Of a stretch of 64,000 nucleotides of DNA, positions 1 through 64,000 are shown one piece after another. The notes under the pieces were generated by a model. That model was given only the letters and a program-made list of their open reading frames with translations, made no database searches and was not told the DNA's origin. This stretch comes from Armatimonadota bacterium (GTDB lineage: Bacteria; Armatimonadota; Hebobacteria; CAIYQO01): the NCBI GenBank assembly GCA_038248345.1, contig JBBRXO010000003.1, positions 9,361 to 73,360 of the forward strand. Direction: 5' to 3'. How positions within the stretch are numbered: position 1 is the first letter of the stretch; every line of letters begins with the position of its first letter. Position numbers and translations under genes: made by a program.

Positions 1-1
1 G

Positions 2-187
2 AAGTTTGATGCCGGAGTTGATAACCTGGCCAGAGCTGCTGGTATTGACCGCGAATTGATCCTAAACCAGGCGATGATAACCCCTTCCTGCGGTACCGGA
101 TCATTGCCCGTCGCCGATGCGGAGATGGTCTTTAGTTTATTGGGGCAGACCAGTATTGCATTGCGACAGCGCATGGGCGTTATCTAA
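2..187 (+). CDS. 3' end of a MetE catalytic-core-like protein (MesB-type folate-independent methionine synthase candidate), partial
   Basis: Frame 2 reads KFDAGVDNLARAAGIDRELILNQAMITPSCGTGSLPVADAEMVFSLL...GVI*. ITPSCG(T)GSL is the C-terminal Zn-ligand motif of the Meth_synt_2 core family. It lies directly upstream of the acs operon and is absent from the ORF track because the window truncates it. Confidence 0.7.
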   Translation, partial: KFDAGVDNLARAAGIDRELILNQAMITPSCGTGSLPVADAEMVFSLLGQTSIALRQRMGVI

Positions 188-220
188 TAAGCGAAACCGA
201 AGGCATTTGGGAACAAATCA

Positions 221-1000
221 ATGAGTGCAACAATCGCAGTTACCGGGAAGGGAGGGGTCGGAAAAACCACCATCTCTTCCCTTATTATTCAGTGGCTCGT
301 AGCCACCGGGAAGTCGCCAGTACTGGCGGTGGATGCGGATAGCAACGCCAATTTGAACGAGGCACTCGGTGTTGAATACCGGGCATCTGTAGGCGGAATT
401 CGCGAAGATGCACGTAAAGTAGTAAAAGAGTTGGCGGGCATCGCCAAGCAGGAGTTCCTTGACCTGCAGGTGCAAGCGGCGTTGGTAGAGGAAGAGGGTT
501 ACGACCTGATCGTGATGGGACGCCCGGAAGGTCCGGGTTGCTATTGTTTTGCCAACAATGTACTGCGCGAAGTTATACAGCGGCTGGCGAACAACTATAG
601 CTATATTGTCATTGATAATGAGGCCGGGCTTGAACATCTGTCGCGCCGCACCGTGCTATCAGTTGATTATCTGATCATCGTCTCGGACTGCTCGGTACGG
701 GGGGTACGTACCGCCGGTCGCATCGCCGCGCTGGCGCAGGAGATGGGCACACCTGTGAAAGAGCGCGGTTTGATTGTCAACCGGGTGCCGGGTGGTGTCT
801 TACCCGCTGGTGTGCAGGCAGAGGTGGCGGCCACCGGGTTGACATTGCTGGCGGCTGTTCCGCATGATGCCAGTGTCGCCGAGATGGATGGCGGCGGTTT
901 TGCAGTCGCTTCAATACCTGCCGATGCACCTGCCCGTACGGCCATTAATATTTTACTCACAAATCTGATGTCCCGCGAGCCGGTGATATCTACGACATAA
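221..1000 (+). CDS. cooC: CO dehydrogenase/ACS nickel-insertion ATPase (CooC/AcsF)
   Basis: GKGGVGKTT deviant Walker A, DADSNANL, GPGCYC metal site, DNEAGLEHLSRR; adjacent to cooS. Confidence 0.93.
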   Translation: MSATIAVTGKGGVGKTTISSLIIQWLVATGKSPVLAVDADSNANLNEALGVEYRASVGGIREDARKVVKELAGIAKQEFLDLQVQAALVEEEGYDLIVMGRPEGPGCYCFANNVLREVIQRLANNYSYIVIDNEAGLEHLSRRTVLSVDYLIIVSDCSVRGVRTAGRIAALAQEMGTPVKERGLIVNRVPGGVLPAGVQAEVAATGLTLLAAVPHDASVAEMDGGGFAVASIPADAPARTAINILLTNLMSREPVISTT

Positions 1001-1045
1001 GAATTCTAATCAAAAGTTGAACCTAACCTGAGGAGCTAAACCCTG

Positions 1046-2998
1046 ATGTCAAACGCGCTAGATCAAAGCCCAGCGGATACTCACTCAATCGATCAGGCTA
1101 TCAATACGATGATAGGCGTCGCCAAGAGTGAAGGTATCGCCACAGTATGGGATCGTTATAAGACCCAGATGCCCCAATGTAAATTCGGGCTCACCGGTGT
1201 TTGCTGTAAAATATGCCATATGGGGCCGTGCCGTATTACGCCGAAAGCCCCGTTAGGGATATGTGGCGCCAATGCTGATACCATTGCTGCCCGCAATTTG
1301 CTACGCGAGATCGCCGCCGGTACCGCGGCGCACTCCGATCATGGTCGCCACCTGGTGAAGACACTGCGCCAAGTAGCGCAAGGACGTGGTGGAACCTATA
1401 AGATCACTGATCCACATCGTCTGCATGAGGTTGCCAGCGCATTTGAGATTGAGACGGAAGGGCGCGATGACCTGGCGATTGCCGGGGATTTGGCGGACTT
1501 TTGCTTCCAGCAATTTGCTTGGTCAGAAGAGCCTAACTTCACCTTGCGGATGGCGCCGGAGAAACGCCAGGCGTTGTGGAAAAAGTTGGAGATTGAACCG
1601 CACGGGATTGATGCCGCAGTAGTGGAGTTGATGCACCGCACACACATGGGCGTCGACCACGATTACCGTCACCTTATCATGGGTGGGCTAAAATGCTCAA
1701 TCGCGGACGGTTGGGTAGGGTCATTGATCGCCACTGCGGTGTCAGACATTTTGTTCGGAACGCCGAAGCCGTTGCGGAGTACTGTTAATCTCGGTGTCCT
1801 CTGTGATGATAAAGTGAATATCATCGTCCATGGGCACGAGCCTACGCTCTCCGATATGCTCGCAGTTGCCGCTATGGATGATGAGCTACTTGCTTATGCT
1901 AAGTCGAAAGGCTCTGATGGCATAAATATCGCCGGTATTTGCTGTACCGCCAATGAGGTATTGATGCGGCACGGCCTGCCAATCGCCGGTAATTTCCTGC
2001 AACAGGAGTTGGCTATCATCACTGGCGCAGTCGAGATGATGATCGTAGATGTGCAATGTATCATGCCGTCGTTGCCGGAAGTGATGAAGTGTTTCCACAC
2101 CAAGCTGATTAGCACATCTGAGATAGCGCAGACAATTAACGCAGAACAGATTAACTTCGAGGTGGAGCATGGGTATGAGCAAGCTTGTGATTTGATTCGT
2201 ATGGCTATTGATAACTTCGCGAATCGCGATAATTCACGAGTGAATATCCCCAAGGAATCAATGGATCTGGTAGCAGGGTTTTCTAACGAGGCCATTTTCC
2301 AGATGCTCGGTGGGCGCTTCCGCAGCACTTTCCGCCCGCTCAATGATGCAATTATTGATGGGCGTGTCCGTGGCGTGGTAGGTATCGTCGGTTGCAACAA
2401 CCCGAAGGTACGTACCGACGAATCGCACGTAATACTCACTCGCGAGTTGATCAAAAATAACTACCTGATATTGGAGACCGGCTGTGCCGCTATCGCCTGT
2501 GCGAAGAATGGTCTGCTAACACCGGAGGCTGCATTAGAATTTGCTGGTGACTCACTGCGTGAAGTCTGCGAAGCGGTGGGAATACCACCGGTGTTGCATA
2601 TGGGTTCATGCGTGGACAACAGCCGTATTCTACTCGCCGCCACCAACGTCATGCTTGAAGGCGGGCTGGGGACAGATCTCTCTGATTTGCCGGTAGCTGG
2701 CGCCGCGCCCGAGATGATGTCGGAGAAGGCTGTCGCCATCGGGAGTTATTTCGTCGCTAGCGGCGTTTATGTGGTGTTGGGGCAGCCCCTCTATGTGGAA
2801 GGCAGTGAGAACGTCACCAAGCTCCTCACAGAAGAGATGGAAGATATCACTGGTGGTAAATTCGCCTGGGAGCCAGATCCGTTGAAGGCTGCAAAATTGA
2901 TTATGGATCACATCGAGAAGAAGCGTGATGCCCTGGGCATCAATGCCAAGAAGGAGCGAAAGTTGTACGACATGAAAGAGCGGAGGGAGCTTCAATGA
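1046..2998 (+). CDS. cooS: Anaerobic Ni-Fe carbon monoxide dehydrogenase catalytic subunit (CooS/AcsA)
   Basis: CKFGLTGVCCKICHMGPC..GICG B/D-cluster motif; C-cluster ligands in HGHEP, GICCT, DVQC, VGCNN, TGCA, GSCVDN; SEKA; RBS AGGAG upstream. Confidence 0.97.
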   Translation: MSNALDQSPADTHSIDQAINTMIGVAKSEGIATVWDRYKTQMPQCKFGLTGVCCKICHMGPCRITPKAPLGICGANADTIAARNLLREIAAGTAAHSDHGRHLVKTLRQVAQGRGGTYKITDPHRLHEVASAFEIETEGRDDLAIAGDLADFCFQQFAWSEEPNFTLRMAPEKRQALWKKLEIEPHGIDAAVVELMHRTHMGVDHDYRHLIMGGLKCSIADGWVGSLIATAVSDILFGTPKPLRSTVNLGVLCDDKVNIIVHGHEPTLSDMLAVAAMDDELLAYAKSKGSDGINIAGICCTANEVLMRHGLPIAGNFLQQELAIITGAVEMMIVDVQCIMPSLPEVMKCFHTKLISTSEIAQTINAEQINFEVEHGYEQACDLIRMAIDNFANRDNSRVNIPKESMDLVAGFSNEAIFQMLGGRFRSTFRPLNDAIIDGRVRGVVGIVGCNNPKVRTDESHVILTRELIKNNYLILETGCAAIACAKNGLLTPEAALEFAGDSLREVCEAVGIPPVLHMGSCVDNSRILLAATNVMLEGGLGTDLSDLPVAGAAPEMMSEKAVAIGSYFVASGVYVVLGQPLYVEGSENVTKLLTEEMEDITGGKFAWEPDPLKAAKLIMDHIEKKRDALGINAKKERKLYDMKERRELQ

Positions 2999-5900
2999 GT
3001 AAGATAATCGCCGCCTCCGCAATTAGAGGCGCTCATAAAATTGTCAATGACGCAGAAGCTATGGTTCGCAAGGCCATAGCAGAAAAGGGCGCTGACTGCG
3101 AGGTTGGATTCCCTGATACTACCTATTATCTACCGGTTATTTATTCTTTACTCGGTAAAAAAGTAGAGAAACTGGCTGACATGGAAGATATCCTGGCGGA
3201 ATGTCGCAATCTGTTGCCACCCATACCGCGCGACGGCATCTGGCTCCCGTATCTGGGCGGTACGCTTGACTCCGGCATGGCTACACTATTTGCCTTTGAG
3301 CTGATCGAGGCGTGCAAATACCTTATCGGTCCCAATCCGGTGAACGGCATATGGCTAGGAGCCGCGGGCGATGTCATCATCCGTGAGCGCGGTATTGAGT
3401 TCGTCGATGGCTCCGCCCCTGGCTTTGCCGCCGTGGTAGGAGCGGCACCCGATAAAGAGACCGCCGTGAAGATAGCCCATGAGCTGCAGGAGAAGAACCT
3501 CTATATCTTCCTGGCGGGCAATACCAATGGCGTCTCCTTCGCAGAGCAACTGGAAGAAGCGGGCGTGGAACTGGGCTGGGATACGCGCCTGGTGCCCTTT
3601 GGCAAAGATATATCCTCCGCTGTTTACGCGCTGGGGTTTGCCAATCGTGCAGCGCTCTCCTTCGGCGGTGTTAAGCCGGGTGACTATGCGGCAAACTTGA
3701 AGTACAACAAAAACCGCATCTTCGCTTTTGTTATGGCTCTCGGTGAAGTGACAGATGAAGACTATGCGGCGGCTGCTGGAGCTATCTCCTACGGTTTCCC
3801 CACCATCGCCGATACTGACATACCGGAGATTTTGCCCACGGGAATCTGCACGTACGAGCATGTGGTGGCAAATATCCCCCATGACCGTATTGTGGAGAAA
3901 TGCCTGGAAGTGCGTGGCTGTAAGATCAAAATCACCAAAGTACCCATCCCGGTATCATATGGCGCGGCTTTCGAAGGTGAGCGTATCCGCAAGGAGCAGA
4001 CCTTTGTAGAATTCGGCGGCAACAAGACGCACGGGTTTGAGTATGTAACCACTAAAGAAATAGCGGATGTAGAGGACGGCAAGATGACCGTCATCGGCCC
4101 TGATGTAGATGATGTGGAGGCAGGCAGCGCTCTGCCGCTAGCCATCTGGGTTGAGGTCGCCGGACGCAAAATGCAGCCGGACTTTGAGCCGATCCTGGAA
4201 CGTCAGATACATCACCTCATCAACGGTGCCGAAGGCATCTGGCATATGGGACAACGCGACATCATCTGGATGCGCATCAGCAAAGCCGCCAAGGAAAAAG
4301 GCTTCAGCATCAAACATTTCGGTGAGATCATTCACGCGAAGTTGCTCAATGAGTACCCGGCCATCGTGGACAAAGTGCAGGTAACGCTGGTTACCGATAA
4401 GGACGAAGTAGAGCGACGGTTGGACATTGCGCGGCGCAGCTATCGCGAACGCAACCTGCGCGTAGAGTCGATGACTGACGAGAGCGTTGACACCTTCTAT
4501 TCATGTCTGCTCTGCCAGAGTTTCGCCCCCAACCATGTCTGCGTCATCACGCCGGAGCGACTGGGTCTCTGCGGCGCTTACAACTGGTTAGACGGCAAGG
4601 CCGCCTATGAGATTGACCCCACCGGCCCCAATCAGCCGCTCATCAAAGGTGAATGTATCGATCCGGTGCGCGGGCAGTGGAAAGATATCAACGAGTACGT
4701 CTACTCTAACTCTAAGCAGACCATTGAGCGTTTTAACGCTTATTCAATGCTGGAAGACCCGATGACCAGTTGTGGCTGTTTTGAGGCTATCGTCGCCATG
4801 CTGCCGGAGTGCAATGGGGTGATGATCGTCAACCGTGAGTTCCCCGGCGATACTCCGGCGGGAATGCGATTCTCTACACTGGCGGGGAGTACGGGGGGCG
4901 GGCAGCAGACTCCCGGTTTCATCGGCGTCGGCAAAGCCTATATTGTCAGTAAGAAATTCATCTCGGCGGAAGGCGGGCATAAGCGCATCGTCTGGATGCC
5001 GCGTGAGCTGAAAGAAGCGCTGAAAGAAGACCTGGAGTTGATCGGCAAACGTCTCGGTATTGAGAACTATTGTGATCTTATCGCAGATGAGACCGTCGGG
5101 TCAGATACCGCCTCTGTCAACGCCTATATGCAGAAGGTCAATCACCCGGCGCTGACCATGTGGGATGTAACCACCCCTTCACCGGAATGCGCTGCCATTG
5201 ACGCTGCGCGCGGCGTTGTAGCTGCTACCGCTCCAATTGAGGCGGATGCTCCGGTGGTAACAGCAAATGTAGAAAAAGCAGCAGCGCCAGTCGTTGCCGT
5301 GGCACCGACAGCAGTTGCTGTGGCCGCCCCGGCGCCAGTGGTAGCTGCAAATCAAGTAGATGGTCTGTCCTATGTCATATCAGTACTTGATAAAGTGCGT
5401 GCCACGGGCGTTGCACCGGTTGCTGGTACCAATATGGATCAGCAGATGGCCGCCTTGCAGATGTCCACCGCGGTGAATCTGCTGACAGCTGGCGCCAATA
5501 TGCTGCTAATGTACAGTGGCGCACTCGGCCAGGTACCGGTGGCTCCTGTTGCGTTGCCTATTGCTCACACGGCAGTAACGGAAGTAGATGTGGCAGTGGC
5601 TCCGACGGTTCACCCGATAGCTGCCACATGGGATACCCCGATACTGGTTAAAGAGAAACTGGTTACCTCGGCGAAAATTGCCGTCCCCGCTACCTTTAAG
5701 ATACCGGGCGAAAGCGCTAGCTTGTCAGTTCGTGAGGTCACCCTTGGTGGTAGTGGTACGCGCACCTCGTCGCTCACCCTCGGTGGAGCCAGCGTATTGC
5801 CCTTCCGCCATTACGAGGGTAACATTGGGCGCACTCCGGCAATTGCTATGGAGGTATTTGACCGTCTGCCACGCAACTACCCACAGTCATTGCGGGACGC

Positions 5901-6648
5901 CTACGGAGATATGCTCACCGATGCGCCGAAGATGGCGAAGTACTGCGTCGAGGAGCTAGGCGCGCAGGCAATCAGCATTCGTTTGGACAGCACCCACCCG
6001 GACAATGAGGACACCTCTCCGGCGGCCGCGTGCGACTTTGTACAGGGCGTGCTTAGTGCCGTCGGTGTGCCGATTATTGTCACCGGCCCCAGCCATTACG
6101 AGAAGAACAATGCCGTGATGAAACAGGTAGCAAGCACCTTCACTGGCGAGAACTTGCTGCTGAACTGGGTGGAGACGGATAACTACAAAACCATCGCCGC
6201 CGCCGCCATGGCATATAACCATTGTATTGTGACGCAGACCCCGATTGACGTGAATATGGCTAAACAGTTGAATATTCTCGTCACTAATATGGGGCTAGCT
6301 CCCGAAAAAATCATCATCGACGCGCTGACCGGCGCGCTGGGGTACGGTCTGGAGTACACTTACTCGGTGATGGAGCGTATCCGTAGCTCGGTCTTCACCG
6401 GAGACAGTATGCTGGCATTGCCGATGTTAGGCACGCCCGGCTACGAGATCGCCAAAACAAAAGAAAGCAAAGCGCCGCAAAGCTCCTTCAAAAATTGGGG
6501 CCCAGAGAGCGAGCGGGGCGCATTACTGGAGATCGCAACTGCGATGAGTTTGCTCAATGCTGGCGCTGATCTGCTGGTGATGTATCACCCCATCGCGGCA
6601 ACAACCGTGAAGAAAAAAATTGCCGAGATGACTCGGTTAGAGGACTAA
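2995..6648 (+). CDS. acsB: Fusion of bacterial acetyl-CoA synthase (AcsB) and corrinoid Fe-S protein small subunit (AcsD) via an Ala/Val/Pro-rich linker
   Basis: aa ~1-720 are AcsB (CLLCQSFAPNHVC, GLCG, TSCGCFE, ending HPALTM). aa ~900-1217 are AcsD (VREVTLG, TPIDVNMAKQLN, GYGLEYTYSVMERIR, AGADLLVMYHP). One uninterrupted frame; ATGA overlap with the cooS stop. Confidence 0.93.
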   Translation: MSKIIAASAIRGAHKIVNDAEAMVRKAIAEKGADCEVGFPDTTYYLPVIYSLLGKKVEKLADMEDILAECRNLLPPIPRDGIWLPYLGGTLDSGMATLFAFELIEACKYLIGPNPVNGIWLGAAGDVIIRERGIEFVDGSAPGFAAVVGAAPDKETAVKIAHELQEKNLYIFLAGNTNGVSFAEQLEEAGVELGWDTRLVPFGKDISSAVYALGFANRAALSFGGVKPGDYAANLKYNKNRIFAFVMALGEVTDEDYAAAAGAISYGFPTIADTDIPEILPTGICTYEHVVANIPHDRIVEKCLEVRGCKIKITKVPIPVSYGAAFEGERIRKEQTFVEFGGNKTHGFEYVTTKEIADVEDGKMTVIGPDVDDVEAGSALPLAIWVEVAGRKMQPDFEPILERQIHHLINGAEGIWHMGQRDIIWMRISKAAKEKGFSIKHFGEIIHAKLLNEYPAIVDKVQVTLVTDKDEVERRLDIARRSYRERNLRVESMTDESVDTFYSCLLCQSFAPNHVCVITPERLGLCGAYNWLDGKAAYEIDPTGPNQPLIKGECIDPVRGQWKDINEYVYSNSKQTIERFNAYSMLEDPMTSCGCFEAIVAMLPECNGVMIVNREFPGDTPAGMRFSTLAGSTGGGQQTPGFIGVGKAYIVSKKFISAEGGHKRIVWMPRELKEALKEDLELIGKRLGIENYCDLIADETVGSDTASVNAYMQKVNHPALTMWDVTTPSPECAAIDAARGVVAATAPIEADAPVVTANVEKAAAPVVAVAPTAVAVAAPAPVVAANQVDGLSYVISVLDKVRATGVAPVAGTNMDQQMAALQMSTAVNLLTAGANMLLMYSGALGQVPVAPVALPIAHTAVTEVDVAVAPTVHPIAATWDTPILVKEKLVTSAKIAVPATFKIPGESASLSVREVTLGGSGTRTSSLTLGGASVLPFRHYEGNIGRTPAIAMEVFDRLPRNYPQSLRDAYGDMLTDAPKMAKYCVEELGAQAISIRLDSTHPDNEDTSPAAACDFVQGVLSAVGVPIIVTGPSHYEKNNAVMKQVASTFTGENLLLNWVETDNYKTIAAAAMAYNHCIVTQTPIDVNMAKQLNILVTNMGLAPEKIIIDALTGALGYGLEYTYSVMERIRSSVFTGDSMLALPMLGTPGYEIAKTKESKAPQSSFKNWGPESERGALLEIATAMSLLNAGADLLVMYHPIAATTVKKKIAEMTRLED

Positions 6649-6661
6649 AGGGAGCACGAAG

Positions 6662-8005
6662 ATGGCATTAACTGGTCTGGATATCTTTAAAATATTGCCC
6701 AAAACCAACTGTACTGAATGTGGCGTGCCCACTTGTATGGCATTTGCCATGAAGTTGGCCGCCAAAAGTGTCGAGCTCTCCGCTTGTCCGTATGCCTCGG
6801 AAGAGGCAAAGACAAAGATCGGCGCGGCGAGTAAGCCCCCGATCAGGTTGGTCAAACTCGGGCCAACTGATCGTGAGGTGTTACTGGGGAACGAAACCGT
6901 GATGTTTCGTCACGAGAAGACCTTCGTTCATCCCCCAGCCTTCGCAGTAGCCTTCTCCGATGAGCAATCAGCGGGCGACCTGGCGCATCTCACCGCTACT
7001 GTGCGTGAATATTGCCTGGAGCGCGTGGGTGAGGAGCTTACTCTCGATCTGGTACTGATTGAAAACACCAGCGAAGAGGTAGAGCCGTTCATAGCCGCTA
7101 TCCGCGCAGTGGCGGCCAGCGCCGGACGCGGGGTGATCCTGAAGAGTAGCAACGTGGCGGCTCTGGAAGCTGGTGCGCAATTGCTGGAAGGTCAGCGTCC
7201 CTTATTACATGCGGCGACCACCGAAAATGTGGATGCCGTGGCAGCTATTGCGCTGAAATACAAATGCGCGGTGGTAGCGCAGGCCGCGACGCTGGATGAA
7301 CTGGCGGCGCTGACAAAGAAGCTGGCCGCGCTGGGTGTGCAAGATATCGTGCTCGATATCCCGGCGGATAATATCGCGGCTACGCTGCAGAATAATACCC
7401 TTGCGCGTAAGGCGGCATTGAAGACCGCTTTTGAACCGATGGGCTACCCGGTCATCAACTTCGTTGTAGAGGAAGACCTGCCCAGTCTGGTGGCAGATGC
7501 TTCGACTTTGATCTGTAAATACGCGTCGATCCTGGTGATAGATACACTTTCCTATCAGGCGCTATTGCCGTTGATGATGTTACGGCAGAATATCTATACC
7601 GACCCGCAGAAACCGATCCAAGTAGAGCCGAAGATCTACCCCATCGGGGAGCCGGATGATAATTCACCGGTACTGGTTACTACCAACTTCTCGCTGACAT
7701 ACTTCATCGTTTCGGGAGAGATTGAGAACTCAGGTATATCCGCGCACCTCGTTATTGTCGAATGCGAAGGGATGAGCGTGCTTACCGCCTGGGCAGCCGG
7801 GAAGTTCTCCGGCGAGAAGATCGCGCAGTTCATCAAATCCTCCGGCCTGGAACAGCAGGTTAAAACCCGCCGCCTCATCATCCCCGGCTATGTCGCGCAG
7901 ATCAGCGGCGACCTGGAAGAGGGGCTGAAAGGCTGGGAGATAGTCGTCGGACCGCAAGAAGCATCCGACCTGGGGCCGTTTATGAAGCTACAGGTGGGTA
8001 AGTAA
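6662..8005 (+). CDS. acsC: Corrinoid iron-sulfur protein large (gamma) subunit
   Basis: LPKTNCTECGVPTCMAFA..CPY, ETVMFRHEKTF, RQNIYTDPQKP, TTNFSLTYF, SVLTAWAAGKF. Confidence 0.97.
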   Translation: MALTGLDIFKILPKTNCTECGVPTCMAFAMKLAAKSVELSACPYASEEAKTKIGAASKPPIRLVKLGPTDREVLLGNETVMFRHEKTFVHPPAFAVAFSDEQSAGDLAHLTATVREYCLERVGEELTLDLVLIENTSEEVEPFIAAIRAVAASAGRGVILKSSNVAALEAGAQLLEGQRPLLHAATTENVDAVAAIALKYKCAVVAQAATLDELAALTKKLAALGVQDIVLDIPADNIAATLQNNTLARKAALKTAFEPMGYPVINFVVEEDLPSLVADASTLICKYASILVIDTLSYQALLPLMMLRQNIYTDPQKPIQVEPKIYPIGEPDDNSPVLVTTNFSLTYFIVSGEIENSGISAHLVIVECEGMSVLTAWAAGKFSGEKIAQFIKSSGLEQQVKTRRLIIPGYVAQISGDLEEGLKGWEIVVGPQEASDLGPFMKLQVGK

Positions 8006-8054
8006 ACCCAGCGGCCACCTCCAGGCCTTTGAGCTAGAAACTAGGAGCAAAAAT

Positions 8055-9977
8055 ATGCCTATAGTTCGCTTTCTACCCGGCAATACCACTGTAGAAGTCC
8101 CCGTTGGCACTCTCATTCATGAGGCGGCTATCAAGGCGGGGATAGAAGAGTTACATCTTCCATGTGGTGGTAAAGGTACATGCGGGCGGTGCCTGGTGGA
8201 GATCGTTGAGGGCACGACAGATGGGGTGGGACACTCGCATTTGGCCGATGCTTTGGCTGGCGGGCGGCTAGTGATGGCGTGCCAGACGAAGGTGCGCGAG
8301 GATATAACCGTTGGCATACGCCCCAAGCATGATGACACTATGCGGGTGGTGGGTGACAGTCATTTGCTCATCGGCGATGACCTGTTGCCGGATATTGATG
8401 ATCTCTCACCGCTCTACCGCTTTGTGCAATTGACGGTACCCGAGGCATCAATTGAAGAGCATTATAGTGACTGGCAACGCATCGTACGGCTGTTAGGCGA
8501 CTGGGATCGCACATTGCCAACTTGCCCCCTGAACGTTACAACCGATATTACAGTATTACGTCAGCTAGCCGAGGTATTGCGAGCACAGGATGGCCGTGTG
8601 ACAGTGACTATCCGCGAGGAAGATGCCGGTATACACGTTCTAGCGGTGGAAGCCGGGCATGTGGAAAAGAAAGCCTATGGGCTGGCAATCGACATCGGCA
8701 CAACCACCGTGGCAGTGCAACTGGTTGACCTGGTTGCGGGCCGTGTAATAGCGAGTCGTACTTCTTATAACGCACAGATTCGCCGTGGTGGTGATATCAT
8801 CAGTCGTATCGACTACGCTCGCACACCAGAGCGGCAAGAGGAATTACGTGGGCTGGTGCTGGAGACATTGCGTGAATTGATCGCAGATACTCTCGCCTGT
8901 ACGCGTACTGATTCGCAAGCGGTGTATGCAGCTTTCATCGCTGGCAACACTACCATGATCCACCTGCTACTCGCCCTGCCTCCGCGATACATTCGCGAGT
9001 CACCATACGTACCCACCGTCAACACCGTGCCAACGCTTACCGCCGCCGAAGTGGGACTACCGATCAACCCTACCGCAATAGTATCCTGCGCGCCGGGGGT
9101 GGGTAGTTATGTGGGCGGCGATATTACTGCTGGATTGCTCTGCACCGAGTTGACGACTAACAGCGAAGAGGTGTTTCTCTTTTTGGATATCGGCACCAAT
9201 GGTGAGATTGTGCTGGGTAATGCCGATTGGTTGGTCACCTGCGCCTGCTCTGCCGGGCCAGCTTTTGAAGGTTCTGGTATCAAGTGCGGTATGCGCGCAA
9301 CTGACGGCGCTATTGAATACTTCGCTATAGCACCTGGAATGCAGGAGATTAGCTACGATGTTATCGGTAATGGTAAACCAGCGGGTATCTGCGGTTCTGG
9401 CCTGATTTCGCTACTGGGCGAGTTACTATTGCGCGGTGTGGTTGACCAAATGGGGCGTTTCAATATGGAGCTGCCCACCGACAGGCTTATAAAAACACCT
9501 AACGGTAATGCCTTCGTGCTGGAGTTTGCCGCTGAGACGCAAGCTGGTGCTGACCTTTTCATTACCGAGGCAGATATTGAAAACCTGATGCGCACGAAAG
9601 CGGCGATTTATGCTGCTTGCGCGCTCATACTCGATAATGTCGGATTGGCTTGGAGCGCAATATCGCATGTCTATATCGCAGGTGGTTTTGGGCGCTATAT
9701 CCAGATAGATGACGCTATCATGATCGGGCTGTTGCCTGACTTGGAGGCCGAACGCTTCCATTATATCGGCAACTCCGCCCTCACTGGCGCTTATATCGCT
9801 TTGTTGACCGCCAAGGGCCGGCAGCAACTAGCCACCACCGCTGCGCGCATGACCTACATCGATTTAAGTAGCGATCATCGCTACATGGACAGCTACCTAG
9901 GCGCACTCTTCCTGCCACATACAGATATGACGCAATTCCCCACCGTGGCGGAGAAGATGATGGCGGCGCGGGCATAA
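8055..9977 (+). CDS. acsV: Reductive activator of corrinoid protein (RACo/AcsV; 2Fe-2S plus ASKHA ATPase)
   Basis: CGGKGTCGRC..ACQ 2Fe-2S motif; DIGTTT, DIGTNGE, SAGPAFEG, GICGSG, AGGFG. Confidence 0.92.
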   Translation: MPIVRFLPGNTTVEVPVGTLIHEAAIKAGIEELHLPCGGKGTCGRCLVEIVEGTTDGVGHSHLADALAGGRLVMACQTKVREDITVGIRPKHDDTMRVVGDSHLLIGDDLLPDIDDLSPLYRFVQLTVPEASIEEHYSDWQRIVRLLGDWDRTLPTCPLNVTTDITVLRQLAEVLRAQDGRVTVTIREEDAGIHVLAVEAGHVEKKAYGLAIDIGTTTVAVQLVDLVAGRVIASRTSYNAQIRRGGDIISRIDYARTPERQEELRGLVLETLRELIADTLACTRTDSQAVYAAFIAGNTTMIHLLLALPPRYIRESPYVPTVNTVPTLTAAEVGLPINPTAIVSCAPGVGSYVGGDITAGLLCTELTTNSEEVFLFLDIGTNGEIVLGNADWLVTCACSAGPAFEGSGIKCGMRATDGAIEYFAIAPGMQEISYDVIGNGKPAGICGSGLISLLGELLLRGVVDQMGRFNMELPTDRLIKTPNGNAFVLEFAAETQAGADLFITEADIENLMRTKAAIYAACALILDNVGLAWSAISHVYIAGGFGRYIQIDDAIMIGLLPDLEAERFHYIGNSALTGAYIALLTAKGRQQLATTAARMTYIDLSSDHRYMDSYLGALFLPHTDMTQFPTVAEKMMAARA

Positions 9978-9998
9978 TATTTTGATTGTCGAGATGAC

Positions 9999-10089
9999 TG
10001 TAGGGGCACAAGGCTTGTGCCCAAGTCTTAACCATACGATTTGTATAATAGAAAACTCGGAAAGAGGGCACATGCCATGTGCCCCTACA
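9999..10089. repeat. REPIN-like doublet, GTAG-type REP (copy 1)
   Basis: TGTAGGGGCACAAGGCTTGTGCCC ... GGGCACATGCCATGTGCCCCTACA, two small hairpins in inverted orientation; near-identical ends recur at 57830-57927. Confidence 0.85.
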
Positions 10090-10117
10090 ATATTTAACGG
10101 ATACAGGAGGACTAATT

Positions 10118-11014
10118 ATGAAATCACTTCTCGAACGCCTTGCCGCCGGTGAGATCCTTATCTCAGACGGGGCCATGGGCACTTTCCTTCAGGCGAAGGG
10201 CCTGCAACCCGGCGAATCTCCTGAGGCGTGGTGTTGCTCGCATCCGGACGCTGTGAAGAGTATTGCCGAGGCTTACATTGCTGCTGGCTCGGATATTGTT
10301 GAGACCGATTCCTTCGGCGGCACTACTTTCAAGCAGCGCGAATTCGGTCTGGCAGATAAGGTTGATGAGTTCAACACTGCCTCTGCCAAGCTAGCCAAAG
10401 AAGCCATGGGCGACAAAGGCTATGTGGCGGCATCGGTAGGCCCCACCGGGCAAATTGTCGAGGATGAGGGCGGCGATGTCACCGAAGAAGAGCTTTATGA
10501 AGCCTTCAAACAGCAAGTAATCGCGCTGGCCGCTGGCGGTGCCGATGCGGTCTGTATTGAAACCATGTCATCCGTTACTGAGGCAGTGCAAGCCATCAAA
10601 GCCAGCAAAGATAACACTGACCTGCTGGTGATTGCTACCTTCACCTTCGAGCCAGGTGCGCACGGCTTCCGCACAATGATGGGCGTCACCCCTTCGCGCG
10701 CCGCCGGGGAATCGGTGGCCGCCGGCGCCGACATCATTGGCGCTAATTGTGGCAATGGCATCGCTAATATGATTGAGATCACCCGCGAATTGCGCGCCGC
10801 CGCCCCTAATACCCCGATCCTTATCCACGCGAACGCTGGTATGCCGGTATTTGAAGACGGCAATACCGTATTCAAAGAGACTCCTGCCGACATGGCAGCC
10901 CGCGTAAAGGAATTGGTCGAAGCTGGAGCCAATATAATTGGTGGTTGCTGTGGCACCACGCCTGCGCATATAGCAGCGATGGCAGAAGTGGCACGGGGAT
11001 GTGGAAAAAGCTAA
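10118..11014 (+). CDS. Stand-alone homocysteine S-methyltransferase domain (MetH N-terminal domain-like)
   Basis: DGAMGT, GANCG and GGCCGTTP Zn ligands, NAGMP. Start moved to ATG 10118 behind RBS AGGAGG. No pterin- or B12-binding domains. Confidence 0.9.
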   Translation: MKSLLERLAAGEILISDGAMGTFLQAKGLQPGESPEAWCCSHPDAVKSIAEAYIAAGSDIVETDSFGGTTFKQREFGLADKVDEFNTASAKLAKEAMGDKGYVAASVGPTGQIVEDEGGDVTEEELYEAFKQQVIALAAGGADAVCIETMSSVTEAVQAIKASKDNTDLLVIATFTFEPGAHGFRTMMGVTPSRAAGESVAAGADIIGANCGNGIANMIEITRELRAAAPNTPILIHANAGMPVFEDGNTVFKETPADMAARVKELVEAGANIIGGCCGTTPAHIAAMAEVARGCGKS

Positions 11015-11049
11015 TCCAGTAAATACCGCCATAGCGTTTTAGCTACGAG

Positions 11050-11086
11050 AATGCCCGGCGAAGAGGCTTCGCCGGGCATTGTTTTT
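11050..11086. terminator. Intrinsic terminator between the convergent acs operon and rplY
   Basis: AATGCCCGGCGAAG-AGG-CTTCGCCGGGCATT followed by GTTTTT. Confidence 0.85.
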
Positions 11087-11094
11087 GCTTGAAA

Positions 11095-11691
11095 TTAAGC
11101 AACCGTTTCTTCAGGAGCTGCTTCCGCAACCACGCGCAGTGGCTGACGGATATGTGCTACGCACTCGGTGGGGTTGTCGAGTAACTCACAACCTTTAGGA
11201 AGTTCGATAGCACCGGCTTCCAGGATATCGCCGATCATCATCGCGGAGATGTCGTGCTTCACATTGTCAGGCACGGTGCCGGCGGCACTGCGTATATGCA
11301 ACGTGTGCATGCTAATATCCAGCATGCCGCCCATTGCGACGCCGGCGGCTTCGCCTTCCAGCACCACAGTTACAGTCACTTGCAGTTTTTCTTTCAAGGA
11401 GATGCGTTGCAAGTCGAGGTGCAGGGGAATCTGTTTGATCGCTTCGCGCTGCACGGATTTAACCAGTGCCAGTCCGCTGTCTTTACCGTCAATCAACAGA
11501 TTAACCAGCTGTGAGCCGGAACTGCTTTCATGCAGCATGACGCTCAACTGTCGCAGTTCCAGCACCAGTGATACCGGATCGCCATGTCCGTAAACTGATG
11601 CGGGTATGAGACCCTGATGGCGCAATTGGCGCGACGAGTTTGTGCCAGTGCCTGTGCGAGATGAACAGGTTAGCGTAGGATACATAGTCAT
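11095..11691 (-). CDS. rplY: 50S ribosomal protein L25/Ctc
   Basis: SRQLRHQGLIPASVYG, ALVKSVQR, HLDLQRI, GEAAGVAMGG. Confidence 0.9.
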   Translation of the reverse strand: MTMYPTLTCSSRTGTGTNSSRQLRHQGLIPASVYGHGDPVSLVLELRQLSVMLHESSSGSQLVNLLIDGKDSGLALVKSVQREAIKQIPLHLDLQRISLKEKLQVTVTVVLEGEAAGVAMGGMLDISMHTLHIRSAAGTVPDNVKHDISAMMIGDILEAGAIELPKGCELLDNPTECVAHIRQPLRVVAEAAPEETVA

Positions 11692-11882
11692 TTTAAGCTT
11701 CCTCTCTGATACACAGATGGTTGGAGGCTACCAAGGAGACTGTTTAGTGACTCGCGAGTCATCCAACAGCTCTACGGGAAGTCATTACCAAAAATGGTCA
11801 ATATAATGATAACAGTATTCGTGATTACTGTCCAATTTTGGCGTAACACCGCCCGGAGATTAGTATTAATGCTGCTAGACGA

Positions 11883-11966
11883 CTAGGCAGTTCCGCTGTT
11901 TGGAGCCTTGGAAACCTTCACTTTTTTAGGTTTCTTGGTATCTTTTTTCGGAGATTTATCTCCCAT
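11883..11966 (-). CDS. Unannotated 27-aa Lys-rich small protein MGDKSPKKDTKKPKKVKVSKAPNSGTA
   Basis: ATG preceded by GGAAAGGA SD-like sequence; TAG stop; below the ORF-track length cut-off. Confidence 0.55.
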   Translation of the reverse strand: MGDKSPKKDTKKPKKVKVSKAPNSGTA

Positions 11967-12356
11967 AGCGTACATCCTTTCCGATATCGAATATCCGATC
12001 TCTAAGATTACTCACACTAACAGGAATACCGGCCAGTGTCAAATAGTAGTAGGTATAATTTTTCCCATTGTTTGTCTGATTATCATGACACAACGAAAAA
12101 ATGTATCGATTTTAGAAAGCCGACGATAAAACTCGCCTGCTACTGGTTGGCTTTTCTGATATAAAAGCCTGGTAAAGTGGATAACCAGGATATCGCTGAC
12201 AATGCAACAATGCTTTAAAAAACAGTACCAGTAGGTTGATACTAGCAGGATACAGCTCCGGTACGATTTCACTCCCGTGAAATATCTCACAATGTGGCGA
12301 AAGCGATGATTTAAGTAAATAATAGTAGGTTGTTTGCTTACTAATAATTGCTACTT

Positions 12357-14971
12357 CTACGACCACTCAATGACGAAATAGCAGTTATCGGCGGCATTGT
12401 GGCGATACCAGGTGTTCTGGGTTTCTTCATCAGGATAACTGATATGGGCGTAGGTTTCGGTGCTTTCGACAGCAGCAGTCAGATTATTCCAGGTAACCGG
12501 CGCGCCATTGATCCATTGCCAGTGTTCATCACGATAGAAGAGTCCCAGATGATAATTACTTATTAAACTGGAATCACATACACTGGAGAGATAACGAAAC
12601 AACGCCTGGGTGGATCGCTGCGAAGTTGGACATGCGAGATGGCCACCCTGGCTTTGGCAGAAGGCTTCCGCGTCGTGCCAGGTCATCTGGTGCGGGATGG
12701 CGATAAATCGGAAACCATCACATTCAGTTACCCAGCGAGTGAGGTCTACAGTAGAGGTAGACGCTGATTGAGAAGGCATCCAAGCGCGTAACGCCTGATG
12801 GATGGGATCAAGCACGGAGAGAACATAACCGACACGATGACTATTAATCTGGCGTAACGTAGGGATATCAGTGAGATCAGGTAGTGCCTATTGATGTATG
12901 ATATTGAACTCCAATTGGCGTAAGGGTAATTGGCGCAGTACCGTGGCATTCGATGCTGTGAGCTGAACACCATCCAGTAAAAGTACCGCCAGCGGTTTAC
13001 CAGCTAATGGAGTAATATCCTCAATGAGAGTCTGGCGGCAGTCCAGAATAGTGAGGGGACTACTGGCGAGCGGGGATAGATCACGTATCGGATTCTTTCC
13101 GCACTCCAACCGGTGCAGTGGTAAACCCTGAAGCGGAGTTAGATCGGTAACATAATTCACCGTGAGCATAAGCTGCAATAATGAAGATCCGCTAAGTGGA
13201 GTCAGGTCGGTGATCTTGTTAAAGCGACAATCCAGCAATCTCAAGTGTATCCCTTGTAAAGGTGATAAGGTAGTGATGCCATTTGAATGGCATTGCAGAC
13301 TCTCCAGAGGTGTGCCGACCAATGGGGAGAGGTCAGTTATCTGATTATTATTAAACTCGCATTCCGTTAATGGCATCCCTCGTAGCGGAGATATATCAGT
13401 AATCAGGTTGGATCCGCAATCTAGAGTTCGTAATGGCATGCCCATTAAAGGTGAGAGGTCATTGATGCTATTACCTTGGCAGTTCAATAAGGTTAAAGAC
13501 ATGCCAGCGAGTGGTGTGAGCGATGTAATGCCAGTTTTACGAATATTCAGACGCTGTAACGACATACTGGCTATAGCGTTCAATATCGTTTGCTTCTCCT
13601 TGGCTGTCGAATTGATAAATAGCTGTCGGAGGCGATCCACGACTAAATGTGGAGTTTCGTCTGTACGATTCAAGGCCAATAGTTGTGTCAACGTCGTCAT
13701 TACTCCGGCGATATCATGTCGCGTCAGACGAAAAAGCGCTAGCTCGCGCAATGCCTGCTGAGCAAAGGGATGATCGACGCTAATCCCGATCGTTTCCAGG
13801 GCTGCATCTTTAGCGTCGCCATGATGATCTGGCATGGCCAGGGCGGCGAGATACGCTGCCTCATTGCGCAAGGCAGGGTCAGTGATCTCCTTACCAGTAC
13901 GTACAAACCACTTCCAGGCGAGTTCAGCTGCGCCCTGCGACATCAGCACGCGCCCGGGTTCCAATATCGATACATACATGGGGGAACGACGTGAATGAAT
14001 GCGTAGCTGGCGGATATCCGCGCTACCCTCATTAAAATGGCGTCCTAGCGCCACGTAGCGACAGGTATCGCCGGTGAGGGAGAAAGGGGCATGGTATTCC
14101 ATGATGCGTTGGCCATCTATTTCAGCATAAAAGGTATCCCGTTCACGCCAGAGTGACACACTGAATTGCGATGCTTCATGGTTTAGCATGATGTTGCACA
14201 CAGACAACACTTCCCAAGTACCATGTTGCACTGTTTCAAAGGTGATATGGTCATAATTCTGCAGGTGTAAGCGATAGCCAGTAAGGAGATCACCAGAGAC
14301 GGCGAGGTAGATATTTATACCATCGTGCAGGCGATTATCAATAACAACATCCAGGCAGGCCTCTTCTGATAGGTCACCTTCCCAACGCAGATGAGTCCAC
14401 CAGAAGGCCGGGAGCAGGCGGAGCATCCCGTCTTCCAGCACGATACGCTCAGGAGCAAGGTGTTGTGGCGCCTCCAATTCACTCGCGAAGTCCTGATACC
14501 AGTAGACGTTTAAGCGTGCATCGAGTTCTTGAGTCTGCGAAAAATCAGCCTCGAGTACAGTATTCCAGTGTACCTGAAAAAGCTCGCTTTGCTGCACAGT
14601 ACCCATCCCAATATTCGCAGAATCAGGCGCTGGTGGTAGTTCCTTCCGCTTTTGCGAGGGAGTTACCCCGAAGTATTTGTGGAAGAGGCGAGAAAAATAG
14701 AAACTGTCGGCATAGCCAACTGCTTCGGCGACAGCAACTATCGTCAATTCATGATTTAGCAGCAGTGTGGCGGCTTTTTCCATGCGAAGTGAAAGCAGAT
14801 AGTGAATGGGACTCATGCCGAAAAATCGCTTGAACCTTTTGCAAAAGTAATTAGGGGTGATGCAAAGAGAAGGGCGAGATCATCTAATGATATCGCCTCG
14901 ACGTAGTGTTCTTCCATGTAGGATTTTACACCGATGTATGTATATGGAATCTGAGCCTGATCATTTTGCAT
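12357..14971 (-). pseudogene. Disrupted hybrid regulator: AraC HTH, ConA/LamG-like domain, TPR-like helices, LRR, C-type lectin
   Basis: The upstream frame MQNDQ..YMEEHYVEAISLDDLA joins CITPNYFCKRFKRFFGMSPIHYL only through a 1-nt frameshift (~14863-14880). ORF 12888-14816 ends at a TAG that is in frame with the lectin ORF 12357-12815 (MTWHDAEAFCQSQGGHLAC, WQWING). Confidence 0.8.
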
Positions 14972-15328
14972 ATTATAGTCCGGGTGATACCTGACAAATT
15001 AAAGCCGAATGAGGGAAATGCATATTCAATTATGCCGGGAAATTGCGTAGTAAGTAGACCATTACCCCAACGCCAATGATTATGTTGAATTAGAATACTG
15101 TGAGTATAACGCAAAAAGACTATTTTATCCAGATATTGGCCTTTCTAGTCCATGTTATCTTTGCCAATGACGATATACAATGAATTATTAGAGTTGTACA
15201 CAAGCTGTTTTATAGCTAAAGTGCCCACCTTTCCTATCTTCTCCGTGTCCTCTCTGCCTCTGTGTTGAAAAAAGAATGGAATAACGGTGAGTTAAAGATT
15301 AATATCGCATTAAAATTCGTTTTTGCTA

Positions 15329-15356
15329 TTGACAACCAGAAAAAAGCTGGTATAAT
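15329..15356 (+). promoter_or_regulatory. Consensus sigma70 promoter for the prepilin-type gene
   Basis: TTGACA-16 nt-TATAAT with TGn extension. Confidence 0.75.
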
Positions 15357-15438
15357 TAAAAGTACAACTTATACGGTTTATCGGATGTTTAAGCTGGTCT
15401 GCCGGAAAATTTAATAAGTTGAAAAAAAGGAGAAGATT

Positions 15439-16605
15439 ATGTATTCATAACTACGTCGAGGGTTTACCCTCATCGAACTGCTGGTGGTTATCGCGATCAT
15501 CGCGATTTTAGCCGCCATTCTCTTTCCCGTGTTCTCTAAGGCTCGTGAAAAAGCCCGGCAGACACAGTGCCAGAACAACCAACGCCAGCTGGCCATCGCC
15601 ATCAGCATGTACACGCAGGAGCACGAAGAGACCCTGCCCTTAAATGCTACCGTTTGGCAGTCACTGAAATTGACCTCGGCACTCTCCTCCAACCAAGCCG
15701 CTTTAGCAGTAAGCAGTAGCGTAACCAAATGCCCGAACAAACCACAGGCTAATGGCTATGTCTACAATGGTATGCTCTCCGGCGTCTCCCTGGGCGATGC
15801 CAGCAAGGGCGACCCCACCGGCGTGTGGATGATTGCTGATGGAAATTCAGCTGATCCAGCTATGCCCAACGTAGCTTCTGGAATAGGTGATGTAGACGGC
15901 ATTCGCCACGCCAACAGCTTCATTGCCGCCGCCCTGGATGGCCATGTGGAAATGAACAAAACTGCCGACAAGGTCGCCTGGAATGGCCGTGCTGGCAACT
16001 ACGGTTTGCTGTTGTATAATAACCCGAATCTTTTTGCTGGTATGACATCAGGCTTAGTTACAACAAGTGGTTCGTTAACAGTTTCCCCACAAGCGCAAGC
16101 TGCTGGTACAGGAGAACCTTACAACTCTACTATCGTCTGGTTTGATTCACCAAACAATAAACTGACGTTAAATGCAGCAGCTCACGGACATTCCTCTGCT
16201 TCTATTGACTTTGCTTCATCTGTTGCCGGCGCTAACTATTTTGAAGTAACAGGAAGTATTAATTTCAGCAAATCTTGTTGGAGCGGCGATTCTGGCGGTG
16301 GTGCTGACCCAGGCGTATTAACCTTTGCTTCTGGTAATACTCCTATGGTAGTCATCAAAGGAGTGGGGAATACATCTATTACCGTAAATGATACAACTGT
16401 ACCTGGTATTAGCCCGACTGCAATCAATCTCTTCAAAGTAATAATCCGTAGTGACAACACCGTCACTGTCACTATTGGTGGAATATCAGTCAATACCACC
16501 GGTGGCCCAATCAACAAGATAACATTAGATTTACCGATTACTACTAGAGATACGCAAAGTCAATGCATCGCCGAATTATCCAATCTCGGTATTTTGGCAA
16601 AATAG
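15439..16605 (+). pseudogene. Prepilin-type N-terminal cleavage/methylation protein (DUF1559, H-X9-DG) with in-frame TAA at codon 4
   Basis: RBS AAGGAG, then ATG TAT TCA TAA CTA CGT CGA GGG TTT ACC CTC ATC GAA = [31 protein letters not shown]; [15 protein letters not shown] motif. Confidence 0.85.
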
Positions 16606-16641
16606 TTCGACCGATAATTAGAAACAAGCGACAACCCCGCC

Positions 16642-16707
16642 GGCCTCATCTACAACCGGGTACTGTCCGCCGCAGAGATCAGCGCACTGGCAGCTGGGAA
16701 GCAATAA
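16642..16707 (+). pseudogene. Orphan LamG-like C-terminal remnant GLIYNRVLSAAEISALAAGKQ*
   Basis: Matches the IYNRALSAAEI end motif of LamG-3/concanavalin domains; same frame as the upstream prepilin gene but separated from it by TAG and TAA. Confidence 0.6.
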
Positions 16708-16733
16708 GCCGGTAGTTTTACTCTGCGGCAAAC

Positions 16734-16776
16734 GACGATGGCGCTGCTGATCTATCAAATCAGTAGCGCCATCGTT
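16734..16776. terminator. Hairpin/terminator after the prepilin locus
   Basis: CGATGGCGCTGCTGAT-loop-ATCAGTAGCGCCATCG. Confidence 0.7.
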
Positions 16777-16822
16777 GTTCTGCAATTTCCTCACCCTCAC
16801 CGATTTCAGCTATAATAATCCC

Positions 16823-17971
16823 ATGGACAATCTGCCGCCTTTATACTTGGATTACGCCGCTACTACGCCGCTGGATGAGCACGTGCTTGCCACTATGCGC
16901 CCTTATCAGGAGAATGTTTTTGGCAACCCTTCCAGCCAGCATTCTTTTGGCCGCACTGCCCGGACCGCGGTGGATGCTGCGCGTGACATGGTGGCAGATC
17001 TACTGGGCGCGCGCTCTTCCGAGATTATCTTTACCAGCGGCGGCACTGAGGCTAACAATATTGCTCTCAAGGGTGTGGCTCATGCCGCTGTTGTACGTGG
17101 CGGAAATCATCTGATCACCACCGCCTTCGAGCACCATGCCGTTCTGGCTCCCTGCAAAACTCTGGCGCGTGAGGGTTTTCTGGTTACCTATTTGCAAACA
17201 GATACTAACGGCTACATATCCGCAGCGCAGGTGGCAAATAGCATTACCCCTGCTACCACGCTGGTCTCGGTGATGCTGGCGAATAACGAGATCGGTACTA
17301 TCCAACCCGTGCGTGAGATCGCCGATATCTGCCATACTCAGGGCGTCTATCTGCATACCGACGCTGTGCAAGCTGCCGGAGAATTTGTGCTCAAAGTCGA
17401 TGAATTAGGCGTTGACCTGCTCTCGTTGAGCGGCCATAAAATATATGGTCCTAAAGGGGTGGGGGTGCTTTACGTTCGTTCTGGTGTGCGTCTGCAACCG
17501 CAAATGGACGGCGGCGGCCAGGAGATGGAGCGCCGTGCTGGTACCGAGTCTGTCGCCGCCATCGTCGGCTTCGCCGAAGCCCTCCGTCTCGCGCACGACC
17601 CCGGCGAGATTACCCGTCAACAAATTCTTCGCGACCTGCTCATTGATGGCCTGTTGGCGCTCCCTGGAACTACGCTCAACGGCGGCCGCGCACCGCGTCT
17701 GTCCAACAACGTTAATGTCAGTTTCGCTGGTATCCCCGGGGAGACGATGCTCGTCGCCCTTGATCTCTCCGGCATTGCTATCAGCACCGGTGCCGCCTGC
17801 TCCGCGGGTGCGGTGGAGGCCAGTCATGTATTGTTGGCATTGGGCCGTTCCCCGGCCGTCGCCGCTGAAGCAATCCGCTTCTCGCTCGGCCGTGCGACGA
17901 CTGAAAGCGATATCATCCGTACCCTATCCACCGCCCAGGAGATAGCAGGCAGATTAAGGAACATAGCGTAG
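16823..17971 (+). CDS. iscS: Cysteine desulfurase (IscS/NifS group I)
   Basis: YLDYAATTP, FTSGGTEANN, HTDAVQA, SGHKIYGPKGVG, STGAACS; ATG 16823 lies 6 nt after TATAAT. Confidence 0.92.
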   Translation: MDNLPPLYLDYAATTPLDEHVLATMRPYQENVFGNPSSQHSFGRTARTAVDAARDMVADLLGARSSEIIFTSGGTEANNIALKGVAHAAVVRGGNHLITTAFEHHAVLAPCKTLAREGFLVTYLQTDTNGYISAAQVANSITPATTLVSVMLANNEIGTIQPVREIADICHTQGVYLHTDAVQAAGEFVLKVDELGVDLLSLSGHKIYGPKGVGVLYVRSGVRLQPQMDGGGQEMERRAGTESVAAIVGFAEALRLAHDPGEITRQQILRDLLIDGLLALPGTTLNGGRAPRLSNNVNVSFAGIPGETMLVALDLSGIAISTGAACSAGAVEASHVLLALGRSPAVAAEAIRFSLGRATTESDIIRTLSTAQEIAGRLRNIA

Positions 17972-18033
17972 ATTATTGACGCCCGCTCGCTATCGGGGTA
18001 CGATTAATGCAAATGTTTATTCGGGGGTGGGTG

Positions 18034-19014
18034 ATGAATAGTTGGCGGCGTTGGCTGGCGCTCATATGTGCTATAGCGGTAATGGGGTTTGCCATGGGGG
18101 CGGGGTGCGTCGGCGGGTCATCTGTTGCAGCCCCTGTCATTACGCCCAAGTTTGACTTTGACCGTGCTTTTGCTGATCTGGATAAACAACTCACCTTCGG
18201 TTTCCGGGTGCCCGGAACACCTGCGCATCAGAAGGTACAGGAGTGGATTGTGGAACAGATAAAGCCGTCTTGCGCCACGGTTACCTTGCAACCGTTCAAA
18301 GACACGCTGGGCGGCAAAGAGGTGCAGATGAATAACATCATCGGCAGCATCCCCGGCAACGGTAAGGCTCCCCGCGAGGTGGTAATCGTGGCCGCCCATT
18401 GGGATAGTCGCCCTACCGCCGATTACGATCCCGATGTAAAGAAGCGTCTCACTCCTATTCCCGGCGCCAACGACGGTGCCTCCGGGGTGGCAGTATTAAT
18501 TGAGATTGGCCGTCAACTAAAGGCCAACCCCATTACACGCGACGTGCTCCTGGTTTTCTTTGACGGCGAAGATTTTGGCACCTACCCGGATCAGGATCAA
18601 GACCGCAACATCAGTAAGATGCTCCTTGGCTCCAAATTCTACGCGAAGAATCTGCCTACGCCGAAACCATCATGGGGTATATTGCTAGACATGATCGGCG
18701 ACAAAGACCTGGCTGTCTACCGTGAGCCAAACTCGGATAAGTATGCCAAGGAAGTGAACGACCGTGTCTTCGCTGCCGCTAAAGAGATGGGTTATATGCG
18801 TACTGGCAAAACCTCCGGTTTCATCGACAAGCCCAACGCCTTTGCTATAGTTGACGACCACATCGCCATCAATGAAGCTGGGGTGCCGATGATTGACCTG
18901 ATCGACTTCAATTACAAGCCGTGGCATACTACATTAGATGATATCACCCAGGTAAGCCCGGATAGCCTGAAGATCGTCGGCAATACCGTGCTGTATGCGC
19001 TGCAGATGCCGTAG
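18034..19014 (+). CDS. M28 family peptidase / glutaminyl cyclase-like lipoprotein
   Basis: Signal peptide with GAGC lipobox; AHWDSRP, GANDGASGV, FDGED, LDMIG, DDH, WHT. Confidence 0.88.
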   Translation: MNSWRRWLALICAIAVMGFAMGAGCVGGSSVAAPVITPKFDFDRAFADLDKQLTFGFRVPGTPAHQKVQEWIVEQIKPSCATVTLQPFKDTLGGKEVQMNNIIGSIPGNGKAPREVVIVAAHWDSRPTADYDPDVKKRLTPIPGANDGASGVAVLIEIGRQLKANPITRDVLLVFFDGEDFGTYPDQDQDRNISKMLLGSKFYAKNLPTPKPSWGILLDMIGDKDLAVYREPNSDKYAKEVNDRVFAAAKEMGYMRTGKTSGFIDKPNAFAIVDDHIAINEAGVPMIDLIDFNYKPWHTTLDDITQVSPDSLKIVGNTVLYALQMP

Positions 19015-19025
19015 AGAAAAACCGG

Positions 19026-19164
19026 ATCCACCCCGTAAACGAGGTGGCTAGCAAGGGCAAGCACGCTAAAGCGCGCTGTTTTCAATTCGTAAATTACGTG
19101 GTCAATGTTCTTAGCGCCCTTTAGGGTGCTTTCAGTTGTTAGCCACCTCCTTCAGGGGGTGGAT
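19026..19164. repeat. Inverted pair of 52-nt bipartite palindromic units (REPIN/IS200-IS605-end-like)
   Basis: Left ATCCACCCCGTAAACGAGGTGGCTAGCAAGGGCAAGCACGCTAAAGCGCGCT; right (reverse complement) ATCCACCCCCTGAAGGAGGTGGCTAACAACTGAAAGCACCCTAAAGGGCGCT. Confidence 0.8.
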
Positions 19165-19181
19165 TAAGGTAAAAAACCAAA

Positions 19182-20207
19182 ATGGATGAACGGATAATTT
19201 CAGGCAAAGAAGCCATTGAAGACGTGGTGAGCTCCTCGGCGTTGCGCCCGTTGACTTTGGCGGAGTACATCGGGCAGACGCAGATCAAGGAGAACCTGTC
19301 CACCTGTATTCAGGCGGCGAAGGGGCGCGAGGAGACGCTGGACCACGTGCTGCTCTACGGCCCGCCGGGGCTGGGCAAGACCACGCTGGCGCAGATAATC
19401 GCGCATGAGATGGGCGCGGAGATAGTCTGCAGCAGCGGCCCGGCGATGGAGCGCGCCGGCGACCTGGTGGGCATCCTTACTAACCTGCCGAAAAACTCGG
19501 TCTTCTTCATAGATGAGATTCACCGCTTGCCGCGCGTGGTAGAGGAGTACCTCTACTCGGCGATGGAGGACTTCTCCGTCGACTTCATGATCGACAAGGG
19601 CGCCTTCGCCAAGAGCATCAAGATGCCGGTGCAACGCTTCACGCTGGTGGGGGCCACCACGCGAGCGGGCAAGTTGACGGCCCCACTGCGTGAGCGTTTC
19701 GGCATATTTTACCATCTGGAATTCTACCCGGTGGAGGAGCTGGTGAAGATCGTCAACCGCTCGGCGCGCCTATTGAAGGTAGAGATTGACGCCCCCGGTG
19801 CCGAGGAGATCGCCCGCCGCAGCCGTGGCACCCCGCGCATCGCCAACCGCCTGCTGCGCCGCGTGCGCGACTACGCCCAGGTGAAGGCTGACGGCATCAT
19901 CACCTGCGAGATAGCCGATACGGCACTGCTGGCGTTGGGGGTAGACCGGCTGGGACTGGATGAGCTGGACCGTAAGCTGCTGCGCACCATCATCGACTTC
20001 TACCAGGGCGGCCCGGTAGGCGTGGAGGCGATAGCCGCCACCATCAATGAGGAGAGCGAGACGCTGGTGGACATGGTAGAGCCATTCCTGCTGAAGATCG
20101 GCTACCTCAGCCGCACCCCCAGTGGTCGCAAAGCCACCCACCTGGCCTACCAGCACTTCGGCCTGTCGCAGGGCGATGTTACGGCGGGGACGTTGTTTGG
20201 GGAGTGA
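19182..20207 (+). CDS. ruvB: Holliday junction branch migration ATPase RuvB
   Basis: [48 protein letters not shown]. Confidence 0.98.
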
Positions 20208-20323
20208 AGGCGGTTGGTGGTTTAGGTTTAATTCACAGGATATCAGGATTAGAGGGATGTGGGTGAATTGAAAGCTTCACGCTGGCTATGCTTTGGACAT
20301 TTTTTGTTAGTTTCAACTGAATA

Positions 20324-20489
20324 GGCGCATTAATCGGGGACTGTCCCCCTCCTGCCGAAGGATCAGCTGTTTCGACAGGGTGGGGACAGTCCCAACCGGA
20401 GACTGAATACGAAAGAGAGGCTAACTATGGTAGGTATAAATCTCGATTATGCCGGCTACTGTGCGCGAGGACAGTCCCCGGTTAGCGCC
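20324..20489. repeat. GGGACTGTCCC-type palindromic element with inverted ends
   Basis: GGCGCATTAATCGGGGACTGTCCCC ... GGGGACAGTCCC ... GGACAGTCCCCGGTTAGCGCC. Confidence 0.6.
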
Positions 20490-20570
20490 GGTTTTTTGTG
20501 CTAGTCGTCCGGTAAAAACTGCTGGTAACGTTATTGCAGATAGCCAGGCAAATATTTGAGGACGCACACG

Positions 20571-21359
20571 ATGGCAACTAATAAATGTCCGAAGTGTGGT
20601 GAATAATTGGCGGAAGATGGCATTAGCTGCGACCACTGTGATGCGAGTACTTCCGACATTCCATCAAAACAGATTCCGATGCCTCCGCCTCCTATCATTG
20701 CGGGCAGTAAGATGGACGATAAAGAACCGGTCATGAATCCGCTGGCCGGCTGGTCGCTTTTTCTGGGGATCGCATCCATTTATCTGTCAATCATTACCGG
20801 GATTGTCGGGCTGGTACTGAGGATACTGGCGATTATGCAGATTCGAGCTAGCCAAGGACGCCAGAGAGGAATTGGATTAGCTGTCGCCGGCATAATCACC
20901 TCTATCATCCTCTCCATATTTATCGCAAGTACATACTATGGAATGCTAAAATCGGTGCGTTCGAAAGCTCGCCAGACGGTGTGTATGGATAATCAGCGAC
21001 AAATGGCCACAGCAATTGCGGTTTATATACAGGATCATGATGGCAACTATCCTACCGGTGATTTCTTTGCATTGATAAATAGCCCACAGAGCAGCCCTTC
21101 AAATACAACCATATTGCGGTGCCCAGAAAGCAAACTCGCCAACGGATATGGTTACAATAATAACTTGCGTGGTAATAACGTAAAGATGGTAGCAGATCCT
21201 GCTACCACGATACTTACAGCCGATGGCACGGGATTGCCCTTCTACACTTCAGCTGATATTGCCCCCAAACGGCACAAATACTTCTTCATCGCTTCCTTTG
21301 TCGATGGGCATGTAAAAGCGAAAAGCGCAGAAGATAAGATATCGTTGGAGATTAATTGA
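20571..21359 (+). pseudogene. Zinc-ribbon, DUF4190-like membrane domain and DUF1559/H-X9-DG protein with in-frame TAA at codon 12
   Basis: RBS GAGGA, MATNKCPKCGE*LAEDGISCDHC: the CxxC..CxxC motif is split by TAA 20604-20606. Also KARQTVCMDNQRQ and RHKYFFIASFVDGHV. Confidence 0.8.
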
Positions 21360-21516
21360 CGAAAGTTTTTCTGTAGCCATGTAATACATTGAGGCACATC
21401 AGCTTTAATCCCGATAAATGTCGGTAAATTTCTAGTGAATTATGCTTGCGCCAACCCCGATCCTCTGATATATTACGCATAGAGGCAAACAACGAAGGCA
21501 TTACGGTATATACATC

Positions 21517-23115
21517 ATGACGCAAATCTCTCCTATAAAATCAATCCCCGGTCTTTGGCGTACTGAAGCAGATACTTGTGGTTATCTGCTGGTACGCAAT
21601 GGACGAAGTCTGCTTATCGACTGTCCAGTGCAGGAGCTATCGAATGAGCTGACCGCAAATGGCTTGCCATTTCCAGAGATTGTCCTGCATACCCAAGTAC
21701 AGGAAGAGCATACTCGCGAATGGGCGGCTTTCCCTGCAGCAACGGTGTATGTGGCGGATAATTGCTTTGATATCGCTACACTTAACAATGAATACCGTGC
21801 GGCCAGCAACACTCGCTGGCCGTTGTCGCGCGAATGGGATTCTCGCGGCGAAGAAATATACGGTATCGCTGGCTGCGTCACAGAGCGTCCGCCGTTGCAG
21901 CCGCTCAATGTAGCCGGGCTTCTTGTACCAGGAGATTCTTTTACCTGGGAGGGCATCATCCTGGAGATACTCGCGTTGCCAGGTTCGGGCAAACGCGCTA
22001 TCGGTATTTATTGGCGTGAAGTAGGCGCTCTCTTCTCCGGTGATCTCATTAGCGCGGGTGGCTATCTCGTTAATTTCTACGACCTGGAGCGCGGCTATGG
22101 CCTAACCAGTGGCTATCAGCAATTACATGACTCGCTGGGGTTGGTATTAAATCTCAACCCAATCCTGTTACTGCCCAGCACCGGGCCTGTTATTGAGCAA
22201 CCTGTTGCAGATATTGCGGTACTTACCGAGCGGCTAAGCTGGATGAAAAACTCGCCAAACCGATCAGGTATTGCCCCCGCTACTGTAGTACGTGAATTCG
22301 GACGTTATAAAGAGATAATGCCGGGTATCTACCAGAACAACAACATGGGCAATATCATTCTTTATGTCACACCAGCGGGCCAGGGATTGATAATTGATCC
22401 TGATCCTTGTGTCTGGCTTGATTGGGATGCAACGGTGACAGAGGTGCATGCTGACTTCGATCTACTCGAGCGCGAGACCGGCCTGAAGTGCATTGAGTTG
22501 GCGTTCATCACCCACTATCATGGGGATCATTGTGAGTTCAGCGATTTACTTCGCCAACGCTATGGTACGCAAATATGCGCCACTCCTGACGTTGCGGCGG
22601 TTTTGGAAGATCCTTACAGCTATCCCTATCCCTGCACTTTTGAATGGTATGACCTATCATTTGATCATGTTGCTGTCGACAGGAAGTTACCTTATGAGGA
22701 ATCTTTCGACTGGCACGGTATTTCAATCATGCCAATTCACTCGCCAGGTCACTGCTATGCACACTCCGGTTTTCTGATCCCCTGGAATGGCATTCTCACC
22801 GCTTGTACGGGTGACACAGTACAATATAGCGGTGGAGATATATTTAGTGATCTCCCCATCAGCTATAACGATACCGCCTGGCCAGACTTTGGTTTTGCTA
22901 TCACTTTTCAACGCTTGCTACAAGCGAAACCTACCCTTATTCTCGGCGGGCACAGCAACTTTTTCTTTGATCCTGATCAAGCTGTACTTCGTAAGATGCT
23001 AACCGTGTATGAGGAAACAGAAAGCCTTGTCGCACAACTGGTTCCTGATGGTGACCTCCGCAAATATATGACACCTCCTGGCTTCGATGCCCTACGACCT
23101 GCGCAGACAGTTTAA
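21517..23115 (+). CDS. Tandem metallo-beta-lactamase-fold hydrolase
   Basis: Second domain THYHGDH, HSPGH, TGD, GGH; first domain degenerate (HTQVQEEH, FSGD). Confidence 0.75.
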   Translation: MTQISPIKSIPGLWRTEADTCGYLLVRNGRSLLIDCPVQELSNELTANGLPFPEIVLHTQVQEEHTREWAAFPAATVYVADNCFDIATLNNEYRAASNTRWPLSREWDSRGEEIYGIAGCVTERPPLQPLNVAGLLVPGDSFTWEGIILEILALPGSGKRAIGIYWREVGALFSGDLISAGGYLVNFYDLERGYGLTSGYQQLHDSLGLVLNLNPILLLPSTGPVIEQPVADIAVLTERLSWMKNSPNRSGIAPATVVREFGRYKEIMPGIYQNNNMGNIILYVTPAGQGLIIDPDPCVWLDWDATVTEVHADFDLLERETGLKCIELAFITHYHGDHCEFSDLLRQRYGTQICATPDVAAVLEDPYSYPYPCTFEWYDLSFDHVAVDRKLPYEESFDWHGISIMPIHSPGHCYAHSGFLIPWNGILTACTGDTVQYSGGDIFSDLPISYNDTAWPDFGFAITFQRLLQAKPTLILGGHSNFFFDPDQAVLRKMLTVYEETESLVAQLVPDGDLRKYMTPPGFDALRPAQTV

Positions 23116-23124
23116 GGAGAAAAT

Positions 23125-23472
23125 ATGTGTAAAGCTCATGCAATAGTCCATGCCGGCATTTGTGGATTTGTCACCGAGGTGACGGCCAGTGGAAATGATG
23201 ACCAGGAAGTGACGTTCACTATTACCAGCCCCTGTGCCAATATTCAGCGGTTAGCGGCTGCATTGCCTGCTGATATTGACGCTTATTCCGAGATCGGCAC
23301 TGGATATGCGGGGATAATATGGACGGCGGCGCACAGTATTGTACGCGGAAATTGTAGCGGTTGCATTGTAGCTCCCGCTATCTTCAAAGCAATGCAGGTT
23401 GCTGCTGGACTTGCTTTGCCAGCCGAATCGGTGATAAATATCGAACGGGTGGGGGAGGATACCACTTCGTAG
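23125..23472 (+). CDS. Small Cys-containing protein (DUF6951-like)
   Basis: AGICGFVT..SPCANI..CSGCIVAPAIFKAMQVAAGLALP; RBS AAGGAG. Confidence 0.65.
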   Translation: MCKAHAIVHAGICGFVTEVTASGNDDQEVTFTITSPCANIQRLAAALPADIDAYSEIGTGYAGIIWTAAHSIVRGNCSGCIVAPAIFKAMQVAAGLALPAESVINIERVGEDTTS

Positions 23473-23508
23473 CTAAGCTACGAAGTGGTAAAGGCAGGCA
23501 CAACTTGA

Positions 23509-26500
23509 TCAATCCAAGAAAACGCCAGCTATATTGGCACGATTGTTCTGGTCAGAGTTGATAGCATTCTGTGTGACAGTCAAGGTACAGGAACCGATGA
23601 AACGGTACTGCAGTACTACGTGCCCTTGCGTGCCATCAAATTCGGCAAGCGTCCAGGTTACACCATTGACCGCATCACCGATAGAGTAAGTCGCGGGGGG
23701 CGCTGCGGCACCGCTACGAACAGTAGTTACTACCGTAATGGTATGGACAGCGTTATCGGTAGCCTTAATTGATACTGCTCCACTGCTGCCCGCAGTATTT
23801 TGCTGTACCTTGCCAGTGTGGTAGGGCCCCGTATTCACTCCATCAACTTTGATGTTTAATGAATTCCATCCGTCACAGAATCCAAAGGTATCAGTCGTGA
23901 AAGTATCAATGAAGGGAGCCGATATTGTGCGTTTTGTCTCCATTCGAGCCCCCCAGCGGAAGAATGCGAATCCGTGGCGTCCCACGGAGCGCGTGGCGAT
24001 CTCTCCCTGCCCGCCCCAGTTCAGGACAGCAGCTGGCTGGCCGGCAGCGCCATCCGCGGGCTTTTTAGAGTCTATCTCCAAAATGCGTCCGGTGGAATTC
24101 GTGAGCGTGGTAGCCATTACTCCATAGGAGTTGACAGGCACATTGGTGATTCTGACATTGATAGTATATTCTGTGGTAATTACACCTGAAGTGACGGTGA
24201 GTATCAGGGGAACAGTTGACCCAACAGCGAGGTTCGTCGCCGGGGTTACTGCTATAGCCCACAACTTCCCAGTGCGCCTGGTGGCTTTTACCGTCAGGCC
24301 AATGACTGGTTTCGCGGTGATATTGTCAGCAGATACCAGTGCATTTACCTGCCGGATATCGCCCGGAAACGCATACAGCGTGGTGAGTTTATCAAGTTGT
24401 TGTGCGGGTATTTGCTGATGGGCGGCAAAGCGTACTACGCCTTCTACGGCGTGGACGGGCCCATACGATTCTCCTTCGCCAGTGGTATCAATACCCGCCA
24501 GCCAGTAATAGAAGTCACCAACTCCTGGGACATCAGTGATAGTCGTTTCGATGACGTCACGCTTGATTGCCGCCGCATTTATTGGGTCAGGTGTATTGCC
24601 TCGGTAGATGGTGTACGCTTGCGCCCCGTCTATCTCACTCCATGTTACCTGCACTTGCGTATTCGCCATTCCCCAGGCCGATGGATTCATAGCGAGGGGG
24701 TTTGCCGTTTCCTTATCTGCTATCCATGAGTAGCGTTGCATCACCCCGTCCTTATCATTTTGATAGAGCGCGACGTTAAAGCGCAAAGGCGCTGCCATAT
24801 CTAATCGCTCTTCGCTGATGTTGACATCACCCTGTCGTTTTATGGTGACTGGCGCAGTTTTAGCTAACTCCGGTAGATAGGAAAGCGGTATCTCGGCTTC
24901 CAGCGTATAGCCCCGTCCATCCAGGCGTTCTTTTACAGCTATCTGCACACCGGGCATCGCAGCGTAGCCGGTGAGGTAACTGGGAATTGCAGTGGGGGTG
25001 TCACCGTAATACTTACCTTTATTATCCAGCGGGCGCATAGTAGATGACGGCTCCAGCGGGGCTGAGAGGGGGCGGCAGGCGTTGGCTATTCCGACCAGAT
25101 TGCCATTCTGGCGCACTGCACTTAGCAGGATGCGAGTATCACCATTGATAGCTTTTGTACGATCCTGCGGCGTTGCTGGCCCCAGCAGCAACTCTATCCC
25201 TTCCAGTTGATCAAGCTTACTGGTTGTGGCATTCCCCGCTAGCGGGGTGGAGTCTATTATATCGGCAAAAATACACAGCTTGCCTGCATCGCGGCGCAGG
25301 CGCACATCAGCCTGTAATTTATCCCCATTAAGTAAAGAGATTGCTGGCACATCTGGCGCCCATTCCCAGTCATATCCATCGACCCCCATATAGCGCCCAC
25401 CGCTGGTGAAAGGCCAGGTGGAATAAGGGATAGTCCATTGACCGGCTGGTGGTGTGGCAAGCTGTATGCGTGGGGGGGCTGATGGTAGTTTAACGTTACC
25501 GTCGAGACGTGTTATTTGATCACCAAAGACACCATCGATCTCCAGCACACGTGCGTCTTCAGTACTTACGGCGAAAAGCAGATGCTTGCCGGTTTTGGGG
25601 TCCTTCAGGAAAAGGCCCGGCTGTACATTCTCCACATACATCGCGGTTGGTCCAACATCTGTCCATTTTCCCCGGTTATCAACGCCGCACACCCATCCCA
25701 GGGTCAGGCCATCGCTGGTGTAGGCAGTGAAGTTAGAATTTACTTCAGCAGCAACTATCACACCGTCTGATTCGCCAGTGAGATTCATTAGCAAAATATT
25801 GTCGCCATTGCGGTAGAAGCGTCCATCATGATGACCGATGATCCACTTCACTTTCCCATCTTCGACTTTTATCAGTCGAGTTTCTAATGCGCGATCCCAT
25901 GCATTTAGTCCCCGATCTGGACCTACATTCCCAACTATGTAGCGGATGTTACCTGGCGCTGGTGGTGCTGCGAATCGGAAATAATTTATCTGTTCGAATA
26001 TCGGCGTTAGATCCTGGTCAACATGCGAAGTGTAACTACCGTTGGAATAGTAGGGAACACCGCGGGCATCAATGCGTGCGGGCTTCATCACACCTGTGCC
26101 GGTGTACAGATTCAGGTTGCGGTCTATCCAGACGAAAGCATCCTCGCTGGGCGTTTTGGGATCCATCTCATCCGGTTGTATCAGGCCATCACCGTTGGCA
26201 TCAGCCCATATACGATTCTCTGACTTTATCCAGGGGGTGGTGTGGACGGCAGCGACCGGTTTCCAATTTCCATCTTCCCATAGCCATATGCCAGACCATT
26301 CACCACCTGGCAGCCAGAAGTAGCGTTTGCCGTTCTCGCCAGTGAAGGCCAGCGCCCGATTGTAACTGATAGCGGAAGCTTTGGACATCAGATCAGGCTT
26401 GGCCGTTTGATCGATGCCGTTCTGTGTTAAATTGTAGATTGCTTCCACACTCCAGGCGCCTGCCGGATTTCCTGGATCGCGTTTATAGGCAGCATAGTCA

Positions 26501-28525
26501 ATTTTTGCCTTGATATAATAGGTGGAGCCTTGATGTGCCTGATAGTAAACTATCGACATATCGTCGAGGTCAGTGCCCACCACGACGTAGCCCGTCGGGC
26601 CGTAGAAATCTTCTAACCATTTGCCGTCGGTTGTCATGCGGGCATAGCGGCGCGGTGCGTCCGCCTGTTCTACTAACCACAGGTTGCCATCTGGGCCGAT
26701 GGCAACCTGTCACATTGCGGAATTGCAGTGGATCATACTTAGTTACTGTTGCCGGGCGACCGCCTTTGGTGCCGAAGGTGGCAAGTAGCTTTCCGACGGC
26801 GGAGAATTTTTTTATCTGCTCACTGGCACCCAGGTCGGATACGTAGATTTGTCCGGCCGCGTCCACCGCTACGGCACGCGCTGCTTCAAGGTCGGTTATT
26901 ATCGGCTGTGTTTGGCGAGTAGCAGGATCGATACTTACTACCTGGGTCCCGCTACATGCGAGAAGTTTTTTGTCTGATGTACGGAAGAGGCCGCCAGGCT
27001 TTACCAATGATATATCAGCCTCAATAATACCAGTATCCAGATTTATCACTATTATCCGATTATCATCATAGCTGGAGATATATGCCATATTTCCAATTAC
27101 CGCCATTCCCATGACAGTGGCTTTGCCCAGTGGAATGGGAGAATTTTTCGTGCCGATATTTATCGGACGTCCAGTCTGTGCATCAAGGCGCACTAACAAA
27201 GGTGCAGCGTTTGAGCCGTACACCATATATGCATATTTGTCATCAGCGGCCATCGCCAGACCGGCCCCAAATACTCCCGTACTGGCAAACCATTTCGCTT
27301 TCCCATCTACTCCAATTTTTCGCAGGCAGCGTTGCCCCTCTTCCACTGAGTTGAGCATATAAATGCCATTGGCATCGGCAGAAATGGCAGATGGGCCACC
27401 ATGAGTACCTCCAATAGACCCCATGCCATCTTCCGTGCGATAAACAGGGCGGCCAGAATTGCCCACACTACCATAGAAGCTGGTCTTAATTCCGTCAAAA
27501 TAGCCAACACGATATTTATAGTCGCCGGGGGGCATTGGGTGACCGCTACGGTCGCGGCCATTCCAATAGATAGTATGCTTGCCTTTTTTTAGCATAACTG
27601 CGCGTAGCAGTTCACTCACGACCCAGCCTTTATCATCCGTTACAATTACGCTAGTGGTGACGTTTCGGGGTAAATCAAATACTATCGGGGTGCCGGGGCC
27701 AGTAAATACGCCTTCCTCATCCTGGTTGGCACGGGGCTGCGGACGTGGTCCGGGATCGGTGGCGTAGAGTTTCATCTTACCCCACGCACCCGGGTACAGG
27801 CGTGCCTCGGTCGACATATCCATGGTGGCGTTTGGCCCGTTGCCCGTGCTGTGCCACCAGGCAGTAGCCAGGTTCAACGTGCCAGCCGGATCGCTGAAGA
27901 TCACCTGCAGATCGAAAGGCACCTGCATACCGTCAGTAGGGACGTAGCCGAGAGTGGTCCAGGGGATAGCTAGCTCCGCCAGATATCCGTCCACTTTTTG
28001 ACGCAATATGCACTTTACCTCCAGTACTGGAGCGACAAAGTCAAATGCTACTTTGCCCGCGGCCTCGGTGAAATATGAATACGGGCGTTTCTCCGGCCAT
28101 TGTGGACGCATCGCTATGACCATTGGTTTACGATCAATCATTGCAACCATCAATCGCTGGTTGGCGCCTTTCCCGCCCGCTGGCCCGAAGCACAAGCTAA
28201 GGGCATCACCGCCCTTCAGCAGCTCTTGCGGAATTGCCGAAGCATTCTTCAGGGGGCTATCATCAATCACTTCAATTAAGGCATAGAGGGCGGTAGCATC
28301 ATAGGCTAGTTTGAAGTTGACTACCGCACCATCCGCACCGAGCACGACCTGAATGGATTTCTGTGCTGCCCAATCGGCGGCATTTCCATCAATAACGCGA
28401 GGGACTGCAGTCTTGACCGCGGCAGCTGAAGGGGCTACTTGCCCCCATCCTGGGCTGACCAGGCAGATAAGCAACAGTATCGCAATAAGCGAAACTGGCA
28501 GAGCAGAACGGCGCTCGCTGTTCAT
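23509..28525 (-). pseudogene. Giant secreted CBM9-like / FlgD Ig / NHL beta-propeller protein, split by a frameshift at ~26700
   Basis: ORFs 26570-28525 and 23509-26637 overlap. The NHL blade NVTG-x-AIGPDGNLWLVE switches frame. Signal peptide, IDGNAADW, WNGRDRSG, WADANGDG and an FN3-like region are present. Confidence 0.82.
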
Positions 28526-28565
28526 TATAGACCCCCCTAGAGCTGATGTGGTTTCACTTCATTAT

Positions 28566-28612
28566 CAAACCGGTTAACTTGTAATTATACAGTATTTTCG
28601 ACAAATTTACAA
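28566..28612 (-). promoter_or_regulatory. Sigma70 promoter plus palindromic AACCGGTT operator-like site
   Basis: Minus strand TTGTAA-17 nt-TATAAT; AACCGGTT at 28568-28575 just downstream; related GGAACCGGAT at 28754-28763 before the divergent gene. Confidence 0.55.
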
Positions 28613-28851
28613 GGTATAGACAAAAAATCTCTGTCTACTAGTTCATTTTTTTGCTTACAGAAGCACTCAATCCGTGGTATTCTGTACCAATATTGATGGA
28701 GAATTGCTAACAGAATAAGTTTTTGAGAAAAGATATAGGTGTGATAGTTTAAAATCCGGTTCCACATAAGATTCACTGATGCCCTTGGTCATTTGAGGTG
28801 AATCAACATCGTTCGAAATGCGTATTACTGGTTATCAAGTAGGAGATAGGC

Positions 28852-31800
28852 ATGCAGATCAGACAATTATTGTTACTAGTCACCTGTTTATCGATGATTA
28901 TCATCGGTTTACTTCCAGCTTCCGGGCAGCAGGAACTCTTTCGTTCAGTGCTGACGGATGCCAATCTGGATCTCGACAACACAACAGAATTCCCCAAGAA
29001 TATTGACGGCAAAGGTGGATTCGGCAATGCGAACTCGCGGAATGATGGATTGCTGGGTGCGTTGCACGTACGAGGTGTTCTTGCACCTCACGCTAGCTGG
29101 CAAACCGGCGAGACCGACCAGCGCCAGCGCTATCTCCGTATTAGCTTTAAAGAATTGGTACCAATCGGTACGTTGATTGGCGGCGGTGGGGAAGTAAGTT
29201 ATTTAAAGATGGACGCCATGGCCCCCGGCGATGTGATGGATGACACGCAATGGGTAAAGGTACTTGCTCCAGACGGACAGGCTGGCCTGACAGTTACACC
29301 TTTTCCGCCGGGTGTTTTAACACGTGCGCTACGTTTTAGTTTCAATGACAAACTTCCGAATGGCGGCGCTTCGCGTTCCGGGTTTGGCGGACTGGTAGTG
29401 CTTAAAGCTCGTTTGGACAACTTAACTCCGGAAGCGTTGGCGTTTGCCTCTAGCCAGGTCACCGGTAGCGCTAACGTTGTTGAACAAACTCGTGTGCAAA
29501 ATCTGGTAAGCGGAGGCAATTGGAGAGGCGCACCCAAGCAGGATATATCCCCTGATCATCCTGAGTGGGTTATTCTATCGTGGCCCAAAGCGAAGGCATT
29601 CAGCGGTATCGGCTTCGTAAATGCTTTTGCAAAGCGGCTGGAAGTTGATATGCTAAAGCCGGAAGAGACTGCGCATCCTGCTGTAGCTCCGGAGACGTCC
29701 TGGGTTCATATTGCAGGACTTAATTGGCCTATCTGGTGGCGACCTGCGTATACTGACGCTTACCTTCCCTTTAACGATCTGGTGACGACGCGTGCGTTGC
29801 GTGTCCGCATAACTGAACCACTAACCAAAGAAAATGCAGATATAGCAGGTTCATCGGGAGGTGGTAAACGAACAGTATCACTTTCTGGAATAATGACATT
29901 TACCGACCTGGGCGTTCTACCAACACCTTCGCGTCTGAAAGTGGTCGCTGAGTTGCCACCGATCAAAATCCCATTAACAATGCCATACAACGGCAACCTG
30001 ACAATTGCTATTGACGACACCAACGGCAAACGTGTACGTAACCTGGTAGGTGACGAGGAGCGGAAATTCGGGCCATTGCAAGAAGCGTGGGATGGACGTG
30101 ATGATGCTGGCAATTTATTACCAGCCGGGAGATATACCTGGAAGGCAATCACCCACCAACCACTGCACTACACTTATCAATCGACAGTGAATAATTCAGG
30201 TAATCCACCCTGGTGGAAGTCAGGGAGTTGGGGTGATCAATCGGGGCCGGGCAGTTGGCTATCGGATCACGCTGCTCCTAACGATGTCACTGTCATTGGA
30301 GATAAAGTATTTATCGGCGCCGTGATCGCCGAATCCGGCCATACCATACTGGCCTGTGATCTGGACGGGAAGAAGCTATGGGGCACTAAGTGGCTGGAGA
30401 CGGCAGGCGCCGGTTTCCTCACTAACGACGGCCAGAAAGTCTATTCAGTGGGTGAAGGTGGATGGATTGGTGAGCGGTTGATGATTCACGAAATTGATCC
30501 AATAACTTTCAAATGGCGCCGGGCGACGCAACTAGTATTTGATACTGGTAATACTCCTACGGGGGGAGTATCCGGCCTTGCCGCACGTGACGGTAAGCTC
30601 TATATTGCCTTTAACCATGCTCCACTCTCCTGGACGCGCTCTGCTATTGCGACGCAGAATATTGATACTGTTAACACCACCGCATTTGGCAACAATTTGA
30701 CCGGGATGCTACGCACCAAAAATGATGTCCCATCCGGTTGGGCATGGAGCACGACTAAATCGGCTGATCCGGTTCAGTATTTACGTCTCGCCTTTTTAAC
30801 GCCGCAACCGATAGGTTCATTCATCTCCCCTAAAGAAATGGAGATGAGTGTACTCAAGCCAGAAGCAGCATATCCAGGTGACCTGACGAATGATGATCAA
30901 TGGATTGCTATGCAAGCCGGGCAACAACAGGGGTTGCGGGTTTATACTGCGCCGGAAAGTACCATTTCGCGTGCTATTCGATTTACATTCCGCAAGCCCA
31001 AAGTTGACGGGCAACCGTGGAACGCTGACCTGTCAGGTGGGCTGTTATTGGCACATAGATTCCAGAATGCCCTGGCTGGCGCGAAGATAACGGCGTCTTC
31101 CGGTGTAGTCAAAGCGGATGGTAGCTGGTCAACAGTACAGCAAACGCCAATTACTATTGAAAATCCTGCCACGCTAACAATTACCTGGCCGGAAGCACGC
31201 ACATTCCGCGGATTAGGCTTTTTGAATTTCTTCGCTAAACGGGCGGAGATATCAATGCTGAAAAAGGCAGATGCTGATCCAGCTACTGCACTTGAAACTG
31301 ATTGGACGGTATTGGGAGATATCTCCCCGGCTGTGCGCTGGCGTCCGGCGTATTCCGATGATTATTTCGATGCTGGGAAAGACATTACTACCCGCGCTAT
31401 TCGTTTACGCGTGTTAGAACCATTGGTGTCAGAAAATACAGATATCGCAAATGATACCAAGGGCAAGCTAATGACGGCTGGTATTGGTGGCCTGATTGTA
31501 TTGAAAGCTCTCGGCAATGATCCACAAACGGCTGAGTTACCACCGCAGCGTATCAGCGTCGTTAATATTGCTAATGGAAAATGGGAGCAAAATATTTCGG
31601 TGCCGGAACCGCGTTTCCCGCATTTCGATGCAGACGGCAATTTAGTTGTTGTTTCTGGCAAACAAGTCGTTCGTGTTAGTTTGCCCGACGGGAAGATTAC
31701 CCCGGTAATCGCGACCGGACTTGATGATCCACGTGGTATTACTTTTGATGCGGCGAAGAATATCTACGTTGCCGACGGAAAAACTGAGCAAGTGAAAGTC

Positions 31801-33852
31801 TTCTCTCCCGATGGGAAATTGCTGCGCACGATTGCTTCCCCCGGCGGGCGTATGCTAGGCGCTTATGATAAGACGCATATTGAGAATCCACAAGGTATAG
31901 CTATAGATCCGCGCGGGAAATTGTGGGTTACAGAGAGTGATCATCAACCCAAACGAACTTCGTTGTGGAGTGCAGACGGTAAGTTCCTGAACGAGTTTAT
32001 CGGACCCGCACAGTATGGCGCGGGTGGATTCCTGGATCCACAGGATAAATCGCGCTTCTATTACAATGGAATGGAGTTCGCGATCGACTGGGCTACTGGT
32101 GGTTGGAAGATTAAGAATATCCTTACTCGCAATCAACCAGCATTAAGTGAAGGTAATACCGATCATCCTGTGTACATAGACAACAAACAGTATATGGTAA
32201 ATGATCCTTCAGGGATGGGATCGAAATTACTATTGGTCGGCGAAATCCGCAAAGACCGAGTTGCGCCAATGGTAGTACTGGGGAACGCAGAGATGTGGAA
32301 ACCGTTTAGCGATGTTCCAGCGTTACGCAAACTAGTATCTGGGAAGCCGCTATCAGCTTATAGTTTCATTTGGACTGATGCTAATGGTGACGGGATACCT
32401 CAAGCTGATGAAGTCACGTTAAGCCCGGAAGGGGTGCGCTTGAATTCAACTTACTGGCCGACCATCGTCAACAAAAAGCTGGAGGTGCAAATGGGTAATC
32501 GATTGCTAAAACCGACTGCCTATACCGCTGCCGGAGTACCGATCTATAAACCGTTTGGTGTTAAACCGATACCAGCATTCCCTGTCGAGAATATCTACTC
32601 AACAGCAGTAGACAGTATGGGAAGGGTGCTGATCAACGGACGTCCAGTAACGGCGTACCATGAGGATGGTACCGTCGATTGGACGTATCCGCAGAAATGG
32701 GTTGGGGTTCACGATTCACAAGTGGCGCCACTGCATAAGCCAGGCCAAATGATAGGTGCACTAGGCTTTATCGGGCAGGAAGATGTCCCGGGCATCGGAG
32801 AGACCTTCATGCTGAACGGGAACAAAGGTGAGTGGTATCTGTTCACTGATGATGGATTGCTGGCCGCGACTATCTGGCAGGATTACCGAAACCCAGGGGC
32901 GATATCCTGGAATTTCCCCGAAGCTAAACGCGGCCTGTCGTTGGATGGTTTAACTATTGGGGAAGAGCATTTCGGTGGTGGTTTTGTACGGACGAAGGAT
33001 GGTAAATTCTACCTGATAGCTGGTCACAACCACAACAGTATTGTTGAATTACTGGGACTGGAAAGCATGAAGCGGCAACAAGGATCCATGGCAGTGACCC
33101 CACAAGATATGATTGCGGCGGAACAATGGAATATGCGGCAAGCGATACGCAATGCACAGGTTGAAGCGCCTAAATTCATTCGTGCCAGCACAATAGCGAC
33201 GCCGATAAAACCAGACGGCGATCTGACGGAATGGAAAGATGATTCGTTTAACCCGATCGGTACCCGTGGCACAGCTGCAATATCCTCTGATGCAAAGAAC
33301 CTGTATCTGGCATATCGTGTCGATAGCAATTTGGCACTGCGCAATAACGGCGATGATTGGAAAATGCTTTTCAAAACCGGTGATTCTGTTGATTTACAGA
33401 TCGCGGTGAATCCGAAAGCTAATCCCGTGCGCACAACTCCTGTACCGGGTGACCAACGCTTGCTGATTACGCTTTTCGAAGGCAAGCCAATCGGTGTGCT
33501 CTATCAGCATCGTGTCCTGAATACACCGCAGGCGGAAAAGAACCCATTTGCTTCCCCCATTCGTACCGAATATGTCGATAAGATTCTCAAACTAGATGTG
33601 GCAAATATCGGTATCGCCCGCACTGCTAAAGGCTATGCAGTAGAAGCCATTGTGCCGTTGGCATTACTCGGCCTGACTCCGCAAAAAGGTACTACCTATA
33701 AAATCGACTTCGGCATACTCAGTGCTGACAACTCAGGTAACGGCACCCTAGTACGCACTTACTGGGCTAACCAGGCAACGGGCATCGTCAGCGATGTCCC
33801 GAGTGAGATCATGCTTACTCCAGGATTATGGGGTGACATCACTTTCGAATAA
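28852..33852 (+). CDS. Giant secreted protein: duplicated beta-sandwich module, FlgD Ig, NHL propeller, C-terminal CBM9-like domain
   Basis: RBS AGGAG, signal peptide, WDGRDDAGNLLPAG, NHL blades (PRGITFD..IYVAD), WTDANGDG, PDGDLTEW..GYAVEAIVPL. Confidence 0.85.
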   Translation: MQIRQLLLLVTCLSMIIIGLLPASGQQELFRSVLTDANLDLDNTTEFPKNIDGKGGFGNANSRNDGLLGALHVRGVLAPHASWQTGETDQRQRYLRISFKELVPIGTLIGGGGEVSYLKMDAMAPGDVMDDTQWVKVLAPDGQAGLTVTPFPPGVLTRALRFSFNDKLPNGGASRSGFGGLVVLKARLDNLTPEALAFASSQVTGSANVVEQTRVQNLVSGGNWRGAPKQDISPDHPEWVILSWPKAKAFSGIGFVNAFAKRLEVDMLKPEETAHPAVAPETSWVHIAGLNWPIWWRPAYTDAYLPFNDLVTTRALRVRITEPLTKENADIAGSSGGGKRTVSLSGIMTFTDLGVLPTPSRLKVVAELPPIKIPLTMPYNGNLTIAIDDTNGKRVRNLVGDEERKFGPLQEAWDGRDDAGNLLPAGRYTWKAITHQPLHYTYQSTVNNSGNPPWWKSGSWGDQSGPGSWLSDHAAPNDVTVIGDKVFIGAVIAESGHTILACDLDGKKLWGTKWLETAGAGFLTNDGQKVYSVGEGGWIGERLMIHEIDPITFKWRRATQLVFDTGNTPTGGVSGLAARDGKLYIAFNHAPLSWTRSAIATQNIDTVNTTAFGNNLTGMLRTKNDVPSGWAWSTTKSADPVQYLRLAFLTPQPIGSFISPKEMEMSVLKPEAAYPGDLTNDDQWIAMQAGQQQGLRVYTAPESTISRAIRFTFRKPKVDGQPWNADLSGGLLLAHRFQNALAGAKITASSGVVKADGSWSTVQQTPITIENPATLTITWPEARTFRGLGFLNFFAKRAEISMLKKADADPATALETDWTVLGDISPAVRWRPAYSDDYFDAGKDITTRAIRLRVLEPLVSENTDIANDTKGKLMTAGIGGLIVLKALGNDPQTAELPPQRISVVNIANGKWEQNISVPEPRFPHFDADGNLVVVSGKQVVRVSLPDGKITPVIATGLDDPRGITFDAAKNIYVADGKTEQVKVFSPDGKLLRTIASPGGRMLGAYDKTHIENPQGIAIDPRGKLWVTESDHQPKRTSLWSADGKFLNEFIGPAQYGAGGFLDPQDKSRFYYNGMEFAIDWATGGWKIKNILTRNQPALSEGNTDHPVYIDNKQYMVNDPSGMGSKLLLVGEIRKDRVAPMVVLGNAEMWKPFSDVPALRKLVSGKPLSAYSFIWTDANGDGIPQADEVTLSPEGVRLNSTYWPTIVNKKLEVQMGNRLLKPTAYTAAGVPIYKPFGVKPIPAFPVENIYSTAVDSMGRVLINGRPVTAYHEDGTVDWTYPQKWVGVHDSQVAPLHKPGQMIGALGFIGQEDVPGIGETFMLNGNKGEWYLFTDDGLLAATIWQDYRNPGAISWNFPEAKRGLSLDGLTIGEEHFGGGFVRTKDGKFYLIAGHNHNSIVELLGLESMKRQQGSMAVTPQDMIAAEQWNMRQAIRNAQVEAPKFIRASTIATPIKPDGDLTEWKDDSFNPIGTRGTAAISSDAKNLYLAYRVDSNLALRNNGDDWKMLFKTGDSVDLQIAVNPKANPVRTTPVPGDQRLLITLFEGKPIGVLYQHRVLNTPQAEKNPFASPIRTEYVDKILKLDVANIGIARTAKGYAVEAIVPLALLGLTPQKGTTYKIDFGILSADNSGNGTLVRTYWANQATGIVSDVPSEIMLTPGLWGDITFE

Positions 33853-33864
33853 AGAAAGACCAGA

Positions 33865-33894
33865 CCCCCCCCGTCAAAATACATCGACGGGGGG
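33865..33894 (+). terminator. GC hairpin after the giant protein gene
   Basis: CCCCCCGTC-loop-GACGGGGGG; no clear U tract. Confidence 0.5.
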
Positions 33895-33951
33895 AGTACC
33901 TGGATGAATAGAAACCGCTGGAGGCAACTCCGGCAGTAGTGAACAACGATT

Positions 33952-34872
33952 TTGATAGAGCAACAATTGATCGAAGGTAGTGTTTTTGATATTCAAAGGT
34001 TCTCGCTTCATGATGGTCCGGGGATTCGCACTACTGTTTTTCTCAAAGGATGTCCGCTACGCTGCAATTGGTGTCACAATCCAGAAGGGTGGGAGCGTGC
34101 ACCGCAACTACGATTGGCAGTAAATAGCTGCACACGCTGTGGGCGCTGTACCGAGATGTGCCTCCATGACGCCCATCTGGTGACATCGGCAGAGCATCGC
34201 TTTTACCCGGATCGCTGCATAAGATGTGGTCGCTGTATTGATGCTTGTCCAGTACTGGCATTAGAGTGGGTGGGCAAGCAGATGGATGTGGAAGCTGTTA
34301 TGGCAGTCGTACGCCGCGACCAGCCGTTCTATCAAACATCAGGCGGAGGTATGACACTTTCCGGGGGCGAGCCCTTGGTACAACCACACTTCGCATTGGC
34401 GCTTTTACAATCGGCACGTACCGAGGGCATCTCAACCGCTATCGAAACCACGGCTCGCGCATCATGGGATATTCTTACATCGATTCAGCCTTATGTCGAC
34501 CTTTTCCTCGTCGATCTTAAACATACAGACCTGGTGCGGCATCGCGAACTTACTGGCATAGATAATGTGTTGATCCTCGATAATATCACCCATATGATCG
34601 AGGAAGGTTGGCCGGTTATCCTACGTATCCCCTGGGTTCCTTCGCAGAATGCTGAACAGGGATTCCTTGACGGTCTCATCACCTTTCTATCAGCTTTTGC
34701 GACACTACCAAAAGTAATTTTTTTGCTCTATCATCGCCTTGACCGAAGCAAATGGCAGGGGCTGGGCGGCGACTCACCTATGCCTGATGTCGCCGCCGCT
34801 CTGGAAGAGGAGGTAGCGCCCTGGATCAGCCGCCTGGCAGAGATCGGCGTTGACGCTACCGTATCGAAGTAG
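33952..34872 (+). CDS. Glycyl-radical enzyme activating protein (radical SAM with ferredoxin insert)
   Basis: HDGPGIRTTVFLKGCPLRCNWCHNPE, CTRCGRC and CIRCGRCIDACP, SGGEP. Confidence 0.9.
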   Translation: MIEQQLIEGSVFDIQRFSLHDGPGIRTTVFLKGCPLRCNWCHNPEGWERAPQLRLAVNSCTRCGRCTEMCLHDAHLVTSAEHRFYPDRCIRCGRCIDACPVLALEWVGKQMDVEAVMAVVRRDQPFYQTSGGGMTLSGGEPLVQPHFALALLQSARTEGISTAIETTARASWDILTSIQPYVDLFLVDLKHTDLVRHRELTGIDNVLILDNITHMIEEGWPVILRIPWVPSQNAEQGFLDGLITFLSAFATLPKVIFLLYHRLDRSKWQGLGGDSPMPDVAAALEEEVAPWISRLAEIGVDATVSK

Positions 34873-34874
34873 AT

Positions 34875-35903
34875 TTACAGATATACTACCTGTCCAGTTT
34901 GTTCTGCTACTGACATGGCCTGCATTACTGTAATAGCAGCCACAATTTGTGCTGGTGTTGTGATATCTTCGCTGACTTCACCACGTACCCGTTGGGCGAA
35001 AAACTCCCAGTCGTATTCTCCGGCACGATAATGGATAATCTCTTCAGTCACTCCGTCATCTGTGGAGAGGGTGATGTGGCTTACTGGATGATCATCTTGT
35101 GATTTAGGGCCGGTATGATAATAGATTACGCCTTTTGTTCCTCCGATGGTCAAGGCGTTCTTATACATATCCGGACCTCCTACAACAAACGACGCCATAA
35201 TATTGATAATTCCACCGTCAGCAAAGCCTATCGTCACGCTAGCATTGTCTGGAGTTGGGCGGTGCGTTTCAATGCGTGCATGGGTTACCTGTACAGATTT
35301 GGGGGTATCAAAGATGGTCAACAATCCATTCAAAGGGTAAATACCGAGACGAAATATCGGGGCGACCGGGCACCGGGCTGGGTCATCGTACCATGTGCCA
35401 TCGGCGGGTGTCGGCCCATAGTATGCCCATACATTACTCTGCGCCAGCACCGGACGCCCGATAGCTCCGCTATCTATCCAGCGCTTAATAATTGCCATCT
35501 CACCAAATGGACGCATATTGGGCGAATTGAGATGCACCACCCGCCCAAGTGATTTTGCTTCCTCAAGCACAGCCAGCCCCGCTTGTGGATCAATTTCAAA
35601 CGGTTTCGTCGTCATTACATCTTTACCGGCATTAATGATTTGTCGGATAAGTCCGGCGCGCCCACTAGGGCCGGTATATAACCCGATGGCATCAATTGCT
35701 GGATCGGTAAGCATGTCGTCCAGACTATTCGCCACTATTAGGCCGTAATCTGCCGCACATTTTTCCGCTTTCTCGCGATCCAGATCACAGACATGCGTTA
35801 ATTTCACCGGCAAATCCTTGTCGGCCATGAGCATATCGACAACATGATGGCCGAAATTAAGCCCCACAAGTCCTAATCGGATCGGATTATCGTTAGATTT
35901 CAT
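34875..35903 (-). CDS. Gfo/Idh/MocA family oxidoreductase
   Basis: IRLGLVGLNFG Rossmann motif, AGKDVMTTKP. Confidence 0.85.
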   Translation of the reverse strand: MKSNDNPIRLGLVGLNFGHHVVDMLMADKDLPVKLTHVCDLDREKAEKCAADYGLIVANSLDDMLTDPAIDAIGLYTGPSGRAGLIRQIINAGKDVMTTKPFEIDPQAGLAVLEEAKSLGRVVHLNSPNMRPFGEMAIIKRWIDSGAIGRPVLAQSNVWAYYGPTPADGTWYDDPARCPVAPIFRLGIYPLNGLLTIFDTPKSVQVTHARIETHRPTPDNASVTIGFADGGIINIMASFVVGGPDMYKNALTIGGTKGVIYYHTGPKSQDDHPVSHITLSTDDGVTEEIIHYRAGEYDWEFFAQRVRGEVSEDITTPAQIVAAITVMQAMSVAEQTGQVVYL

Positions 35904-36101
35904 AGTAAACTCCTTCGAGGTTATTAGCCAGTAAAGATATTTCGCCGTCGTAACTTGTATACCTGCTAGATATCAACTGTCAGTACAAATAAGGAATAAC
36001 CGTGATTTCATCCAGTAGCAACGTATGTCGACATTGCGGTATAAACTATTATGGTATAGTTGAGCCAGGAAGAATGTGAAGATATGAGGTGAATTACACT
36101 A

Positions 36102-36370
36102 ATGCAAATCAAACACAAATATCGCACTGTATGTTCCATGCTACTAGTTATGGTGTGCGCAATCGCAGGTAGGGTGCAGGATGTGGATTGGCGAATACAT
36201 GACGCCGGGTGCAATCGCTGATTGTAAATGCTTCTTTCGCTGATGCACGTGTGGGTTGGGCCACTGGTCTTTGCAATATCATTTCCACCAGTGACGGCGG
36301 GCAGACGTTGAGTACACAGTGGTCGAAGGGCGGGCTTACTGACGACCATGGGAGGTGTGGGAATGAGTAG
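36102..36370 (+). pseudogene. Remnant of a secreted YCF48/BNR-repeat protein
   Basis: RBS GAGGTG; signal-like MQIKHKYRTVCSMLLVMVCAIAG ending at TGA; another frame then reads SFADARVGWATGLCNIISTSDGGQTLSTQW (BNR/Asp-box blade). Confidence 0.65.
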
Positions 36371-36400
36371 AGTTTGACTATATGGATGATGACCACGTTA

Positions 36401-37501
36401 TCATCCATATATATCTACCGCTCGTTGTTTGAACTCCTGATAACAGTTTCCGCCATCACCTGGGAATCCGGCATGTTGCACGAGGAATATGGTTATTAGC
36501 CCAAGTTTTTTATTGACTTCCATATTTGTCGAGACCGCGCCACTATGACCAAAGGTGTTCTCACCGATGTCCCAGCCATATCCGTAGCTTTCCTGCCATG
36601 TTGGGTCGGTATGGCGGGTGGTCATTTTGGTAACGGCTGCTTCTGAAAGATAGCGGTTCCCGGCATATATCCCACCATTTAATATCATCTGGCAGAAGAC
36701 AGCGCAGTCGCTGGCTGTGGAGAAAAGACCACCGCCCGGCATCGCAAAACGGCTTCGATCATTAAAGGGGTAGCGCAACTGAACAAGCAGATGTTCTTCA
36801 ATGCCTTTTCCATCAGTGGTGGGACGATAGCATTTCGCTAGTCGTCCTATCTGTTCGTCACTGGGCCAGAAAGTTGTGTCCTTCATTCCAAGTGGGTGAA
36901 AGATGCGCTCATCCAGGAAGGTCTCATAGGGGATACCACAGACCACTTCCACAATGCGTGCCGCAGTATTAATGCCCGCATTCGAGTATTGGTATTTGCT
37001 ACCAGGAGCAGATTGTAATGGGGTAGCCGCATAGCTGCGCACGGTAACGTGCAACGGCAGCATATCCCGCGTCGGACCTTCTATTGACGTGCTGAAGGGT
37101 AGTCCGCTGGTGTGGGCCAGTAGGTGGTGAACCGCGATGGCAGGGGAGGGTCGAACAAGCAGCTGATGCTTATTGTCCTGCTCGGCGACCTGCCACGCAT
37201 CATTGTACTCCGGCAGGTACTCCGCGACCGGAGCTTCTACATCTACTTTACCTTCATCGACTAGCATCATCAACGCAGTAGCTGCTATTGGTTTCGACTG
37301 TGAGGCGATCCAAAACAACGAATCGGACTGCATGGGAGCCTGCGCTTTGACATCTGCATATCCAACAACTTCCAGGTCAAGCACGGTGTCAATATCAGCC
37401 ACCAGTAGTACTGCCCCGGCTAATTCGTGTCGATCTACGTAAGGCTGCATGAGAGCTGCCAACATGTTGTCGGATCCAGTTGAATGAGGACTATAAGCCA
37501 T
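36401..37501 (-). CDS. Serine hydrolase, beta-lactamase/esterase family VIII
   Basis: ASQSK (SxxK), LLAHTSG, YQYSN, GGGLFST, FGHSG. Confidence 0.9.
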   Translation of the reverse strand: MAYSPHSTGSDNMLAALMQPYVDRHELAGAVLLVADIDTVLDLEVVGYADVKAQAPMQSDSLFWIASQSKPIAATALMMLVDEGKVDVEAPVAEYLPEYNDAWQVAEQDNKHQLLVRPSPAIAVHHLLAHTSGLPFSTSIEGPTRDMLPLHVTVRSYAATPLQSAPGSKYQYSNAGINTAARIVEVVCGIPYETFLDERIFHPLGMKDTTFWPSDEQIGRLAKCYRPTTDGKGIEEHLLVQLRYPFNDRSRFAMPGGGLFSTASDCAVFCQMILNGGIYAGNRYLSEAAVTKMTTRHTDPTWQESYGYGWDIGENTFGHSGAVSTNMEVNKKLGLITIFLVQHAGFPGDGGNCYQEFKQRAVDIYG

Positions 37502-37536
37502 AGAATTATCTCTGCTGTGGGATTCGTCTAAATACT

Positions 37537-37571
37537 ATTATCTGCAGGGATAAATAATCCCTGCAGATAAT
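37537..37571. terminator. Perfect 15-bp hairpin downstream of the SGNH gene
   Basis: ATTATCTGCAGGGAT-AAATA-ATCCCTGCAGATAAT. Confidence 0.65.
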
Positions 37572-37610
37572 CAATGTCTTTGTTTATAGTTGCTGCTCTC
37601 GTCGTAACAG

Positions 37611-39041
37611 CTATTTGGTAAGTTGGCTGAAAGCATCTGCCGGTATCTTCTGGTTTACAACGTTTGGCCCGCTGTAATAAACGTCCAACGCGTATCCGCC
37701 ACCCCCCTGGTGGAATACTACTGATATTGGATGTTTCCCCGCTTTCAAAGCGATAGTGCCTTGTTGCACTACTGGCCCGTGCATACCTTCATTATTCACC
37801 ACCAGCTTTTCTCCAATGAAAAGTTTGCTTCCGTCATCAGAGTTCGTGCTGAAGGTATACATTCCATTAGTAGCTACCTCGATATACCCAGAATATTTCA
37901 CGGCGAAATTCACTTCGCGTTTGCGCATAGCCAGATCGATAGTTTTAGTTGTACCACTGGCGGTTGCGGTCAACGCGGGGAAGTCAGGAAGCCCTTGCCA
38001 GTCCCCTTCATAATAATCGTAGTTAAGACCGGGAGTAGTAGTAACTATCACTGGCTCACGTGGGATTTCTTTGGTGAATGTAACCGTGATGACACGACTG
38101 TCAGGTTGTCCGTCCATGGCGGCGTAAGCTTTGACGGTGGTAGTAGCATCAATAGTTACCGGTTTGGTGTAAAGCGCTGATTTTGTATTTGGTTCCGTGC
38201 CATCGAGCGTATAGTAGATATTGGCGCCTTTGGCGCCATTTTGCATACGGACGTTGATGATGAGCGTTGTTGCGTCTAGGAAACTTCCGCCCTTGATGCC
38301 TACAGAGAGCGGAGCGCTTTTCATCGCAATCAGTAAACTTTTTGCCGCTTCTTGCGCTACCAGCGCATTGCCTTCGCCACTGAGGTGTACGCCGTCGGCA
38401 GTTAACGCCGGATGCTTTTCGCCACCGGCAGTAATTGTATCAGCAAAGGCGAGCCGAAGATCGCAGAGCTCCACATTCATATCATTGGCAACTTTGCGAC
38501 TGATATCAGCATACTGATCCAATTGCTTGTCGTTTGGGTTTGTTCCCATCGGTTTTTCGCCGATGACCGTTGGTGTGGCCAATACGACTTGGATTCCCTG
38601 TGCTTGGAATTTGGTGATAAGATCGCGTAAGCCAGCTTCAAATGCATCAGGCTTGGTACCATTTGCGCCGTGCCATACATCATTGATGCCGATATAGATG
38701 AAGACCACGGTCGGATCCTTTGACAGCACATCACGATCAATACGTGCCTGCAAATCAGGAACCTTATGACCGGAGATACCTGCATTAATAACTGTTACTG
38801 CAGGATGACCAGCGGCCAGAAAAGCTCCGCGGAGTAAACCTAGATATCCATTGGGGCCATCACCACCTGCTGTAATGGAGTCGCCAAAGCAAACAATTCG
38901 ATCACCATCAATAAAAGGGGTGCCGGGCTGGGTGAGGGCAGCCAACGGGGCCGGAAGTACAGCTTGTGCCTGGGCTACCACGGTGATAAAGCCGAGGGCA
39001 AGGGCACAGCAGAACAGAGGGAACCATGATTTTAGTCGCAT
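37611..39041 (-). CDS. Secreted SGNH/GDSL esterase with Fn3-associated and PA14 domains
   Basis: Signal peptide; FGDSIT, NAGISG, GIND, DGVH; YYTLDGTEP; SDDGSKL. Confidence 0.9.
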   Translation of the reverse strand: MRLKSWFPLFCCALALGFITVVAQAQAVLPAPLAALTQPGTPFIDGDRIVCFGDSITAGGDGPNGYLGLLRGAFLAAGHPAVTVINAGISGHKVPDLQARIDRDVLSKDPTVVFIYIGINDVWHGANGTKPDAFEAGLRDLITKFQAQGIQVVLATPTVIGEKPMGTNPNDKQLDQYADISRKVANDMNVELCDLRLAFADTITAGGEKHPALTADGVHLSGEGNALVAQEAAKSLLIAMKSAPLSVGIKGGSFLDATTLIINVRMQNGAKGANIYYTLDGTEPNTKSALYTKPVTIDATTTVKAYAAMDGQPDSRVITVTFTKEIPREPVIVTTTPGLNYDYYEGDWQGLPDFPALTATASGTTKTIDLAMRKREVNFAVKYSGYIEVATNGMYTFSTNSDDGSKLFIGEKLVVNNEGMHGPVVQQGTIALKAGKHPISVVFHQGGGGYALDVYYSGPNVVNQKIPADAFSQLTK

Positions 39042-39236
39042 ACGAACTCCTTATTTTTTGTTAGATACAGCATTAGACACCGGATCTGCGATACATTACT
39101 GGCATATTGTCGCATTATTCAAAAGTATATGCAATATTTACGATTTGCTCTATAAGCCAGAATTTGTCTGTTTACATTGAAGATTGCTCTATGGTACCAT
39201 GAAATACATTCGATACTTGTACAGAAAGGAGAAATT

Positions 39237-39884
39237 ATGAAGCAGTTATTTTTGCCACGCGTGACGGATTTTACCGTAACCGGCGATGGGTCAAATCCGG
39301 CATGGGACTCCACAGCCTGGGAGACGATAACTCGTGTTGGTGGAGAAAGAGCTTACGCTACCCGCGCCAAGTCGGTCTACTCTACCACCGGGATATACTT
39401 TCTGGTAGATTGTGAAGATTTACAACTCACCTGCTCATTGACAGAGGATTTTGCTGACCTGTACGTTGAAGACGTAGTGGAGGTGTTCCTCTGGCCAGAT
39501 GAGAAAACCCCCAACTATTTTGAGTATGAGATATCACCGCTTAATGTGGAGTTGCCTATTATCGTTACAAATAATGAGGGCGTTTTCCATGGCTGGTTAC
39601 CCTGGCATTTTACCGGTGAGCGCAAAACTCGCAAAGCAGCAACTGTCACTGGCGGTGAGCAGGCATCAATGGCCTCCGTCACGGGGTGGTGTGTTGAGTT
39701 CTTTATCCCCTTCGCGCTACTCACCGGATTAGGCAATGTACCCCCGACACCTGGCATGACTTGGCGTGGTAACATCTATCGTATTGACTACGACGCCAGC
39801 CCAACACACTGGGCTTGGGACCCGGACACAAAAACGAATTTCCATGACTACGAGCACTTTGGTGAACTGGTCTTTGGCGAATAG
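39237..39884 (+). CDS. Carbohydrate-binding family 9-like protein
   Basis: DVVEVFL..YFEYEISP, GWCVEFFIPF, WRGNIYRID, TNFH; RBS AAAGGAG. Confidence 0.8.
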   Translation: MKQLFLPRVTDFTVTGDGSNPAWDSTAWETITRVGGERAYATRAKSVYSTTGIYFLVDCEDLQLTCSLTEDFADLYVEDVVEVFLWPDEKTPNYFEYEISPLNVELPIIVTNNEGVFHGWLPWHFTGERKTRKAATVTGGEQASMASVTGWCVEFFIPFALLTGLGNVPPTPGMTWRGNIYRIDYDASPTHWAWDPDTKTNFHDYEHFGELVFGE

Positions 39885-39899
39885 GCGAGAGGTATAGTA

Positions 39900-41075
39900 A
39901 TGACTAAACGTGAACGTTTTTTAGCAGCTATGACAAACAAGGTGCCTGATAGAGTACCGGTGGCGCCTGATTTCTCCAATTATATCCCGGCCCGTCGTAC
40001 CGGGCTACCATTCTGGGATATCTATTTTAATGGTACCATCCCACTCTGGCAGGCGTACCTGGATACAGCCGATTATTTCGGAGCGGAAGCCTGGATCGCG
40101 TCGTGTTTCGGGGTGCCATTATTAATGGAGCCGACTGCAACGGAGTATCACCATGAAGATATTTTCGATGCGAGTAATGACGCCATGATACGCAGGTGGA
40201 CCATGCGGACGGCACTGGGAGAACTGGATGGGCGCGATCAATGTTATCGCTACGATCCGCCCTCACCAGTGGTAAAGCCCATTAAAGAGTTGGAACGCGA
40301 CTTCCCGATCTGGAAATCTGCGCAATCATTACCACGTGCGCTAGATATGGCTGTTTGGGACGAAGTACGTGCTGCGTGTGAACAACGAGAGCAAGCATTC
40401 GGTGCTACCATAGGGTATCCTGGCTTTCAGGGATGGATGGGTGTGGTAGAAGATGGCATCATGCAATTGTCAGTAGCAGACATGGAGACACCAGAGCTAC
40501 TTGAAGAGTGGCTGGAATGGGATATGGCCGTGGGTACACGTGCGATGGAGCTTCTTATCGCCGCCAAGCCGGACTATATCCTATTGGGTGGCTCCGGTAC
40601 CATAACCTTATCTTCACCCAGATTAGCCCGCAAGTACGCTTTGCCCGGGTTAAAGAAGTTCTCCCAGATGGCCAAAGAAGCGGGTATCCCCACCATGGTA
40701 CACAGCTGCGGCAAGTCAATGGCGCTAGTAGAGATGCTGGCCGAAGAAACGGATGTAAATTGCCTCAACCCATTGGAGATTCCGCCAATGGGCGATGCCG
40801 ATCTGGCCAAGGTAAAACGTAAGTATGGACAGCAAATAAGCCTGATGGGTAACCTGCATACCACTGAAGTTATACTCCATAGTACTCCCCAACAGGTGCA
40901 ACAAGCAGCAATCCAAGCAATGAAAGATGCCGGGCAGGGTGGGGGATTCATCCTCTCCACTGGCGACCAATGTCCACGTGACACCCCCGATGAAAATATC
41001 TTCGCTTTAGTAGAAGCAGCACATACCTTCGGTGTTTATAATCAAGCCACAGGAACGTTGACGGAGTTATCGTAA
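39900..41075 (+). CDS. Uroporphyrinogen decarboxylase / MtaA-CmuA methyltransferase superfamily protein
   Basis: MTKRERFLAAM..PDRVPV, HSCG, GNL, GGGFILSTGDQC..TPDEN. Confidence 0.85.
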   Translation: MTKRERFLAAMTNKVPDRVPVAPDFSNYIPARRTGLPFWDIYFNGTIPLWQAYLDTADYFGAEAWIASCFGVPLLMEPTATEYHHEDIFDASNDAMIRRWTMRTALGELDGRDQCYRYDPPSPVVKPIKELERDFPIWKSAQSLPRALDMAVWDEVRAACEQREQAFGATIGYPGFQGWMGVVEDGIMQLSVADMETPELLEEWLEWDMAVGTRAMELLIAAKPDYILLGGSGTITLSSPRLARKYALPGLKKFSQMAKEAGIPTMVHSCGKSMALVEMLAEETDVNCLNPLEIPPMGDADLAKVKRKYGQQISLMGNLHTTEVILHSTPQQVQQAAIQAMKDAGQGGGFILSTGDQCPRDTPDENIFALVEAAHTFGVYNQATGTLTELS

Positions 41076-41119
41076 AGTTGAAGTAAGGTTGAGCAATAGC
41101 AGGACTGGCGATGAACCTG

Positions 41120-42436
41120 TTAAACATCATACCGTTTCCGCAGCCCGTTCTGTGGATCACCTATCGGCGTTCGTTGCGCTGACCCCAGCAGGGCCGCCCG
41201 CGATATCGTCAATTCCCCATAGCGGTCGTTGATGGTATCCAGCGCTCGCTGCAGCGATCTTTTGCTCACCAGGTCTTCCGTCAGCGACAACTGCATCGGA
41301 TGCTTGCCCAGTTCGCTCACGCTGACGTGCAGTTGGATCACCGGATGCGGCAACTGCCCCACCGGCAGGAAGCGCTGCGCCGCCTGGTAGAGCACCTGGC
41401 TGTCATCGCTGGCCTCCGGCAACCGGTAGCGCCCGCCGCGCCCGCGCTCCTCCTCCGGCCCCAGCTCCCCCGCGTAGGCCACCCAGCAGTGGAAGACGCG
41501 CCCGCGGTAGCCCCCCCGGCGCAGCCGCCGTCCTACCCGCTCGCACAGTCGCAGCAGCACGCTGTCCACCTCCTCGCGCCGTGTGGCGGACACCGGCAGG
41601 GTTATTGAATGCCCCATCGACTTCTCCGCTGCCTGCCCGTGATACGGGTTGACGGGGGAAAGGTCTATCCCCTGCCCCCACAGCCAGTACAGGTGGCCCA
41701 GCACCCCAAACTCACGCACTAGCCCGGCGCGTGGGAAGCGCCCCAGTTGCGATACCGTGTAGATGCCCAGCTTCGCCAGCCGCTTCGCCACCCGTGATCC
41801 AATGCCGCATATATCCATCAGCGCAATCTGCGGCAGCAGCGCGGGCACCTGCGCTGCCGTGACGTGGGTGATGCCATCCGGTTTGTGGAAGTGCGACACC
41901 AGCTTGGCGATCATCTTGTTCGGCCCGATGCCGATGGAGGTGGTGACAGTCTCCCCCAGCGCCTCACGCAGCGCCCGCTTGATGGCCTGCGCCAGCATAT
42001 GCACATCGCCGAACTTCCCCACGATCTCCGTGACATCCATGAAGGACTCATCGATAGAGAACGGCTCCACTTTGTCGGTGAAGCTCGTCAGCACCTTCAG
42101 CGCACGCGTACACAGCTCCACATACATGTCCATATCGGGGCTAACCAGGATGATATCGGGACAGAGGCGCAGCGCGTCGCTGACAAAGGTACCTGTTTTG
42201 ATGCCGCGTTTCTTCGCCTCCGGCGAGGCGGCGATGAGCATCGTCCCCCGCGCCGGCCCGCGTATCCCCACCGGCCGATCGCGCAACGGCGGGTACGCCT
42301 GCTGCATACAGCGCGCGAAATAGGAATCGAAGTCCAGCAGAAAGATGACCCGCTCCTCCACCGCCTCCGGGCAAAATGCCGCCTGCGCCTGTGCCTGCAA
42401 ACTACTCTTCATCGCCGCGCGAAATCCGGTAACCAT
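41120..42436 (-). CDS. dinB: Y-family DNA polymerase IV
   Basis: LDFDSYFA, ASPEAKKRGI, SIDESFMD, GPNKMIAKL..KPDG; visibly GC-richer than its neighbours. Confidence 0.93.
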   Translation of the reverse strand: MVTGFRAAMKSSLQAQAQAAFCPEAVEERVIFLLDFDSYFARCMQQAYPPLRDRPVGIRGPARGTMLIAASPEAKKRGIKTGTFVSDALRLCPDIILVSPDMDMYVELCTRALKVLTSFTDKVEPFSIDESFMDVTEIVGKFGDVHMLAQAIKRALREALGETVTTSIGIGPNKMIAKLVSHFHKPDGITHVTAAQVPALLPQIALMDICGIGSRVAKRLAKLGIYTVSQLGRFPRAGLVREFGVLGHLYWLWGQGIDLSPVNPYHGQAAEKSMGHSITLPVSATRREEVDSVLLRLCERVGRRLRRGGYRGRVFHCWVAYAGELGPEEERGRGGRYRLPEASDDSQVLYQAAQRFLPVGQLPHPVIQLHVSVSELGKHPMQLSLTEDLVSKRSLQRALDTINDRYGELTISRAALLGSAQRTPIGDPQNGLRKRYDV

Positions 42437-42442
42437 GCAGTT

Positions 42443-42471
42443 ATTCTACTGCAAACATCTGTGTGTGTAAA
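42443..42471 (-). promoter_or_regulatory. Leaderless sigma70 promoter of dinB with possible LexA box in the spacer
   Basis: Minus strand TTTACA-17 nt-TAGAAT-6 nt-ATG; spacer contains CACACAGATGTTTG, resembling CGAAC-N4-GTTYG. Confidence 0.6.
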
Positions 42472-42582
42472 GTGGTGATGCGGGGACATTGGGCGGTAAT
42501 TTGTATTTTTCTTCACAATGCATGCAGGAGTATCGCTTGCAAATGTCGTAATTGTAAATATCCAAAGTTAAGGAAGTGTAAT

Positions 42583-44721
42583 ATGCCAATTTCGTACCAT
42601 TCTCATCATAGTCCTATCGGCGCGAATGCGTCGTTTACTGTAGGTAAGTTCTTCGGTGGTGGAGGCTTTGCTATTGATACTGGCAAGCCAGCGAAAGAGG
42701 ATGTCTACGTAGGTATCCGCCGTGGTAATGGCCCGGCAGTGAGCCTGCCGTTTTTTAAAAGTACCGATGCTGCCAATTTGGATATTTTCCTGGTAGAAGG
42801 CGCTGCCGAGCAGCCGAATGATGGCATCCAGATACTCGCCTTCCCGGAAGAGCAGATATCGCGTCAACTGGGGTGGGGGACGGACACCTGGACAGCCCCG
42901 GGGGTGACATTCCGCCTCATCACCGCTTTTGATTCTATTCCAGACCCGACAAGTGCCCCGGCAGATGATGTTAAGCTTGCATTCGTCCCGGCTATCATTG
43001 CCGAGGTAACCTTTGACAATTCTACGACCACAGAACCAGCTACCGGATTCTTCTCCATCGGGGGCGCGTCCAAATCATTGCGTACCGTCGATGATGCCAC
43101 CGGCGGCGCAGGTCTCACTGGCGTTGCTTTTCAGCGCGAATGGGGGATGGCTGCTTCCCCTGCTAGTGGGGCACTATCCTTCGTACACTTTTCCCTCGCT
43201 GAAGTGCTGGGGCAAGCGGAACCGGAGACTTTCCGCCTGGGTGCCACCGGCGGTTTGCTGGTCAATCTGGCAGCCGGTGAGGTGAAGACACTCACCGTAG
43301 CACTCGGTTTCTACGAAGGTGACTATGCTACCACTGGCATTGATACACACTATTTTTACACCAAATATTTTACTTCCCTGGAGGAAGTGCTTAATTTTGC
43401 GTTGGATAATGCCCCGAAGCTCATTGCCAGGTCCGAGCAGCGCGATGCTGAACTGAAAGCAACGAAGCTGAACGACGATCAGAAGTTCATGATTGCGCAG
43501 GCCACGCGTAGCTATTACGGCAACACCGAGTTATTGGAGAATGGCGGCAAACCGCTATGGGTGGTGAATGAAGGTGAGTATCAAATGATGAATACCTTCG
43601 ACCTGACGGTGGACATGCTTTTCTATGAGTTACGCTTCAACCCGTGGACAGTAAAGAATGTGCTCGACCAGTTCGCTGAGCGGTACAGCTACTATGACAA
43701 GGTGAAGCACCCGGACGAACCGGGTGTATGGTATCCGGGCGGCATCGCCTTCACTCATGACATGGGCTCACTTAACCAGTTTACCAAGGCGAAGCATTCC
43801 AGCTATGAACGTACTGGGTTAGACGGTTGTTTCTCCCATATGACGCATGAGCAGTTGAATAATTGGGTGCTTTGTGCCGCACTCTATGTAAATCAAACCG
43901 ATGATGAGCACTGGCTAGTGCGTCGGCGTTGTATCCTGAAGGAATGTTTCCAGAGCCTGCTTAATCGTGATGGGCGTACGCCAGAGGAATATGATGGCGT
44001 GATGAACCTGGACAGTTCGCGCTGCGGTGTTAACGGGCAGGAGATTACCACCTATGATTCAATTGATGCCAGTCTCGGGCAGTCTCGTAATAATCTGCAC
44101 GTGGCGGTAAAAACCTGGGCAGCTTATCTCGCCTTGAAAGCGATGTTCACACGCCTTGGTTTGCTTGATGACGCGCAATCATGCGAAGAAGCTGCACAAC
44201 GGACAGCTGCCACCGTGGTCAGTAAATATCTGCCGGAAGAAGGTTTCATTCCGGCGGTATTCGAGAATGACAATCGCTCCGCCATTATCCCGGCTATCGA
44301 AGGTTTGGTCTTCCCCTATCTGCTGGGCGATTTTGATTCAGTGGCCGTAGATGGACGTTTCACTGAGCTTATCCAGACATTGGTGAAACACCTGCAGACC
44401 GTCCTCGTTCCGGGTGTCTGTCTTGATGCCGAGGGACACTGGTGGAAGATGAGTTCTGCCTCGAATAACACCTGGTTCAGCAAAGTGGCTATTAGCCAGT
44501 TCATCGCCCGGCAAATATTGGGGTTTGATTTCGGGGCTGAAGGCCTGGTTCACGATCGTGCTCATGCTGATTGGCAACGAATCGGCTCCACAGAGTGGGC
44601 TATGTGTGATCAGATTGTAAATGGCATCGGGTTGGGGAGTAGATATTACCCGCGCGGCGTTTCCGATATCCTTTGGTTGGAGGAGTCAGTGGAGACAGCG
44701 GTACTGACGCCAAAGAAGTAA
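42583..44721 (+). CDS. Glycoside hydrolase family 52 beta-xylosidase
   Basis: HHSPIGANASFT, WVVNEGEYQMMNTFDLTVD, FTHDMG, EITTYDS, SRYYPRG; start behind AAGGAAG. Confidence 0.93.
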   Translation: MPISYHSHHSPIGANASFTVGKFFGGGGFAIDTGKPAKEDVYVGIRRGNGPAVSLPFFKSTDAANLDIFLVEGAAEQPNDGIQILAFPEEQISRQLGWGTDTWTAPGVTFRLITAFDSIPDPTSAPADDVKLAFVPAIIAEVTFDNSTTTEPATGFFSIGGASKSLRTVDDATGGAGLTGVAFQREWGMAASPASGALSFVHFSLAEVLGQAEPETFRLGATGGLLVNLAAGEVKTLTVALGFYEGDYATTGIDTHYFYTKYFTSLEEVLNFALDNAPKLIARSEQRDAELKATKLNDDQKFMIAQATRSYYGNTELLENGGKPLWVVNEGEYQMMNTFDLTVDMLFYELRFNPWTVKNVLDQFAERYSYYDKVKHPDEPGVWYPGGIAFTHDMGSLNQFTKAKHSSYERTGLDGCFSHMTHEQLNNWVLCAALYVNQTDDEHWLVRRRCILKECFQSLLNRDGRTPEEYDGVMNLDSSRCGVNGQEITTYDSIDASLGQSRNNLHVAVKTWAAYLALKAMFTRLGLLDDAQSCEEAAQRTAATVVSKYLPEEGFIPAVFENDNRSAIIPAIEGLVFPYLLGDFDSVAVDGRFTELIQTLVKHLQTVLVPGVCLDAEGHWWKMSSASNNTWFSKVAISQFIARQILGFDFGAEGLVHDRAHADWQRIGSTEWAMCDQIVNGIGLGSRYYPRGVSDILWLEESVETAVLTPKK

Positions 44722-44794
44722 GTGAAGCTCATTTCGTTGTAATTCGCTAAAACCTATGCTAGGATGTGTCTGGTAAATATATGGGGGGATATAG

Positions 44795-46213
44795 ATGTCA
44801 CGTTTAACAACTATCTTGCTACTACTACTGGTGTTACCTTGTGCGCTATTGGCGGCGCCAGCAGTATCTCCGATGATGCCGGGTGCCTTCTACGATGGTT
44901 CCTGCACGATGGCGCCGCTCTTTGTCGTGAGTGTTTGGATGGGTGCCTATGCTGATTATAATATCGACACCGGGGCAATAACGCTCTATTCCCCTGAGCA
45001 CAAGGTGAGCATGAAAATTGGCAGCGCTAACGCTATCTGTGATGGAAAGGCGCAGGTGTTCCCGTCGGCAGTCATGCTAAAAGACAACATTATATTCGCC
45101 CCGGCGGAGGCTATCGCTTCCGCCTTGGGGGGCGAACTGGTATTGCCCGGTTCTCCCAATTCGCTGACAATTAGCAATCCGAAAACAAAAGAAAAGTTGC
45201 GCCTGTTCCTCGCCGGGCGTGCTGCCCAGGCACAAACATTGTTCGCCGCAGTAATGGCCGACCGTGCCCTTGATGTACAAATTACCTTGAATGTAAATCC
45301 AGAACTGGCACTGGCGACTGACATCGAGAATAACACGTTGCTCCATGTTGCGGCCGTCAATAACAACCGGAATTTACCCGATCCACTATTGAAGAGTGAT
45401 TGTACCAGCAAACTGCCCGAGGTAATGACGAATTCTCTTACAATCGCTAAATTGTTGCTGGAGAAGGGAGTGAGCCCTAATGCGCATAATCGTGCTGGGG
45501 TCACCCCTTTTGCAGCTGCAGCGGGTAAAGGATTGACGCCATTCCATCTATTATTGGCGGAGAATGGCGCAGATGTAAATACTACCTTTGCCGGCGGTTT
45601 CACTCAGTTGATGTATGCCGTCATGCAGGATAACCTGCCTATAGTGCAGTACTTGCTGGCACATGGCGCAGCCCCTGATCTAAAAAACAAAGATGATTTC
45701 TATGCGTTGCATTATGCGTTATCTCCTGATAGCACAGATATGAAGATTGTTAACGCGCTGCTTGATGCGGCGGCTGATCCCAATATTGTTGACGGGAATG
45801 GCTGGACAGCTCTCGATCGCGCCGCCTGGTTTGGTCTGGAGGATGTAGTGGTGGTATTGCTGGCGCATAAGGCAGACCCCAACTCCTCCATGCGTCTGGA
45901 AAAATTGACCCCCCTTCATTCCGCCATAATTGTCCGCGGCGATACTAGCAGGACACTGAAAGGTGATGGCCTGACGATGGCGCGTGAACTGGTGGCTAAG
46001 GACGCGAAAGTGAATGTAAAAAATTACCAGGGTGACACACCGTTACACTTCGCGACACGACAGGGATGGTCGGCAGCAGTAGATTTTCTGCTCGCTAGCG
46101 GAGCCGATGTCAACGCCCGCAATGAGAATAATGAAACCCCATTGCGGATTGCTGTGGAATGGAATTACCTGGCTATTGCGGATGTGCTGGCTAAAAATGG
46201 CGCAAAACAGTAA
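44795..46213 (+). CDS. Secreted ankyrin-repeat protein with N-terminal copper amine oxidase-like (stalk) domain
   Basis: Signal peptide; MAPLFVV..MGA..YN..VSMKIGS..APAEAIASALG; repeated TPLH/GADVN units. Confidence 0.82.
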   Translation: MSRLTTILLLLLVLPCALLAAPAVSPMMPGAFYDGSCTMAPLFVVSVWMGAYADYNIDTGAITLYSPEHKVSMKIGSANAICDGKAQVFPSAVMLKDNIIFAPAEAIASALGGELVLPGSPNSLTISNPKTKEKLRLFLAGRAAQAQTLFAAVMADRALDVQITLNVNPELALATDIENNTLLHVAAVNNNRNLPDPLLKSDCTSKLPEVMTNSLTIAKLLLEKGVSPNAHNRAGVTPFAAAAGKGLTPFHLLLAENGADVNTTFAGGFTQLMYAVMQDNLPIVQYLLAHGAAPDLKNKDDFYALHYALSPDSTDMKIVNALLDAAADPNIVDGNGWTALDRAAWFGLEDVVVVLLAHKADPNSSMRLEKLTPLHSAIIVRGDTSRTLKGDGLTMARELVAKDAKVNVKNYQGDTPLHFATRQGWSAAVDFLLASGADVNARNENNETPLRIAVEWNYLAIADVLAKNGAKQ

Positions 46214-46222
46214 GGTGGGACG

Positions 46223-47029
46223 GTGGCCGCTATTCAATCAACACCAGTGACAGCGATTCTCATTCGTGGTCACGATTATGGAGAAGGCCACCGCCTGCTA
46301 ACCTTGCTGACACGGGAAGCGGGCAAGATTACTGCTGTTGCGCGTGGTATTCGTAAACCCAAAGCTAAATTGGCCTCCATCTTGCAGCATTTCACCAAAG
46401 CGACGCTTGACCTCACCACTGGTCGCCAATTCGCCATTATCACCGGTGCGCAAATGCTGGACTCATATTACGGTTTGCGCGCTGATTTACGCTCCTTCGC
46501 CAACGCCTCCTACCTATGTGAGCTTTTTGATGAAACATTGGAGGATAACCAGGGGGCTCCGGAGTTGTTTGATTTACTCGCCGCGGCTTTGTCGCAAAAC
46601 GATAAGGGAACTGCAACCGAAATGAGTAACCGATATGTTGAGATCCATTTAATCTCCGCATTGGGGTATTTGCCGCGCCTGACCCATTGTGCTCATTGTA
46701 ATGCCCCGCTGGCAGTTGCTGATGAAGCGGGGAAGACGATATGGCCGGTCTGGCTGGGTTTTACCGCAGCGCATGGCGGGGCCTTGTGCATCAATTGCTT
46801 GCCGCTGGTACCTGGTGCCCGCCGGATCGCTGCGGGCACTATACAGGTTTCCCTATTGATGCTTAACATGGAAATGGAGACGCTTAGCGCACTCAATTTA
46901 TCGACTCAGCTCAAAAAAGAGATTGAAATTACCTACCGAGATTACCTGGAATATCAATTAGGACGTGAATTGCGCAGTTCTCGGTACATAAATGCATTCA
47001 CCAATGACGAAATATCACGTATAATATAG
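46223..47029 (+). CDS. recO: DNA repair protein RecO
   Basis: DYGEGHRLLTLLTREAGKITAVARG, CAHC..GGALCINC zinc finger. Confidence 0.93.
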   Translation: MAAIQSTPVTAILIRGHDYGEGHRLLTLLTREAGKITAVARGIRKPKAKLASILQHFTKATLDLTTGRQFAIITGAQMLDSYYGLRADLRSFANASYLCELFDETLEDNQGAPELFDLLAAALSQNDKGTATEMSNRYVEIHLISALGYLPRLTHCAHCNAPLAVADEAGKTIWPVWLGFTAAHGGALCINCLPLVPGARRIAAGTIQVSLLMLNMEMETLSALNLSTQLKKEIEITYRDYLEYQLGRELRSSRYINAFTNDEISRII

Positions 47030-47103
47030 TCGACTACTGGGAATACTATATTAGTAAATAGGTAAAATTCAGGAAAGTAGCAGTAGCACAGGTCACAGCA
47101 ACT

Positions 47104-48531
47104 ATGATAGAACAGACAAAGACATCGGTACTCATCAAAGCAAAAGCGGGTAACAACGTTCGCCCCCTGCTGATCACCGGAATTATTATCCTCGGCATCG
47201 CGCTTATCTTCAGTGCGCTCCTGGTAATTGCTCAACCACGCGATGGTAAAATTGCCAGTGGTGTTTTCGCGCTGGGAGTAGATTTAAGCGATTTGACTCC
47301 TGAATCGGCTACCGCCAAAGTAGCTGCTGTTATTCCCGAGGTTATCGGCCAGCCGATAACTATGCGTGCGGGTGATGTAGACAAGAAGACTACGTTAAAA
47401 GAGATAGGTGTAGCGTTGGATGCCACTGCGGTGGTGAAGCAGGCAGTAGCTATCGGGCGTACGGTCTCCCCCTTTAAAAATTTGCTGCATATGGTGAAGC
47501 TGAGCGAACAGCAGGCGTTGGCATCGTTGCCTTTTACATTACAGGATGATAAGGCCAAAGAGATCGTCACAGCAATGGCGAAGGATGTTGATGTACCAGC
47601 AAAGGATGCTACCGGTAAATGGGACAGCACCGCTGCGAAGATGAAGGTAACCCCGGAGCAGACCGGGAAGAAGCTTGATATTGAAGGCAGTATCGGCAAA
47701 ATTAAGAGCGACCTGATGCCTGTATTACAAGATTGTCGAGATTACCCTCCGACACTGGAGTTACCTTTTGCGGAACAGGCACCCAAAGTAACTGCATCGA
47801 TACTCGGACAAATAGATAGTCCCATTGGCGATTTCACCACCGCCTACGCCACCAGTACTAATAACCGCGCCAGTAACGTAGAGACGGCCGCGAAGACGAT
47901 AAATAATACCCTATTGATGCCGGGTGAGGAATTCTCTTTCAATAAGGTAGTTGGCCCGCGTACCGTGGATGCAGGTTTTGTTACCGCCCCGGTGATTATG
48001 GATGGTCAGTTGCAGCCGGGCATGGGTGGGGGCATCTGCCAAGTATCTACCACACTCTATAACGCTGCGCTGCTGGCAAATTTGAAGATAACCAAGCGTA
48101 GTCACCACTCGCTGCCAATTCACTACGCCCCTCCAGGTCGCGACGCAACTGTGGCATATGATTCTTTGGATCTACGCTTCGAGAACAGCACCAATGCCCC
48201 TATTCTTATCAATACCTATGCTAGTGACCGCAAGCTGACTGTGAGCATTTACGGCAAAGGGCCGGCCCCGAAAGTGAACATTGTATTGAGCAATCAATAC
48301 AATATGCCGATTAAGAACATCAATAAGGTTGATCCCAACTTGCCCAAAGGCTACACCAAAGTCGAATCCCCCGGTAAAGCCGGCAAAGCTGTCACAGTGA
48401 CGCGAGTAGTAGGCGAAGGTGCTGACGCCAAACGCGAACAGCTTTCCAGTGACAAATATAATGGCTCGCCAAGTATCACTATAGTGGGCACCGGGCCAGA
48501 GACGTTGCCAGTACCAGTACCAGTAGAGTAG
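47104..48531 (+). CDS. VanW family protein (PG-binding, VanW, G5-like)
   Basis: N-terminal TM helix; PGEEFSFNKVVGPR, GGGICQVSTTLYNA, GRDATVAY..DLRFEN. Confidence 0.9.
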   Translation: MIEQTKTSVLIKAKAGNNVRPLLITGIIILGIALIFSALLVIAQPRDGKIASGVFALGVDLSDLTPESATAKVAAVIPEVIGQPITMRAGDVDKKTTLKEIGVALDATAVVKQAVAIGRTVSPFKNLLHMVKLSEQQALASLPFTLQDDKAKEIVTAMAKDVDVPAKDATGKWDSTAAKMKVTPEQTGKKLDIEGSIGKIKSDLMPVLQDCRDYPPTLELPFAEQAPKVTASILGQIDSPIGDFTTAYATSTNNRASNVETAAKTINNTLLMPGEEFSFNKVVGPRTVDAGFVTAPVIMDGQLQPGMGGGICQVSTTLYNAALLANLKITKRSHHSLPIHYAPPGRDATVAYDSLDLRFENSTNAPILINTYASDRKLTVSIYGKGPAPKVNIVLSNQYNMPIKNINKVDPNLPKGYTKVESPGKAGKAVTVTRVVGEGADAKREQLSSDKYNGSPSITIVGTGPETLPVPVPVE

Positions 48532-48680
48532 AGTAGTAAAGCCACTCACTGGCATACCTGAAACGCATTTAGTATCAAAAATACTACACTTCAATGCAGA
48601 CTTGACGCCAGTGTACCCCCGGATATTATTTATGCAAAAAATCCAGTATGCTAGTTGGCAGGTTACTGCTTAAGGGGATA

Positions 48681-49493
48681 ATGATGGCAATAGCGGCGAA
48701 AAAGATATTCCAAGTGATGGCACGTATAGTCGAGATGCGGGGGCTGAGTACTGGGTACTACCTGTTGAAGGTGGTGGCGCCGGAGATTGCTAGTGCGGCG
48801 TTGCCGGGACAGTTTGCCCAGTTGCGGGTGCGCACGGGAGCGGTAGTTGATCCGCTGCTGGCGCGGCCCATCAGCATTTATCGTGTCGATAGAGAACGCG
48901 GAGAAGTGGAGTTCATCTTCAAAGTGCTGGGGCGTGGCACTGGGCTACTGGCAGAGAATGTGCCGGACACTGAGATCAGTATCCTTGGGCCGATAGGCAA
49001 CGGCTTTTCCGTCCCGGATACAGCGCAACATATTGCACTGGTGGGCGGTGGGGTGGGGATGCCGCCGCTTTATTTCCTAGCAGAGGAGCTGAAGCGGACG
49101 CGCCCGGAGCTGCAAGTAACATTCTTCTATGGCGGGCGCGGCTGTGACGATCTGCTGGAGCTGGACCGCTGGGAGAAGCTGGGAGCCATAGTAGTATCCG
49201 CCACCGAGGATGGTTCCGCCTGCCACTTCGGACTGGTAACAGTGCCGCTGTTGGCAGCCTGCCAAACTCAGCAATTCGATTACCTGGCGGCGTGTGGGCC
49301 GAAGCCGATGTTACGCGCGGTACAGCAGTTGGCACTGGCGGCGGGCGTCGCCGGACAACTATCGCTGGAGGAGCGCATGGCCTGCGGGGTGGGAGCGTGC
49401 CTCGGATGTGTGTGCTCCACTACCGGCGGGCGGCAACGCGTCTGCGTAGACGGGCCGGTGTTTGCGCTGGATGAGGTGAAATTCGATGGCTGA
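48681..49493 (+). CDS. pyrK: Dihydroorotate dehydrogenase electron transfer subunit
   Basis: RPISI, GGGVGMPP, CGPKPM, MACGVGACLGC..VCVDGPVF; overlaps pyrD. Confidence 0.93.
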   Translation: MMAIAAKKIFQVMARIVEMRGLSTGYYLLKVVAPEIASAALPGQFAQLRVRTGAVVDPLLARPISIYRVDRERGEVEFIFKVLGRGTGLLAENVPDTEISILGPIGNGFSVPDTAQHIALVGGGVGMPPLYFLAEELKRTRPELQVTFFYGGRGCDDLLELDRWEKLGAIVVSATEDGSACHFGLVTVPLLAACQTQQFDYLAACGPKPMLRAVQQLALAAGVAGQLSLEERMACGVGACLGCVCSTTGGRQRVCVDGPVFALDEVKFDG

Positions 49494-50397
49494 CATGACG
49501 GTGAAGATTGGGACGCTGACGCTGAAGAATCCGGTAGTGCCGGCCAGCGGCACCTACGGCTACGGGCGCGAGTATAGCAGTCTGTACACCCCGGAGGTTT
49601 GGGGGGCGGTGGTGACCAAGGGAGTCTCACCGGTTGCCTGGCCCGGCAACGATACCCCGCGGCTCTGCGAGACGCCGGCCGGGATGCTCAACGCCATTGG
49701 GTTGCAGAATCCGGGGGTGGAGAGCTTCATCAGCGAGGCGCTGCCGTGGCTAGCGCAGTATGACGTGCCGGTGATCGTTAATATTGTAGGCAAATCCATT
49801 GAGGAATATGCGGTGGTGGCGGCACGGCTGCAAGAGTGTGCCGGGGTTGACGCCTTCGAGCTGAACATCAGTTGCCCGAATGTGAAAGAGGGCGGCATCG
49901 CCTTCGGCACTGATCCGGCGGCGGCGGCGGCGGTGACGGCGGCAGTACGGCGGGTGACGAACAAGCCACTGATCGTGAAGCTCTCGCCCAATGTCACCGA
50001 CATCACCGTTATCGCCCGTGCGGTGGAGGCGGAGGGGGCGGATGCGCTGAGCATCACCAACACACTGCTGGGGATGGCGATAGATGTGAAGATGCGCCGT
50101 CCGGTGCTGGCCAATGTGGTGGGCGGCCTCTCCGGCCCCGCCATCAAGCCGGTGGCGTTGCGCATGGTGTGGCAGACCTACCAGCGGGTGAAGATCCCCA
50201 TCATCGGCATGGGGGGCATCACCTCGGTTACTGATGCGCTGGAGTTCCTCATGGCTGGCGCTAGCGCCGTGGCCATCGGCACCGGATTATATGTCGATCC
50301 CTATACTCCGCAGAAGGTGCTGGCGGGGATAGCAGAGTATATGGCGACAGCGGGATTCACTTCTATAGCCGAAATAACCGGATTAGCACAAAAATAG
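49486..50397 (+). CDS. pyrD: Dihydroorotate dehydrogenase family 1B catalytic subunit
   Basis: ASGT, NAIGLQNPG, NISCPN, KLSPNVTDI, GGLSGPAIKP. Confidence 0.96.
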   Translation: MADMTVKIGTLTLKNPVVPASGTYGYGREYSSLYTPEVWGAVVTKGVSPVAWPGNDTPRLCETPAGMLNAIGLQNPGVESFISEALPWLAQYDVPVIVNIVGKSIEEYAVVAARLQECAGVDAFELNISCPNVKEGGIAFGTDPAAAAAVTAAVRRVTNKPLIVKLSPNVTDITVIARAVEAEGADALSITNTLLGMAIDVKMRRPVLANVVGGLSGPAIKPVALRMVWQTYQRVKIPIIGMGGITSVTDALEFLMAGASAVAIGTGLYVDPYTPQKVLAGIAEYMATAGFTSIAEITGLAQK

Positions 50398-50410
50398 TCG
50401 TATTCAGATA

Positions 50411-50454
50411 TTGACATGATGGCGCTAAGAAGGATATTGTTACATTTAGTACAA
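50411..50454 (+). promoter_or_regulatory. Candidate promoter with overlapping Rex-like site
   Basis: TTGACA at 50411; 18-bp TTGTTAC-ATTT-AGTACAA at 50437-50454 overlapping the expected -10. Confidence 0.4.
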
Positions 50455-50771
50455 GGGAAGATCAATTATTGGAGAGATATCACAATAAGATAAGGTTTTA
50501 TTGGTAGAATGCCAGGTAATGGCCAGGTATTAATCAGGAAGCGCACACTGTAGCTCAATGTTTTTCGTCACAATTTCAGGAGGCGGGATGATGAGTATTT
50601 TGCAGGAAGCATTCCCAACCATCATCACACCTCCTGTGGTAGTGATGGTGAATTATTTCATTTGTTGGATAGTCCTCGCTGATTCCCCATCAGCTGGGCG
50701 AGAAATTGTGCGGCGTGTGCAATCAGTAAGTATTTATCCACTCACTATCCCTGATTTGAAGGGACTACTAC

Positions 50772-50812
50772 GCCTGAGTTTGCTCTTTAGCTAAGCGAAT
50801 TCGGGCTTTTTT
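50772..50812 (+). terminator. Intrinsic terminator/attenuator immediately upstream of hydC
   Basis: GCCTGAGTTTGCT/AGCGAATTCGGGC 13-bp stem with 3 G-U pairs plus T6, ending ~35 nt before the hydC ATG. Confidence 0.7.
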
Positions 50813-50846
50813 GCGTCTGCATATCATAGACGAACGAGGAATCAAA

Positions 50847-51347
50847 ATGGAGAAAATCGAAACAACCTGTACCTGCGGCGAAGAGACTGATGAAGCGAAG
50901 CGCGCGCGGATCATCGAGATCATCGATGAATTTAAGGGACGTGATGGCAGCCTGATCCAGATACTGCATCTGGTGCAGGGGGTGTATGGATACCTGCCGT
51001 TGGAGATTCAGCAGTTGATCGCCGAGAGGATGGATATCCCCCTTTCGGAGGTCTACGGCGTAACGACTTTCTACTCATTCTTTTCCACGCAACCACGGGG
51101 GAAGAACACCATAAGCGTTTGTATGGGCACCGCCTGCTATGTGCGGGGGAGCGCCAAACTGCTGAAAAGACTGTCAGAAATGCTGGGGGTTGAGGTAGGT
51201 TCTACCACCGAAGACCGCAAGTATACGTTGGAGGTCATGCGCTGTATGGGTGCCTGTGGGTTGGCCCCGGCGGTGATGGTGAACGGCGAAGTTATTCCAC
51301 AAGTTAATCCAGAAAAATTGAATCGTATCCTTGATAAGTGCGATTAG
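50847..51347 (+). CDS. hydC: [FeFe]-hydrogenase gamma subunit (NuoE-like 2Fe-2S)
   Basis: VCMGTAC..RCMGACGLAP; RBS GAGGA. Confidence 0.9.
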   Translation: MEKIETTCTCGEETDEAKRARIIEIIDEFKGRDGSLIQILHLVQGVYGYLPLEIQQLIAERMDIPLSEVYGVTTFYSFFSTQPRGKNTISVCMGTACYVRGSAKLLKRLSEMLGVEVGSTTEDRKYTLEVMRCMGACGLAPAVMVNGEVIPQVNPEKLNRILDKCD

Positions 51348-51358
51348 GAGAAAAGGTA

Positions 51359-54300
51359 ATGGCAAATATCCCTGAAAAAGTTATCTCCAGAGCTGATCTG
51401 GAGTCAATTAAAACACAATACGATGCGCAGCAAAAAGATATCCGCTTCCATCTGCTGGTATGTGCTGGCGCTGGCTGCGTCTCTTCCGGCTGTTATGCCG
51501 TGCGTGATGCGCTGGTTGCCGCGCTGAAAGATGCGGGGCTCACCGAGCAGGTATCGCTACAGGAGACTGGCTGCATCGGCACCTGCGACCTGGGGCCATC
51601 GCTGGTGATACAGCCGGACGATGTCTTCTACACGAAGCTAAAACCGGAAGATATGGCACGGATTGTACAACAGCACCTGCAGGATGGACAGGTTATCGAA
51701 CGCCTCTGCTACTGGGACAAGGACAAAGAGAAGCACGTCACCCAGTTGTCGGAGATTGAATTCTTCAAACGGCAACTGCGGTTAGTGACCGGGCGTTGCG
51801 GCAATCTGCCGTATCAGTCGGTCGAGGCGTATATCTCCTCGGATGGCTACCTGGCGCTGGCGAAAGCCCTCACCGATATGTCGCGCATGGACGTCATCGA
51901 CGAGATGAAACGCTCTGGCCTGCGGGGCCGCGGCGGCGGCGGTTTCCCCGCCGGCATCAAGTGGCTGGCGGGCTATAACGCGCCGGGCAGCGAGAAGTAC
52001 ATCGTCTGCAATGGCGACGAGGGCGACCCTGGCGCATTCATGGATCGCTCGCTGATGGAGGGTGATCCTCACGCCGTCATCGAGGGGATGTTAATCGCCG
52101 GTTATGCTATCGGCGCTAATCATGGCTTTATCTATGTACGAGCCGAGTACCCGCTGGCTATTAACCGCATGGAAGTCGCGCTGCGCCAGGCACGGGAATT
52201 AGGTCTCCTCGGTGACCACGTGATGGGCACCGACTTCGCCTTTGATATTGAGATTCGCATCGGAGCAGGAGCCTTTGTCTGCGGTGAAGAGACCGCGCTG
52301 ATGGATTCCATCGAGGGCAAACGCGGCGAGCCACGACAGAAGCCGCCATTCCCCTTCGAGGCGGGTGTTTTCGGCAAGCCGACGATTATCAATAATGTGG
52401 AGACGCTGGCCAATGTTCCGCTGATCATCTACCGGGGTGCGGACTGGTTCACGCAATACGGCACTGAAGGCAGCAAGGGGACGAAAGTCTTCGCGCTGGC
52501 CGGTGATGTGCAGAACACCGGCATCGTCGAAGTACCGCTGGGCATTCCGTTGGGAGAGATCATCTTCGATATCGGCGGCGGCATCCAGAAGGGCAAGCTC
52601 TTCAAAGCCGCGCAGACCGGCGGCCCCTCGGGCGGTTGTCTCACGCGCAAGCATCTGAATACTCCGGTGGATTACGATTCGCTGGTGAAGCTGGGCACTA
52701 TCATGGGCTCCGGCGGTCTCATCGTCATGGATGAGGACACCTGTATGGTGGATGTCGCCCGGTTCTTCCTCGATTTCGTGCAGGATGAATCCTGCGGTAA
52801 GTGTGTCCCCTGCCGTATCGGCACCAAGCGTATGCTGGAGATTCTGGAGCGTATCACTAAAGGCGAGGGCAAGGAAGGCGATATCGAGTTGCTGGAAGAG
52901 CTGGCAATGACTTGCAAAGAGACGGCCACCTGTGGGTTAGGACAGACGGCAGGTAACCCGGTGTTAAGTACCATCCGCCACTTCCGCGAGGAATATGAAG
53001 AGCATATCAAGTATCATTATTGTCGCGCTGGTGTCTGCGCTGACTTGATGCAGTCGCCATGTCAGAATGCTTGTCCGGCTGGAGTTAACATCCCCGGCTA
53101 TGTGGCGCTTATCGCCGCTGGCAGGCCGCGGGATGCCTACAATCTAGTACGCAAGGAGAATCCATTCCCCGCGATTTGTGGGCGCGTTTGTACTCACCCT
53201 TGCGAGAGCAAATGCCGTCGCTCGCAACTGGATGAACCGCTGGCCATCTGCGACCTGAAGCGCTATGCGGCGGATTATGTCTTTTACAACGAAGAGCCGT
53301 ATATGGATCTCGTCTTCCCACAAAAACCGGAGTCGGTGGGGATAATTGGTGCTGGCCCCAGCGGTTTAACCTGCGCCTACTACCTGGCGCGGTTGGGCTA
53401 TAATGTCACTGTTTATGAAGCTGAGAGTATCGCTGGTGGTATGCTGGCGTATGGAATCCCGGAATATCGCCTGCCCAATGCGATCCTCGCAAAAGAGATA
53501 AAATTATTGGAGCAAGTTGGTGTAAATATTAAAACTGGGGTTGAAGTGGGCAAAGATATACTGTTTGCTGAATTGAAAGAGAAGCACAATGCAATTTATA
53601 TCGCTATCGGCACGCAGTTCCCCAATAAGATTAACATCCCGGGCGAGGAGCTGCCGGGCGTCTATCATGGCCTGAATTTCCTGCGTGATGTTGCGCTGGG
53701 ACGCCCGACCACCGTGGGCAAAAACGTGATAGTAATCGGAGGTGGTAGTACCGCCTTTGATACCGCGCGCACGGCGCTACGCATGGGAGCGGAGAAAGTC
53801 ACTATTATCTATCGGCGGCAAATCGAAGATATGCCGGCGGATGTTCGGGAAATTGATGAAGCTATTGAAGAAGGTATCGAGATCGTTCCGCTCACTGCGC
53901 CGCTCGAGTTCGTCGGTCATGAGAGGGTCGAAGGTGTCCGATGTGCGCAGATGGAATTGCGTGGTTATGATGATGCCGGACGCCGCAAGCCGGTGCAAGT
54001 GAAGGGCAATGAATTCGTCCTCTCGGCGGACATGGTGATCCCGGCAGTCAGCCAACATTCGGACTTACCTTTCATCGACAAGGATGAAGTGGAACTGACA
54101 CAATGGGGCACGTTGATAACAGATCCGGAGACGATGATGACCTCCATGCGTGGTGTCTTCGCTGGTGGCGATGCGGTGCGCGGCCCCGATGTGGTAATCC
54201 AGGCGATTGCCGACGGTAAAAAGACGGCGATCAACATCGACCTTTTCCTCGGTGGCGCCGGGGTACTCAATACCGGCGAGGCTATTGAAATCCCAGCGGC

Positions 54301-54457
54301 AACTGAAGAGAAAGAGGTCGTGGAGCATGAGCGTTTCGCGCTTCGCTACCGTGACGCGGAGGGAAGAAAGCAGGACTTCCAAGAGTGTGTCGTCGGATTT
54401 CATAAATTGAATGCTATAGCCGAAGCCATGCGTTGTTTGCGTTGCGACAAGCGCTAA
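51359..54457 (+). CDS. hydB: [FeFe]-hydrogenase beta subunit (NuoF-like) fused to a GltD/NfnB-like FAD/NAD(P) module
   Basis: Thioredoxin-like 2Fe-2S (CAGAGC..GCIGTC), GRGGGGFP, NGDEGDPG, CGEET, CGKCVPCRIG..CGLG, HIKYHYCRAGVC, then CQNACP, CGRVCTHPCESKC, GAGPSG, GGGSTAFD..YRR, RCLRC. Confidence 0.9.
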   Translation: MANIPEKVISRADLESIKTQYDAQQKDIRFHLLVCAGAGCVSSGCYAVRDALVAALKDAGLTEQVSLQETGCIGTCDLGPSLVIQPDDVFYTKLKPEDMARIVQQHLQDGQVIERLCYWDKDKEKHVTQLSEIEFFKRQLRLVTGRCGNLPYQSVEAYISSDGYLALAKALTDMSRMDVIDEMKRSGLRGRGGGGFPAGIKWLAGYNAPGSEKYIVCNGDEGDPGAFMDRSLMEGDPHAVIEGMLIAGYAIGANHGFIYVRAEYPLAINRMEVALRQARELGLLGDHVMGTDFAFDIEIRIGAGAFVCGEETALMDSIEGKRGEPRQKPPFPFEAGVFGKPTIINNVETLANVPLIIYRGADWFTQYGTEGSKGTKVFALAGDVQNTGIVEVPLGIPLGEIIFDIGGGIQKGKLFKAAQTGGPSGGCLTRKHLNTPVDYDSLVKLGTIMGSGGLIVMDEDTCMVDVARFFLDFVQDESCGKCVPCRIGTKRMLEILERITKGEGKEGDIELLEELAMTCKETATCGLGQTAGNPVLSTIRHFREEYEEHIKYHYCRAGVCADLMQSPCQNACPAGVNIPGYVALIAAGRPRDAYNLVRKENPFPAICGRVCTHPCESKCRRSQLDEPLAICDLKRYAADYVFYNEEPYMDLVFPQKPESVGIIGAGPSGLTCAYYLARLGYNVTVYEAESIAGGMLAYGIPEYRLPNAILAKEIKLLEQVGVNIKTGVEVGKDILFAELKEKHNAIYIAIGTQFPNKINIPGEELPGVYHGLNFLRDVALGRPTTVGKNVIVIGGGSTAFDTARTALRMGAEKVTIIYRRQIEDMPADVREIDEAIEEGIEIVPLTAPLEFVGHERVEGVRCAQMELRGYDDAGRRKPVQVKGNEFVLSADMVIPAVSQHSDLPFIDKDEVELTQWGTLITDPETMMTSMRGVFAGGDAVRGPDVVIQAIADGKKTAINIDLFLGGAGVLNTGEAIEIPAATEEKEVVEHERFALRYRDAEGRKQDFQECVVGFHKLNAIAEAMRCLRCDKR

Positions 54458-54475
54458 TCTGAAGGTGAGGAAAGA

Positions 54476-56287
54476 ATGTCAACTGTAAATCTAATTATTA
54501 ATGGAAAACAACTGGCCGTAGAAGAAGGCATTTCTGTGCTGGAAGCGGCCAAGCACAATAATATTCTGATCCCCCACTTGTGTTACTTAGAGGGGGTTCA
54601 TCAGATCGGCGCCTGTCGTGTATGTGTTGTGGAGATTGAAGGTGCGCGTACTTTGCAGGCCTCATGTTTGGTGCCAGTACGTGAGGGTATGGTGGTGAAG
54701 ACCAACACCGACAAAGTGCGTAAAGCGCGCAAGGTGCTCTATGAACTGATGCTCTCCGACCATCCACGCGACTGCCTGAGCTGCTCGCGTAATCAAAACT
54801 GCGAGTTCCAGAAGCTGGGTGAGTTGATCCAGGTCACCGAATATCGCTTTGAAGGTGAGAAGTCGCGCGCCTTCCTGGATAGCTCCAGCCCATCCATTAC
54901 GCGCGATACCTCCAAGTGTATTCTCTGCCGCAGGTGCATCACCGTCTGCAATGATATTCAAGGGGTGGGGGTGCTGAATGTGCAGAAACGTGGCTTTAAG
55001 ACGGTCGTCGGCCCCGCTGATGAGTTGCCCTTGAATTCTGTGAACTGTGCCAATTGCGGGCAATGCACCGTTGTATGTCCGGTGGGGGCGCTCGTCGAGA
55101 AAGATGCCACGCAGCCGGTCTGGCAGGCACTGCTCGATCCAACGAAACGCGTTGTGGTGCAGACGGCTCCCGCTATCCGCGCCGCCCTGGGCGAGGAGTT
55201 CGGTTACCCGGCGGGCACGCTGGTGACGGGCAAAATGGCCACTGCGCTGCGCGAGATGGGCTTCGATGATGTCTTCGATACCAACTTCACCGCTGACCTG
55301 ACTATCCTGGAAGAAGGGCATGAACTGCTGCAGCGGGTAACGGCAGCATTAACCGGCGGACAAGCCTCGCTGCCGATGATCACCTCGTGCTCACCAGGCT
55401 GGATCAAGTATATCGAGCATGAATTCCCGCAACTGGTATCGCACCTGTCTACCTGCAAGTCGCCGCATATGATGCTGGGCGCGCTGGCAAAGTCCTACTA
55501 CGCTGATAAAATAGGAGTGCCGGCGAAGGATATGTACGTGGTATCGGTAATGCCGTGTACGGCGAAGAAATATGAGATCAGCCGACCGGAGATGTTCCTC
55601 GATGGTATGCCCACCGTGGACGCCGTCCTCACCACCCGAGAGCTGGCGCGCATGATCAAGGATGCGGGCATCTCCTTCGATACACTGGAGGACTCGGAAT
55701 TCGATAGCCCGCTGGGGTATTCCACCGGGGCTGCCGATATCTTCGGCACCACTGGCGGAGTGATGGAAGCCGCGCTACGCACTGTCTATGAAGTAGTGAC
55801 TGGCCGTGAAGTGCCGTTCGCACATCTGGATATCACCCCGGTACGCGGGCTGTTCCAGGTGAAGGAAGCCTTCATTACTATCGAAGATGCCAAGCCGGAA
55901 TTCGCCTTCCTCAATGGGGTAAGGGTAGGTATCGCTGTCACCAGCGGACTCTCCGGCGCGAAGAAGCTGATGCGGCAGATCGCCGATGGTACCTCACCGT
56001 ACCACTTCATTGAAGTGATGGGGTGCCCTAACGGTTGCATCAGCGGTGGTGGACAGCCACGACCGACGACCAATGCGATACGCAAAGCGCGTATGGAAGC
56101 CATCTACGCCGAAGACGCTGGCAAAGCCATGCGCAAATCGCACGAGAACCCCTTCGTCATCAATCTGTACGAGGAGTTCCTCGGTGAGCCGCTGGGACAT
56201 AAATCCCACGAGCTACTGCATACGCACTATGTGAAACGTGGACGTTACAATGAATTGTGCAACTGTGATGAGGAAGAGCAGGAATAG
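54476..56287 (+). CDS. hydA: [FeFe]-hydrogenase catalytic subunit, group A
   Basis: H-cluster motifs TSCSPGW, MPCTAKKYE, EVMGCPNGCISGGGQP; N-terminal 2Fe-2S, His-ligated and 2x4Fe-4S domains. Confidence 0.97.
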   Translation: MSTVNLIINGKQLAVEEGISVLEAAKHNNILIPHLCYLEGVHQIGACRVCVVEIEGARTLQASCLVPVREGMVVKTNTDKVRKARKVLYELMLSDHPRDCLSCSRNQNCEFQKLGELIQVTEYRFEGEKSRAFLDSSSPSITRDTSKCILCRRCITVCNDIQGVGVLNVQKRGFKTVVGPADELPLNSVNCANCGQCTVVCPVGALVEKDATQPVWQALLDPTKRVVVQTAPAIRAALGEEFGYPAGTLVTGKMATALREMGFDDVFDTNFTADLTILEEGHELLQRVTAALTGGQASLPMITSCSPGWIKYIEHEFPQLVSHLSTCKSPHMMLGALAKSYYADKIGVPAKDMYVVSVMPCTAKKYEISRPEMFLDGMPTVDAVLTTRELARMIKDAGISFDTLEDSEFDSPLGYSTGAADIFGTTGGVMEAALRTVYEVVTGREVPFAHLDITPVRGLFQVKEAFITIEDAKPEFAFLNGVRVGIAVTSGLSGAKKLMRQIADGTSPYHFIEVMGCPNGCISGGGQPRPTTNAIRKARMEAIYAEDAGKAMRKSHENPFVINLYEEFLGEPLGHKSHELLHTHYVKRGRYNELCNCDEEEQE

Positions 56288-56301
56288 GATGATCAGGTAT
56301 C

Positions 56302-56441
56302 CCTGGGAGTGCAGGCGTCCCGCCTGCCCGTGGTGTTCCGATTAAATTAATGGATTAAGAGATTCTACGTATATCATAATATGAAATGCGTAGAATCTCT
56401 TAGTTCGTTTTCGGGGCAGGCGTCCCGCCTGCGCTCCCAGG
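56302..56441. repeat. Nested palindrome: GGAG-type REP doublet enclosing an AT-rich hairpin
   Basis: CCTGGGAGTGCAGGCGTCCCGCCTGCCC ... TAAGAGATTCTACG..CGTAGAATCTCTTA ... GGGCAGGCGTCCCGCCTGCGCTCCCAGG; a degenerate single copy is at 59442-59467. Confidence 0.8.
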
Positions 56442-56445
56442 TTAA

Positions 56446-57786
56446 TTATTTCGCTCCTGCTTTACGGAGCATAGCGGCGATATCCTGTTGTTTCGTTTCG
56501 TTGGCTAATTGTAGTGGTGTTTTATTGTCGGTAGTTTTGCTGTTGACGTCGGCTTTGCGGGCGATTAGCACTTCTAGCAGATCGCTTGCCCCCACCGTTA
56601 CCGCCTTGTAGAGCAACGTCTGGCCGTCATTCCCTTTGGCGTTGATATCAGCGCCTTTTCCAACAAGGTAGTCGATAATATCTGTGCTGACTCCACCGAG
56701 TGGTATTTGTAGTAATGCAGTAGCGCCTTCATTATCAACAGAATTTACATTAGCACCCTTTGCGACCATATGTTTGATGATCTCGATGGTGCCCATACCG
56801 GCGGCCAGTTGCAGTGGCGTGGTACCATATTTTGCTGGGGTATTCACGTCCTGCCCTTTGCCCAGCAGATAGTCAATTATCTCAATATTCCCCGTGATTA
56901 CTGCCTTATGTAGCGCAGAGTAGCCGAAGTCATTTTTTAGATCGAGCTTCGCCCCGTTTGCGATGAGTAACTCCAGGATATCTTTGCTACTGCCACAAGC
57001 TTCCATAAGGGGAGTATCGCCAGTTTCGGTGCGGCTATTGATATCAACTCCGCTGGCGTGTAATAGCTTAATTGATTCGATCGCCCCCGATTGTGCGGCG
57101 ATATGCAGGGGATTCGCCCCTTCTTTGTTCACCTGTTGCGGGTTGGCGCCTTTTGCAAGTAATGCTTTCTCGATATCAATCGCGTTTTCTGCTGCTGCCA
57201 TATGTAGTGGTGTGGCACCATTATGGTTTATGATATTCGGGTTGATAGTGGCCTTACTCAACAGATATTTCACCATTTCCAGTGAGTTGCGCTGCACGGC
57301 AAGGAGAAGCGGGGTGTTGCCGTCATCATCCTGCAGATTGATAAGCGCCTGATGCCCGAGTAGTATCTTCGCAGTTTCAATAGTATTGTCGCCCTGTGCC
57401 GCGTAGTGCAACGGTGTCTGCCCCCGGTCATCCAATGGATCATTGGCTGCTCCGCGCGCCAGCAATAAATCCACGATTTCGCGTTTACCCGTCATGGCGG
57501 CGACATGTAGCGGGGTCTCGCCATTATAGCCACGGGCGTTAACACTGGCACCCTGGTCGATAAGGTACCCAACAATCTCTTTACTACCAAAAAATGCCGC
57601 CCAGTGTATCGCCTGCTCTCCATTATTATCTTTTTCGAGCAGCAAGGCTGAAGTGGCTTTAAGGATTGTGGTAGTTCTCGCCAGGTCACCTGCCATGATG
57701 GCATCCTGCAAGTCATTCGCCCGGCACAGCGGCACCGCGCAGATGGTTACCACACAGAGTAACAACATCGAGATGCGTTTCAACAT
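56446..57786 (-). CDS. Secreted ankyrin-repeat protein
   Basis: Start MLKRISM behind AGGAGGAG; signal peptide; about a dozen GxTPLH/GADVN repeats. Confidence 0.9.
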   Translation of the reverse strand: MLKRISMLLLCVVTICAVPLCRANDLQDAIMAGDLARTTTILKATSALLLEKDNNGEQAIHWAAFFGSKEIVGYLIDQGASVNARGYNGETPLHVAAMTGKREIVDLLLARGAANDPLDDRGQTPLHYAAQGDNTIETAKILLGHQALINLQDDDGNTPLLLAVQRNSLEMVKYLLSKATINPNIINHNGATPLHMAAAENAIDIEKALLAKGANPQQVNKEGANPLHIAAQSGAIESIKLLHASGVDINSRTETGDTPLMEACGSSKDILELLIANGAKLDLKNDFGYSALHKAVITGNIEIIDYLLGKGQDVNTPAKYGTTPLQLAAGMGTIEIIKHMVAKGANVNSVDNEGATALLQIPLGGVSTDIIDYLVGKGADINAKGNDGQTLLYKAVTVGASDLLEVLIARKADVNSKTTDNKTPLQLANETKQQDIAAMLRKAGAK

Positions 57787-57829
57787 GATAGTCTCCTCCT
57801 TATTAACGTGGGCTATGCACACAACCAAT

Positions 57830-57927
57830 TGTAGGGGCACAAGGCTTGTGCCCACGTCGTAACCACACCTTCAATCGGTCATATCTCCCATACCCCGTAT
57901 AAAGGGCAAGTGCCATGTGCCCCTACA
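57830..57927. repeat. REPIN-like doublet, GTAG-type REP (copy 2)
   Basis: TGTAGGGGCACAAGGCTTGTGCCC ... GGGCAAGTGCCATGTGCCCCTACA. Confidence 0.85.
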
Positions 57928-57929
57928 AA

Positions 57930-59378
57930 TTATTCCTCGTCCTGCATCTTGCGCGAGTGGCGGTTGCGGGGTTTGTTGTCGCCGCCGTCTTTGCCGCTAC
58001 TCTCGCGGATGATAAAACGTACAGGTGTGCCCTCCAGCGAGAACTGCTTGCGGATCTGGTTCTCCAGGTAGCGTTCGGTGGAGAAGTGCAATAACGCCGG
58101 GTCATTGACGAAGAGCGCGAAAGTAGGTGGCTTGGTACTCACTTGTGTGCCGTAGTAAATCTTCAACATACGCCCGCGGCGTGAAGTTGGCTTCTCGAAA
58201 GTCGCCGCGGCCAGTAAGCGATTCAGCTCGCCGGTCTGGATACGCATGGAGTGCTGCTCAGCTACTTCCGTCACCGTGGTCAGCAGCTCATTCAGCCCTT
58301 TGCGCTTGGTAGTAGAGAGAAACACGATTGGGGCATAATTGGCGAAAATAAGCTCATGCCGAACATCGGTGGTGAACTCCTCCAACAATTTTTTGCGCTC
58401 GCTGGTGCCCAATTGCTGCGTATCATCCAATCCTTCGGTACCGCGTGCCTTATTCAACACCAGATCCCACTTGTTCACCGCTATCACCAGACCGCGCCCG
58501 TTCTCGTTGGCATATCCGGCGATGCGCTTGTCCTGGTCAGTCACGCCCTCGGTGGCGTCAATCATCATCACCACGATGTCGGAGCGGTCAATCGCGCTGA
58601 AAGCGCGGATAACGCTGTAGTATTCCACATCTGCGTTCACCTTACTTTTGCGGCGGATGCCGGCGGTATCAGTTATGACGAAGGGGATGTCATTCCAAGT
58701 ATAGTCGGTATCCAGCGAGTCGCGCGTGGTGCCCGCTGTCGGGCTGACGATGGCGCGTTCCTCGTTGATCAAAGCATTCAGCAGCGAGGACTTGCCCACG
58801 TTGGGACGCCCCACTATGGTCATGCGCAGCCGCTCGTCCTCGTCGTCATCGGAGATGATCTCCGGCGGAGGAGGGAGCAGATCGCAGATGGTATCCAGCA
58901 TGGTGTCGACATCCATACCGTGTAGCGCGGATATAGTGATAGGTTCACCAAAACCCAGCGAGTAGAATTCCAGCGCCTCATCCTTGCGCTGTTTGCTCTC
59001 TACTTTGTTTACCGTCAGCACTACCTTTTTACCGGTGCGCCGCAGCATCTCGGATATCTCCCGATCCTGGTGTGTCAGGCCATCGCGACCATCCACCAGG
59101 AAGACGATTACGTCCGCTTCCTCAATGGCGAAGGTCGCTTGACGGCGGATGTGGTCAGTAAATTCATCGTGACCGGTGTCGATGCCCCCGGTGTCGATAA
59201 GTACGAAAGGATGGCCGTACCACTCGCATTCAGCATACAGTCGGTCGCGCGTAACCCCCGGCTCCTCTTGAATTATAGCAATACGCCGCCCTGAGAGACG
59301 GTTAAACAATGTGGACTTCCCCACGTTAGGCCGCCCCACTATGGCGACAATCGGTCTAGCTTGTGCATATATCGGCAT
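57930..59378 (-). CDS. der: Ribosome biogenesis GTPase Der (EngA)
   Basis: Two GRPNVGKS G-domains, DTGG/DTAG, NKVE/NKWD, KH-like C-terminus. Confidence 0.97.
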   Translation of the reverse strand: MPIYAQARPIVAIVGRPNVGKSTLFNRLSGRRIAIIQEEPGVTRDRLYAECEWYGHPFVLIDTGGIDTGHDEFTDHIRRQATFAIEEADVIVFLVDGRDGLTHQDREISEMLRRTGKKVVLTVNKVESKQRKDEALEFYSLGFGEPITISALHGMDVDTMLDTICDLLPPPPEIISDDDEDERLRMTIVGRPNVGKSSLLNALINEERAIVSPTAGTTRDSLDTDYTWNDIPFVITDTAGIRRKSKVNADVEYYSVIRAFSAIDRSDIVVMMIDATEGVTDQDKRIAGYANENGRGLVIAVNKWDLVLNKARGTEGLDDTQQLGTSERKKLLEEFTTDVRHELIFANYAPIVFLSTTKRKGLNELLTTVTEVAEQHSMRIQTGELNRLLAAATFEKPTSRRGRMLKIYYGTQVSTKPPTFALFVNDPALLHFSTERYLENQIRKQFSLEGTPVRFIIRESSGKDGGDNKPRNRHSRKMQDEE

Positions 59379-59545
59379 ACATATATTGTACCAGAGAATA
59401 GGGATGGGGGGAAATTGACGAATGGCACAATGTTGTTACCGCTGGGAGCGCACGCTTCCAGCGTACCCGTAGCATGTGCGTTTCAATATCATGAGGTCCT
59501 CGAATGATGCCCATGAGAATGGTCATTGGTAAGTCATATTTTTAC

Positions 59546-60511
59546 CTACTCTTTATTCTTCTCACCCTCAATAATCTTCGGCATCCCTTTGTCCCCGAAG
59601 AGTTGTCCCAGATTGGTGGCGGCTTCTACCCATTCTACCGGGAAGAGGACTACCGTGTTGCTGCTGTTGGGCCCGAGGCCATCTATCGTCTGTAGGTAGC
59701 GCAGTTGCATGGCACCGGGGCTTTTGATCATCGTTTCTGCTGCTTGCGAGAGGTTGACGGCGGCGAGCATGTCGCCTTCCGCCTTGGTGATGGTGGCGCG
59801 CTTCTCGCGTTCGGCGCTGGCCTGGCGCGACATCATGCGCTTCAGGTCCTCGGGCAGTTCAATATCGAGCAGACGAATTGATTCCACGTGCATGCCCCAG
59901 TCGCGAATATGCTTCTCCACGATGACGCCGATGCGTTCCTGTATCTGCTCGCGCTCTACCAGCAGATCATCGAGAGACAGACCACCCACCACGTCGCGCA
60001 ACGCCCCCTGCGCGTACTGGCTGATGGCGAACTGGTAGTCCTGCACCTTGGTCACCGCGCGTTCGGCATCGGTGATTGTGTAGAATAGTGCAGCATCTAT
60101 CTGCGCAGGCACGTTGTCCTTGGTGATGACCTTCTGCCGGGGGATGTTGAGCACCAGCGTGCGGGTATCAACGAAACGGATGTAGTCAAAGAAGGGTACC
60201 ACGTAGATAATGCCCGGACCACGAATGCCGACGAAGTTACCCAACCGCAGCAAGACACCGCGCTCCCATTGCGCCGCTACGCGCATGCCAGAGATGATTA
60301 TCCAGGCGACGATTGCAGTGATAATGGTGATTATAATCGGCACGCTTTTATCCTCACCAACGGAACTGGTGAAAGCGATAATTGCCGTCAGGCCGACAAC
60401 GATAACCCAGATGGCACCGCGCAGTGTTGTCCCCAGCGACATATGTGTTCCGGCCGGTTGAGCGAACTGGCGCATAGGCATGTTAAAAGAGAGCTGTGGC
60501 ATTTCTGACAT
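59546..60511 (-). CDS. SPFH/stomatin (slipin) family membrane protein
   Basis: WERGVLLRLG, GPGI, VITKDNV, AEREKRA, AMQLRYLQT. Confidence 0.92.
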   Translation of the reverse strand: MSEMPQLSFNMPMRQFAQPAGTHMSLGTTLRGAIWVIVVGLTAIIAFTSSVGEDKSVPIIITIITAIVAWIIISGMRVAAQWERGVLLRLGNFVGIRGPGIIYVVPFFDYIRFVDTRTLVLNIPRQKVITKDNVPAQIDAALFYTITDAERAVTKVQDYQFAISQYAQGALRDVVGGLSLDDLLVEREQIQERIGVIVEKHIRDWGMHVESIRLLDIELPEDLKRMMSRQASAEREKRATITKAEGDMLAAVNLSQAAETMIKSPGAMQLRYLQTIDGLGPNSSNTVVLFPVEWVEAATNLGQLFGDKGMPKIIEGEKNKE

Positions 60512-60701
60512 TTTAGTTACACTCCTGTATGTAGAATGGCTAATCTAACAACATAAACTGATAATTGTCAAATTTATCCAGAATCTATTGTTGATTAATC
60601 GCTCATACCGCTCAAATGTTGACCGATTGAAGCAGTCTTATGGTATGCTTTTCCCAATATTATTCTGATTTCAATGCCCGTAATTGTTGGAGGATATGTC
60701 T

Positions 60702-61717
60702 ATGATTCCCAATCAGTGGTATATCGTCATGGATTCCAGCCAGATAAAGGTGCTCCCGGTGGGAGTCACTCGCATGGGGGAGAAGCTGGTCTGCTGGCGC
60801 AATATCAATGGAGCCGTGGTCTGCCTGCGCGACCAGTGTGTGCATCGCGGCGCGCAGCTATCCATTGGCGCCATCGTTAATCAGCGCCTGCAGTGTCCGT
60901 TCCATGGTCTGGAATATGACTCTTCGGGCAGAGTTACTATCATCCCGGCGAATGGTAAAAATGCTCCTGTGCCTGAGCAGTTCAAGGTTCACTGCTACAC
61001 AACCTTTGAAGCGCACAACTTCATCTGGATATGGTGGGGTGAGAATCCGCCTGCCAAATTGGAACCCCCACGTTTCTTTGACGATATCGATGATGGATTC
61101 CCCTACAGTCAGTTCTGTGATCCCTGGGTGATCCATTATTCCCGCGCGATAGAGAACCAGCTCGATGTGGCGCATCTACCCTTTGTTCATTACGATACCA
61201 TCGGACGGGGAGGACAAACACTGGTAGAGGGCCCGGGGTTGCAATGGACAGAGGACAACATGATGTTTCTGTATGTCTTTAACAAGCGAGATGACGGGAT
61301 TAAACCGCGTAAGCCCAGCGAGGTGCCAGTGCCTGACCCGGATAAAGAGTTCAAGCTGGAGTTCATTTTTCCCAATCTATGGCAGAATTAATCAGCAAGC
61401 AGATGCGCATAGTGCTGGCTTTTGTGCCGGTGGATGATGAGCACACTAGTTTCTACCTTCGCTCCTGCTAGGATGTTACCCGGGTGCCGGTGTTTAGTCA
61501 TATTCTCGCCTGGATCACCCAACAATATAGCCGAAAGATCGCCCACCAGGATCGTCGAGTGGCCAGCACGCAGGAGCCACGCATCTCTGGTCTGCACATT
61601 GGTGAATCCCTCTTTCATGCCGATTGGCCGATCATCGAATATCGACGAAGACGGCAGGAATTGCAGGAGGAAACCCTGCTCGGAGGATTGAAGAAGTCTG
61701 ATATCTTGCATTATTAG
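60702..61717 (+). pseudogene. Disrupted Rieske non-heme iron oxygenase alpha subunit (VanA/KshA-like)
   Basis: CVHRGA..CPFHG and ENQLDVAHLPFVH. After FPNLWQN a 1-nt frameshift (~61389) continues ISKQMRIVLAFVPVDDEHT..LRSC, then in-frame TAG at 61469-61471, then ..HQDRRV..ADWPIIEYRR. Confidence 0.85.
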
Positions 61718-61759
61718 CGATTTGTGATAATATATAGCTGTGAGTCAGTGATTCACTGA

Positions 61760-62695
61760 ATGAATATGATGTTTATGTACAGAAAAATTGCAGTTTTACT
61801 GGCGGTAATGACGTTGGCGATTATATGTCATGCGTCTGATCTGGTGCAGTCGGTGCCATTTGATGCGCCCGCTTATAAGCAGATGCGAACGTTGGCCCAT
61901 GCGGGGATGCTAGCGGACGCGGATAGCGTGCGCCTGCTCGTCAATAGCGACAATCCGTTACGCAAATTAACCAGATATGATTTCGCGCTAGCATTGCTAG
62001 AGCCGATGGAACAGTTGACGGCGCTGGTGGAATGCCAAGATACGTTGCAACCTGCACCAGAATTGCGACGTCGACGTGACCAGGCGTTAGATGTGGCGAA
62101 ACGCCTGAATGGGGATGAATTCAATGCATTGCTGTTGTCGATCACACAACTGAGTAAAGAATTCAACGATACTATCGCGGAGATATCCCCTGCCTTACCG
62201 GCGCGGGCTGATTCCGCATTAACGAAATTAGCAGGGACGAAGTACCGCACGTGGCTTAACCCCGTCACCCCACCTGTTGTAGAAGGTGCATTACCGGTAA
62301 TCCATTTACGGGTAACGCCGACGACTATCGGTGGTGATCCGAGTATGACATCATTGCTTATCAGTCCCAGCCGTGCTGATGATGCTGCGCGTCTGATGTT
62401 CGCGCCCACTCCAGGATTGAGCAATGGAGTGACATCACGCACCCCAATGAATAGCTTTGAGGCGGCGGTGGATGCTACTCTAGGACAATTCAGACTCTAT
62501 GGTATGCTGGGTAGTGCGGCGGGCAATAATATGGCCGTCCCATCAAAAGCGGGTGTCGGTATGGAAATTGGCCTGGGGCGAATCTACGCGTTGGGCATCA
62601 CCGGTATCCTGGAGTACCATATCTCTCGGGGCACTGCACCAGGTATGCAGGATATCAACGCAGGTGCAGTGGGCGGTATCGGGGTTAAGTGGTAG
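61760..62695 (+). CDS. Secreted protein with divergent SLH-like N-terminus (OmpM/S-layer-like)
   Basis: Signal peptide; SVPFDAPAYKQMRTLAHAGML..LTRYDFALAL, LSKEFNDTI; amphipathic C-terminal strands ending GIGVKW. Confidence 0.5.
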   Translation: MNMMFMYRKIAVLLAVMTLAIICHASDLVQSVPFDAPAYKQMRTLAHAGMLADADSVRLLVNSDNPLRKLTRYDFALALLEPMEQLTALVECQDTLQPAPELRRRRDQALDVAKRLNGDEFNALLLSITQLSKEFNDTIAEISPALPARADSALTKLAGTKYRTWLNPVTPPVVEGALPVIHLRVTPTTIGGDPSMTSLLISPSRADDAARLMFAPTPGLSNGVTSRTPMNSFEAAVDATLGQFRLYGMLGSAAGNNMAVPSKAGVGMEIGLGRIYALGITGILEYHISRGTAPGMQDINAGAVGGIGVKW

Positions 62696-62699
62696 CAGC

Positions 62700-63299
62700 T
62701 TATTTGCGAATGCCGCGGTAGACTCGGAATCCGCTCCCTTGTCCTACCTGGGTTACTTCACTCAAATTCCTTGCCATCTCGGCGGCAAATGTTTTGGCGC
62801 CTTGTTTGGTACGCGCCACCAGGTAGAATCTTCCTCCCGGCACCAGATGCGCGGTTGATTCAGCGATAAGTGTAAAGACTAGCGCGTTGCCGGTGCGGAT
62901 AGGTGGGTTTGTCAGTATGACATCGAAGAGTTCCCCCGCTACCGGAGTCAGATTTTCCCCTTGCCGGATCTCGCAATTGTGAACGCCATTTGATTCCAGA
63001 TTTCGTCGTGCGAGGGTTATCGCTCGTTCGTTAGGATCGGTGAGGATAATGTGCGCAGTAGGATTTAGTTTGGCAGCGAGAATGCCGATAACTCCGTAGC
63101 CGCACCCTAGATCGAGCACCTTCTCCGCACCAGCAACATCCATTGCCAGGATCATCTCCCGTGAACCCTTATCGGTATGCCCACGCGAAAAGACACCGTG
63201 GTCGGTCCACATCTTAAATTCAATCCCGCGCAACTCATCGTGGTATATTTCTGGTCTGCTTAACGAGATTGGCGTCTCACTAAAGTAATGATCTGTCAT
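62700..63299 (-). CDS. Class I SAM methyltransferase (RsmC/MTS family)
   Basis: MTDHYFS, GVFS..DKGS, LDLGCGYG, TNPPIR. Confidence 0.88.
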   Translation of the reverse strand: MTDHYFSETPISLSRPEIYHDELRGIEFKMWTDHGVFSRGHTDKGSREMILAMDVAGAEKVLDLGCGYGVIGILAAKLNPTAHIILTDPNERAITLARRNLESNGVHNCEIRQGENLTPVAGELFDVILTNPPIRTGNALVFTLIAESTAHLVPGGRFYLVARTKQGAKTFAAEMARNLSEVTQVGQGSGFRVYRGIRK

Positions 63300-63350
63300 T
63301 AGTTTATTATACGGTATCAGGGTGATAGTTCCAAGAGCGCAGATGGCATT

Positions 63351-64000
63351 TTATCCAAGCTGGGATAAGGCAAGGTAAATGCCGCGCAATACCAGGTGTT
63401 CGTCCACCAACGCCACTCCTTCCAAGTGTGGCGCCAGCAGGTGCGCCCATCCACCATGCAACGCCAGCGGGGCAGAAACCCCCAACTCGTCGCGGATAGC
63501 TCGCACCATCGCATTTAGCCCGCCTACGCTCTGATAGAATAAACCGTTCGATAGCGCTTCCGCGGTGTTACGTGCAATGGCGCGGGTTGGTGGTGCCCAG
63601 TGCCCTGCGGGCAAAGCACTGGCGATATGATGCAATGCATTAGTCGAAGCGGCGATGCCCGGGGCAATGATACCACCCAGATATGCGCCTGAAGTGGAGA
63701 CGGCGTCGACGACTATTGCAGTTCCCAGGCTGATTGAAATAACGGGTAGACCGACATAATGTGCTGCAGCCACTGCTGCCATGAAGCGATCTGCTCCCAG
63801 TGTGTCGGGAGAGAGATACTCATTGCGTAGCGGCGCCGGTGTGAGGCCGTTGATTATGGTGATGGAATAACCCGATTCCACGGCCATTCGACGCCAGGCA
63901 GGAAGTAGTTCTGCAGTAACCGTGGATAATCCCAAAGCTAGTGGGGATGATACATCATTAGCCATGAGCTGCATTGCCAGCACCTCCGCCGTCGCCCCTT
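63351..64000 (-). CDS. coaX: Type III pantothenate kinase (5' end outside the window)
   Basis: LGADR, SLGTA, YLGGIIAPG, IARNT, HLVLRG. Confidence 0.85.
   Translation of the reverse strand, partial: GATAEVLAMQLMANDVSSPLALGLSTVTAELLPAWRRMAVESGYSITIINGLTPAPLRNEYLSPDTLGADRFMAAVAAAHYVGLPVISISLGTAIVVDAVSTSGAYLGGIIAPGIAASTNALHHIASALPAGHWAPPTRAIARNTAEALSNGLFYQSVGGLNAMVRAIRDELGVSAPLALHGGWAHLLAPHLEGVALVDEHLVLRGIYLALSQLG

Follow-up and report, generated by a model that had tools for sequence, protein, structure and literature searches.

A CODH/ACS operon with two candidate methionine outlets in an Armatimonadota genome

Organization of the CODH/ACS operon

The window, a 64,000-nucleotide stretch of an Armatimonadota draft assembly, begins inside a co-directional CODH/ACS operon. 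The gene order claimed in the original prediction proved to be real by open reading frames and Pfam/NCBIfam models, and runs AcsF-like ATPase, MesB, CooC, CooS, AcsB–AcsD fusion, AcsC, RACo/AcsV, Hcy-MT and terminator. The first two genes form the operon head, which starts upstream of the window. Coordinates are those of the window unless preceded by C3, the contig on which it lies.

C3:7674-8465, second CooC/AcsF-like ATPase, 23 bp before mesB
C3:8489-9547, entire mesB gene (352 aa), start 871 bases upstream of the window
1..187, + strand, mesB 3' end (last 61 codons and stop), core methionine synthase
221..1000, + strand, cooC-type Ni-insertion ATPase (AAA_31, CbiA)
1046..2998, + strand, cooS/acsA Ni-CODH (Prismane, 574.7 bits)
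2995..6648, + strand, acsB–acsD fusion, 1,217 aa (acetyl-CoA synthase and small CFeSP subunit)
6662..8005, + strand, acsC, large CFeSP subunit (FeS and CdhD, 333 bits)
8055..9977, + strand, RACo1, RACo/AcsV-type reductive activase of corrinoid proteins (Fer2 and RACo linker, middle and C-terminal domains)
9978..10117, + strand, 140-bp spacer between the RACo1 and Hcy-MT genes
10118..11014, + strand, Hcy-MT, stand-alone MetH-type homocysteine S-methyltransferase (PF02574 only, 235 bits)
11050..11090, + strand, intrinsic-terminator-like hairpin and T run, ending the co-directional run
11095-11691, opposite strand, ribosomal protein L25 gene, next after the terminator

Starting from the ATPase/mesB junction, successive spacers measure 23, 33, 45, −4, 13 and 49 bp, followed by the 140 bp before Hcy-MT. 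In this last spacer, as read from the sequence, two hairpins share the same arms (10003-10022 and 10066-10084), a TATAAT box lies at 10044-10049, and an AGGAGG box (10105-10110) stands 7 nt upstream of the Hcy-MT start ATG at 10118. The spacer had no match in Rfam. The terminator-like hairpin (11050-11080) has a 14-bp stem and precedes the T run.

Two gene labels were refined. The predicted acsV encodes a RACo-type activase (606 bits to NF040756, under the cut-off of 800), and acsB/D is a true fusion in one frame, with CODH_A_N, CdhC and ACS_CODH_B_C in its AcsB part (NF040764, 1,073 bits, residues 10-724) and CdhD in its AcsD part (AcsD models match residues ~900-1213). The fusion is a single open frame in 12 of the 13 related loci having both parts, and cooC copies (61-70% identical) occupy the same position in all 10 related loci extending that far. 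The cluster had also been described as lacking AcsE and folate genes; indeed, no Pterin_bind, MTHFR, FTHFS or FolD domain was found in the gene run or in the 9.3 kb upstream, which encodes AraC, LacZ, a URO-D-family protein, ExbB/ExbD, a hypothetical protein and the second CooC/AcsF-like ATPase.

The operon was compared across 37 genomes or loci with an Hcy-MT ortholog, 20 of them AcsC-bearing and 17 in which AcsC was not found. The arrangement is not chance, as the whole gene order is repeated in 16 of these 37 loci, in MAGs of Armatimonadota and Acidobacteriota; in four further loci a contig end or frame break lies just upstream of the Hcy-MT gene, with the RACo gene still visible. CooC, AcsV/RACo, AcsC, AcsD, AcsB and CODH are co-located as in acetogen acs clusters such as that of Acetobacterium woodii (cooC, acsV, acsD, acsC and acsE in the available text of PMC6925170), but the present operon has no acsE, fuses AcsB with AcsD and carries methionine synthase genes at both ends.

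MesB, a core methionine synthase with CFeSP as its proposed methyl donor

By sequence, the first gene of the window is assigned to the MesB-type core methionine synthases. Its description as MetE-core-like, for which the motif ITPSCGTGSL had been quoted (within 1-187, at the mesB 3' end), was borne out by a fold search and by a Dehalococcoidia core-MetE-type match with aligned Zn ligands. MesB had no match in Pfam even at E=10, and weak PF01717 matches occurred in 9 of 46 family members; in the fold search MetE chains were best (E 9e-7 to 1e-5) and UroD next. MesB shares 34% identity (217 bits over 344 columns) with a 345-aa core-MetE-type protein from a 1.36-Mb Dehalococcoidia genome, and its residues H223, C225, D244 and C321 align with the published Zn ligands. 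In the Dehalococcoidia protein, after a 2-residue offset, the ligands fall exactly on His215, Cys217, Asp236 and Cys312 as given in the available text of PMC7005905, and its neighbors (MTA phosphorylase, MtnA, AdoHcy hydrolase and SAM synthetase) agree with the cbdbA481 operon as described there.

MesB would be a single-barrel, zinc-dependent enzyme that passes methyl from the methylated CFeSP of the same operon to homocysteine without folate, the donating CFeSP consisting of AcsC and the AcsD half of the fusion. MesB is present in 18 of the 20 AcsC-bearing genomes, compared to 0 of the 17 in which AcsC was not found. That MesB draws methyl from CFeSP is already published, in the accessible parts of PMC7005905 and PMC7857596 as a hypothesis rather than a demonstrated reaction. 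Some methanogens have mesB-acsC-acsD operons, and Price et al. took the linkage of mesB with CFeSP genes as supporting a direct functional link (PMC7857596, accessible parts). Here mesB is likewise co-directional with the CFeSP genes, but within a bacterial operon that holds a full CODH/ACS set (CooC, CooS, AcsB–AcsD, RACo) and a MetH-type Hcy module.

Split MetH components encoded elsewhere in the genome

Hcy-MT is the sole PF02574 gene in the genome. A search for the remaining MetH domains and folate genes, as the original prediction had proposed, located MeTr and CorP, together with Fhs and FolD, and found no MetF; no PF02965 reactivation domain occurs in the genome. The pterin and B12 partners, with a second activase and a DUF1638 protein, lie on other contigs (C):

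C20, CorP, single copy, small His-on B12 protein (PF02607 and PF02310, D-x-H-x-x-G motif)
C32, MeTr, single copy, methyl-THF:corrinoid methyltransferase (NF005719 289.6 bits, cut-off 259)
C149, RACo2, second RACo-type activase, paralog 32% identical to RACo1
C40, DUF1638 protein

Hcy-MT is most likely an MtgE-like protein serving as module 3 of a split MetH, in agreement with the Phaeobacter-type three-part enzyme. It would be the homocysteine-binding module, with CorP as its corrinoid partner; MeTr would load CorP from methyl-THF, and RACo2 and the DUF1638 protein most likely keep CorP reduced. In relatives, RACo2 and DUF1638 adjoin CorP, and MeTr adjoins MetF and Fhs; one locus encodes Hcy-MT, MeTr and CorP as a single-frame fusion.

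A five-part system of this kind, comprising a three-part split MetH (MtgC/MtgD/MtgE), a RamA-like activase and DUF1638, has been genetically proven in Phaeobacter inhibens and Ruegeria pomeroyi (Price 2018, PMC5764234; Mausz 2025, PMC12478193; available portions). As described there, both systems place PF02574, PF00809 and PF02607 with PF02310 on separate proteins, include a Fer2 and DUF4445 (RACo-type) activase and a DUF1638 protein, and occur in genomes without PF02965; the mtgD-metF2 pair has a counterpart in relatives of the present genome, where a pterin-binding gene adjoins metF. The present genome departs from those bacteria in that its five genes all lie apart, the Hcy module is the 3'-terminal gene of a CODH/ACS operon and follows a different RACo paralog, no MttB-type donor methyltransferase was identified and the organism is presumably an anaerobe.

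The proposed loading of CorP by MeTr cannot hold for eight Terriglobia genomes that have the cluster, because no stand-alone MeTr was found in them. Besides FolP, these genomes show only a long MetH-like frame (764-1312 aa, in some cut short by contig ends), and their CorP homologs adjoin URO-D-type methyltransferases.

Direction of methyl flow

The reading that we favor, with some reserve, is of a CODH/ACS operon with two separate methionine outlets, MesB via CFeSP and Hcy-MT via CorP, fed by methyl derived from acetyl-CoA. The sequences show the gene identities, the MesB family membership, the presence of every split MetH part and the distribution and synteny across genomes; the methyl donors, the ACS direction and the pairing of activases with corrinoid proteins are inferred. 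ACS would cleave acetyl-CoA to supply both the MesB and the split MetH routes, and CooS would oxidize the CO, giving a Dehalococcoides-like methyl shunt in which CODH is present. For the AcsE step between CFeSP and tetrahydrofolate, MeTr is the sole candidate. MTHFR/MetF was not found by profile search and tblastn in this assembly (95.7% complete, 185 contigs), nor in any of the three genomes of the sister genus g2 (96, 82 and 87% complete), which retain MesB, the acs-linked Hcy-MT, MeTr and CorP. The route from acetyl-CoA through CFeSP to methionine is therefore plausible, and this part of the predicted shunt stands, as does the lack of AcsE in the cluster; its other arm, from CFeSP to the Hcy domain, is unsupported. 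A gap in the assembly may account for the missing MetF: FolP, present in 19 of 20 relatives, is missing too, and the assembly is in many contigs. A genome of the same genus carries a YitJ-like Hcy-MT–MTHFR fusion.

It is possible, if rather unlikely, that the cluster works towards acetyl-CoA instead, with MeTr acting as AcsE to methylate CFeSP, CooS providing CO, and MesB and Hcy-MT tapping the methyl pool. Methyl would then come from methyl-THF or, through URO-D-type methyltransferases and CorP, from methylated substrates. The presence of CODH, which D. mccartyi lacks, is in keeping with this direction, as are Fhs and FolD, the clustering of MeTr with MetF and Fhs in relative G001, MTHFR in 37/37 genomes of one related set and 25/31 of another, and URO-D-family matches at 10 places on eight contigs of the genome itself. 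Against it, de novo methyl synthesis from CO2 would be blocked where MTHFR was not found, and no methyl-donor-specific MT1 was identified; sequence itself cannot reveal direction.

The flow from acetyl-CoA to methyl-CFeSP and homocysteine that we propose parallels the model published for Dehalococcoides mccartyi, which has an incomplete Wood–Ljungdahl pathway with core-MetE (MesB) (Deobald 2020, PMC7005905; Price 2021, PMC7857596; available portions). In both organisms the zinc ligands of the MesB-type enzyme follow the pattern H-x-C...D...C with spacings that match, AcsB, AcsC and AcsD are present with no adjoining AcsE, and MetF was not found, a result that here depends on a draft assembly. 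As far as those portions go, the present genome differs in having CooS and two CooC-type maturases, so that CO need not leak, in placing mesB within the acs operon rather than by SAM-cycle genes, in fusing AcsB with AcsD and in also encoding MeTr, CorP and a MetH-type Hcy module. The host phylum is likewise different, being Armatimonadota, with close copies in Acidobacteriota. Labeling work by Zhuang et al. is quoted in these D. mccartyi sources. Two corrinoid-dependent methionine synthases within one operon appear redundant, a feature at odds with the two-outlet reading.

Methyl donor of Hcy-MT

The element that the original prediction called novel, in which CFeSP would serve a MetH-type Hcy domain as B12 module, was not supported. 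As judged from its distribution, Hcy-MT most probably has a donor other than CFeSP: AcsC was not found in 17 of the 37 ortholog genomes and a CorP homolog was found in all 37. The expected linkage to acs genes was seen in one direction, the Hcy-MT gene lying immediately 3' of the acs RACo in 20/20 AcsC-bearing genomes of two phyla. The split MetH reading does not predict this conserved place.

Direct transfer from methyl-CFeSP to Hcy-MT in acs-bearing lineages, making MesB and Hcy-MT parallel outlets, is improbable, even with that position behind the CFeSP activase and with the eight Terriglobia genomes that have no stand-alone MeTr. In one of these, G014, a second Hcy-MT paralog (40% identical) within the CorP cluster could release the acs-linked copy for CFeSP. 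The same ortholog group (52-84% identical), however, is kept in the 17 genomes in which AcsC was not found, where the Hcy-MT gene lies ≤10 kb from CorP in 10 loci, usually accompanied by a gene for a RamA-like activase or a URO-D methyltransferase. DUF1638 was recognized in three of these 10, all from Acidobacteriota, in which the gene order is RamA-like, Hcy-MT, URO-D methyltransferase, CorP, DUF1638. Within each phylum, acs-linked copies are intermixed with unlinked ones in the Hcy-MT tree, with seven label changes, at least three of them forced by well-supported branches, and no acs-linked clade. Among the 120 best-listed longer relatives, the great majority are ~800-aa MetH forms (PF00809, PF02607 and PF02310) and none has an AcsC-type domain. 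A fusion of 873 aa joining a RACo1-type activase (56% identical) to Hcy-MT (71% identical) would favor CFeSP as donor, but it is a single MAG record missing the last ~80 RACo residues and may be a deletion or artifact.

Residues C211, C277 and C278 of Hcy-MT are invariant in 17 orthologs. It is very improbable that Hcy-MT works without corrinoids, as a thiol methyltransferase of the betaine- or S-methylmethionine:homocysteine type placed behind the acs genes by accident: the NCBIfam betaine-homocysteine model matches at 229.5 bits (cut-off 338) and split MetH Hcy modules are homologous to Sinorhizobium Bmt (PMC12478193, available portion), but the closest solved relative is the Thermotoga maritima MetH Hcy domain (156 bits, compared to 81 for BHMT and 52 for MmuM), ortholog clusters repeatedly hold CorP, RamA-like activase and DUF1638 genes, and one longer relative carries a fused MetH reactivation domain (PF02965).

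Layout of the CODH/ACS operon

Open reading frames and Pfam and NCBIfam domain matches bear out the original prediction of a co-directional CODH/ACS run with methionine-synthase genes at both ends. The genome is a 2.98-Mb draft of 185 contigs (95.7% complete), of which the window covers contig 3, positions 9361–73360. The nearest public relatives of the window genes come first from MAGs of Armatimonadota and next from MAGs of Acidobacteriota (Terriglobia).

Features of the operon in window coordinates
Window start: 3′ end of mesB (core-MetE-type methionine synthase), last 61 codons of a 352-aa gene
221–1000: CooC
1046–2998: CooS
2995–6648: AcsB and AcsD domains in a single 1217-aa frame
6662–8005: AcsC
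8055–9977: RACo/AcsV-type activase (RACo1)
10118–11014: PF02574-only protein, the stand-alone homocysteine methyltransferase (Hcy-MT)
11050–11080: strong terminator-like hairpin
Next gene after the hairpin, opposite strand: ribosomal protein L25

Gene spacers measure 23, 33, 45, −4, 13 and 49 bp, and 140 bp precede the Hcy-MT gene. The cluster extends past the upstream edge of the window, with the remainder of mesB and, 23 bp ahead of mesB, a second CooC/AcsF-like ATPase gene, 895–1686 bases before the window (7674–8465 in locus L002, the contig 3 stretch that includes this upstream part). The genes farther upstream, encoding a hypothetical protein, ExbD, ExbB, a URO-D-family protein, LacZ and AraC, are unrelated to acs, and a domain search detected no Pterin_bind domain (AcsE) in either the cluster or the 9.3 kb that precede it. 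The predicted absence of acsE from the cluster therefore stands, and the caveat that the gene might lie just upstream of the window falls away.

The operon places mesB and a split-MetH module at opposite ends, fuses AcsB to AcsD and lacks acsE, a distinct variant design that is common to Armatimonadota and Terriglobia. A literature search gave no description of a stand-alone Hcy methyltransferase ending an acs operon; the two papers found to name both 'homocysteine S-methyltransferase' and 'acsV' deal with YitJ. AcsB and AcsD form one open frame in 12 of the 13 related Armatimonadota/Acidobacteriota loci holding both parts (locus L038 is out of frame), and the linker in the window protein is ~140 residues long.

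The 140-bp spacer (9978–10117) contains two hairpins with the same GGGCACA/TGTGCCC arms (10003–10022 and 10066–10084) and, between them, a TG-TATAAT box (10042–10049); the Hcy-MT gene may have its own promoter here. Rfam searches of window positions 1–12000 (E ≤ 1) and of four partner loci (gathering score) returned no riboswitch or other family and only a chance miRNA match.

Assignment of the first gene as MesB

The product of the first gene gave no Pfam or NCBIfam match even at E = 10, and comparison with PDB by sequence, using either the single sequence or a 46-sequence profile, returned chance matches only. The family is large (2015 representative clusters at E ≤ 0.001); cluster-member names for 10 distant relatives were uninformative, and PF01717 matched 9 of 46 diverse family members weakly. 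The link to MetE came from a fold search and a comparison with Dehalococcoidia. Using the AlphaFold model of the 352-aa protein (pLDDT 77.7), Foldseek ranked MetE chains best and UroD next, with TM-scores of 0.40–0.55 on the query. A MesB search of 81 Dehalococcoidia genomes gave a match in 38, including a 345-aa frame in a 1.36-Mb single-contig genome. This gene is co-directional with those for MTA phosphorylase, MtnA, a kinase-like protein, AdoHcy hydrolase and SAM synthetase, the same context that Deobald et al. describe for the D. mccartyi core-MetE cbdbA481 (PMC7005905). Its ligands match the published core-MetE zinc ligands His215, Cys217, Asp236 and Cys312 (PMC7005905) after a two-residue offset. 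Being of core-MetE type by operon context and exact ligand positions, the protein served as a stand-in for the characterized D. mccartyi enzyme. The window protein shares 34% identity with this stand-in (217 bits), and residues H223, C225, D244 and C321 align with the published ligands. Among the 46 diverse family members, H223 is invariant and the other three are nearly so.

Price et al. (PMC7857596) recognize MesB by a bit score of ~130 or more (~29% identity), by conservation of the zinc ligands (H, C, D/E and C) and by AcsC/AcsD in the genome. The window protein shows the score and the ligands, is a single MetE-like barrel of the ~340-aa class lacking the folate-binding N-terminal half, and is encoded in the same operon as AcsC and AcsD; by these sequence criteria the first gene is assigned as mesB. 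As a MesB, the window protein would be a methyl-corrinoid:homocysteine methyltransferase that is inactive on methyl-THF. The original prediction was right in its reading of the first gene as MesB-type, but the putative draw on the corrinoid iron-sulfur protein (CFeSP; AcsC and AcsD) is already in print: transfer of a methyl group from CFeSP to MesB, explaining methionine synthesis without MetF and AcsE, has been a proposal of Price et al. (PMC7857596) and Deobald (PMC7005905) since 2020. A literature search returned no MesB in Armatimonadota or Acidobacteriota; MesB-bearing taxa may be listed in S1 Table of PMC7857596.

The assignment would extend the folate-independent methionine route of Dehalococcoides to Armatimonadota and Acidobacteriota from soil and sediment. 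Compared to Dehalococcoides, this operon has mesB inside it, CODH present, AcsB and AcsD fused and a split-MetH module at its tail. Such operons are a compact gene set for reconstituting the proposed MesB–CFeSP hand-over. Because MesB has no Pfam or NCBIfam match, annotation pipelines would overlook this methionine synthase, and genomes could be miscalled as methionine auxotrophs.

A 616-aa public protein record (P0045) consists of a CooC/AcsF-like ATPase fused to MesB, and the MesB match in the Terriglobia genome G020 lies within a 611-aa open frame. Both observations hint that maturation links the ATPase to MesB.

Hcy-MT and its probable split-MetH partners

PF02574 was the only family above cut-off in the product of the last gene, which is the sole PF02574 gene in the genome. 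In PDB, T. maritima MetH supplies the closest solved relative, its Hcy domain (156 bits, compared to 81 for BHMT and 52 for MmuM). With MetH scoring best and the NCBIfam BHMT and MmuM models below their cut-offs, assignment as a betaine- or SMM-homocysteine methyltransferase is very improbable. Residues C211, C277 and C278 do not vary across 17 orthologues; these we take to be the MetH zinc ligands (the thiol-activating Cys triad).

The other MetH parts are missing beside the acs genes, as predicted, but pterin and B12 partners are encoded elsewhere, on contigs C32 and C20. The single-copy C20 gene, amid housekeeping genes, encodes CorP, a small His-on corrinoid protein of the MetH type (PF02607 and PF02310, with a D-x-H-x-x-G motif). 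On C32, a single-copy gene among unrelated neighbors encodes MeTr, a 268-aa methyl-THF:corrinoid methyltransferase (NF005719, 289.6 bits versus a cut-off of 259) and the only Pterin_bind copy in the genome. A second RACo-type activase (RACo2) on C149 and a DUF1638 homologue at C40:15922–16668 are likewise encoded once each, while neither a PF02965 reactivation domain nor MetE was found in the genome. The list (Hcy-MT, CorP, MeTr, RACo2 and DUF1638, without PF02965) corresponds to the three-part split MetH, RamA-like activase and DUF1638 for which there is genetic proof in Phaeobacter and Ruegeria (PMC5764234 and PMC12478193); the Hcy module there is of the Phaeobacter PGA1_c13370/MtgE type. 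By analogy, Hcy-MT is predicted to be a MetH-type Hcy module that works in methionine synthesis with its own partners, CorP and MeTr.

The existence of RACo2 ruled out the idea that the acs RACo is the sole activase and must also serve CorP. In other lineages, the RamA-like genes that adjoin Hcy-MT share 30–34% identity with RACo1 and RACo2 and are about equally distant from both, so they do not tell which RACo serves CorP.

Distribution of Hcy-MT with CorP and with acs genes

A search for related loci yielded 37 with Hcy-MT orthologues (43–88% identical), and the whole genomes were then searched.

Occurrence of partner genes in the 37 genomes
CorP homologue: 37/37
MTHFR: 37/37
AcsC: 20/37
MesB: 18/37, all AcsC-bearing

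MesB was present in 18 of the 20 AcsC-bearing genomes compared to none of the 17 in which AcsC was not found. Ten of these 17 have Hcy-MT within 10 kb of CorP. Three Acidobacteriota loci carry, in order, genes for a RamA-like protein, Hcy-MT, a URO-D methyltransferase, CorP and DUF1638, and one Bacillota locus encodes Hcy-MT, MeTr and CorP in a single 819-aa frame. The best-listed 120 longer relatives are mostly ~800-aa MetH forms, with one PF02965 fusion, one RACo fusion and no AcsC-type domain fusion among them. A maximum-likelihood tree of 38 Hcy-MT proteins follows phylum, with acs-linked and unlinked rows interspersed (seven label changes, at least three forced by well-supported branches). 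Among Armatimonadota relatives, RACo2 and DUF1638 adjoin CorP (loci L078, L079, L081 and L085), and MeTr adjoins MetF and, in genome G001, also Fhs. The genome counts, CorP clusters, tree, fusions and relatives' neighborhoods together argue for an acs-independent job of Hcy-MT with CorP. Because cognate B12 and pterin partners exist in the genome and the orthologue group does not depend on acs, the predicted use of CFeSP as the B12 module of a split MetH domain is unsupported.

The expected linkage of the Hcy domain with acs genes was found in part: in each of the 20 AcsC-bearing genomes the Hcy-MT gene is immediately preceded by an acs-type RACo gene, but AcsC was not found in the other 17 of the 37. 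Sixteen loci show the order AcsD–AcsC–RACo–Hcy-MT, most also with AcsB, CooS and CooC; one of the remaining four has a broken RACo and three end at a contig end inside RACo. A split MetH would not lead one to expect so constant a position after the acs RACo, the conserved RACo–Hcy-MT pairing. Recruitment of the Hcy module in the operon-bearing Armatimonadota and Terriglobia as a second, direct outlet for methyl-CFeSP, with CFeSP as the B12 module and the acs RACo as shared activase, would explain both this adjacency and the missing stand-alone pterin methyltransferase in the eight Terriglobia genomes with the operon. Against the cognate CorP and MeTr encoded in the window's genome and an orthologue group that is independent of acs, we consider such recruitment improbable. 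Stand-alone MeTr was detected in only 9 of the 20 acs-bearing relatives and in none of those eight Terriglobia genomes, in which only FolP and a long MetH-like frame were found. One reading of the Terriglobia acs-linked gene is that it is the shared Hcy-MT of CorP/URO-D systems: CorP homologues there lie in URO-D/DUF1638/RamA-like clusters without Hcy-MT, except in G014, where the cluster has an Hcy-MT paralogue (40% identical). On the bolder, improbable reading, the acs-linked gene product would accept methyl from CFeSP in addition or instead. The operon gives concrete form to the question of which corrinoid protein supplies which homocysteine methyltransferase.

In Terriglobia loci L074–L077 and L082–L084 (genomes G014, G016, G020–G022 and G027), CorP occurs with URO-D-type methyltransferases, several also with DUF1638 and RamA-like genes. 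An 873-aa public protein from an Acidobacteria MAG (P0276) fuses an RACo1-type activase (56% identical) to Hcy-MT (71% identical); its RACo part lacks about the last 80 residues, and this single record could reflect a deletion or an assembly artefact.

Between contig 3 and the same-genus locus L021, only the Hcy-MT gene matches; with the flanking regions rearranged, an acs insertion or deletion has no borders that could be traced. Two short dispersed repeat families (~60–130 bases, 80–97% identical) occur at L021 2389–2682 and 4563–4688 in the same-genus genome and on dozens of contigs of the window's genome (for example, C2:38454–38543 and C152:5624–5713).

Folate branch and source of methyl groups

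The lack of folate-branch genes noted in the original prediction extends to the whole genome only in part: Fhs and FolD are present elsewhere, but MeTr scored only 112 bits with the AcsE-specific model NF040758 (cut-off 370), and neither a profile search nor tblastn with the MetF and YitJ-like proteins of relatives turned up an MTHFR in the draft. In having no AcsE in or beside the acs genes, the cluster departs from a complete Wood–Ljungdahl arrangement. In a family-level sample, MTHFR was found in 25 of 31 genomes and in none of the three genomes of the sister genus (96, 82 and 87% complete), so the MetF-less state seems, from gene content, to be real in part of this family. The three genomes keep MesB, a single PF02574 gene, MeTr, CorP and FolP, and in two of them MesB and the PF02574 gene share a contig, with the PF02574 gene ~11.3 kb downstream. 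Lineages are thus pinpointed in which MetF was not found yet MesB, MeTr, CorP and Hcy-MT are all kept. MetF loss in the window's genome itself is stated with caution, because FolP, present in 19 of 20 relatives, is also missing from it and a YitJ-like Hcy-MT~MTHFR fusion is encoded in a same-genus genome (77% complete). Either the assembly has a gap here, or the absence of FolP and MTHFR reflects a folate-dependent lifestyle. YitJ-like fusions of ~610 aa occur in relatives including the same-genus genome (L054 3515–5356 and L057 2458–4284), with an Hcy domain that shares only 33% identity with the acs-linked Hcy-MT.

If MetF is truly absent, both methionine routes would be fed by methyl-CFeSP via acetyl-CoA cleavage, with CooS removing the CO; alternatively, methyl groups would come from other donors through URO-D-type methyltransferases. 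URO-D/MtaA-family matches occur at 10 places on 8 contigs, with two each on C3, C53 and C7; sites include L002 4943–5941, window 39900–41075 and contigs C53, C7, C2, C64, C19 and C47. Compared to these 10 places, the genome has only one MetH-type corrinoid protein, and some of the URO-D/MtaA-family proteins could be donor-specific methyltransferases for CorP.

Elsewhere in the window, positions 51338–54457 encode a 1039-aa protein with NuoE-like and NuoF-like domains (2Fe-2S_thioredx, Complex1_51K and NADH_4Fe-4S) and a GltD/Pyr_redox_2 module, followed by a 603-aa ORF; the 1039-aa protein may belong to a redox complex that is electron-bifurcating or NADH-linked.

Follow-up and report, generated by a model that had tools for sequence, protein, structure and literature searches.

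A single open reading frame in the window, the 64,000-nucleotide stretch of an Armatimonadota genome analyzed here, encodes both acetyl-CoA synthase (ACS, AcsB) and the small subunit of CFeSP (AcsD). The fused acsB-acsD frame lies at 2995..6648 on the + strand and runs from ATG to TAA with no internal stops, giving a predicted product of 1217 aa and approximately 130 kDa. The joining of AcsB to AcsD is real and not an artefact, and we consider it likely that AcsBD is a permanent tether between ACS and CFeSP, a true gene fusion in which a swinging arm and a dimerising module complete the explanation. The start of acsBD overlaps the stop of acsA as ATGA, and an SD-like motif precedes each of acsA, acsBD, acsC and acsV. 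Among the in-frame ATG, GTG and TTG codons at residues 769-915 of the fusion, none is accompanied by an SD motif, and upstream of a GTG at residue 754 there is no more than the four bases GAGG. The first-pass annotation had described one 1217-aa frame with no stop and no obvious internal ribosome binding site, and on both points our analysis agrees with it. Positions 4900-6100 were not found in any RNA run searched.

Both proteins had been described as complete within the one chain, and each half indeed scores above its NCBIfam cut-off. The AcsB part (residues 1-724; 2995..5166, + strand) contains the A1, A2 and A3 domains and matches NF040764 (CODH_ACS_al_bet, the AcsB equivalog) at 1073.3 bits against a cut-off of 800, residues 10-724 corresponding to profile positions 1-703 of 705. 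Pfam domains in this half are CODH_A_N (22-110), CdhC (318-472) and ACS_CODH_B_C (483-723). The N-terminal A1 region is present, as indicated by CODH_A_N and by an equivalog match that begins at residue 10, and binding of CODH is predicted. The A-cluster Cys motif, located at 504-526 and 593-595, has the form CxxC-x8-C-x9-C plus C-G-C (C504, C507, C516, C526 and C593-G594-C595); these residues, which we take to be metal ligands as in Moorella ACS, are invariant in 104/104 aligned fused homologues. A3 is followed by a conserved tail with an HPAL..W/D..PSPE motif region (residues 717-746; 5143..5232, + strand), in which identity to the residue of the window averages 0.59 (n=104).

The AcsD part (residues ~881-1217; 5635..6645, + strand) comprises the N-terminal strand region and the TIM barrel of the CFeSP small subunit. 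It matches NF003376 (acetyl-CoA decarbonylase/synthase complex subunit delta, equivalent to the CFeSP small subunit AcsD) at 356.9 bits against a cut-off of 280, with residues 902-1213 covering positions 4-312 of 313, and it contains the Pfam domain CdhD (PF03599) at 914-1151. The score against the narrow model NF040759 (WLP_AcsD) was 250 bits, below the cut-off of 430, so the AcsD half is placed in the broader delta-subunit family and not in the narrow WLP_AcsD group. Alignments to small subunits of known structure (4djd_D, 2h9a_B, 4c1n_B and 9fzy_E) begin near residue 901, with E=2.5e-78 to 2.3e-56. In a model of residues 725-1217 the AcsD barrel has a pLDDT mostly >90, and the mean identity of the AcsD segment over 104 fused sequences is 0.70.

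The fusion is found in an operon with the gene order cooC-acsA-acsBD-acsC-acsV, all features lying on the + strand. The first gene (221..1000) encodes a CooC-like nickel-insertion ATPase with a Pfam AAA_31/CbiA P-loop and occupies the same place in related fused loci; the name cooC is based on this position and on the family, there being no curated equivalog. The acsA gene (1046..2998) encodes the catalytic subunit of Ni-CODH, scoring 708 bits with TIGR01702 (cut-off 478). Downstream of the fusion is acsC (6662..8005), which encodes the large subunit of CFeSP (corrinoid and [4Fe-4S] binding; NF003195, 562 bits against a cut-off of 306; Pfam FeS and CdhD). It is followed by an acsV/RACo-type reductive activator of corrinoid protein (8055..9977) with the Pfam domains RACo_C_ter, Raco_middle, RACo_linker and Fer2, the product of which scored 606 bits with NF040756, below the cut-off of 800. 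The conserved last gene of the operon (10079..11014) is a stand-alone homocysteine S-methyltransferase-domain gene (PF02574, E=1.7e-69), and such a gene follows acsV in most loci of the fused clade. Within the host genome, a 185-contig draft that is 95.66% complete, only two CdhD-family matches were identified, AcsC and the fused AcsD, the latter thus being the sole AcsD-type gene of this genome at that completeness. AcsE is encoded on another contig.

With a window that comes from such a draft, it is conceivable that a missed stop or a frameshift joined two neighboring genes during sequencing or assembly. The chance of this is negligible, as hundreds of independently made assemblies contain this frame, among them closed chromosomes of 5.2 and 5.3 Mb, and contigs from public runs match the window without differences. 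Those contigs cover 4900-6100 with zero differences, and one of them spans 4980-6100; they derive from two runs of one study that may represent the source sample, so that this match is weak support. In addition, cooC is found between acsB and acsD in the nearest unfused loci, which means that simple read-through could not have created the fusion.

A search for relatives, limited to proteins of 669-2130 aa, gave 547 matches. Of the 120 listed, 120/120 contained both ACS_CODH_B_C and CdhD and 105/120 contained all four domains; some of these 120 are on contigs of 2.8-8.2 Mb. We also classified the loci of 80 species: the junction was in one frame in 49, showed a frame change in the linker in 7 and was cut by a contig end in 3, while 10 loci had separate genes and 11 had AcsD without AcsB in the locus. 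The frame changes in the 7 loci are assumed to be sequencing error, real fission being the alternative; most come from MAGs whose isolate names point to one large survey. The single-frame fusion was found in Armatimonadota, Acidobacteriota, Methylomirabilota, Fibrobacterota, Planctomycetota and Desulfovibrionaceae. Within the phylum of the host, AcsB was present in 73 of 401 genomes searched (its own included). In 18 of these a complete AcsB is part of a frame of 1129-1351 aa, all with at least 73% identity; the remainder consist of 36 with frames of 726-788 aa, all with at most 63% identity, and 19 that are fragmentary. The fusion is widespread and conserved in at least six phylum-level groups and is no peculiarity of the window.

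Phylogenetic analysis of AcsB placed 42/42 fused rows on one side of a single branch (SH-aLRT 100), such that one label change suffices. The AcsD tree did not resolve a single fused clade and its base of the fused group is poorly resolved, and for this reason our statement of a single origin is based on the AcsB tree alone. The 9 label changes counted on the AcsD tree are an inflated number, six of the 'unfused' labels being fused genes that are frameshifted or cut by contig ends. One distant fused protein, P0144, groups with unfused ones, and this placement suggests a second, independent origin of the AcsB-AcsD fusion. Tethering was selected at least once, and probably twice.

The linker between AcsB and AcsD is about 176 aa long in the window protein, and over 104 aligned fused sequences its length is 143-299 aa with a median of 183.5. 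The first-pass annotation had described an Ala/Val/Pro-rich linker of ~180 aa. The length is in good agreement with this; the composition holds at residues 747-785 and 846-880 only and does not hold for the 60 residues between them. Segment 1 (residues 747-785; 5233..5349, + strand) has an Ala/Pro/Val/Thr fraction of 0.85, an identity of 0.31 and a gap fraction of 0.35. For segment 2 (residues 846-880; 5530..5634, + strand) the corresponding values are 0.71, 0.29 and 0.31. The pLDDT of both segments is <50 in a full-length AlphaFold2 model, which had a pTM of 0.43 and gave no confident domain arrangement, and in the 725-1217 model the means per 10-residue block are 48-60 for segment 1 and 45-60 for segment 2. 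The intervening residues 786-845 (5350..5529, + strand) form a conserved two-helix module with an Ala/Pro/Val/Thr fraction of only 0.35 and an identity of 0.59 (n=104). The prediction places its helices at 790-803 and 814-840, and the pLDDT is 57-75 across both monomer models. No solved PDB chain covers the linker.

The two low-complexity stretches, being predicted to be disordered, should be accessible to proteases, a feature that would suit a polyprotein. The one chain would then be cut in the linker, the fusion would only ensure that AcsB and AcsD are made in equal amounts, and once mature the enzymes would be separate as in model acetogens. We regard this as unlikely. The ATGA overlap and SD motifs mean that the operon is already translationally coupled without a fusion, a conserved cleavage motif is not apparent in the linker alignment, and the strong conservation of the module would be hard to explain in a linker that is discarded.

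Comparison of the module with AcsD gave a BLASTP alignment of E=4e-6 and an hhalign probability of 95.2% (E=2.5e-8), similarity that identifies the module as a truncated duplicate of the C-terminal helices of AcsD itself. This clear derivation from AcsD is also what one would expect of a functionless relic, left by a partial duplication of acsD at the time of fusion, and the basal fused lineages (Desulfovibrionaceae and Phycisphaerae) have a different helix at the module position. We nevertheless give a relic very little weight. Across 20 module sequences (from named Armatimonadota and Acidobacteriota, one Methylomirabilales and several uncultured records), 14 columns are invariant and 6 nearly so, the identity of the module stands well above the 0.29-0.31 of the flanking stretches, and some helix is kept at this position in every fused lineage examined. 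When the module was searched for in proteins of 30-668 aa, 15 matches were obtained, 13 with an AcsD domain and 2 that are only short fragments. The 4 of these 15 that we inspected as candidate stand-alone module proteins (P0274, P0278, P0282 and P0283) start inside conserved elements, and look like cut or frameshifted fused genes.

Docking of the module in cis was predicted with high confidence in neither monomer model (full-length or 725-1217). We modelled its self-association, for which the complex model scored 0.42 compared to 0.02 for the best of 3 controls. The mark used was reached by 20/30 proteins solved as one-chain pairs and by 1/23 solved as single chains, a calibration that applies only roughly to the module, because the alignment was made in this analysis and the model contained four copies, as against two in the calibration. 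The runs shared at least 67% of contacts, with a partner pLDDT of at least 62. The lowest-error contacts include the self-pairs 10-10, 13-13, 44-44 and 45-45 (module positions), and also the invariant L13, A41, L44, L45, G48 and L52. In the four-copy model the large interface is formed by two copies only. Self-association of the module is thus supported by modelling, not demonstrated.

The module may instead be a docking site for another partner, such as AcsC, AcsE, RACo, CODH or the AcsD-binding surface of ACS. As a copy of two AcsD helices it could present an AcsD-like surface, and in one version of this proposal it mimics the AcsD surface and keeps the place on the partner while the barrel is elsewhere. 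The moderate pLDDT of the module in both monomer models is as expected if it folds on a partner outside the model. Against this, self-association, the sole interaction modelled, reached the mark with clean controls, and the module is without similarity to AcsC, BLASTP having given no alignment between the two. We hold a docking site to be possible but doubtful.

In the preferred explanation, a permanent tether with a dimerising module, the A1 domain of AcsB would bind AcsA and the AcsD part would bind the corrinoid-carrying AcsC. In the resulting AcsA-AcsBD-AcsC assembly the subunit with the A-cluster would hold the methyl donor on a permanent tether. At ~40 residues each, the two disordered Ala/Pro/Val-rich stretches would be long enough for CFeSP to swing off; away from ACS it could be methylated by AcsE or re-reduced by the RACo-type activator, and would then re-dock on ACS. 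With such a tether CFeSP would be locally more concentrated, and the stoichiometry would be fixed at 1:1. Two copies of the module would most likely pair symmetrically into a four-helix bundle, coupling two arms of the same complex or of different complexes. We infer that in the cell the chain stays intact, the arm swings, the module dimerises and a tethered megacomplex is formed. A covalent tether could also hinder the visits of CFeSP to AcsE and RACo, and this counts against the explanation. In the C. autoethanogenum complex the CFeSP small subunit is reported to dock on ACS A1 and A3 (bioRxiv 10.1101/2024.08.05.606187), and this docking subunit is the one that is fused here. The logic of the architecture is supported by this, by the completeness of both halves, by the lack of another AcsD-type gene in the genome and by the flanking acsA and acsC.

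The system belongs to the same families as the CODH/ACS of Moorella thermoacetica, Carboxydothermus hydrogenoformans and Clostridium autoethanogenum, with the A1-A2-A3 organization and A-cluster motif in AcsB and the TIM barrel in AcsD, and like these bacteria the host genome has AcsA, AcsC, a RACo-type activator and AcsE. Unlike these systems, in which CFeSP is separate, AcsB and AcsD are one polypeptide with an AcsD-derived helical module in the linker. In published descriptions ACS and CFeSP of bacteria meet in a transient encounter, and those of archaea form a scaffolded supercomplex. The first-pass annotation had likened the fusion to archaeal ACDS (CdhABCDE) built from bacterial parts. 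The likeness is that ACS and the corrinoid protein would be held in one assembly, as they are in ACDS, and the parts are bacterial: the CODH is of the CooS/AcsA type and not the CdhA type, the archaeal cdhA model TIGR00314 giving only 87.2 bits with the acsA product against a cut-off of 781.3, and AcsB has an A1 domain, which archaeal CdhC lacks. A further parallel to ACDS is the disordered linker with a helix module that may self-associate. The link is covalent in the window but non-covalent in archaeal ACDS. Homology of the module to the N-terminal extensions of archaeal-type CdhD was rejected (hhalign probability 0.1%, 16 extensions), and phmmer alignments of archaeal-type proteins that run into the linker cross low-complexity sequence and were not relied on. 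As judged from these comparisons, the likeness of the fusion to ACDS scaffolding is one of analogy, not homology. Tentatively, and with less than even odds in our estimation, the module dimer may cross-link two ACS-CFeSP arms, so that CODH/ACS and CFeSP form a scaffolded supercomplex. Such a complex would be the bacterial equivalent of ACDS, arrived at independently through fusion of acsB to acsD and reuse of a fragment of the AcsD barrel for oligomerisation. If so, the recurrent AcsB-AcsD fusion (the main clade and P0144) would mark a general selection for retention of the methyl donor at the A-cluster.

Current work on Wood-Ljungdahl enzymology asks how CFeSP reaches acetyl-CoA synthase, docks there and departs again, and the natural fused form offers a ready-made stoichiometric ACS-CFeSP complex for structure and kinetics. 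We found no description of an AcsB-AcsD fusion in the openly accessible literature searched, and a mention elsewhere is possible. The fusion appears to be at odds with the statement that bacterial AcsD has no conserved disordered region at its N terminus that contains an oligomerising element. Public records name the fusion only 'alpha/beta subunit' or 'acetyl-CoA synthase', and because of this, pathway surveys that seek a separate acsD would call the carbonyl branch incomplete in many Acidobacteriota and Armatimonadota of peat, soil and sediment.

Carrier domains that are covalently tethered by Ala/Pro-rich or otherwise mobile linkers and visit several active sites in turn are familiar from MetH and other modular cobalamin enzymes and from the lipoyl arms of E2 in 2-oxo acid dehydrogenases. 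These are unrelated families, and in the window the tethered unit is the non-cofactor subunit, the corrinoid being on the separate AcsC chain. Other fusions of AcsD are also present among the cluster representatives. These fusions and P0144 differ from the window fusion in partner or linker, and the module is absent from those inspected. They take the form of MTHFR-(TPR)-AcsD (P0147 and P0154) and AcsD-CODH (P0152), each combining AcsD with a Wood-Ljungdahl partner in one chain.

We determined that acsBD (2995-6648 on the forward strand), which joins acetyl-CoA synthase (ACS; AcsB) to the CFeSP small subunit AcsD, forms one open reading frame of 1217 codons without internal stops, confirming the first-pass annotation. 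The AcsB part (residues 1-724) contains the Pfam domains CODH_A_N, CdhC and ACS_CODH_B_C, and scores 1073 bits against the NCBIfam equivalog NF040764 (cut-off 800). Its C504/C507/C516/C526 and C593-G-C595 pattern, which we take to be the A-cluster ligands, is invariant in 104/104 aligned homologues. The AcsD part (residues 902-1213) reaches 357 bits with NF003376, the model of the CFeSP small subunit (cut-off 280), and aligns along its whole length with the small-subunit structures 4djd_D, 2h9a_B, 4c1n_B and 9fzy_E. The earlier description of a complete bacterial ACS joined to a complete AcsD is thus upheld.

The fusion lies between acsA (1046-2998), whose stop overlaps the fusion start, and acsC (6662-8005), in an operon that also contains cooC (221-1000) and the RACo-type activator gene acsV (8055-9977). 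A Shine-Dalgarno-like motif precedes each of acsA, acsBD, acsC and acsV. None of the in-frame starts in residues 769-915 of acsBD has such a motif, as the first-pass annotation had noted, and there is thus no sequence sign of a separately initiated AcsD. The source genome (2.98 Mb, 185 contigs, 95.66% complete) holds two CdhD-family matches, AcsC (the CFeSP large subunit) and the fused AcsD, the latter being the sole AcsD of this 95.66%-complete genome. The methyltransferase AcsE is encoded on another contig, outside the CODH/ACS operon. Over 4900-6100, public contigs from two sequencing runs of the same study match with 0 differences, and one of them spans 4980-6100; these runs are possibly the source sample, and so add little to confirmation of the region. 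The last gene of the operon (10079-11014, forward strand) encodes a stand-alone homocysteine S-methyltransferase domain (PF02574, 311 aa). A homologue follows acsV in most fused-clade loci, with 68–87% identity in Armatimonadota and Acidobacteriota and 54–55% in Phycisphaerae; as an idea only, its product could use methyl groups of the methylated corrinoid protein for making methionine.

The first-pass annotation had proposed a search for AcsB and AcsD domains in one protein. Residues 725-1217 were used as query against database proteins of 669-2130 aa (E ≤ 0.001), with 547 matches out of 8000 scored candidates. Each of the 120 matches listed (of 547) has both an AcsB-type and a CdhD Pfam domain, and in 105 of them all four domains are present. 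Among the source names are Armatimonadota, Bryobacteraceae, Korobacteraceae and Terracidiphilus, and some fused matches come from contigs 2.8 to 8.2 Mb long. We also classed 80 loci from species-representative genomes by reading frame. The AcsB end and AcsD start share a frame in 49/80, a frame change falls within the linker in 7, a contig ends just upstream of AcsD in 3, acsB and acsD are separate genes in 10, and AcsD occurs without AcsB in the fetched stretch in 11. The seven frame changes, in which AcsB and AcsD occupy different, overlapping frames within the linker (loci L025, L027, L059, L061, L062, L075 and L080), were assumed to be sequencing error. By record title, fused loci belong to Armatimonadota, Methylomirabilales, Fibrobacterota/Chitinivibrionales, Phycisphaerae, Desulfovibrionaceae and Acidobacteriota (Bryobacteraceae, Solibacteraceae, Korobacteraceae and Acidobacteriaceae).

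Within the window's phylum, AcsB was found in 73 of the 401 genomes searched, counting the source genome. Complete AcsB lies in frames of 1129-1351 aa in 18 of these (73–100% identity to the window's AcsB) and in frames of 726-788 aa in 36 (44–63% identity), the remaining 19 having fragmentary matches only; the window's own family contains both long and short frames. One AcsB match (G094:C602:407-4231) falls in two pieces, residues 1-518 and residues 504-722, approximately 1.6 kb apart and both in open frames of 1284 aa, and may represent an insertion inside AcsB. Public records name the fused proteins only 'alpha/beta subunit' or 'acetyl-CoA synthase', and a search of open full texts, with preprints taken by their main text, found no description of an AcsB-AcsD fusion.

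In a tree of 69 complete AcsB domains (IQ-TREE 'quick', LG+G4), a branch with SH-aLRT 100 separates 42/42 fused rows from the rest, counting two rows relabelled frameshifted and one relabelled contig-cut, and a single change of the fusion label therefore suffices. Desulfovibrionaceae/Phycisphaerae branch first within this group, then Fibrobacterota, and the Acidobacteriota sequences form a clade nested among Armatimonadota, an order which indicates that the fused gene moved between phyla. The AcsD tree alone does not resolve the base of the main fused group. When two distant cluster representatives were added to the AcsB tree, P0127 grouped with the Desulfovibrionaceae fused sequences, and P0144 (1225 aa) fell among unfused AcsB, the starred branches forcing two label changes. 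The AcsD half of P0144 pairs with the unfused AcsD P0142 (SH-aLRT 99). From these sequence trees we read P0144 as a probable second, independent fusion, with the caveat of its long branch (0.69). In the nearest unfused loci the genes are arranged as acsA-acsB-cooC-acsD-acsC, and the fusion thus involved removal of cooC from between acsB and acsD.

The linker region (residues 717-880) was divided by use of a 26-locus and a 104-sequence alignment, identity being averaged over sequences relative to the window's residue. A conserved tail after A3 (717-746; identity 0.59, Ala/Pro/Val/Thr 0.60, gaps 0.09) is followed by a variable stretch (747-785; 0.31, 0.85 and 0.35, respectively), a conserved module (786-845; 0.59, 0.35 and 0.02) and a second variable stretch (846-880; 0.29, 0.71 and 0.31). 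The Ala/Val/Pro-rich character first ascribed to the linker therefore holds for the variable stretches but not for the module. Linker length among the 104 aligned fused sequences is 143 to 299 residues (median 183.5). In the full-length AlphaFold2 model both variable stretches have pLDDT < 50, and in a model of residues 725-1217 their 10-residue block means are 45-60; the module has two predicted helices (790-803 and 814-840; pLDDT 57-75). The full-length model has a pTM of 0.43 and so is unreliable on relative domain placement.

The module aligns with the C-terminal part of AcsD itself, matching the helix that follows strand seven, together with the helix and strand that precede the last helix, with approximately 27 loop residues absent. 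The match was found by BLASTP inside the window protein (E = 4e-6) and by hhalign comparison of alignments of 20 module sequences and 25 AcsD sequences (probability 95.2%, E = 2.5e-8); the module has no resemblance to AcsC. Fibrobacterota linkers carry a divergent version, and the basal Desulfovibrionaceae/Phycisphaerae lineage and P0144 have different amphipathic helices at this position. A module search in proteins of 30-668 aa gave 15 matches, only with AcsD domains or as short pieces, and the four inspected begin inside conserved sequence elements and so look like fragments. P0132, a 376-aa AcsD with a Met start and an apparently truncated C-terminus, has an N-terminal helical extension resembling the helix of Phycisphaerae/Desulfovibrionaceae fused linkers, and may be a stand-alone AcsD with such an extension.

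Complex prediction with four module copies and the module's own alignment scored 0.42 for self-association, the best of 3 controls scoring 0.02. The predictor's mark is reached by 20/30 proteins solved as same-chain pairs and 1/23 solved as single chains, counts that apply only roughly because the calibration held two copies and our run used its own alignment. At least 67% of contacts agreed between runs, with partner pLDDT of at least 62, and the large interface was built by two of the four copies. Among the contacts of lowest error are the self-pairs 10-10, 13-13, 44-44 and 45-45, along with the invariant L13, A41, L44, L45, G48 and L52, a pattern that fits a two-fold symmetric four-helix bundle. 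The model supports, but does not show, self-binding of the module.

In the C. autoethanogenum complex, according to a preprint, the docking sites of the CFeSP small subunit are domains A1 and A3 of ACS (bioRxiv 10.1101/2024.08.05.606187); the chains joined by the fusion are thus exactly those in contact. We infer a swinging-arm arrangement, in which A1 would keep AcsB on CODH, AcsD would keep hold of AcsC and the corrinoid, and the two disordered stretches of approximately 40 residues each would allow CFeSP to move away to AcsE or the activator and then come back. Tethering would raise the local CFeSP concentration at the A-cluster and fix stoichiometry, and the module may couple two arms.

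According to a second preprint (bioRxiv 10.64898/2026.07.07.736967), archaeal acetyl-CoA decarbonylase/synthase (ACDS) is scaffolded by disordered termini and an oligomerising helix in the CdhD N-terminal region, a region not conserved in bacterial AcsD, and no oligomerisation of bacterial CoFeSP is known. The ACDS-like tethered complex originally suggested survives by analogy, in that the fused clade would represent a non-homologous bacterial counterpart of ACDS. Homology of the module to archaeal-type CdhD N-terminal extensions, which it does not resemble, was rejected (hhalign probability 0.1%). Other AcsD architectures, among P0147, P0154, P0152, P0133-P0135, P0160, P0163 and P0173, are MTHFR-(TPR)-AcsD, AcsD-CODH (Prismane) and a 200-450-aa C-terminal extension without a Pfam match.

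Elsewhere, the window contains a HydABC-like [FeFe]-hydrogenase cluster (50811-56287, forward strand), the middle gene of which (51338-54457, 1039 aa) combines a NuoF-like module with a Fer4_20 and Pyr_redox_2 (GltD/NfnB-like) module. An AraC-type HTH is fused to leucine-rich repeats at 12888-14816 (reverse strand), and ankyrin-repeat proteins are encoded at 44795-46213 (forward strand) and 56446-57855 (reverse strand), one of the two having a Cu_amine_oxidN1 domain.

Follow-up and report, generated by a model that had tools for sequence, protein, structure and literature searches.

A conserved AcsD-like segment, predicted to form two helices, in the linker of fused AcsB-AcsD proteins

Introduction

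CODH/ACS and its corrinoid protein (CFeSP) stand at the core of the Wood-Ljungdahl pathway. An active question in structural work is how the methyl carrier stays close to ACS as it shuttles, and it has been addressed by bacterial cryo-EM in 2024 and by an archaeal scaffold in 2026. In Methanosarcina acetivorans, the scaffold of the archaeal ACDS complex is a hexa- or octameric coiled coil built from residues 45-68 of CdhD, which lie in its disordered N-terminal region (PMC13370988). The bacterial CFeSP small subunit, AcsD, is a TIM barrel of the same family as CdhD (PF03599; 4DJD chain D, 2H9A chain B, 9FZY chain E). A swinging-arm chain is also found in the 2-oxoacid dehydrogenases, where the E2 peripheral-subunit-binding domain, a very small helical domain, lies between Ala/Pro-rich flexible linkers.

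In the AcsB-AcsD fusion family, widespread in uncultured soil and peat bacteria, the two partners are covalently tethered, and a module in the middle of the tether is under constraint like that on the enzyme. This module of about 60 residues, here termed the island, was analyzed in a 64,000-nt window of an Armatimonadota genome (the whole stretch of DNA studied; GCA_038248345.1, contig JBBRXO010000003.1). A literature search found no paper on the island module. As a small defined object it may help in learning how tethered complexes are organized, and it offers a clear case of a TIM-barrel fragment reused as an independent, putative interaction element.

The island resembles each of the described systems in part. 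It is co-linear with the AcsD barrel in two segments, but it lacks strand beta7, helix alpha8, and the barrel itself, and it sits in a disordered tether instead of a folded domain. Like the archaeal CdhD helix, it is a short conserved helical element in a disordered stretch of a CODH/ACS-type complex, directly N-terminal to the AcsD/CdhD barrel (which begins at about aa 900, beyond a second arm with pLDDT <50) and flanked by tethers reaching ACS. It differs from that helix in having two predicted helices, in its probable derivation from the barrel, in its location inside a covalent AcsB-AcsD fusion, and in that its oligomerization is only putative. A search of 1.84 billion representative proteins with the island profile gave 24 matches at E ≤ 0.001, and the 13 that were read are pieces of the fusion family or spurious repeats, none archaeal; the remainder are P0128, assessed by its Pfam domains only, and ten matches of 106-255 aa. 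As no archaeal CdhD was seen among these matches, the parallel with the archaeal hub is one of analogy only. The island also resembles the E2 peripheral-subunit-binding domain as a small helical unit between Ala/Pro-rich arms, although the enzyme systems are unrelated and the linker gives no match to Pfam E3_binding.

The fused acsB-acsD gene and its linker

The fused gene lies between acsA, whose end it overlaps by 4 nt, and acsC (Table 1). Pfam places CODH_A_N at aa 22-110, CdhC at 318-472, ACS_CODH_B_C at 483-723, and CdhD at 914-1151, and the same four families are present in all 120 of the best homologues of the fusion. The NCBIfam models NF040764 (aa 10-724, 1073 bits) and NF003376 (delta subunit; aa 902-1213, 357 bits) agree with this division. 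One reading frame thus encodes ACS domains A1-A3 together with the barrel of the CFeSP small subunit, which places the protein in the AcsB-AcsD fusion family. The AcsD domain matches PDB sequences 4djd_D (E 6e-79), 2h9a_B and 4c1n_B (both 2e-68), and 9fzy_E (7e-57), and it has eight strands in the AlphaFold2 model.

Table 1. Features of the acsA-acsC region (nucleotide positions are those of the window)
Feature	Residues	Nucleotides	Strand	Basis
acsA (CODH, 650 aa)		1046..2998	+	Pfam Prismane; TIGR01702, 708 bits
acsB-acsD fused ORF (AcsB-linker-AcsD)	1217 aa	2995..6648	+	ORF list, translation
Conserved short extension past canonical AcsB end	725-739	5167..5211	+	conservation profile, 120 fusions
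Arm 1, hypervariable A/V/P-rich tether	740-788	5212..5358	+	composition, conservation, dN/dS
Island, conserved two-helix module (predicted)	789-848	5359..5538	+	conservation, hhalign, AlphaFold2, dN/dS
Island helix 1, amphipathic	790-803	5362..5403	+	AlphaFold2; hhalign alignment with AcsD alpha6
Island helix 2	814-840	5434..5514	+	AlphaFold2; aligns with AcsD alpha7-beta8
Arm 2, hypervariable V/A/P/T-rich tether	849-890	5539..5664	+	pLDDT, conservation, dN/dS
AcsD (CFeSP small subunit) TIM-barrel domain	900-1217	5692..6648	+	PDB sequence matches; AlphaFold2
AcsD alpha6, probable parent of island helix 1	1118-1134	6346..6396	+	alignment, hhalign, AlphaFold2
AcsD alpha7-beta8, probable parent of island helix 2	1171-1197	6505..6585	+	alignment, hhalign, AlphaFold2
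acsC (CFeSP large subunit, 447 aa)		6662..8005	+	Pfam FeS + CdhD; NF003195, 562 bits

The linker opens with a short extension that is also found in fusions without the island, and in which T726, S729, E731, D736, and A737 reach 82-97% identity across 120 fusions. The arms that follow and precede the island are of a different character. Arm 1 (A 37%, V 27%, P 12%) ranges from 7 to 94 aa in length, with a median of 60, and arm 2 is composed of V (21%), A (19%), and P (12%); the majority-residue fraction is 0.34 in arm 1 and 0.30 in arm 2.

An AlphaFold2 model of the island in context, starting at aa 780, predicts its two helices (pLDDT 75-82) between disordered arms. Helix 1 corresponds to model residues 11-24 and helix 2 to residues 35-61 (pLDDT about 80), while residues 65-102 (aa 844-881, in arm 2) fall below 50. 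Both the composition and the predicted disorder fit the initial annotation, which had described an AcsD-like segment between flexible, low-complexity arms. Both helices recur in a model of the isolated island (mean pLDDT 69). Helix 1 is the more amphipathic (hydrophobic moment 1.29, against 0.53 for helix 2). A Foldseek search of the PDB with the island-alone model gave no matches, and the best score in an ESM Atlas search (0.82) is under the level at which such a match carries evidence.

Similarity of the island to AcsD

Two segments of the island align with AcsD. GLSYVISVLDKVR (aa 790-802, nt 5362-5400) is identical at 6 of 13 positions to AcsD aa 1118-1130 (nt 6346-6384), with the shared pattern G-L-x-Y-x-x-S-V-x-x-x-x-R, and MAALQMSTAVNLLTAGANMLLMY (aa 818-840, nt 5446-5514) at 12 of 23 to aa 1175-1197 (nt 6517-6585), with A-x-L-x-x-x-T-A-x-x-L-L-x-A-G-A-x-x-L-x-M-Y. 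The coordinates and identities first reported for this alignment are therefore reproduced, as are the common order of the segments and the shortened spacer (15 aa in the island against 44 aa in AcsD). What the island has lost relative to AcsD is strand beta7 and some 29 loop residues. The initial annotation had called the parental elements the C-terminal helices of AcsD. They do belong to the C-terminal part of the barrel, but in the AlphaFold2 model the second parent is alpha7 plus strand beta8, and the true last helix, alpha8, was not copied. In the island, the stretch that corresponds to strand beta8 is predicted as helix. In Moorella AcsD, the equivalents of alpha6 and alpha7-beta8 lie at about residues 222-236 and 275-303.

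The alignment stays significant after correction for composition. Its Smith-Waterman score (BLOSUM62) is 68. When the 176-aa linker is shuffled 1000 times, no score is that high (mean 35.5, sd 5.8, maximum 65), and the same holds for 5000 composition-preserving shuffles of the 65-aa island alone (mean 29.1, sd 4.6, maximum 59; Gumbel p 9.9e-6). The island scores 36 against AcsB, as does the reversed island against AcsD. In hhalign, the island profile (116 sequences) matches the AcsD profile with Prob 95.2 over 51 columns, covering both segments in order, at an E-value (2.5e-8) that is perhaps optimistic because the profiles are shallow (Neff 2.2-2.8). The same island profile gives no match to AcsB (Prob 0.1), AcsC (0.4), or AcsA (0.2).

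Searches of whole genomes lead back to the same place. In a six-frame search of its own 2.98-Mb genome, the only match of the island profile outside the island lies at positions 6490-6600, in AcsD alpha7-beta8 (E 4.3e-6). In this genome (G000) and seven relatives, the profile also matches AcsD alpha7-beta8 within the same ORF, some 1.1 kb further downstream, and three AcsD genes without an island are matched as well. In 11 genomes the profile has a match outside the island, either as a second match or as the only one, and in all 11 it falls on AcsD alpha7-beta8 only. A C-terminal AcsD fragment (P0153) in the library of 1.84 billion proteins is likewise matched, at E 1.3e-5.

The similarity to the AcsD/CdhD barrel family is thus significant and co-linear, yet the island does not form a complete (beta-alpha)8 barrel at model threshold. 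No Pfam or NCBIfam model matches linker aa 725-900 at E ≤ 10. With no family-model match and just two predicted helices, the island is best regarded as a derived fragment of PF03599 and not as a member domain. Together with the selection and distribution described below, these data make it highly probable that the island is a partial in-frame copy of AcsD alpha6 and alpha7-beta8, with a predicted two-helix fold, under AcsB-like purifying selection and confined to the fusion family.

Conservation and selection

Of the 120 best fused homologues, 116 retain the island, and in these 116 sequences identity reaches 90% or more at 18 of the 27 positions of 816-842. In sums over 18 independent pairs, taken from 37 full genes, dN/dS is 0.072 in helix 2 and 0.136 in helix 1, against 0.36 in arm 1 and 0.41 in arm 2. 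The corresponding values are 0.070 for AcsB, 0.108 for AcsD, and 0.028 for AcsD alpha6. Helix 2 is constrained like the catalytic AcsB domain. The initial annotation had read selection from the conservative substitutions and had made retention in other AcsB-AcsD fusions a test of its proposal; both expectations hold. That helix 2 might be more conserved than its AcsD counterpart was considered and rejected (majority-residue fraction 0.82 vs 0.86). Synonymous divergence is even across all regions (dS 0.84-1.2; 0.87-1.17 in the island and 0.87 in helix 2), and this normal dS indicates that the DNA itself is unconstrained.

Distribution and loss

The island is found in 56 species genomes from Armatimonadota, Acidobacteriota, and NC10. 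At 36 of these loci the frame spans 1190 codons or more, 11 show AcsB...AcsD in co-linear order despite frame breaks, and the other 9 are truncated where the contig ends. Among proteins 669-2130 aa long the island profile has 58 matches, every one with AcsB and/or AcsD domains. Of the 33 shorter matches, the 13 that were read are fragments or frame-broken pieces, except for two spurious repeat proteins. Judged by sequence, the island thus appears in AcsB-AcsD fusions only, among the matches read.

Four of the 120 best fusions lack the island. They are nested within island-bearing clades (aLRT 100 and 97.7), which makes them losses and not the ancestral state, and the tree places two such losses, so the island is dispensable in some settings. 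The island-less lineage for which genomes are available (G034 and G060) encodes a CODH of 403-412 aa that matches only AcsA 85-250 and 405-649, and its operon is split, with acsC and RACo on a separate contig.

Possible roles and alternative explanations

The island is kept by strong selection and so most likely serves docking or assembly as a tethered element. More precisely, we infer that it is probably a protein-protein interaction module placed midway along a swinging arm. Helix 1 would pack over helix 2 on one side. Over its remainder, helix 2 is near-invariant around the entire circumference and is not amphipathic, and so must be buried against another protein surface. That surface may belong to another copy of the island. 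Cut from a TIM barrel, a two-helix piece exposes the faces that once packed on the barrel, which would make self-association the simplest form of burial. The islands of several fusion chains could then bundle, within one CODH/ACS complex or between neighboring complexes, and such bundling would hold the CFeSP modules together next to ACS, with the arms leaving AcsD/AcsC free to shuttle. Self-association is offered here as a tentative but specific mechanism, which falls somewhat short of an even chance.

An alternative that is almost as likely is that the island docks on another subunit, either the AcsC or AcsD barrel, by mimicking the barrel-barrel contact of the parental helices, as in the second docking site or decoy of the initial annotation, or the CODH subunit AcsA. 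Conservation of helix 2 on all faces is as expected for a helix held in a partner's groove, and the parental alpha6, the most constrained piece of AcsD by dN/dS, may occupy an interface position. The pLDDT of helix 1 rises from 67-70 alone to about 80 when modelled with AcsD, but the rise is small and confounded by alignment depth (116 and 26 rows). The reduced CODH and displaced acsC and RACo of G034 and G060 are also suggestive, although this association of island loss with a shortened CODH comes from one lineage, a single event. [quoted passage not shown] Against docking on AcsC, its AcsD-binding surface in assembled CFeSP is already filled by the AcsD barrel of the same chain.

A broader extension of the self-association model, which we consider unlikely though worth stating, is that the island is an assembly hub. 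In that case it would build a scaffolded, higher-order CODH/ACS-CFeSP in Armatimonadota, Acidobacteriota, and NC10, similar to the archaeal ACDS and independently invented from a fragment of the AcsD TIM barrel, and its loss would accompany loss of a functional CODH partner.

Other explanations concern not the partner of the island but its origin or the level at which it is conserved. The island could be functional and conserved while its resemblance to AcsD arose by convergence or chance, the island being a generic buried helix-turn motif with no duplication involved. In a PDB profile search, Moorella AcsD ranks first, but its E of 0.087 is not significant and is comparable to that of the unrelated M2 helices of the acetylcholine receptor (E 0.1), which suggests that helix 2 alone resembles a generic buried helix. 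A unit of this kind, 'SSNVAALEAGAQLL', also occurs in AcsC, where its position in the barrel is not homologous, indicating that a helix-AGA-strand motif recurs in these barrels. Convergence is nonetheless improbable in view of the matching order of two segments, the 5000 shuffles, the contrast in hhalign probability with all three controls, and the genome-wide matches that fall on AcsD alpha7-beta8 only.

Still harder to sustain is the idea that conservation reflects a nucleotide-level element, such as an internal start or RNA structure, or a membrane-anchoring helix. Gene callers began some fragments at M818 (P0134, P0135), but these stem from frame-broken or cut contigs, and the normal dS of the island speaks against a constraint on nucleotides. 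The customary Kyte-Doolittle threshold for a transmembrane segment is about 1.6. Although helix 2 resembles the pore-lining M2 helices, its best 19-aa window (1.24) is below this threshold and below that of its buried AcsD counterpart (1.48), and a chain crossing the membrane once would have AcsB on one side and AcsD on the other.

The initial annotation had also allowed that the segment is a fossil of the duplication that created the fusion, now neutral and without function; the island is indeed a truncated copy, and 4 of 120 fusions do without it, but this explanation is scarcely credible, given helix 2 dN/dS at the level of AcsB and far below that of the flanking arms at equal dS, retention across three phyla, and the nested position of the island-less proteins.

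Against self-association stand the two losses of the island and the form of the conservation in helix 2. The near-invariance of almost all of its positions exceeds the need of a simple coiled coil, and the groove of a larger partner fits it at least equally well.

An AcsD-derived helix pair in the AcsB-AcsD linker

The acs operon present within the window (see the table) encodes acetyl-CoA synthase (AcsB; fusion aa 10-724, NCBIfam NF040764, 1073 bits) and the small subunit of the corrinoid protein CFeSP (AcsD; aa 902-1213, NF003376, 357 bits) as one protein, whose AcsD part matches solved small subunits (4djd_D, E 6e-79; 2h9a_B, E 2e-68; 9fzy_E, E 7e-57). The ~175-aa linker has no Pfam or NCBIfam match, even at E <= 10. 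Midway along this predicted disordered tether lies a selected, barrel-derived two-helix unit, here called the island, between two arms rich in A/V/P/T; among homologues the linker measures 44 to 274 aa. A conserved extension follows the canonical AcsB end and is kept in all 120 fusions compared, island-less ones included. The acsA stop and the fusion start overlap by 4 nt (2995-2998), which suggests translational coupling.

Locations of the operon genes, linker features and related loci (window coordinates unless a locus, genome or contig is named)
Feature	Location	Strand
cooC	221..1000	
acsA (CODH, 650 aa)	1046..2998	
acsB-acsD fusion ORF (1217 aa)	2995..6648	
Extension T-x-P-S-P-E-x-A-A-x-D-A-x-R (aa 725-739)	5167..5211	
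Island (aa 789-848)	5359..5538	
First linker peptide (aa 790-802)	5362..5400	
Second linker peptide (aa 818-840)	5446..5514	
acsC	6662..8005	
RACo	8055..9977	
PF02574 methyltransferase-like gene (311 aa), operon end; methyl branch	10079..11014	+
Methyl branch, further places	L065:258-1313; G000:C32:9861-10535	
Island-less fusion with mini-CODH	L059 (G034:C55); L060 (G060:C5)	
Locus related to the island-less loci	L066 (G034:C49)	
Diverged system of genome G027	L061 (G027:C59); G027:C28:18426-19211	

The initial annotation had proposed that two linker peptides resemble, in the same order, two AcsD segments (aa 1118-1130 and aa 1175-1197). Peptides and counterparts lie where it placed them, and the best local alignment of linker with AcsD joins both pairs in order with a score of 68. 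None of 1000 linker shuffles reached this score (mean 35.5, max 65), and the similarity survives composition control, with 0/5000 shuffles of the island alone attaining 68 (mean 29.1, sd 4.6, max 59; Gumbel p 1e-5). Each of two controls scored 36: alignment of the island to AcsB, and of its reversed sequence to AcsD. Comparison by hhalign of an island profile built from 116 homologues with an AcsD profile, both shallow (Neff 2.2-2.8), gave a probability of 95.2% (E 2.5e-8, 51 columns), against 0.1% for AcsB, 0.4% for AcsC and 0.2% for AcsA.

The most independent homology test used the island profile to search 201 genomes from the window's phylum in all six frames. Apart from the island itself, its sole match in the 2.98-Mb genome that contains the window is AcsD alpha7-beta8 (6490-6600, E 4.3e-6). 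Island and AcsD alpha7-beta8 were matched within one ORF in seven other genomes, and in three island-less genomes the profile matched AcsD alpha7-beta8 only. Among 1.84 billion representatives, the profile also matched an AcsD C-terminal fragment (P0153) at E 1.3e-5. A PDB profile search placed Moorella AcsD top, at the homologous residues, yet at E 0.087, level with acetylcholine-receptor M2 helices. The island is very probably homologous to AcsD.

An AlphaFold2 model of aa 780-1217 (alignment of 116 fusions, mean pLDDT 84) shows AcsD as an eight-stranded barrel and the island as two predicted helices (aa 790-803 and 814-840, pLDDT 75-82), with pLDDT below 50 across aa 844-881. Both helices reappear when the island is folded alone with an alignment of 26 rows (mean pLDDT 69). 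By strand count, helix 1 corresponds to AcsD alpha6 and helix 2 to alpha7 plus strand beta8, whose equivalent (MLLMY) closes helix 2 in the model. The copy skips strand beta7, a short helix and their connecting loop, which leaves a spacer of 15 aa versus 44 in AcsD, and it also lacks the last AcsD helix, alpha8. With a hydrophobic moment of 1.29, helix 1 is amphipathic, unlike helix 2 (0.53), whose best 19-aa hydropathy window (1.24) scores lower than the one in the buried AcsD counterpart (1.48).

Conservation and selection

All four AcsB and AcsD Pfam families occur in each of the 120 best homologues, which share as little as 66% identity with the window protein across its full length and 59% across aa 780-1217. 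The island is kept in 116 of these fusions, with at least 90% identity at 18 of the 27 positions 816-842. The majority-residue fraction of helix 2 (0.82) is close to those of AcsB (0.855) and AcsD (0.80), against 0.30-0.34 in the arms. In codon alignments of 37 full genes, with substitutions summed over 18 phylogenetically independent pairs, dN/dS was 0.072 for helix 2 and 0.136 for helix 1 against 0.361 for arm 1 and 0.413 for arm 2; values were 0.224 for the inter-helix loop, 0.070 for AcsB and 0.108 for AcsD. Since dS was 0.84-1.2 in all regions compared, selection acts on the protein and not on the DNA. The same values rule out the neutral duplication fossil that had been offered as one explanation. 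The island is real and strongly selected, and its AcsD origin and constraint can be regarded as settled.

Distribution, loss and divergence

With one genome scanned per species, the island was found at 56 loci, all from MAGs labelled Armatimonadota, several Acidobacteriota families or NC10/Methylomirabilales; in the sample of 201 genomes it occurs in nine. At 36 of the 56 loci it lies in an open frame of 1190 codons or more, contig ends truncate nine, and at 11 AcsB, island and AcsD are co-linear across frame breaks. These last, each in two or more frames co-linear with the query (L023, L025, L031, L033, L039, L041, L046, L050, L054, L055 and L058), mostly bear 'MFD' isolate labels and may be assembly errors or pseudogenes.

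All 58 island matches among proteins of 669-2130 aa have AcsB and/or AcsD domains. Of thirteen shorter matches inspected, two are spurious repeat proteins and the others are fragments of fusion-family proteins or pieces with a broken frame; of 20 further shorter ones, ten carry an AcsD Pfam domain and ten, of 106-255 aa, are without annotation. Apart from the two spurious proteins, none of the annotated or inspected matches places the island outside the AcsB-AcsD fusion family.

A second mini-motif, C-[PA]-x-C-[FLIV]-P, occurs in arm 2 downstream of the island in 18 of 120 fusions (P0071, P0073, P0075, P0076, P0082, P0085, P0087, P0088, P0090, P0093, P0100, P0102 and six others), the window protein not among them. 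Acidic residues, often T-E-E, usually follow it, and the carriers that have a source name or match a named genome locus all belong to Acidobacteriota. The motif may mark a metal or redox site.

The island is absent from four of the 120 fusions, whose linkers measure 77-95 aa. In FastTree and IQ-TREE trees of AcsB and AcsD columns, P0114, P0117 and P0120 are sister to P0047 (support 1.0, aLRT 100), while P0122 groups with P0100, P0105 and P0109 (support 0.974, aLRT 97.7). The island was therefore lost twice, as these fusions fall at two places nested within island-bearing clades. Two genomes of the first lineage, G034 and G060, carry ahead of the fusion an AcsA remnant of 403-412 aa ('mini-CODH', 46-50% identity) that matches AcsA residues 85-250 and 405-649 only, and so is missing the N-terminal part and the central third. 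Their operon is split: acsC, RACo and the PF02574 gene do not adjoin the fusion, and a different contig carries acsC (70-71% identity) and RACo, beside a SAM-dependent methyltransferase and a DUF6259 gene. Island-bearing relatives (L062-L065) retain the window's gene order.

Another genome of the phylum, G027, has a clearly diverged island (E 5e-12 versus ~1e-30 elsewhere). Its sole AcsA match is 37% identical, two stop codons interrupt its RACo match, and a search with the AcsC of the window detected no AcsC; this system may be in decay.

Possible functions and known parallels

The island is probably a protein-protein interaction module; docking, oligomerisation and decoy roles were among those first suggested for it. 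Helix 1 could offer one hydrophobic face, presumably to helix 2. Conservation of the latter extends around nearly its whole circumference and takes in Q817, Q822, S824, T825 and N835, so something more must enclose this helix. A TIM-barrel fragment, once excised, would expose surfaces formerly packed on strands and neighbouring helices; self-association would be the simplest way to bury them and would give an immediately selectable function. A self-associating hub is, tentatively, the preferred reading. Docking on another subunit, either the AcsC/AcsD barrels by mimicry or AcsA, is nearly as likely; AcsA is hinted at by the lineage in which island loss accompanies a reduced CODH. As a single evolutionary event, this co-occurrence is no more than a clue to the partner.

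As a self-associating or docking element, the island would resemble small docking domains carried on swinging arms, of which the E2 peripheral-subunit-binding domain is the classic example; within the same enzyme system the parallel is the hub of archaeal CdhD. The island belongs to neither family: it has no Pfam match, and no archaeal match was found among those inspected from the 1.84-billion-representative search. Its source is the AcsD barrel, and it is itself no barrel domain. One preprint describes the CdhD hub region as not conserved in bacterial AcsD (PMC13370988), and another has the small subunit docking to ACS domains A1 and A3 in the Clostridium autoethanogenum complex (10.1101/2024.08.05.606187). 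Full-text literature searches found no published description of an AcsB-AcsD fusion or of the island module, which is undescribed.

Methyl branch of the operon

The PF02574 gene is homocysteine-S-methyltransferase-like; among NCBIfam models it comes closest to BHMT and to the Hcy-MT half of PRK08645, with neither match reaching its cut-off. In relatives a 351-aa gene precedes cooC as the first of the operon; it matches no Pfam family and is faintly MetE-like (E 2e-5). An AcsE-type pterin-binding methyltransferase is absent from the operon, and PF00809 is matched just once in the 95.7%-complete genome, at another site (59 bits). Given these genes, methyl groups may enter or leave this CFeSP by an unusual branch.
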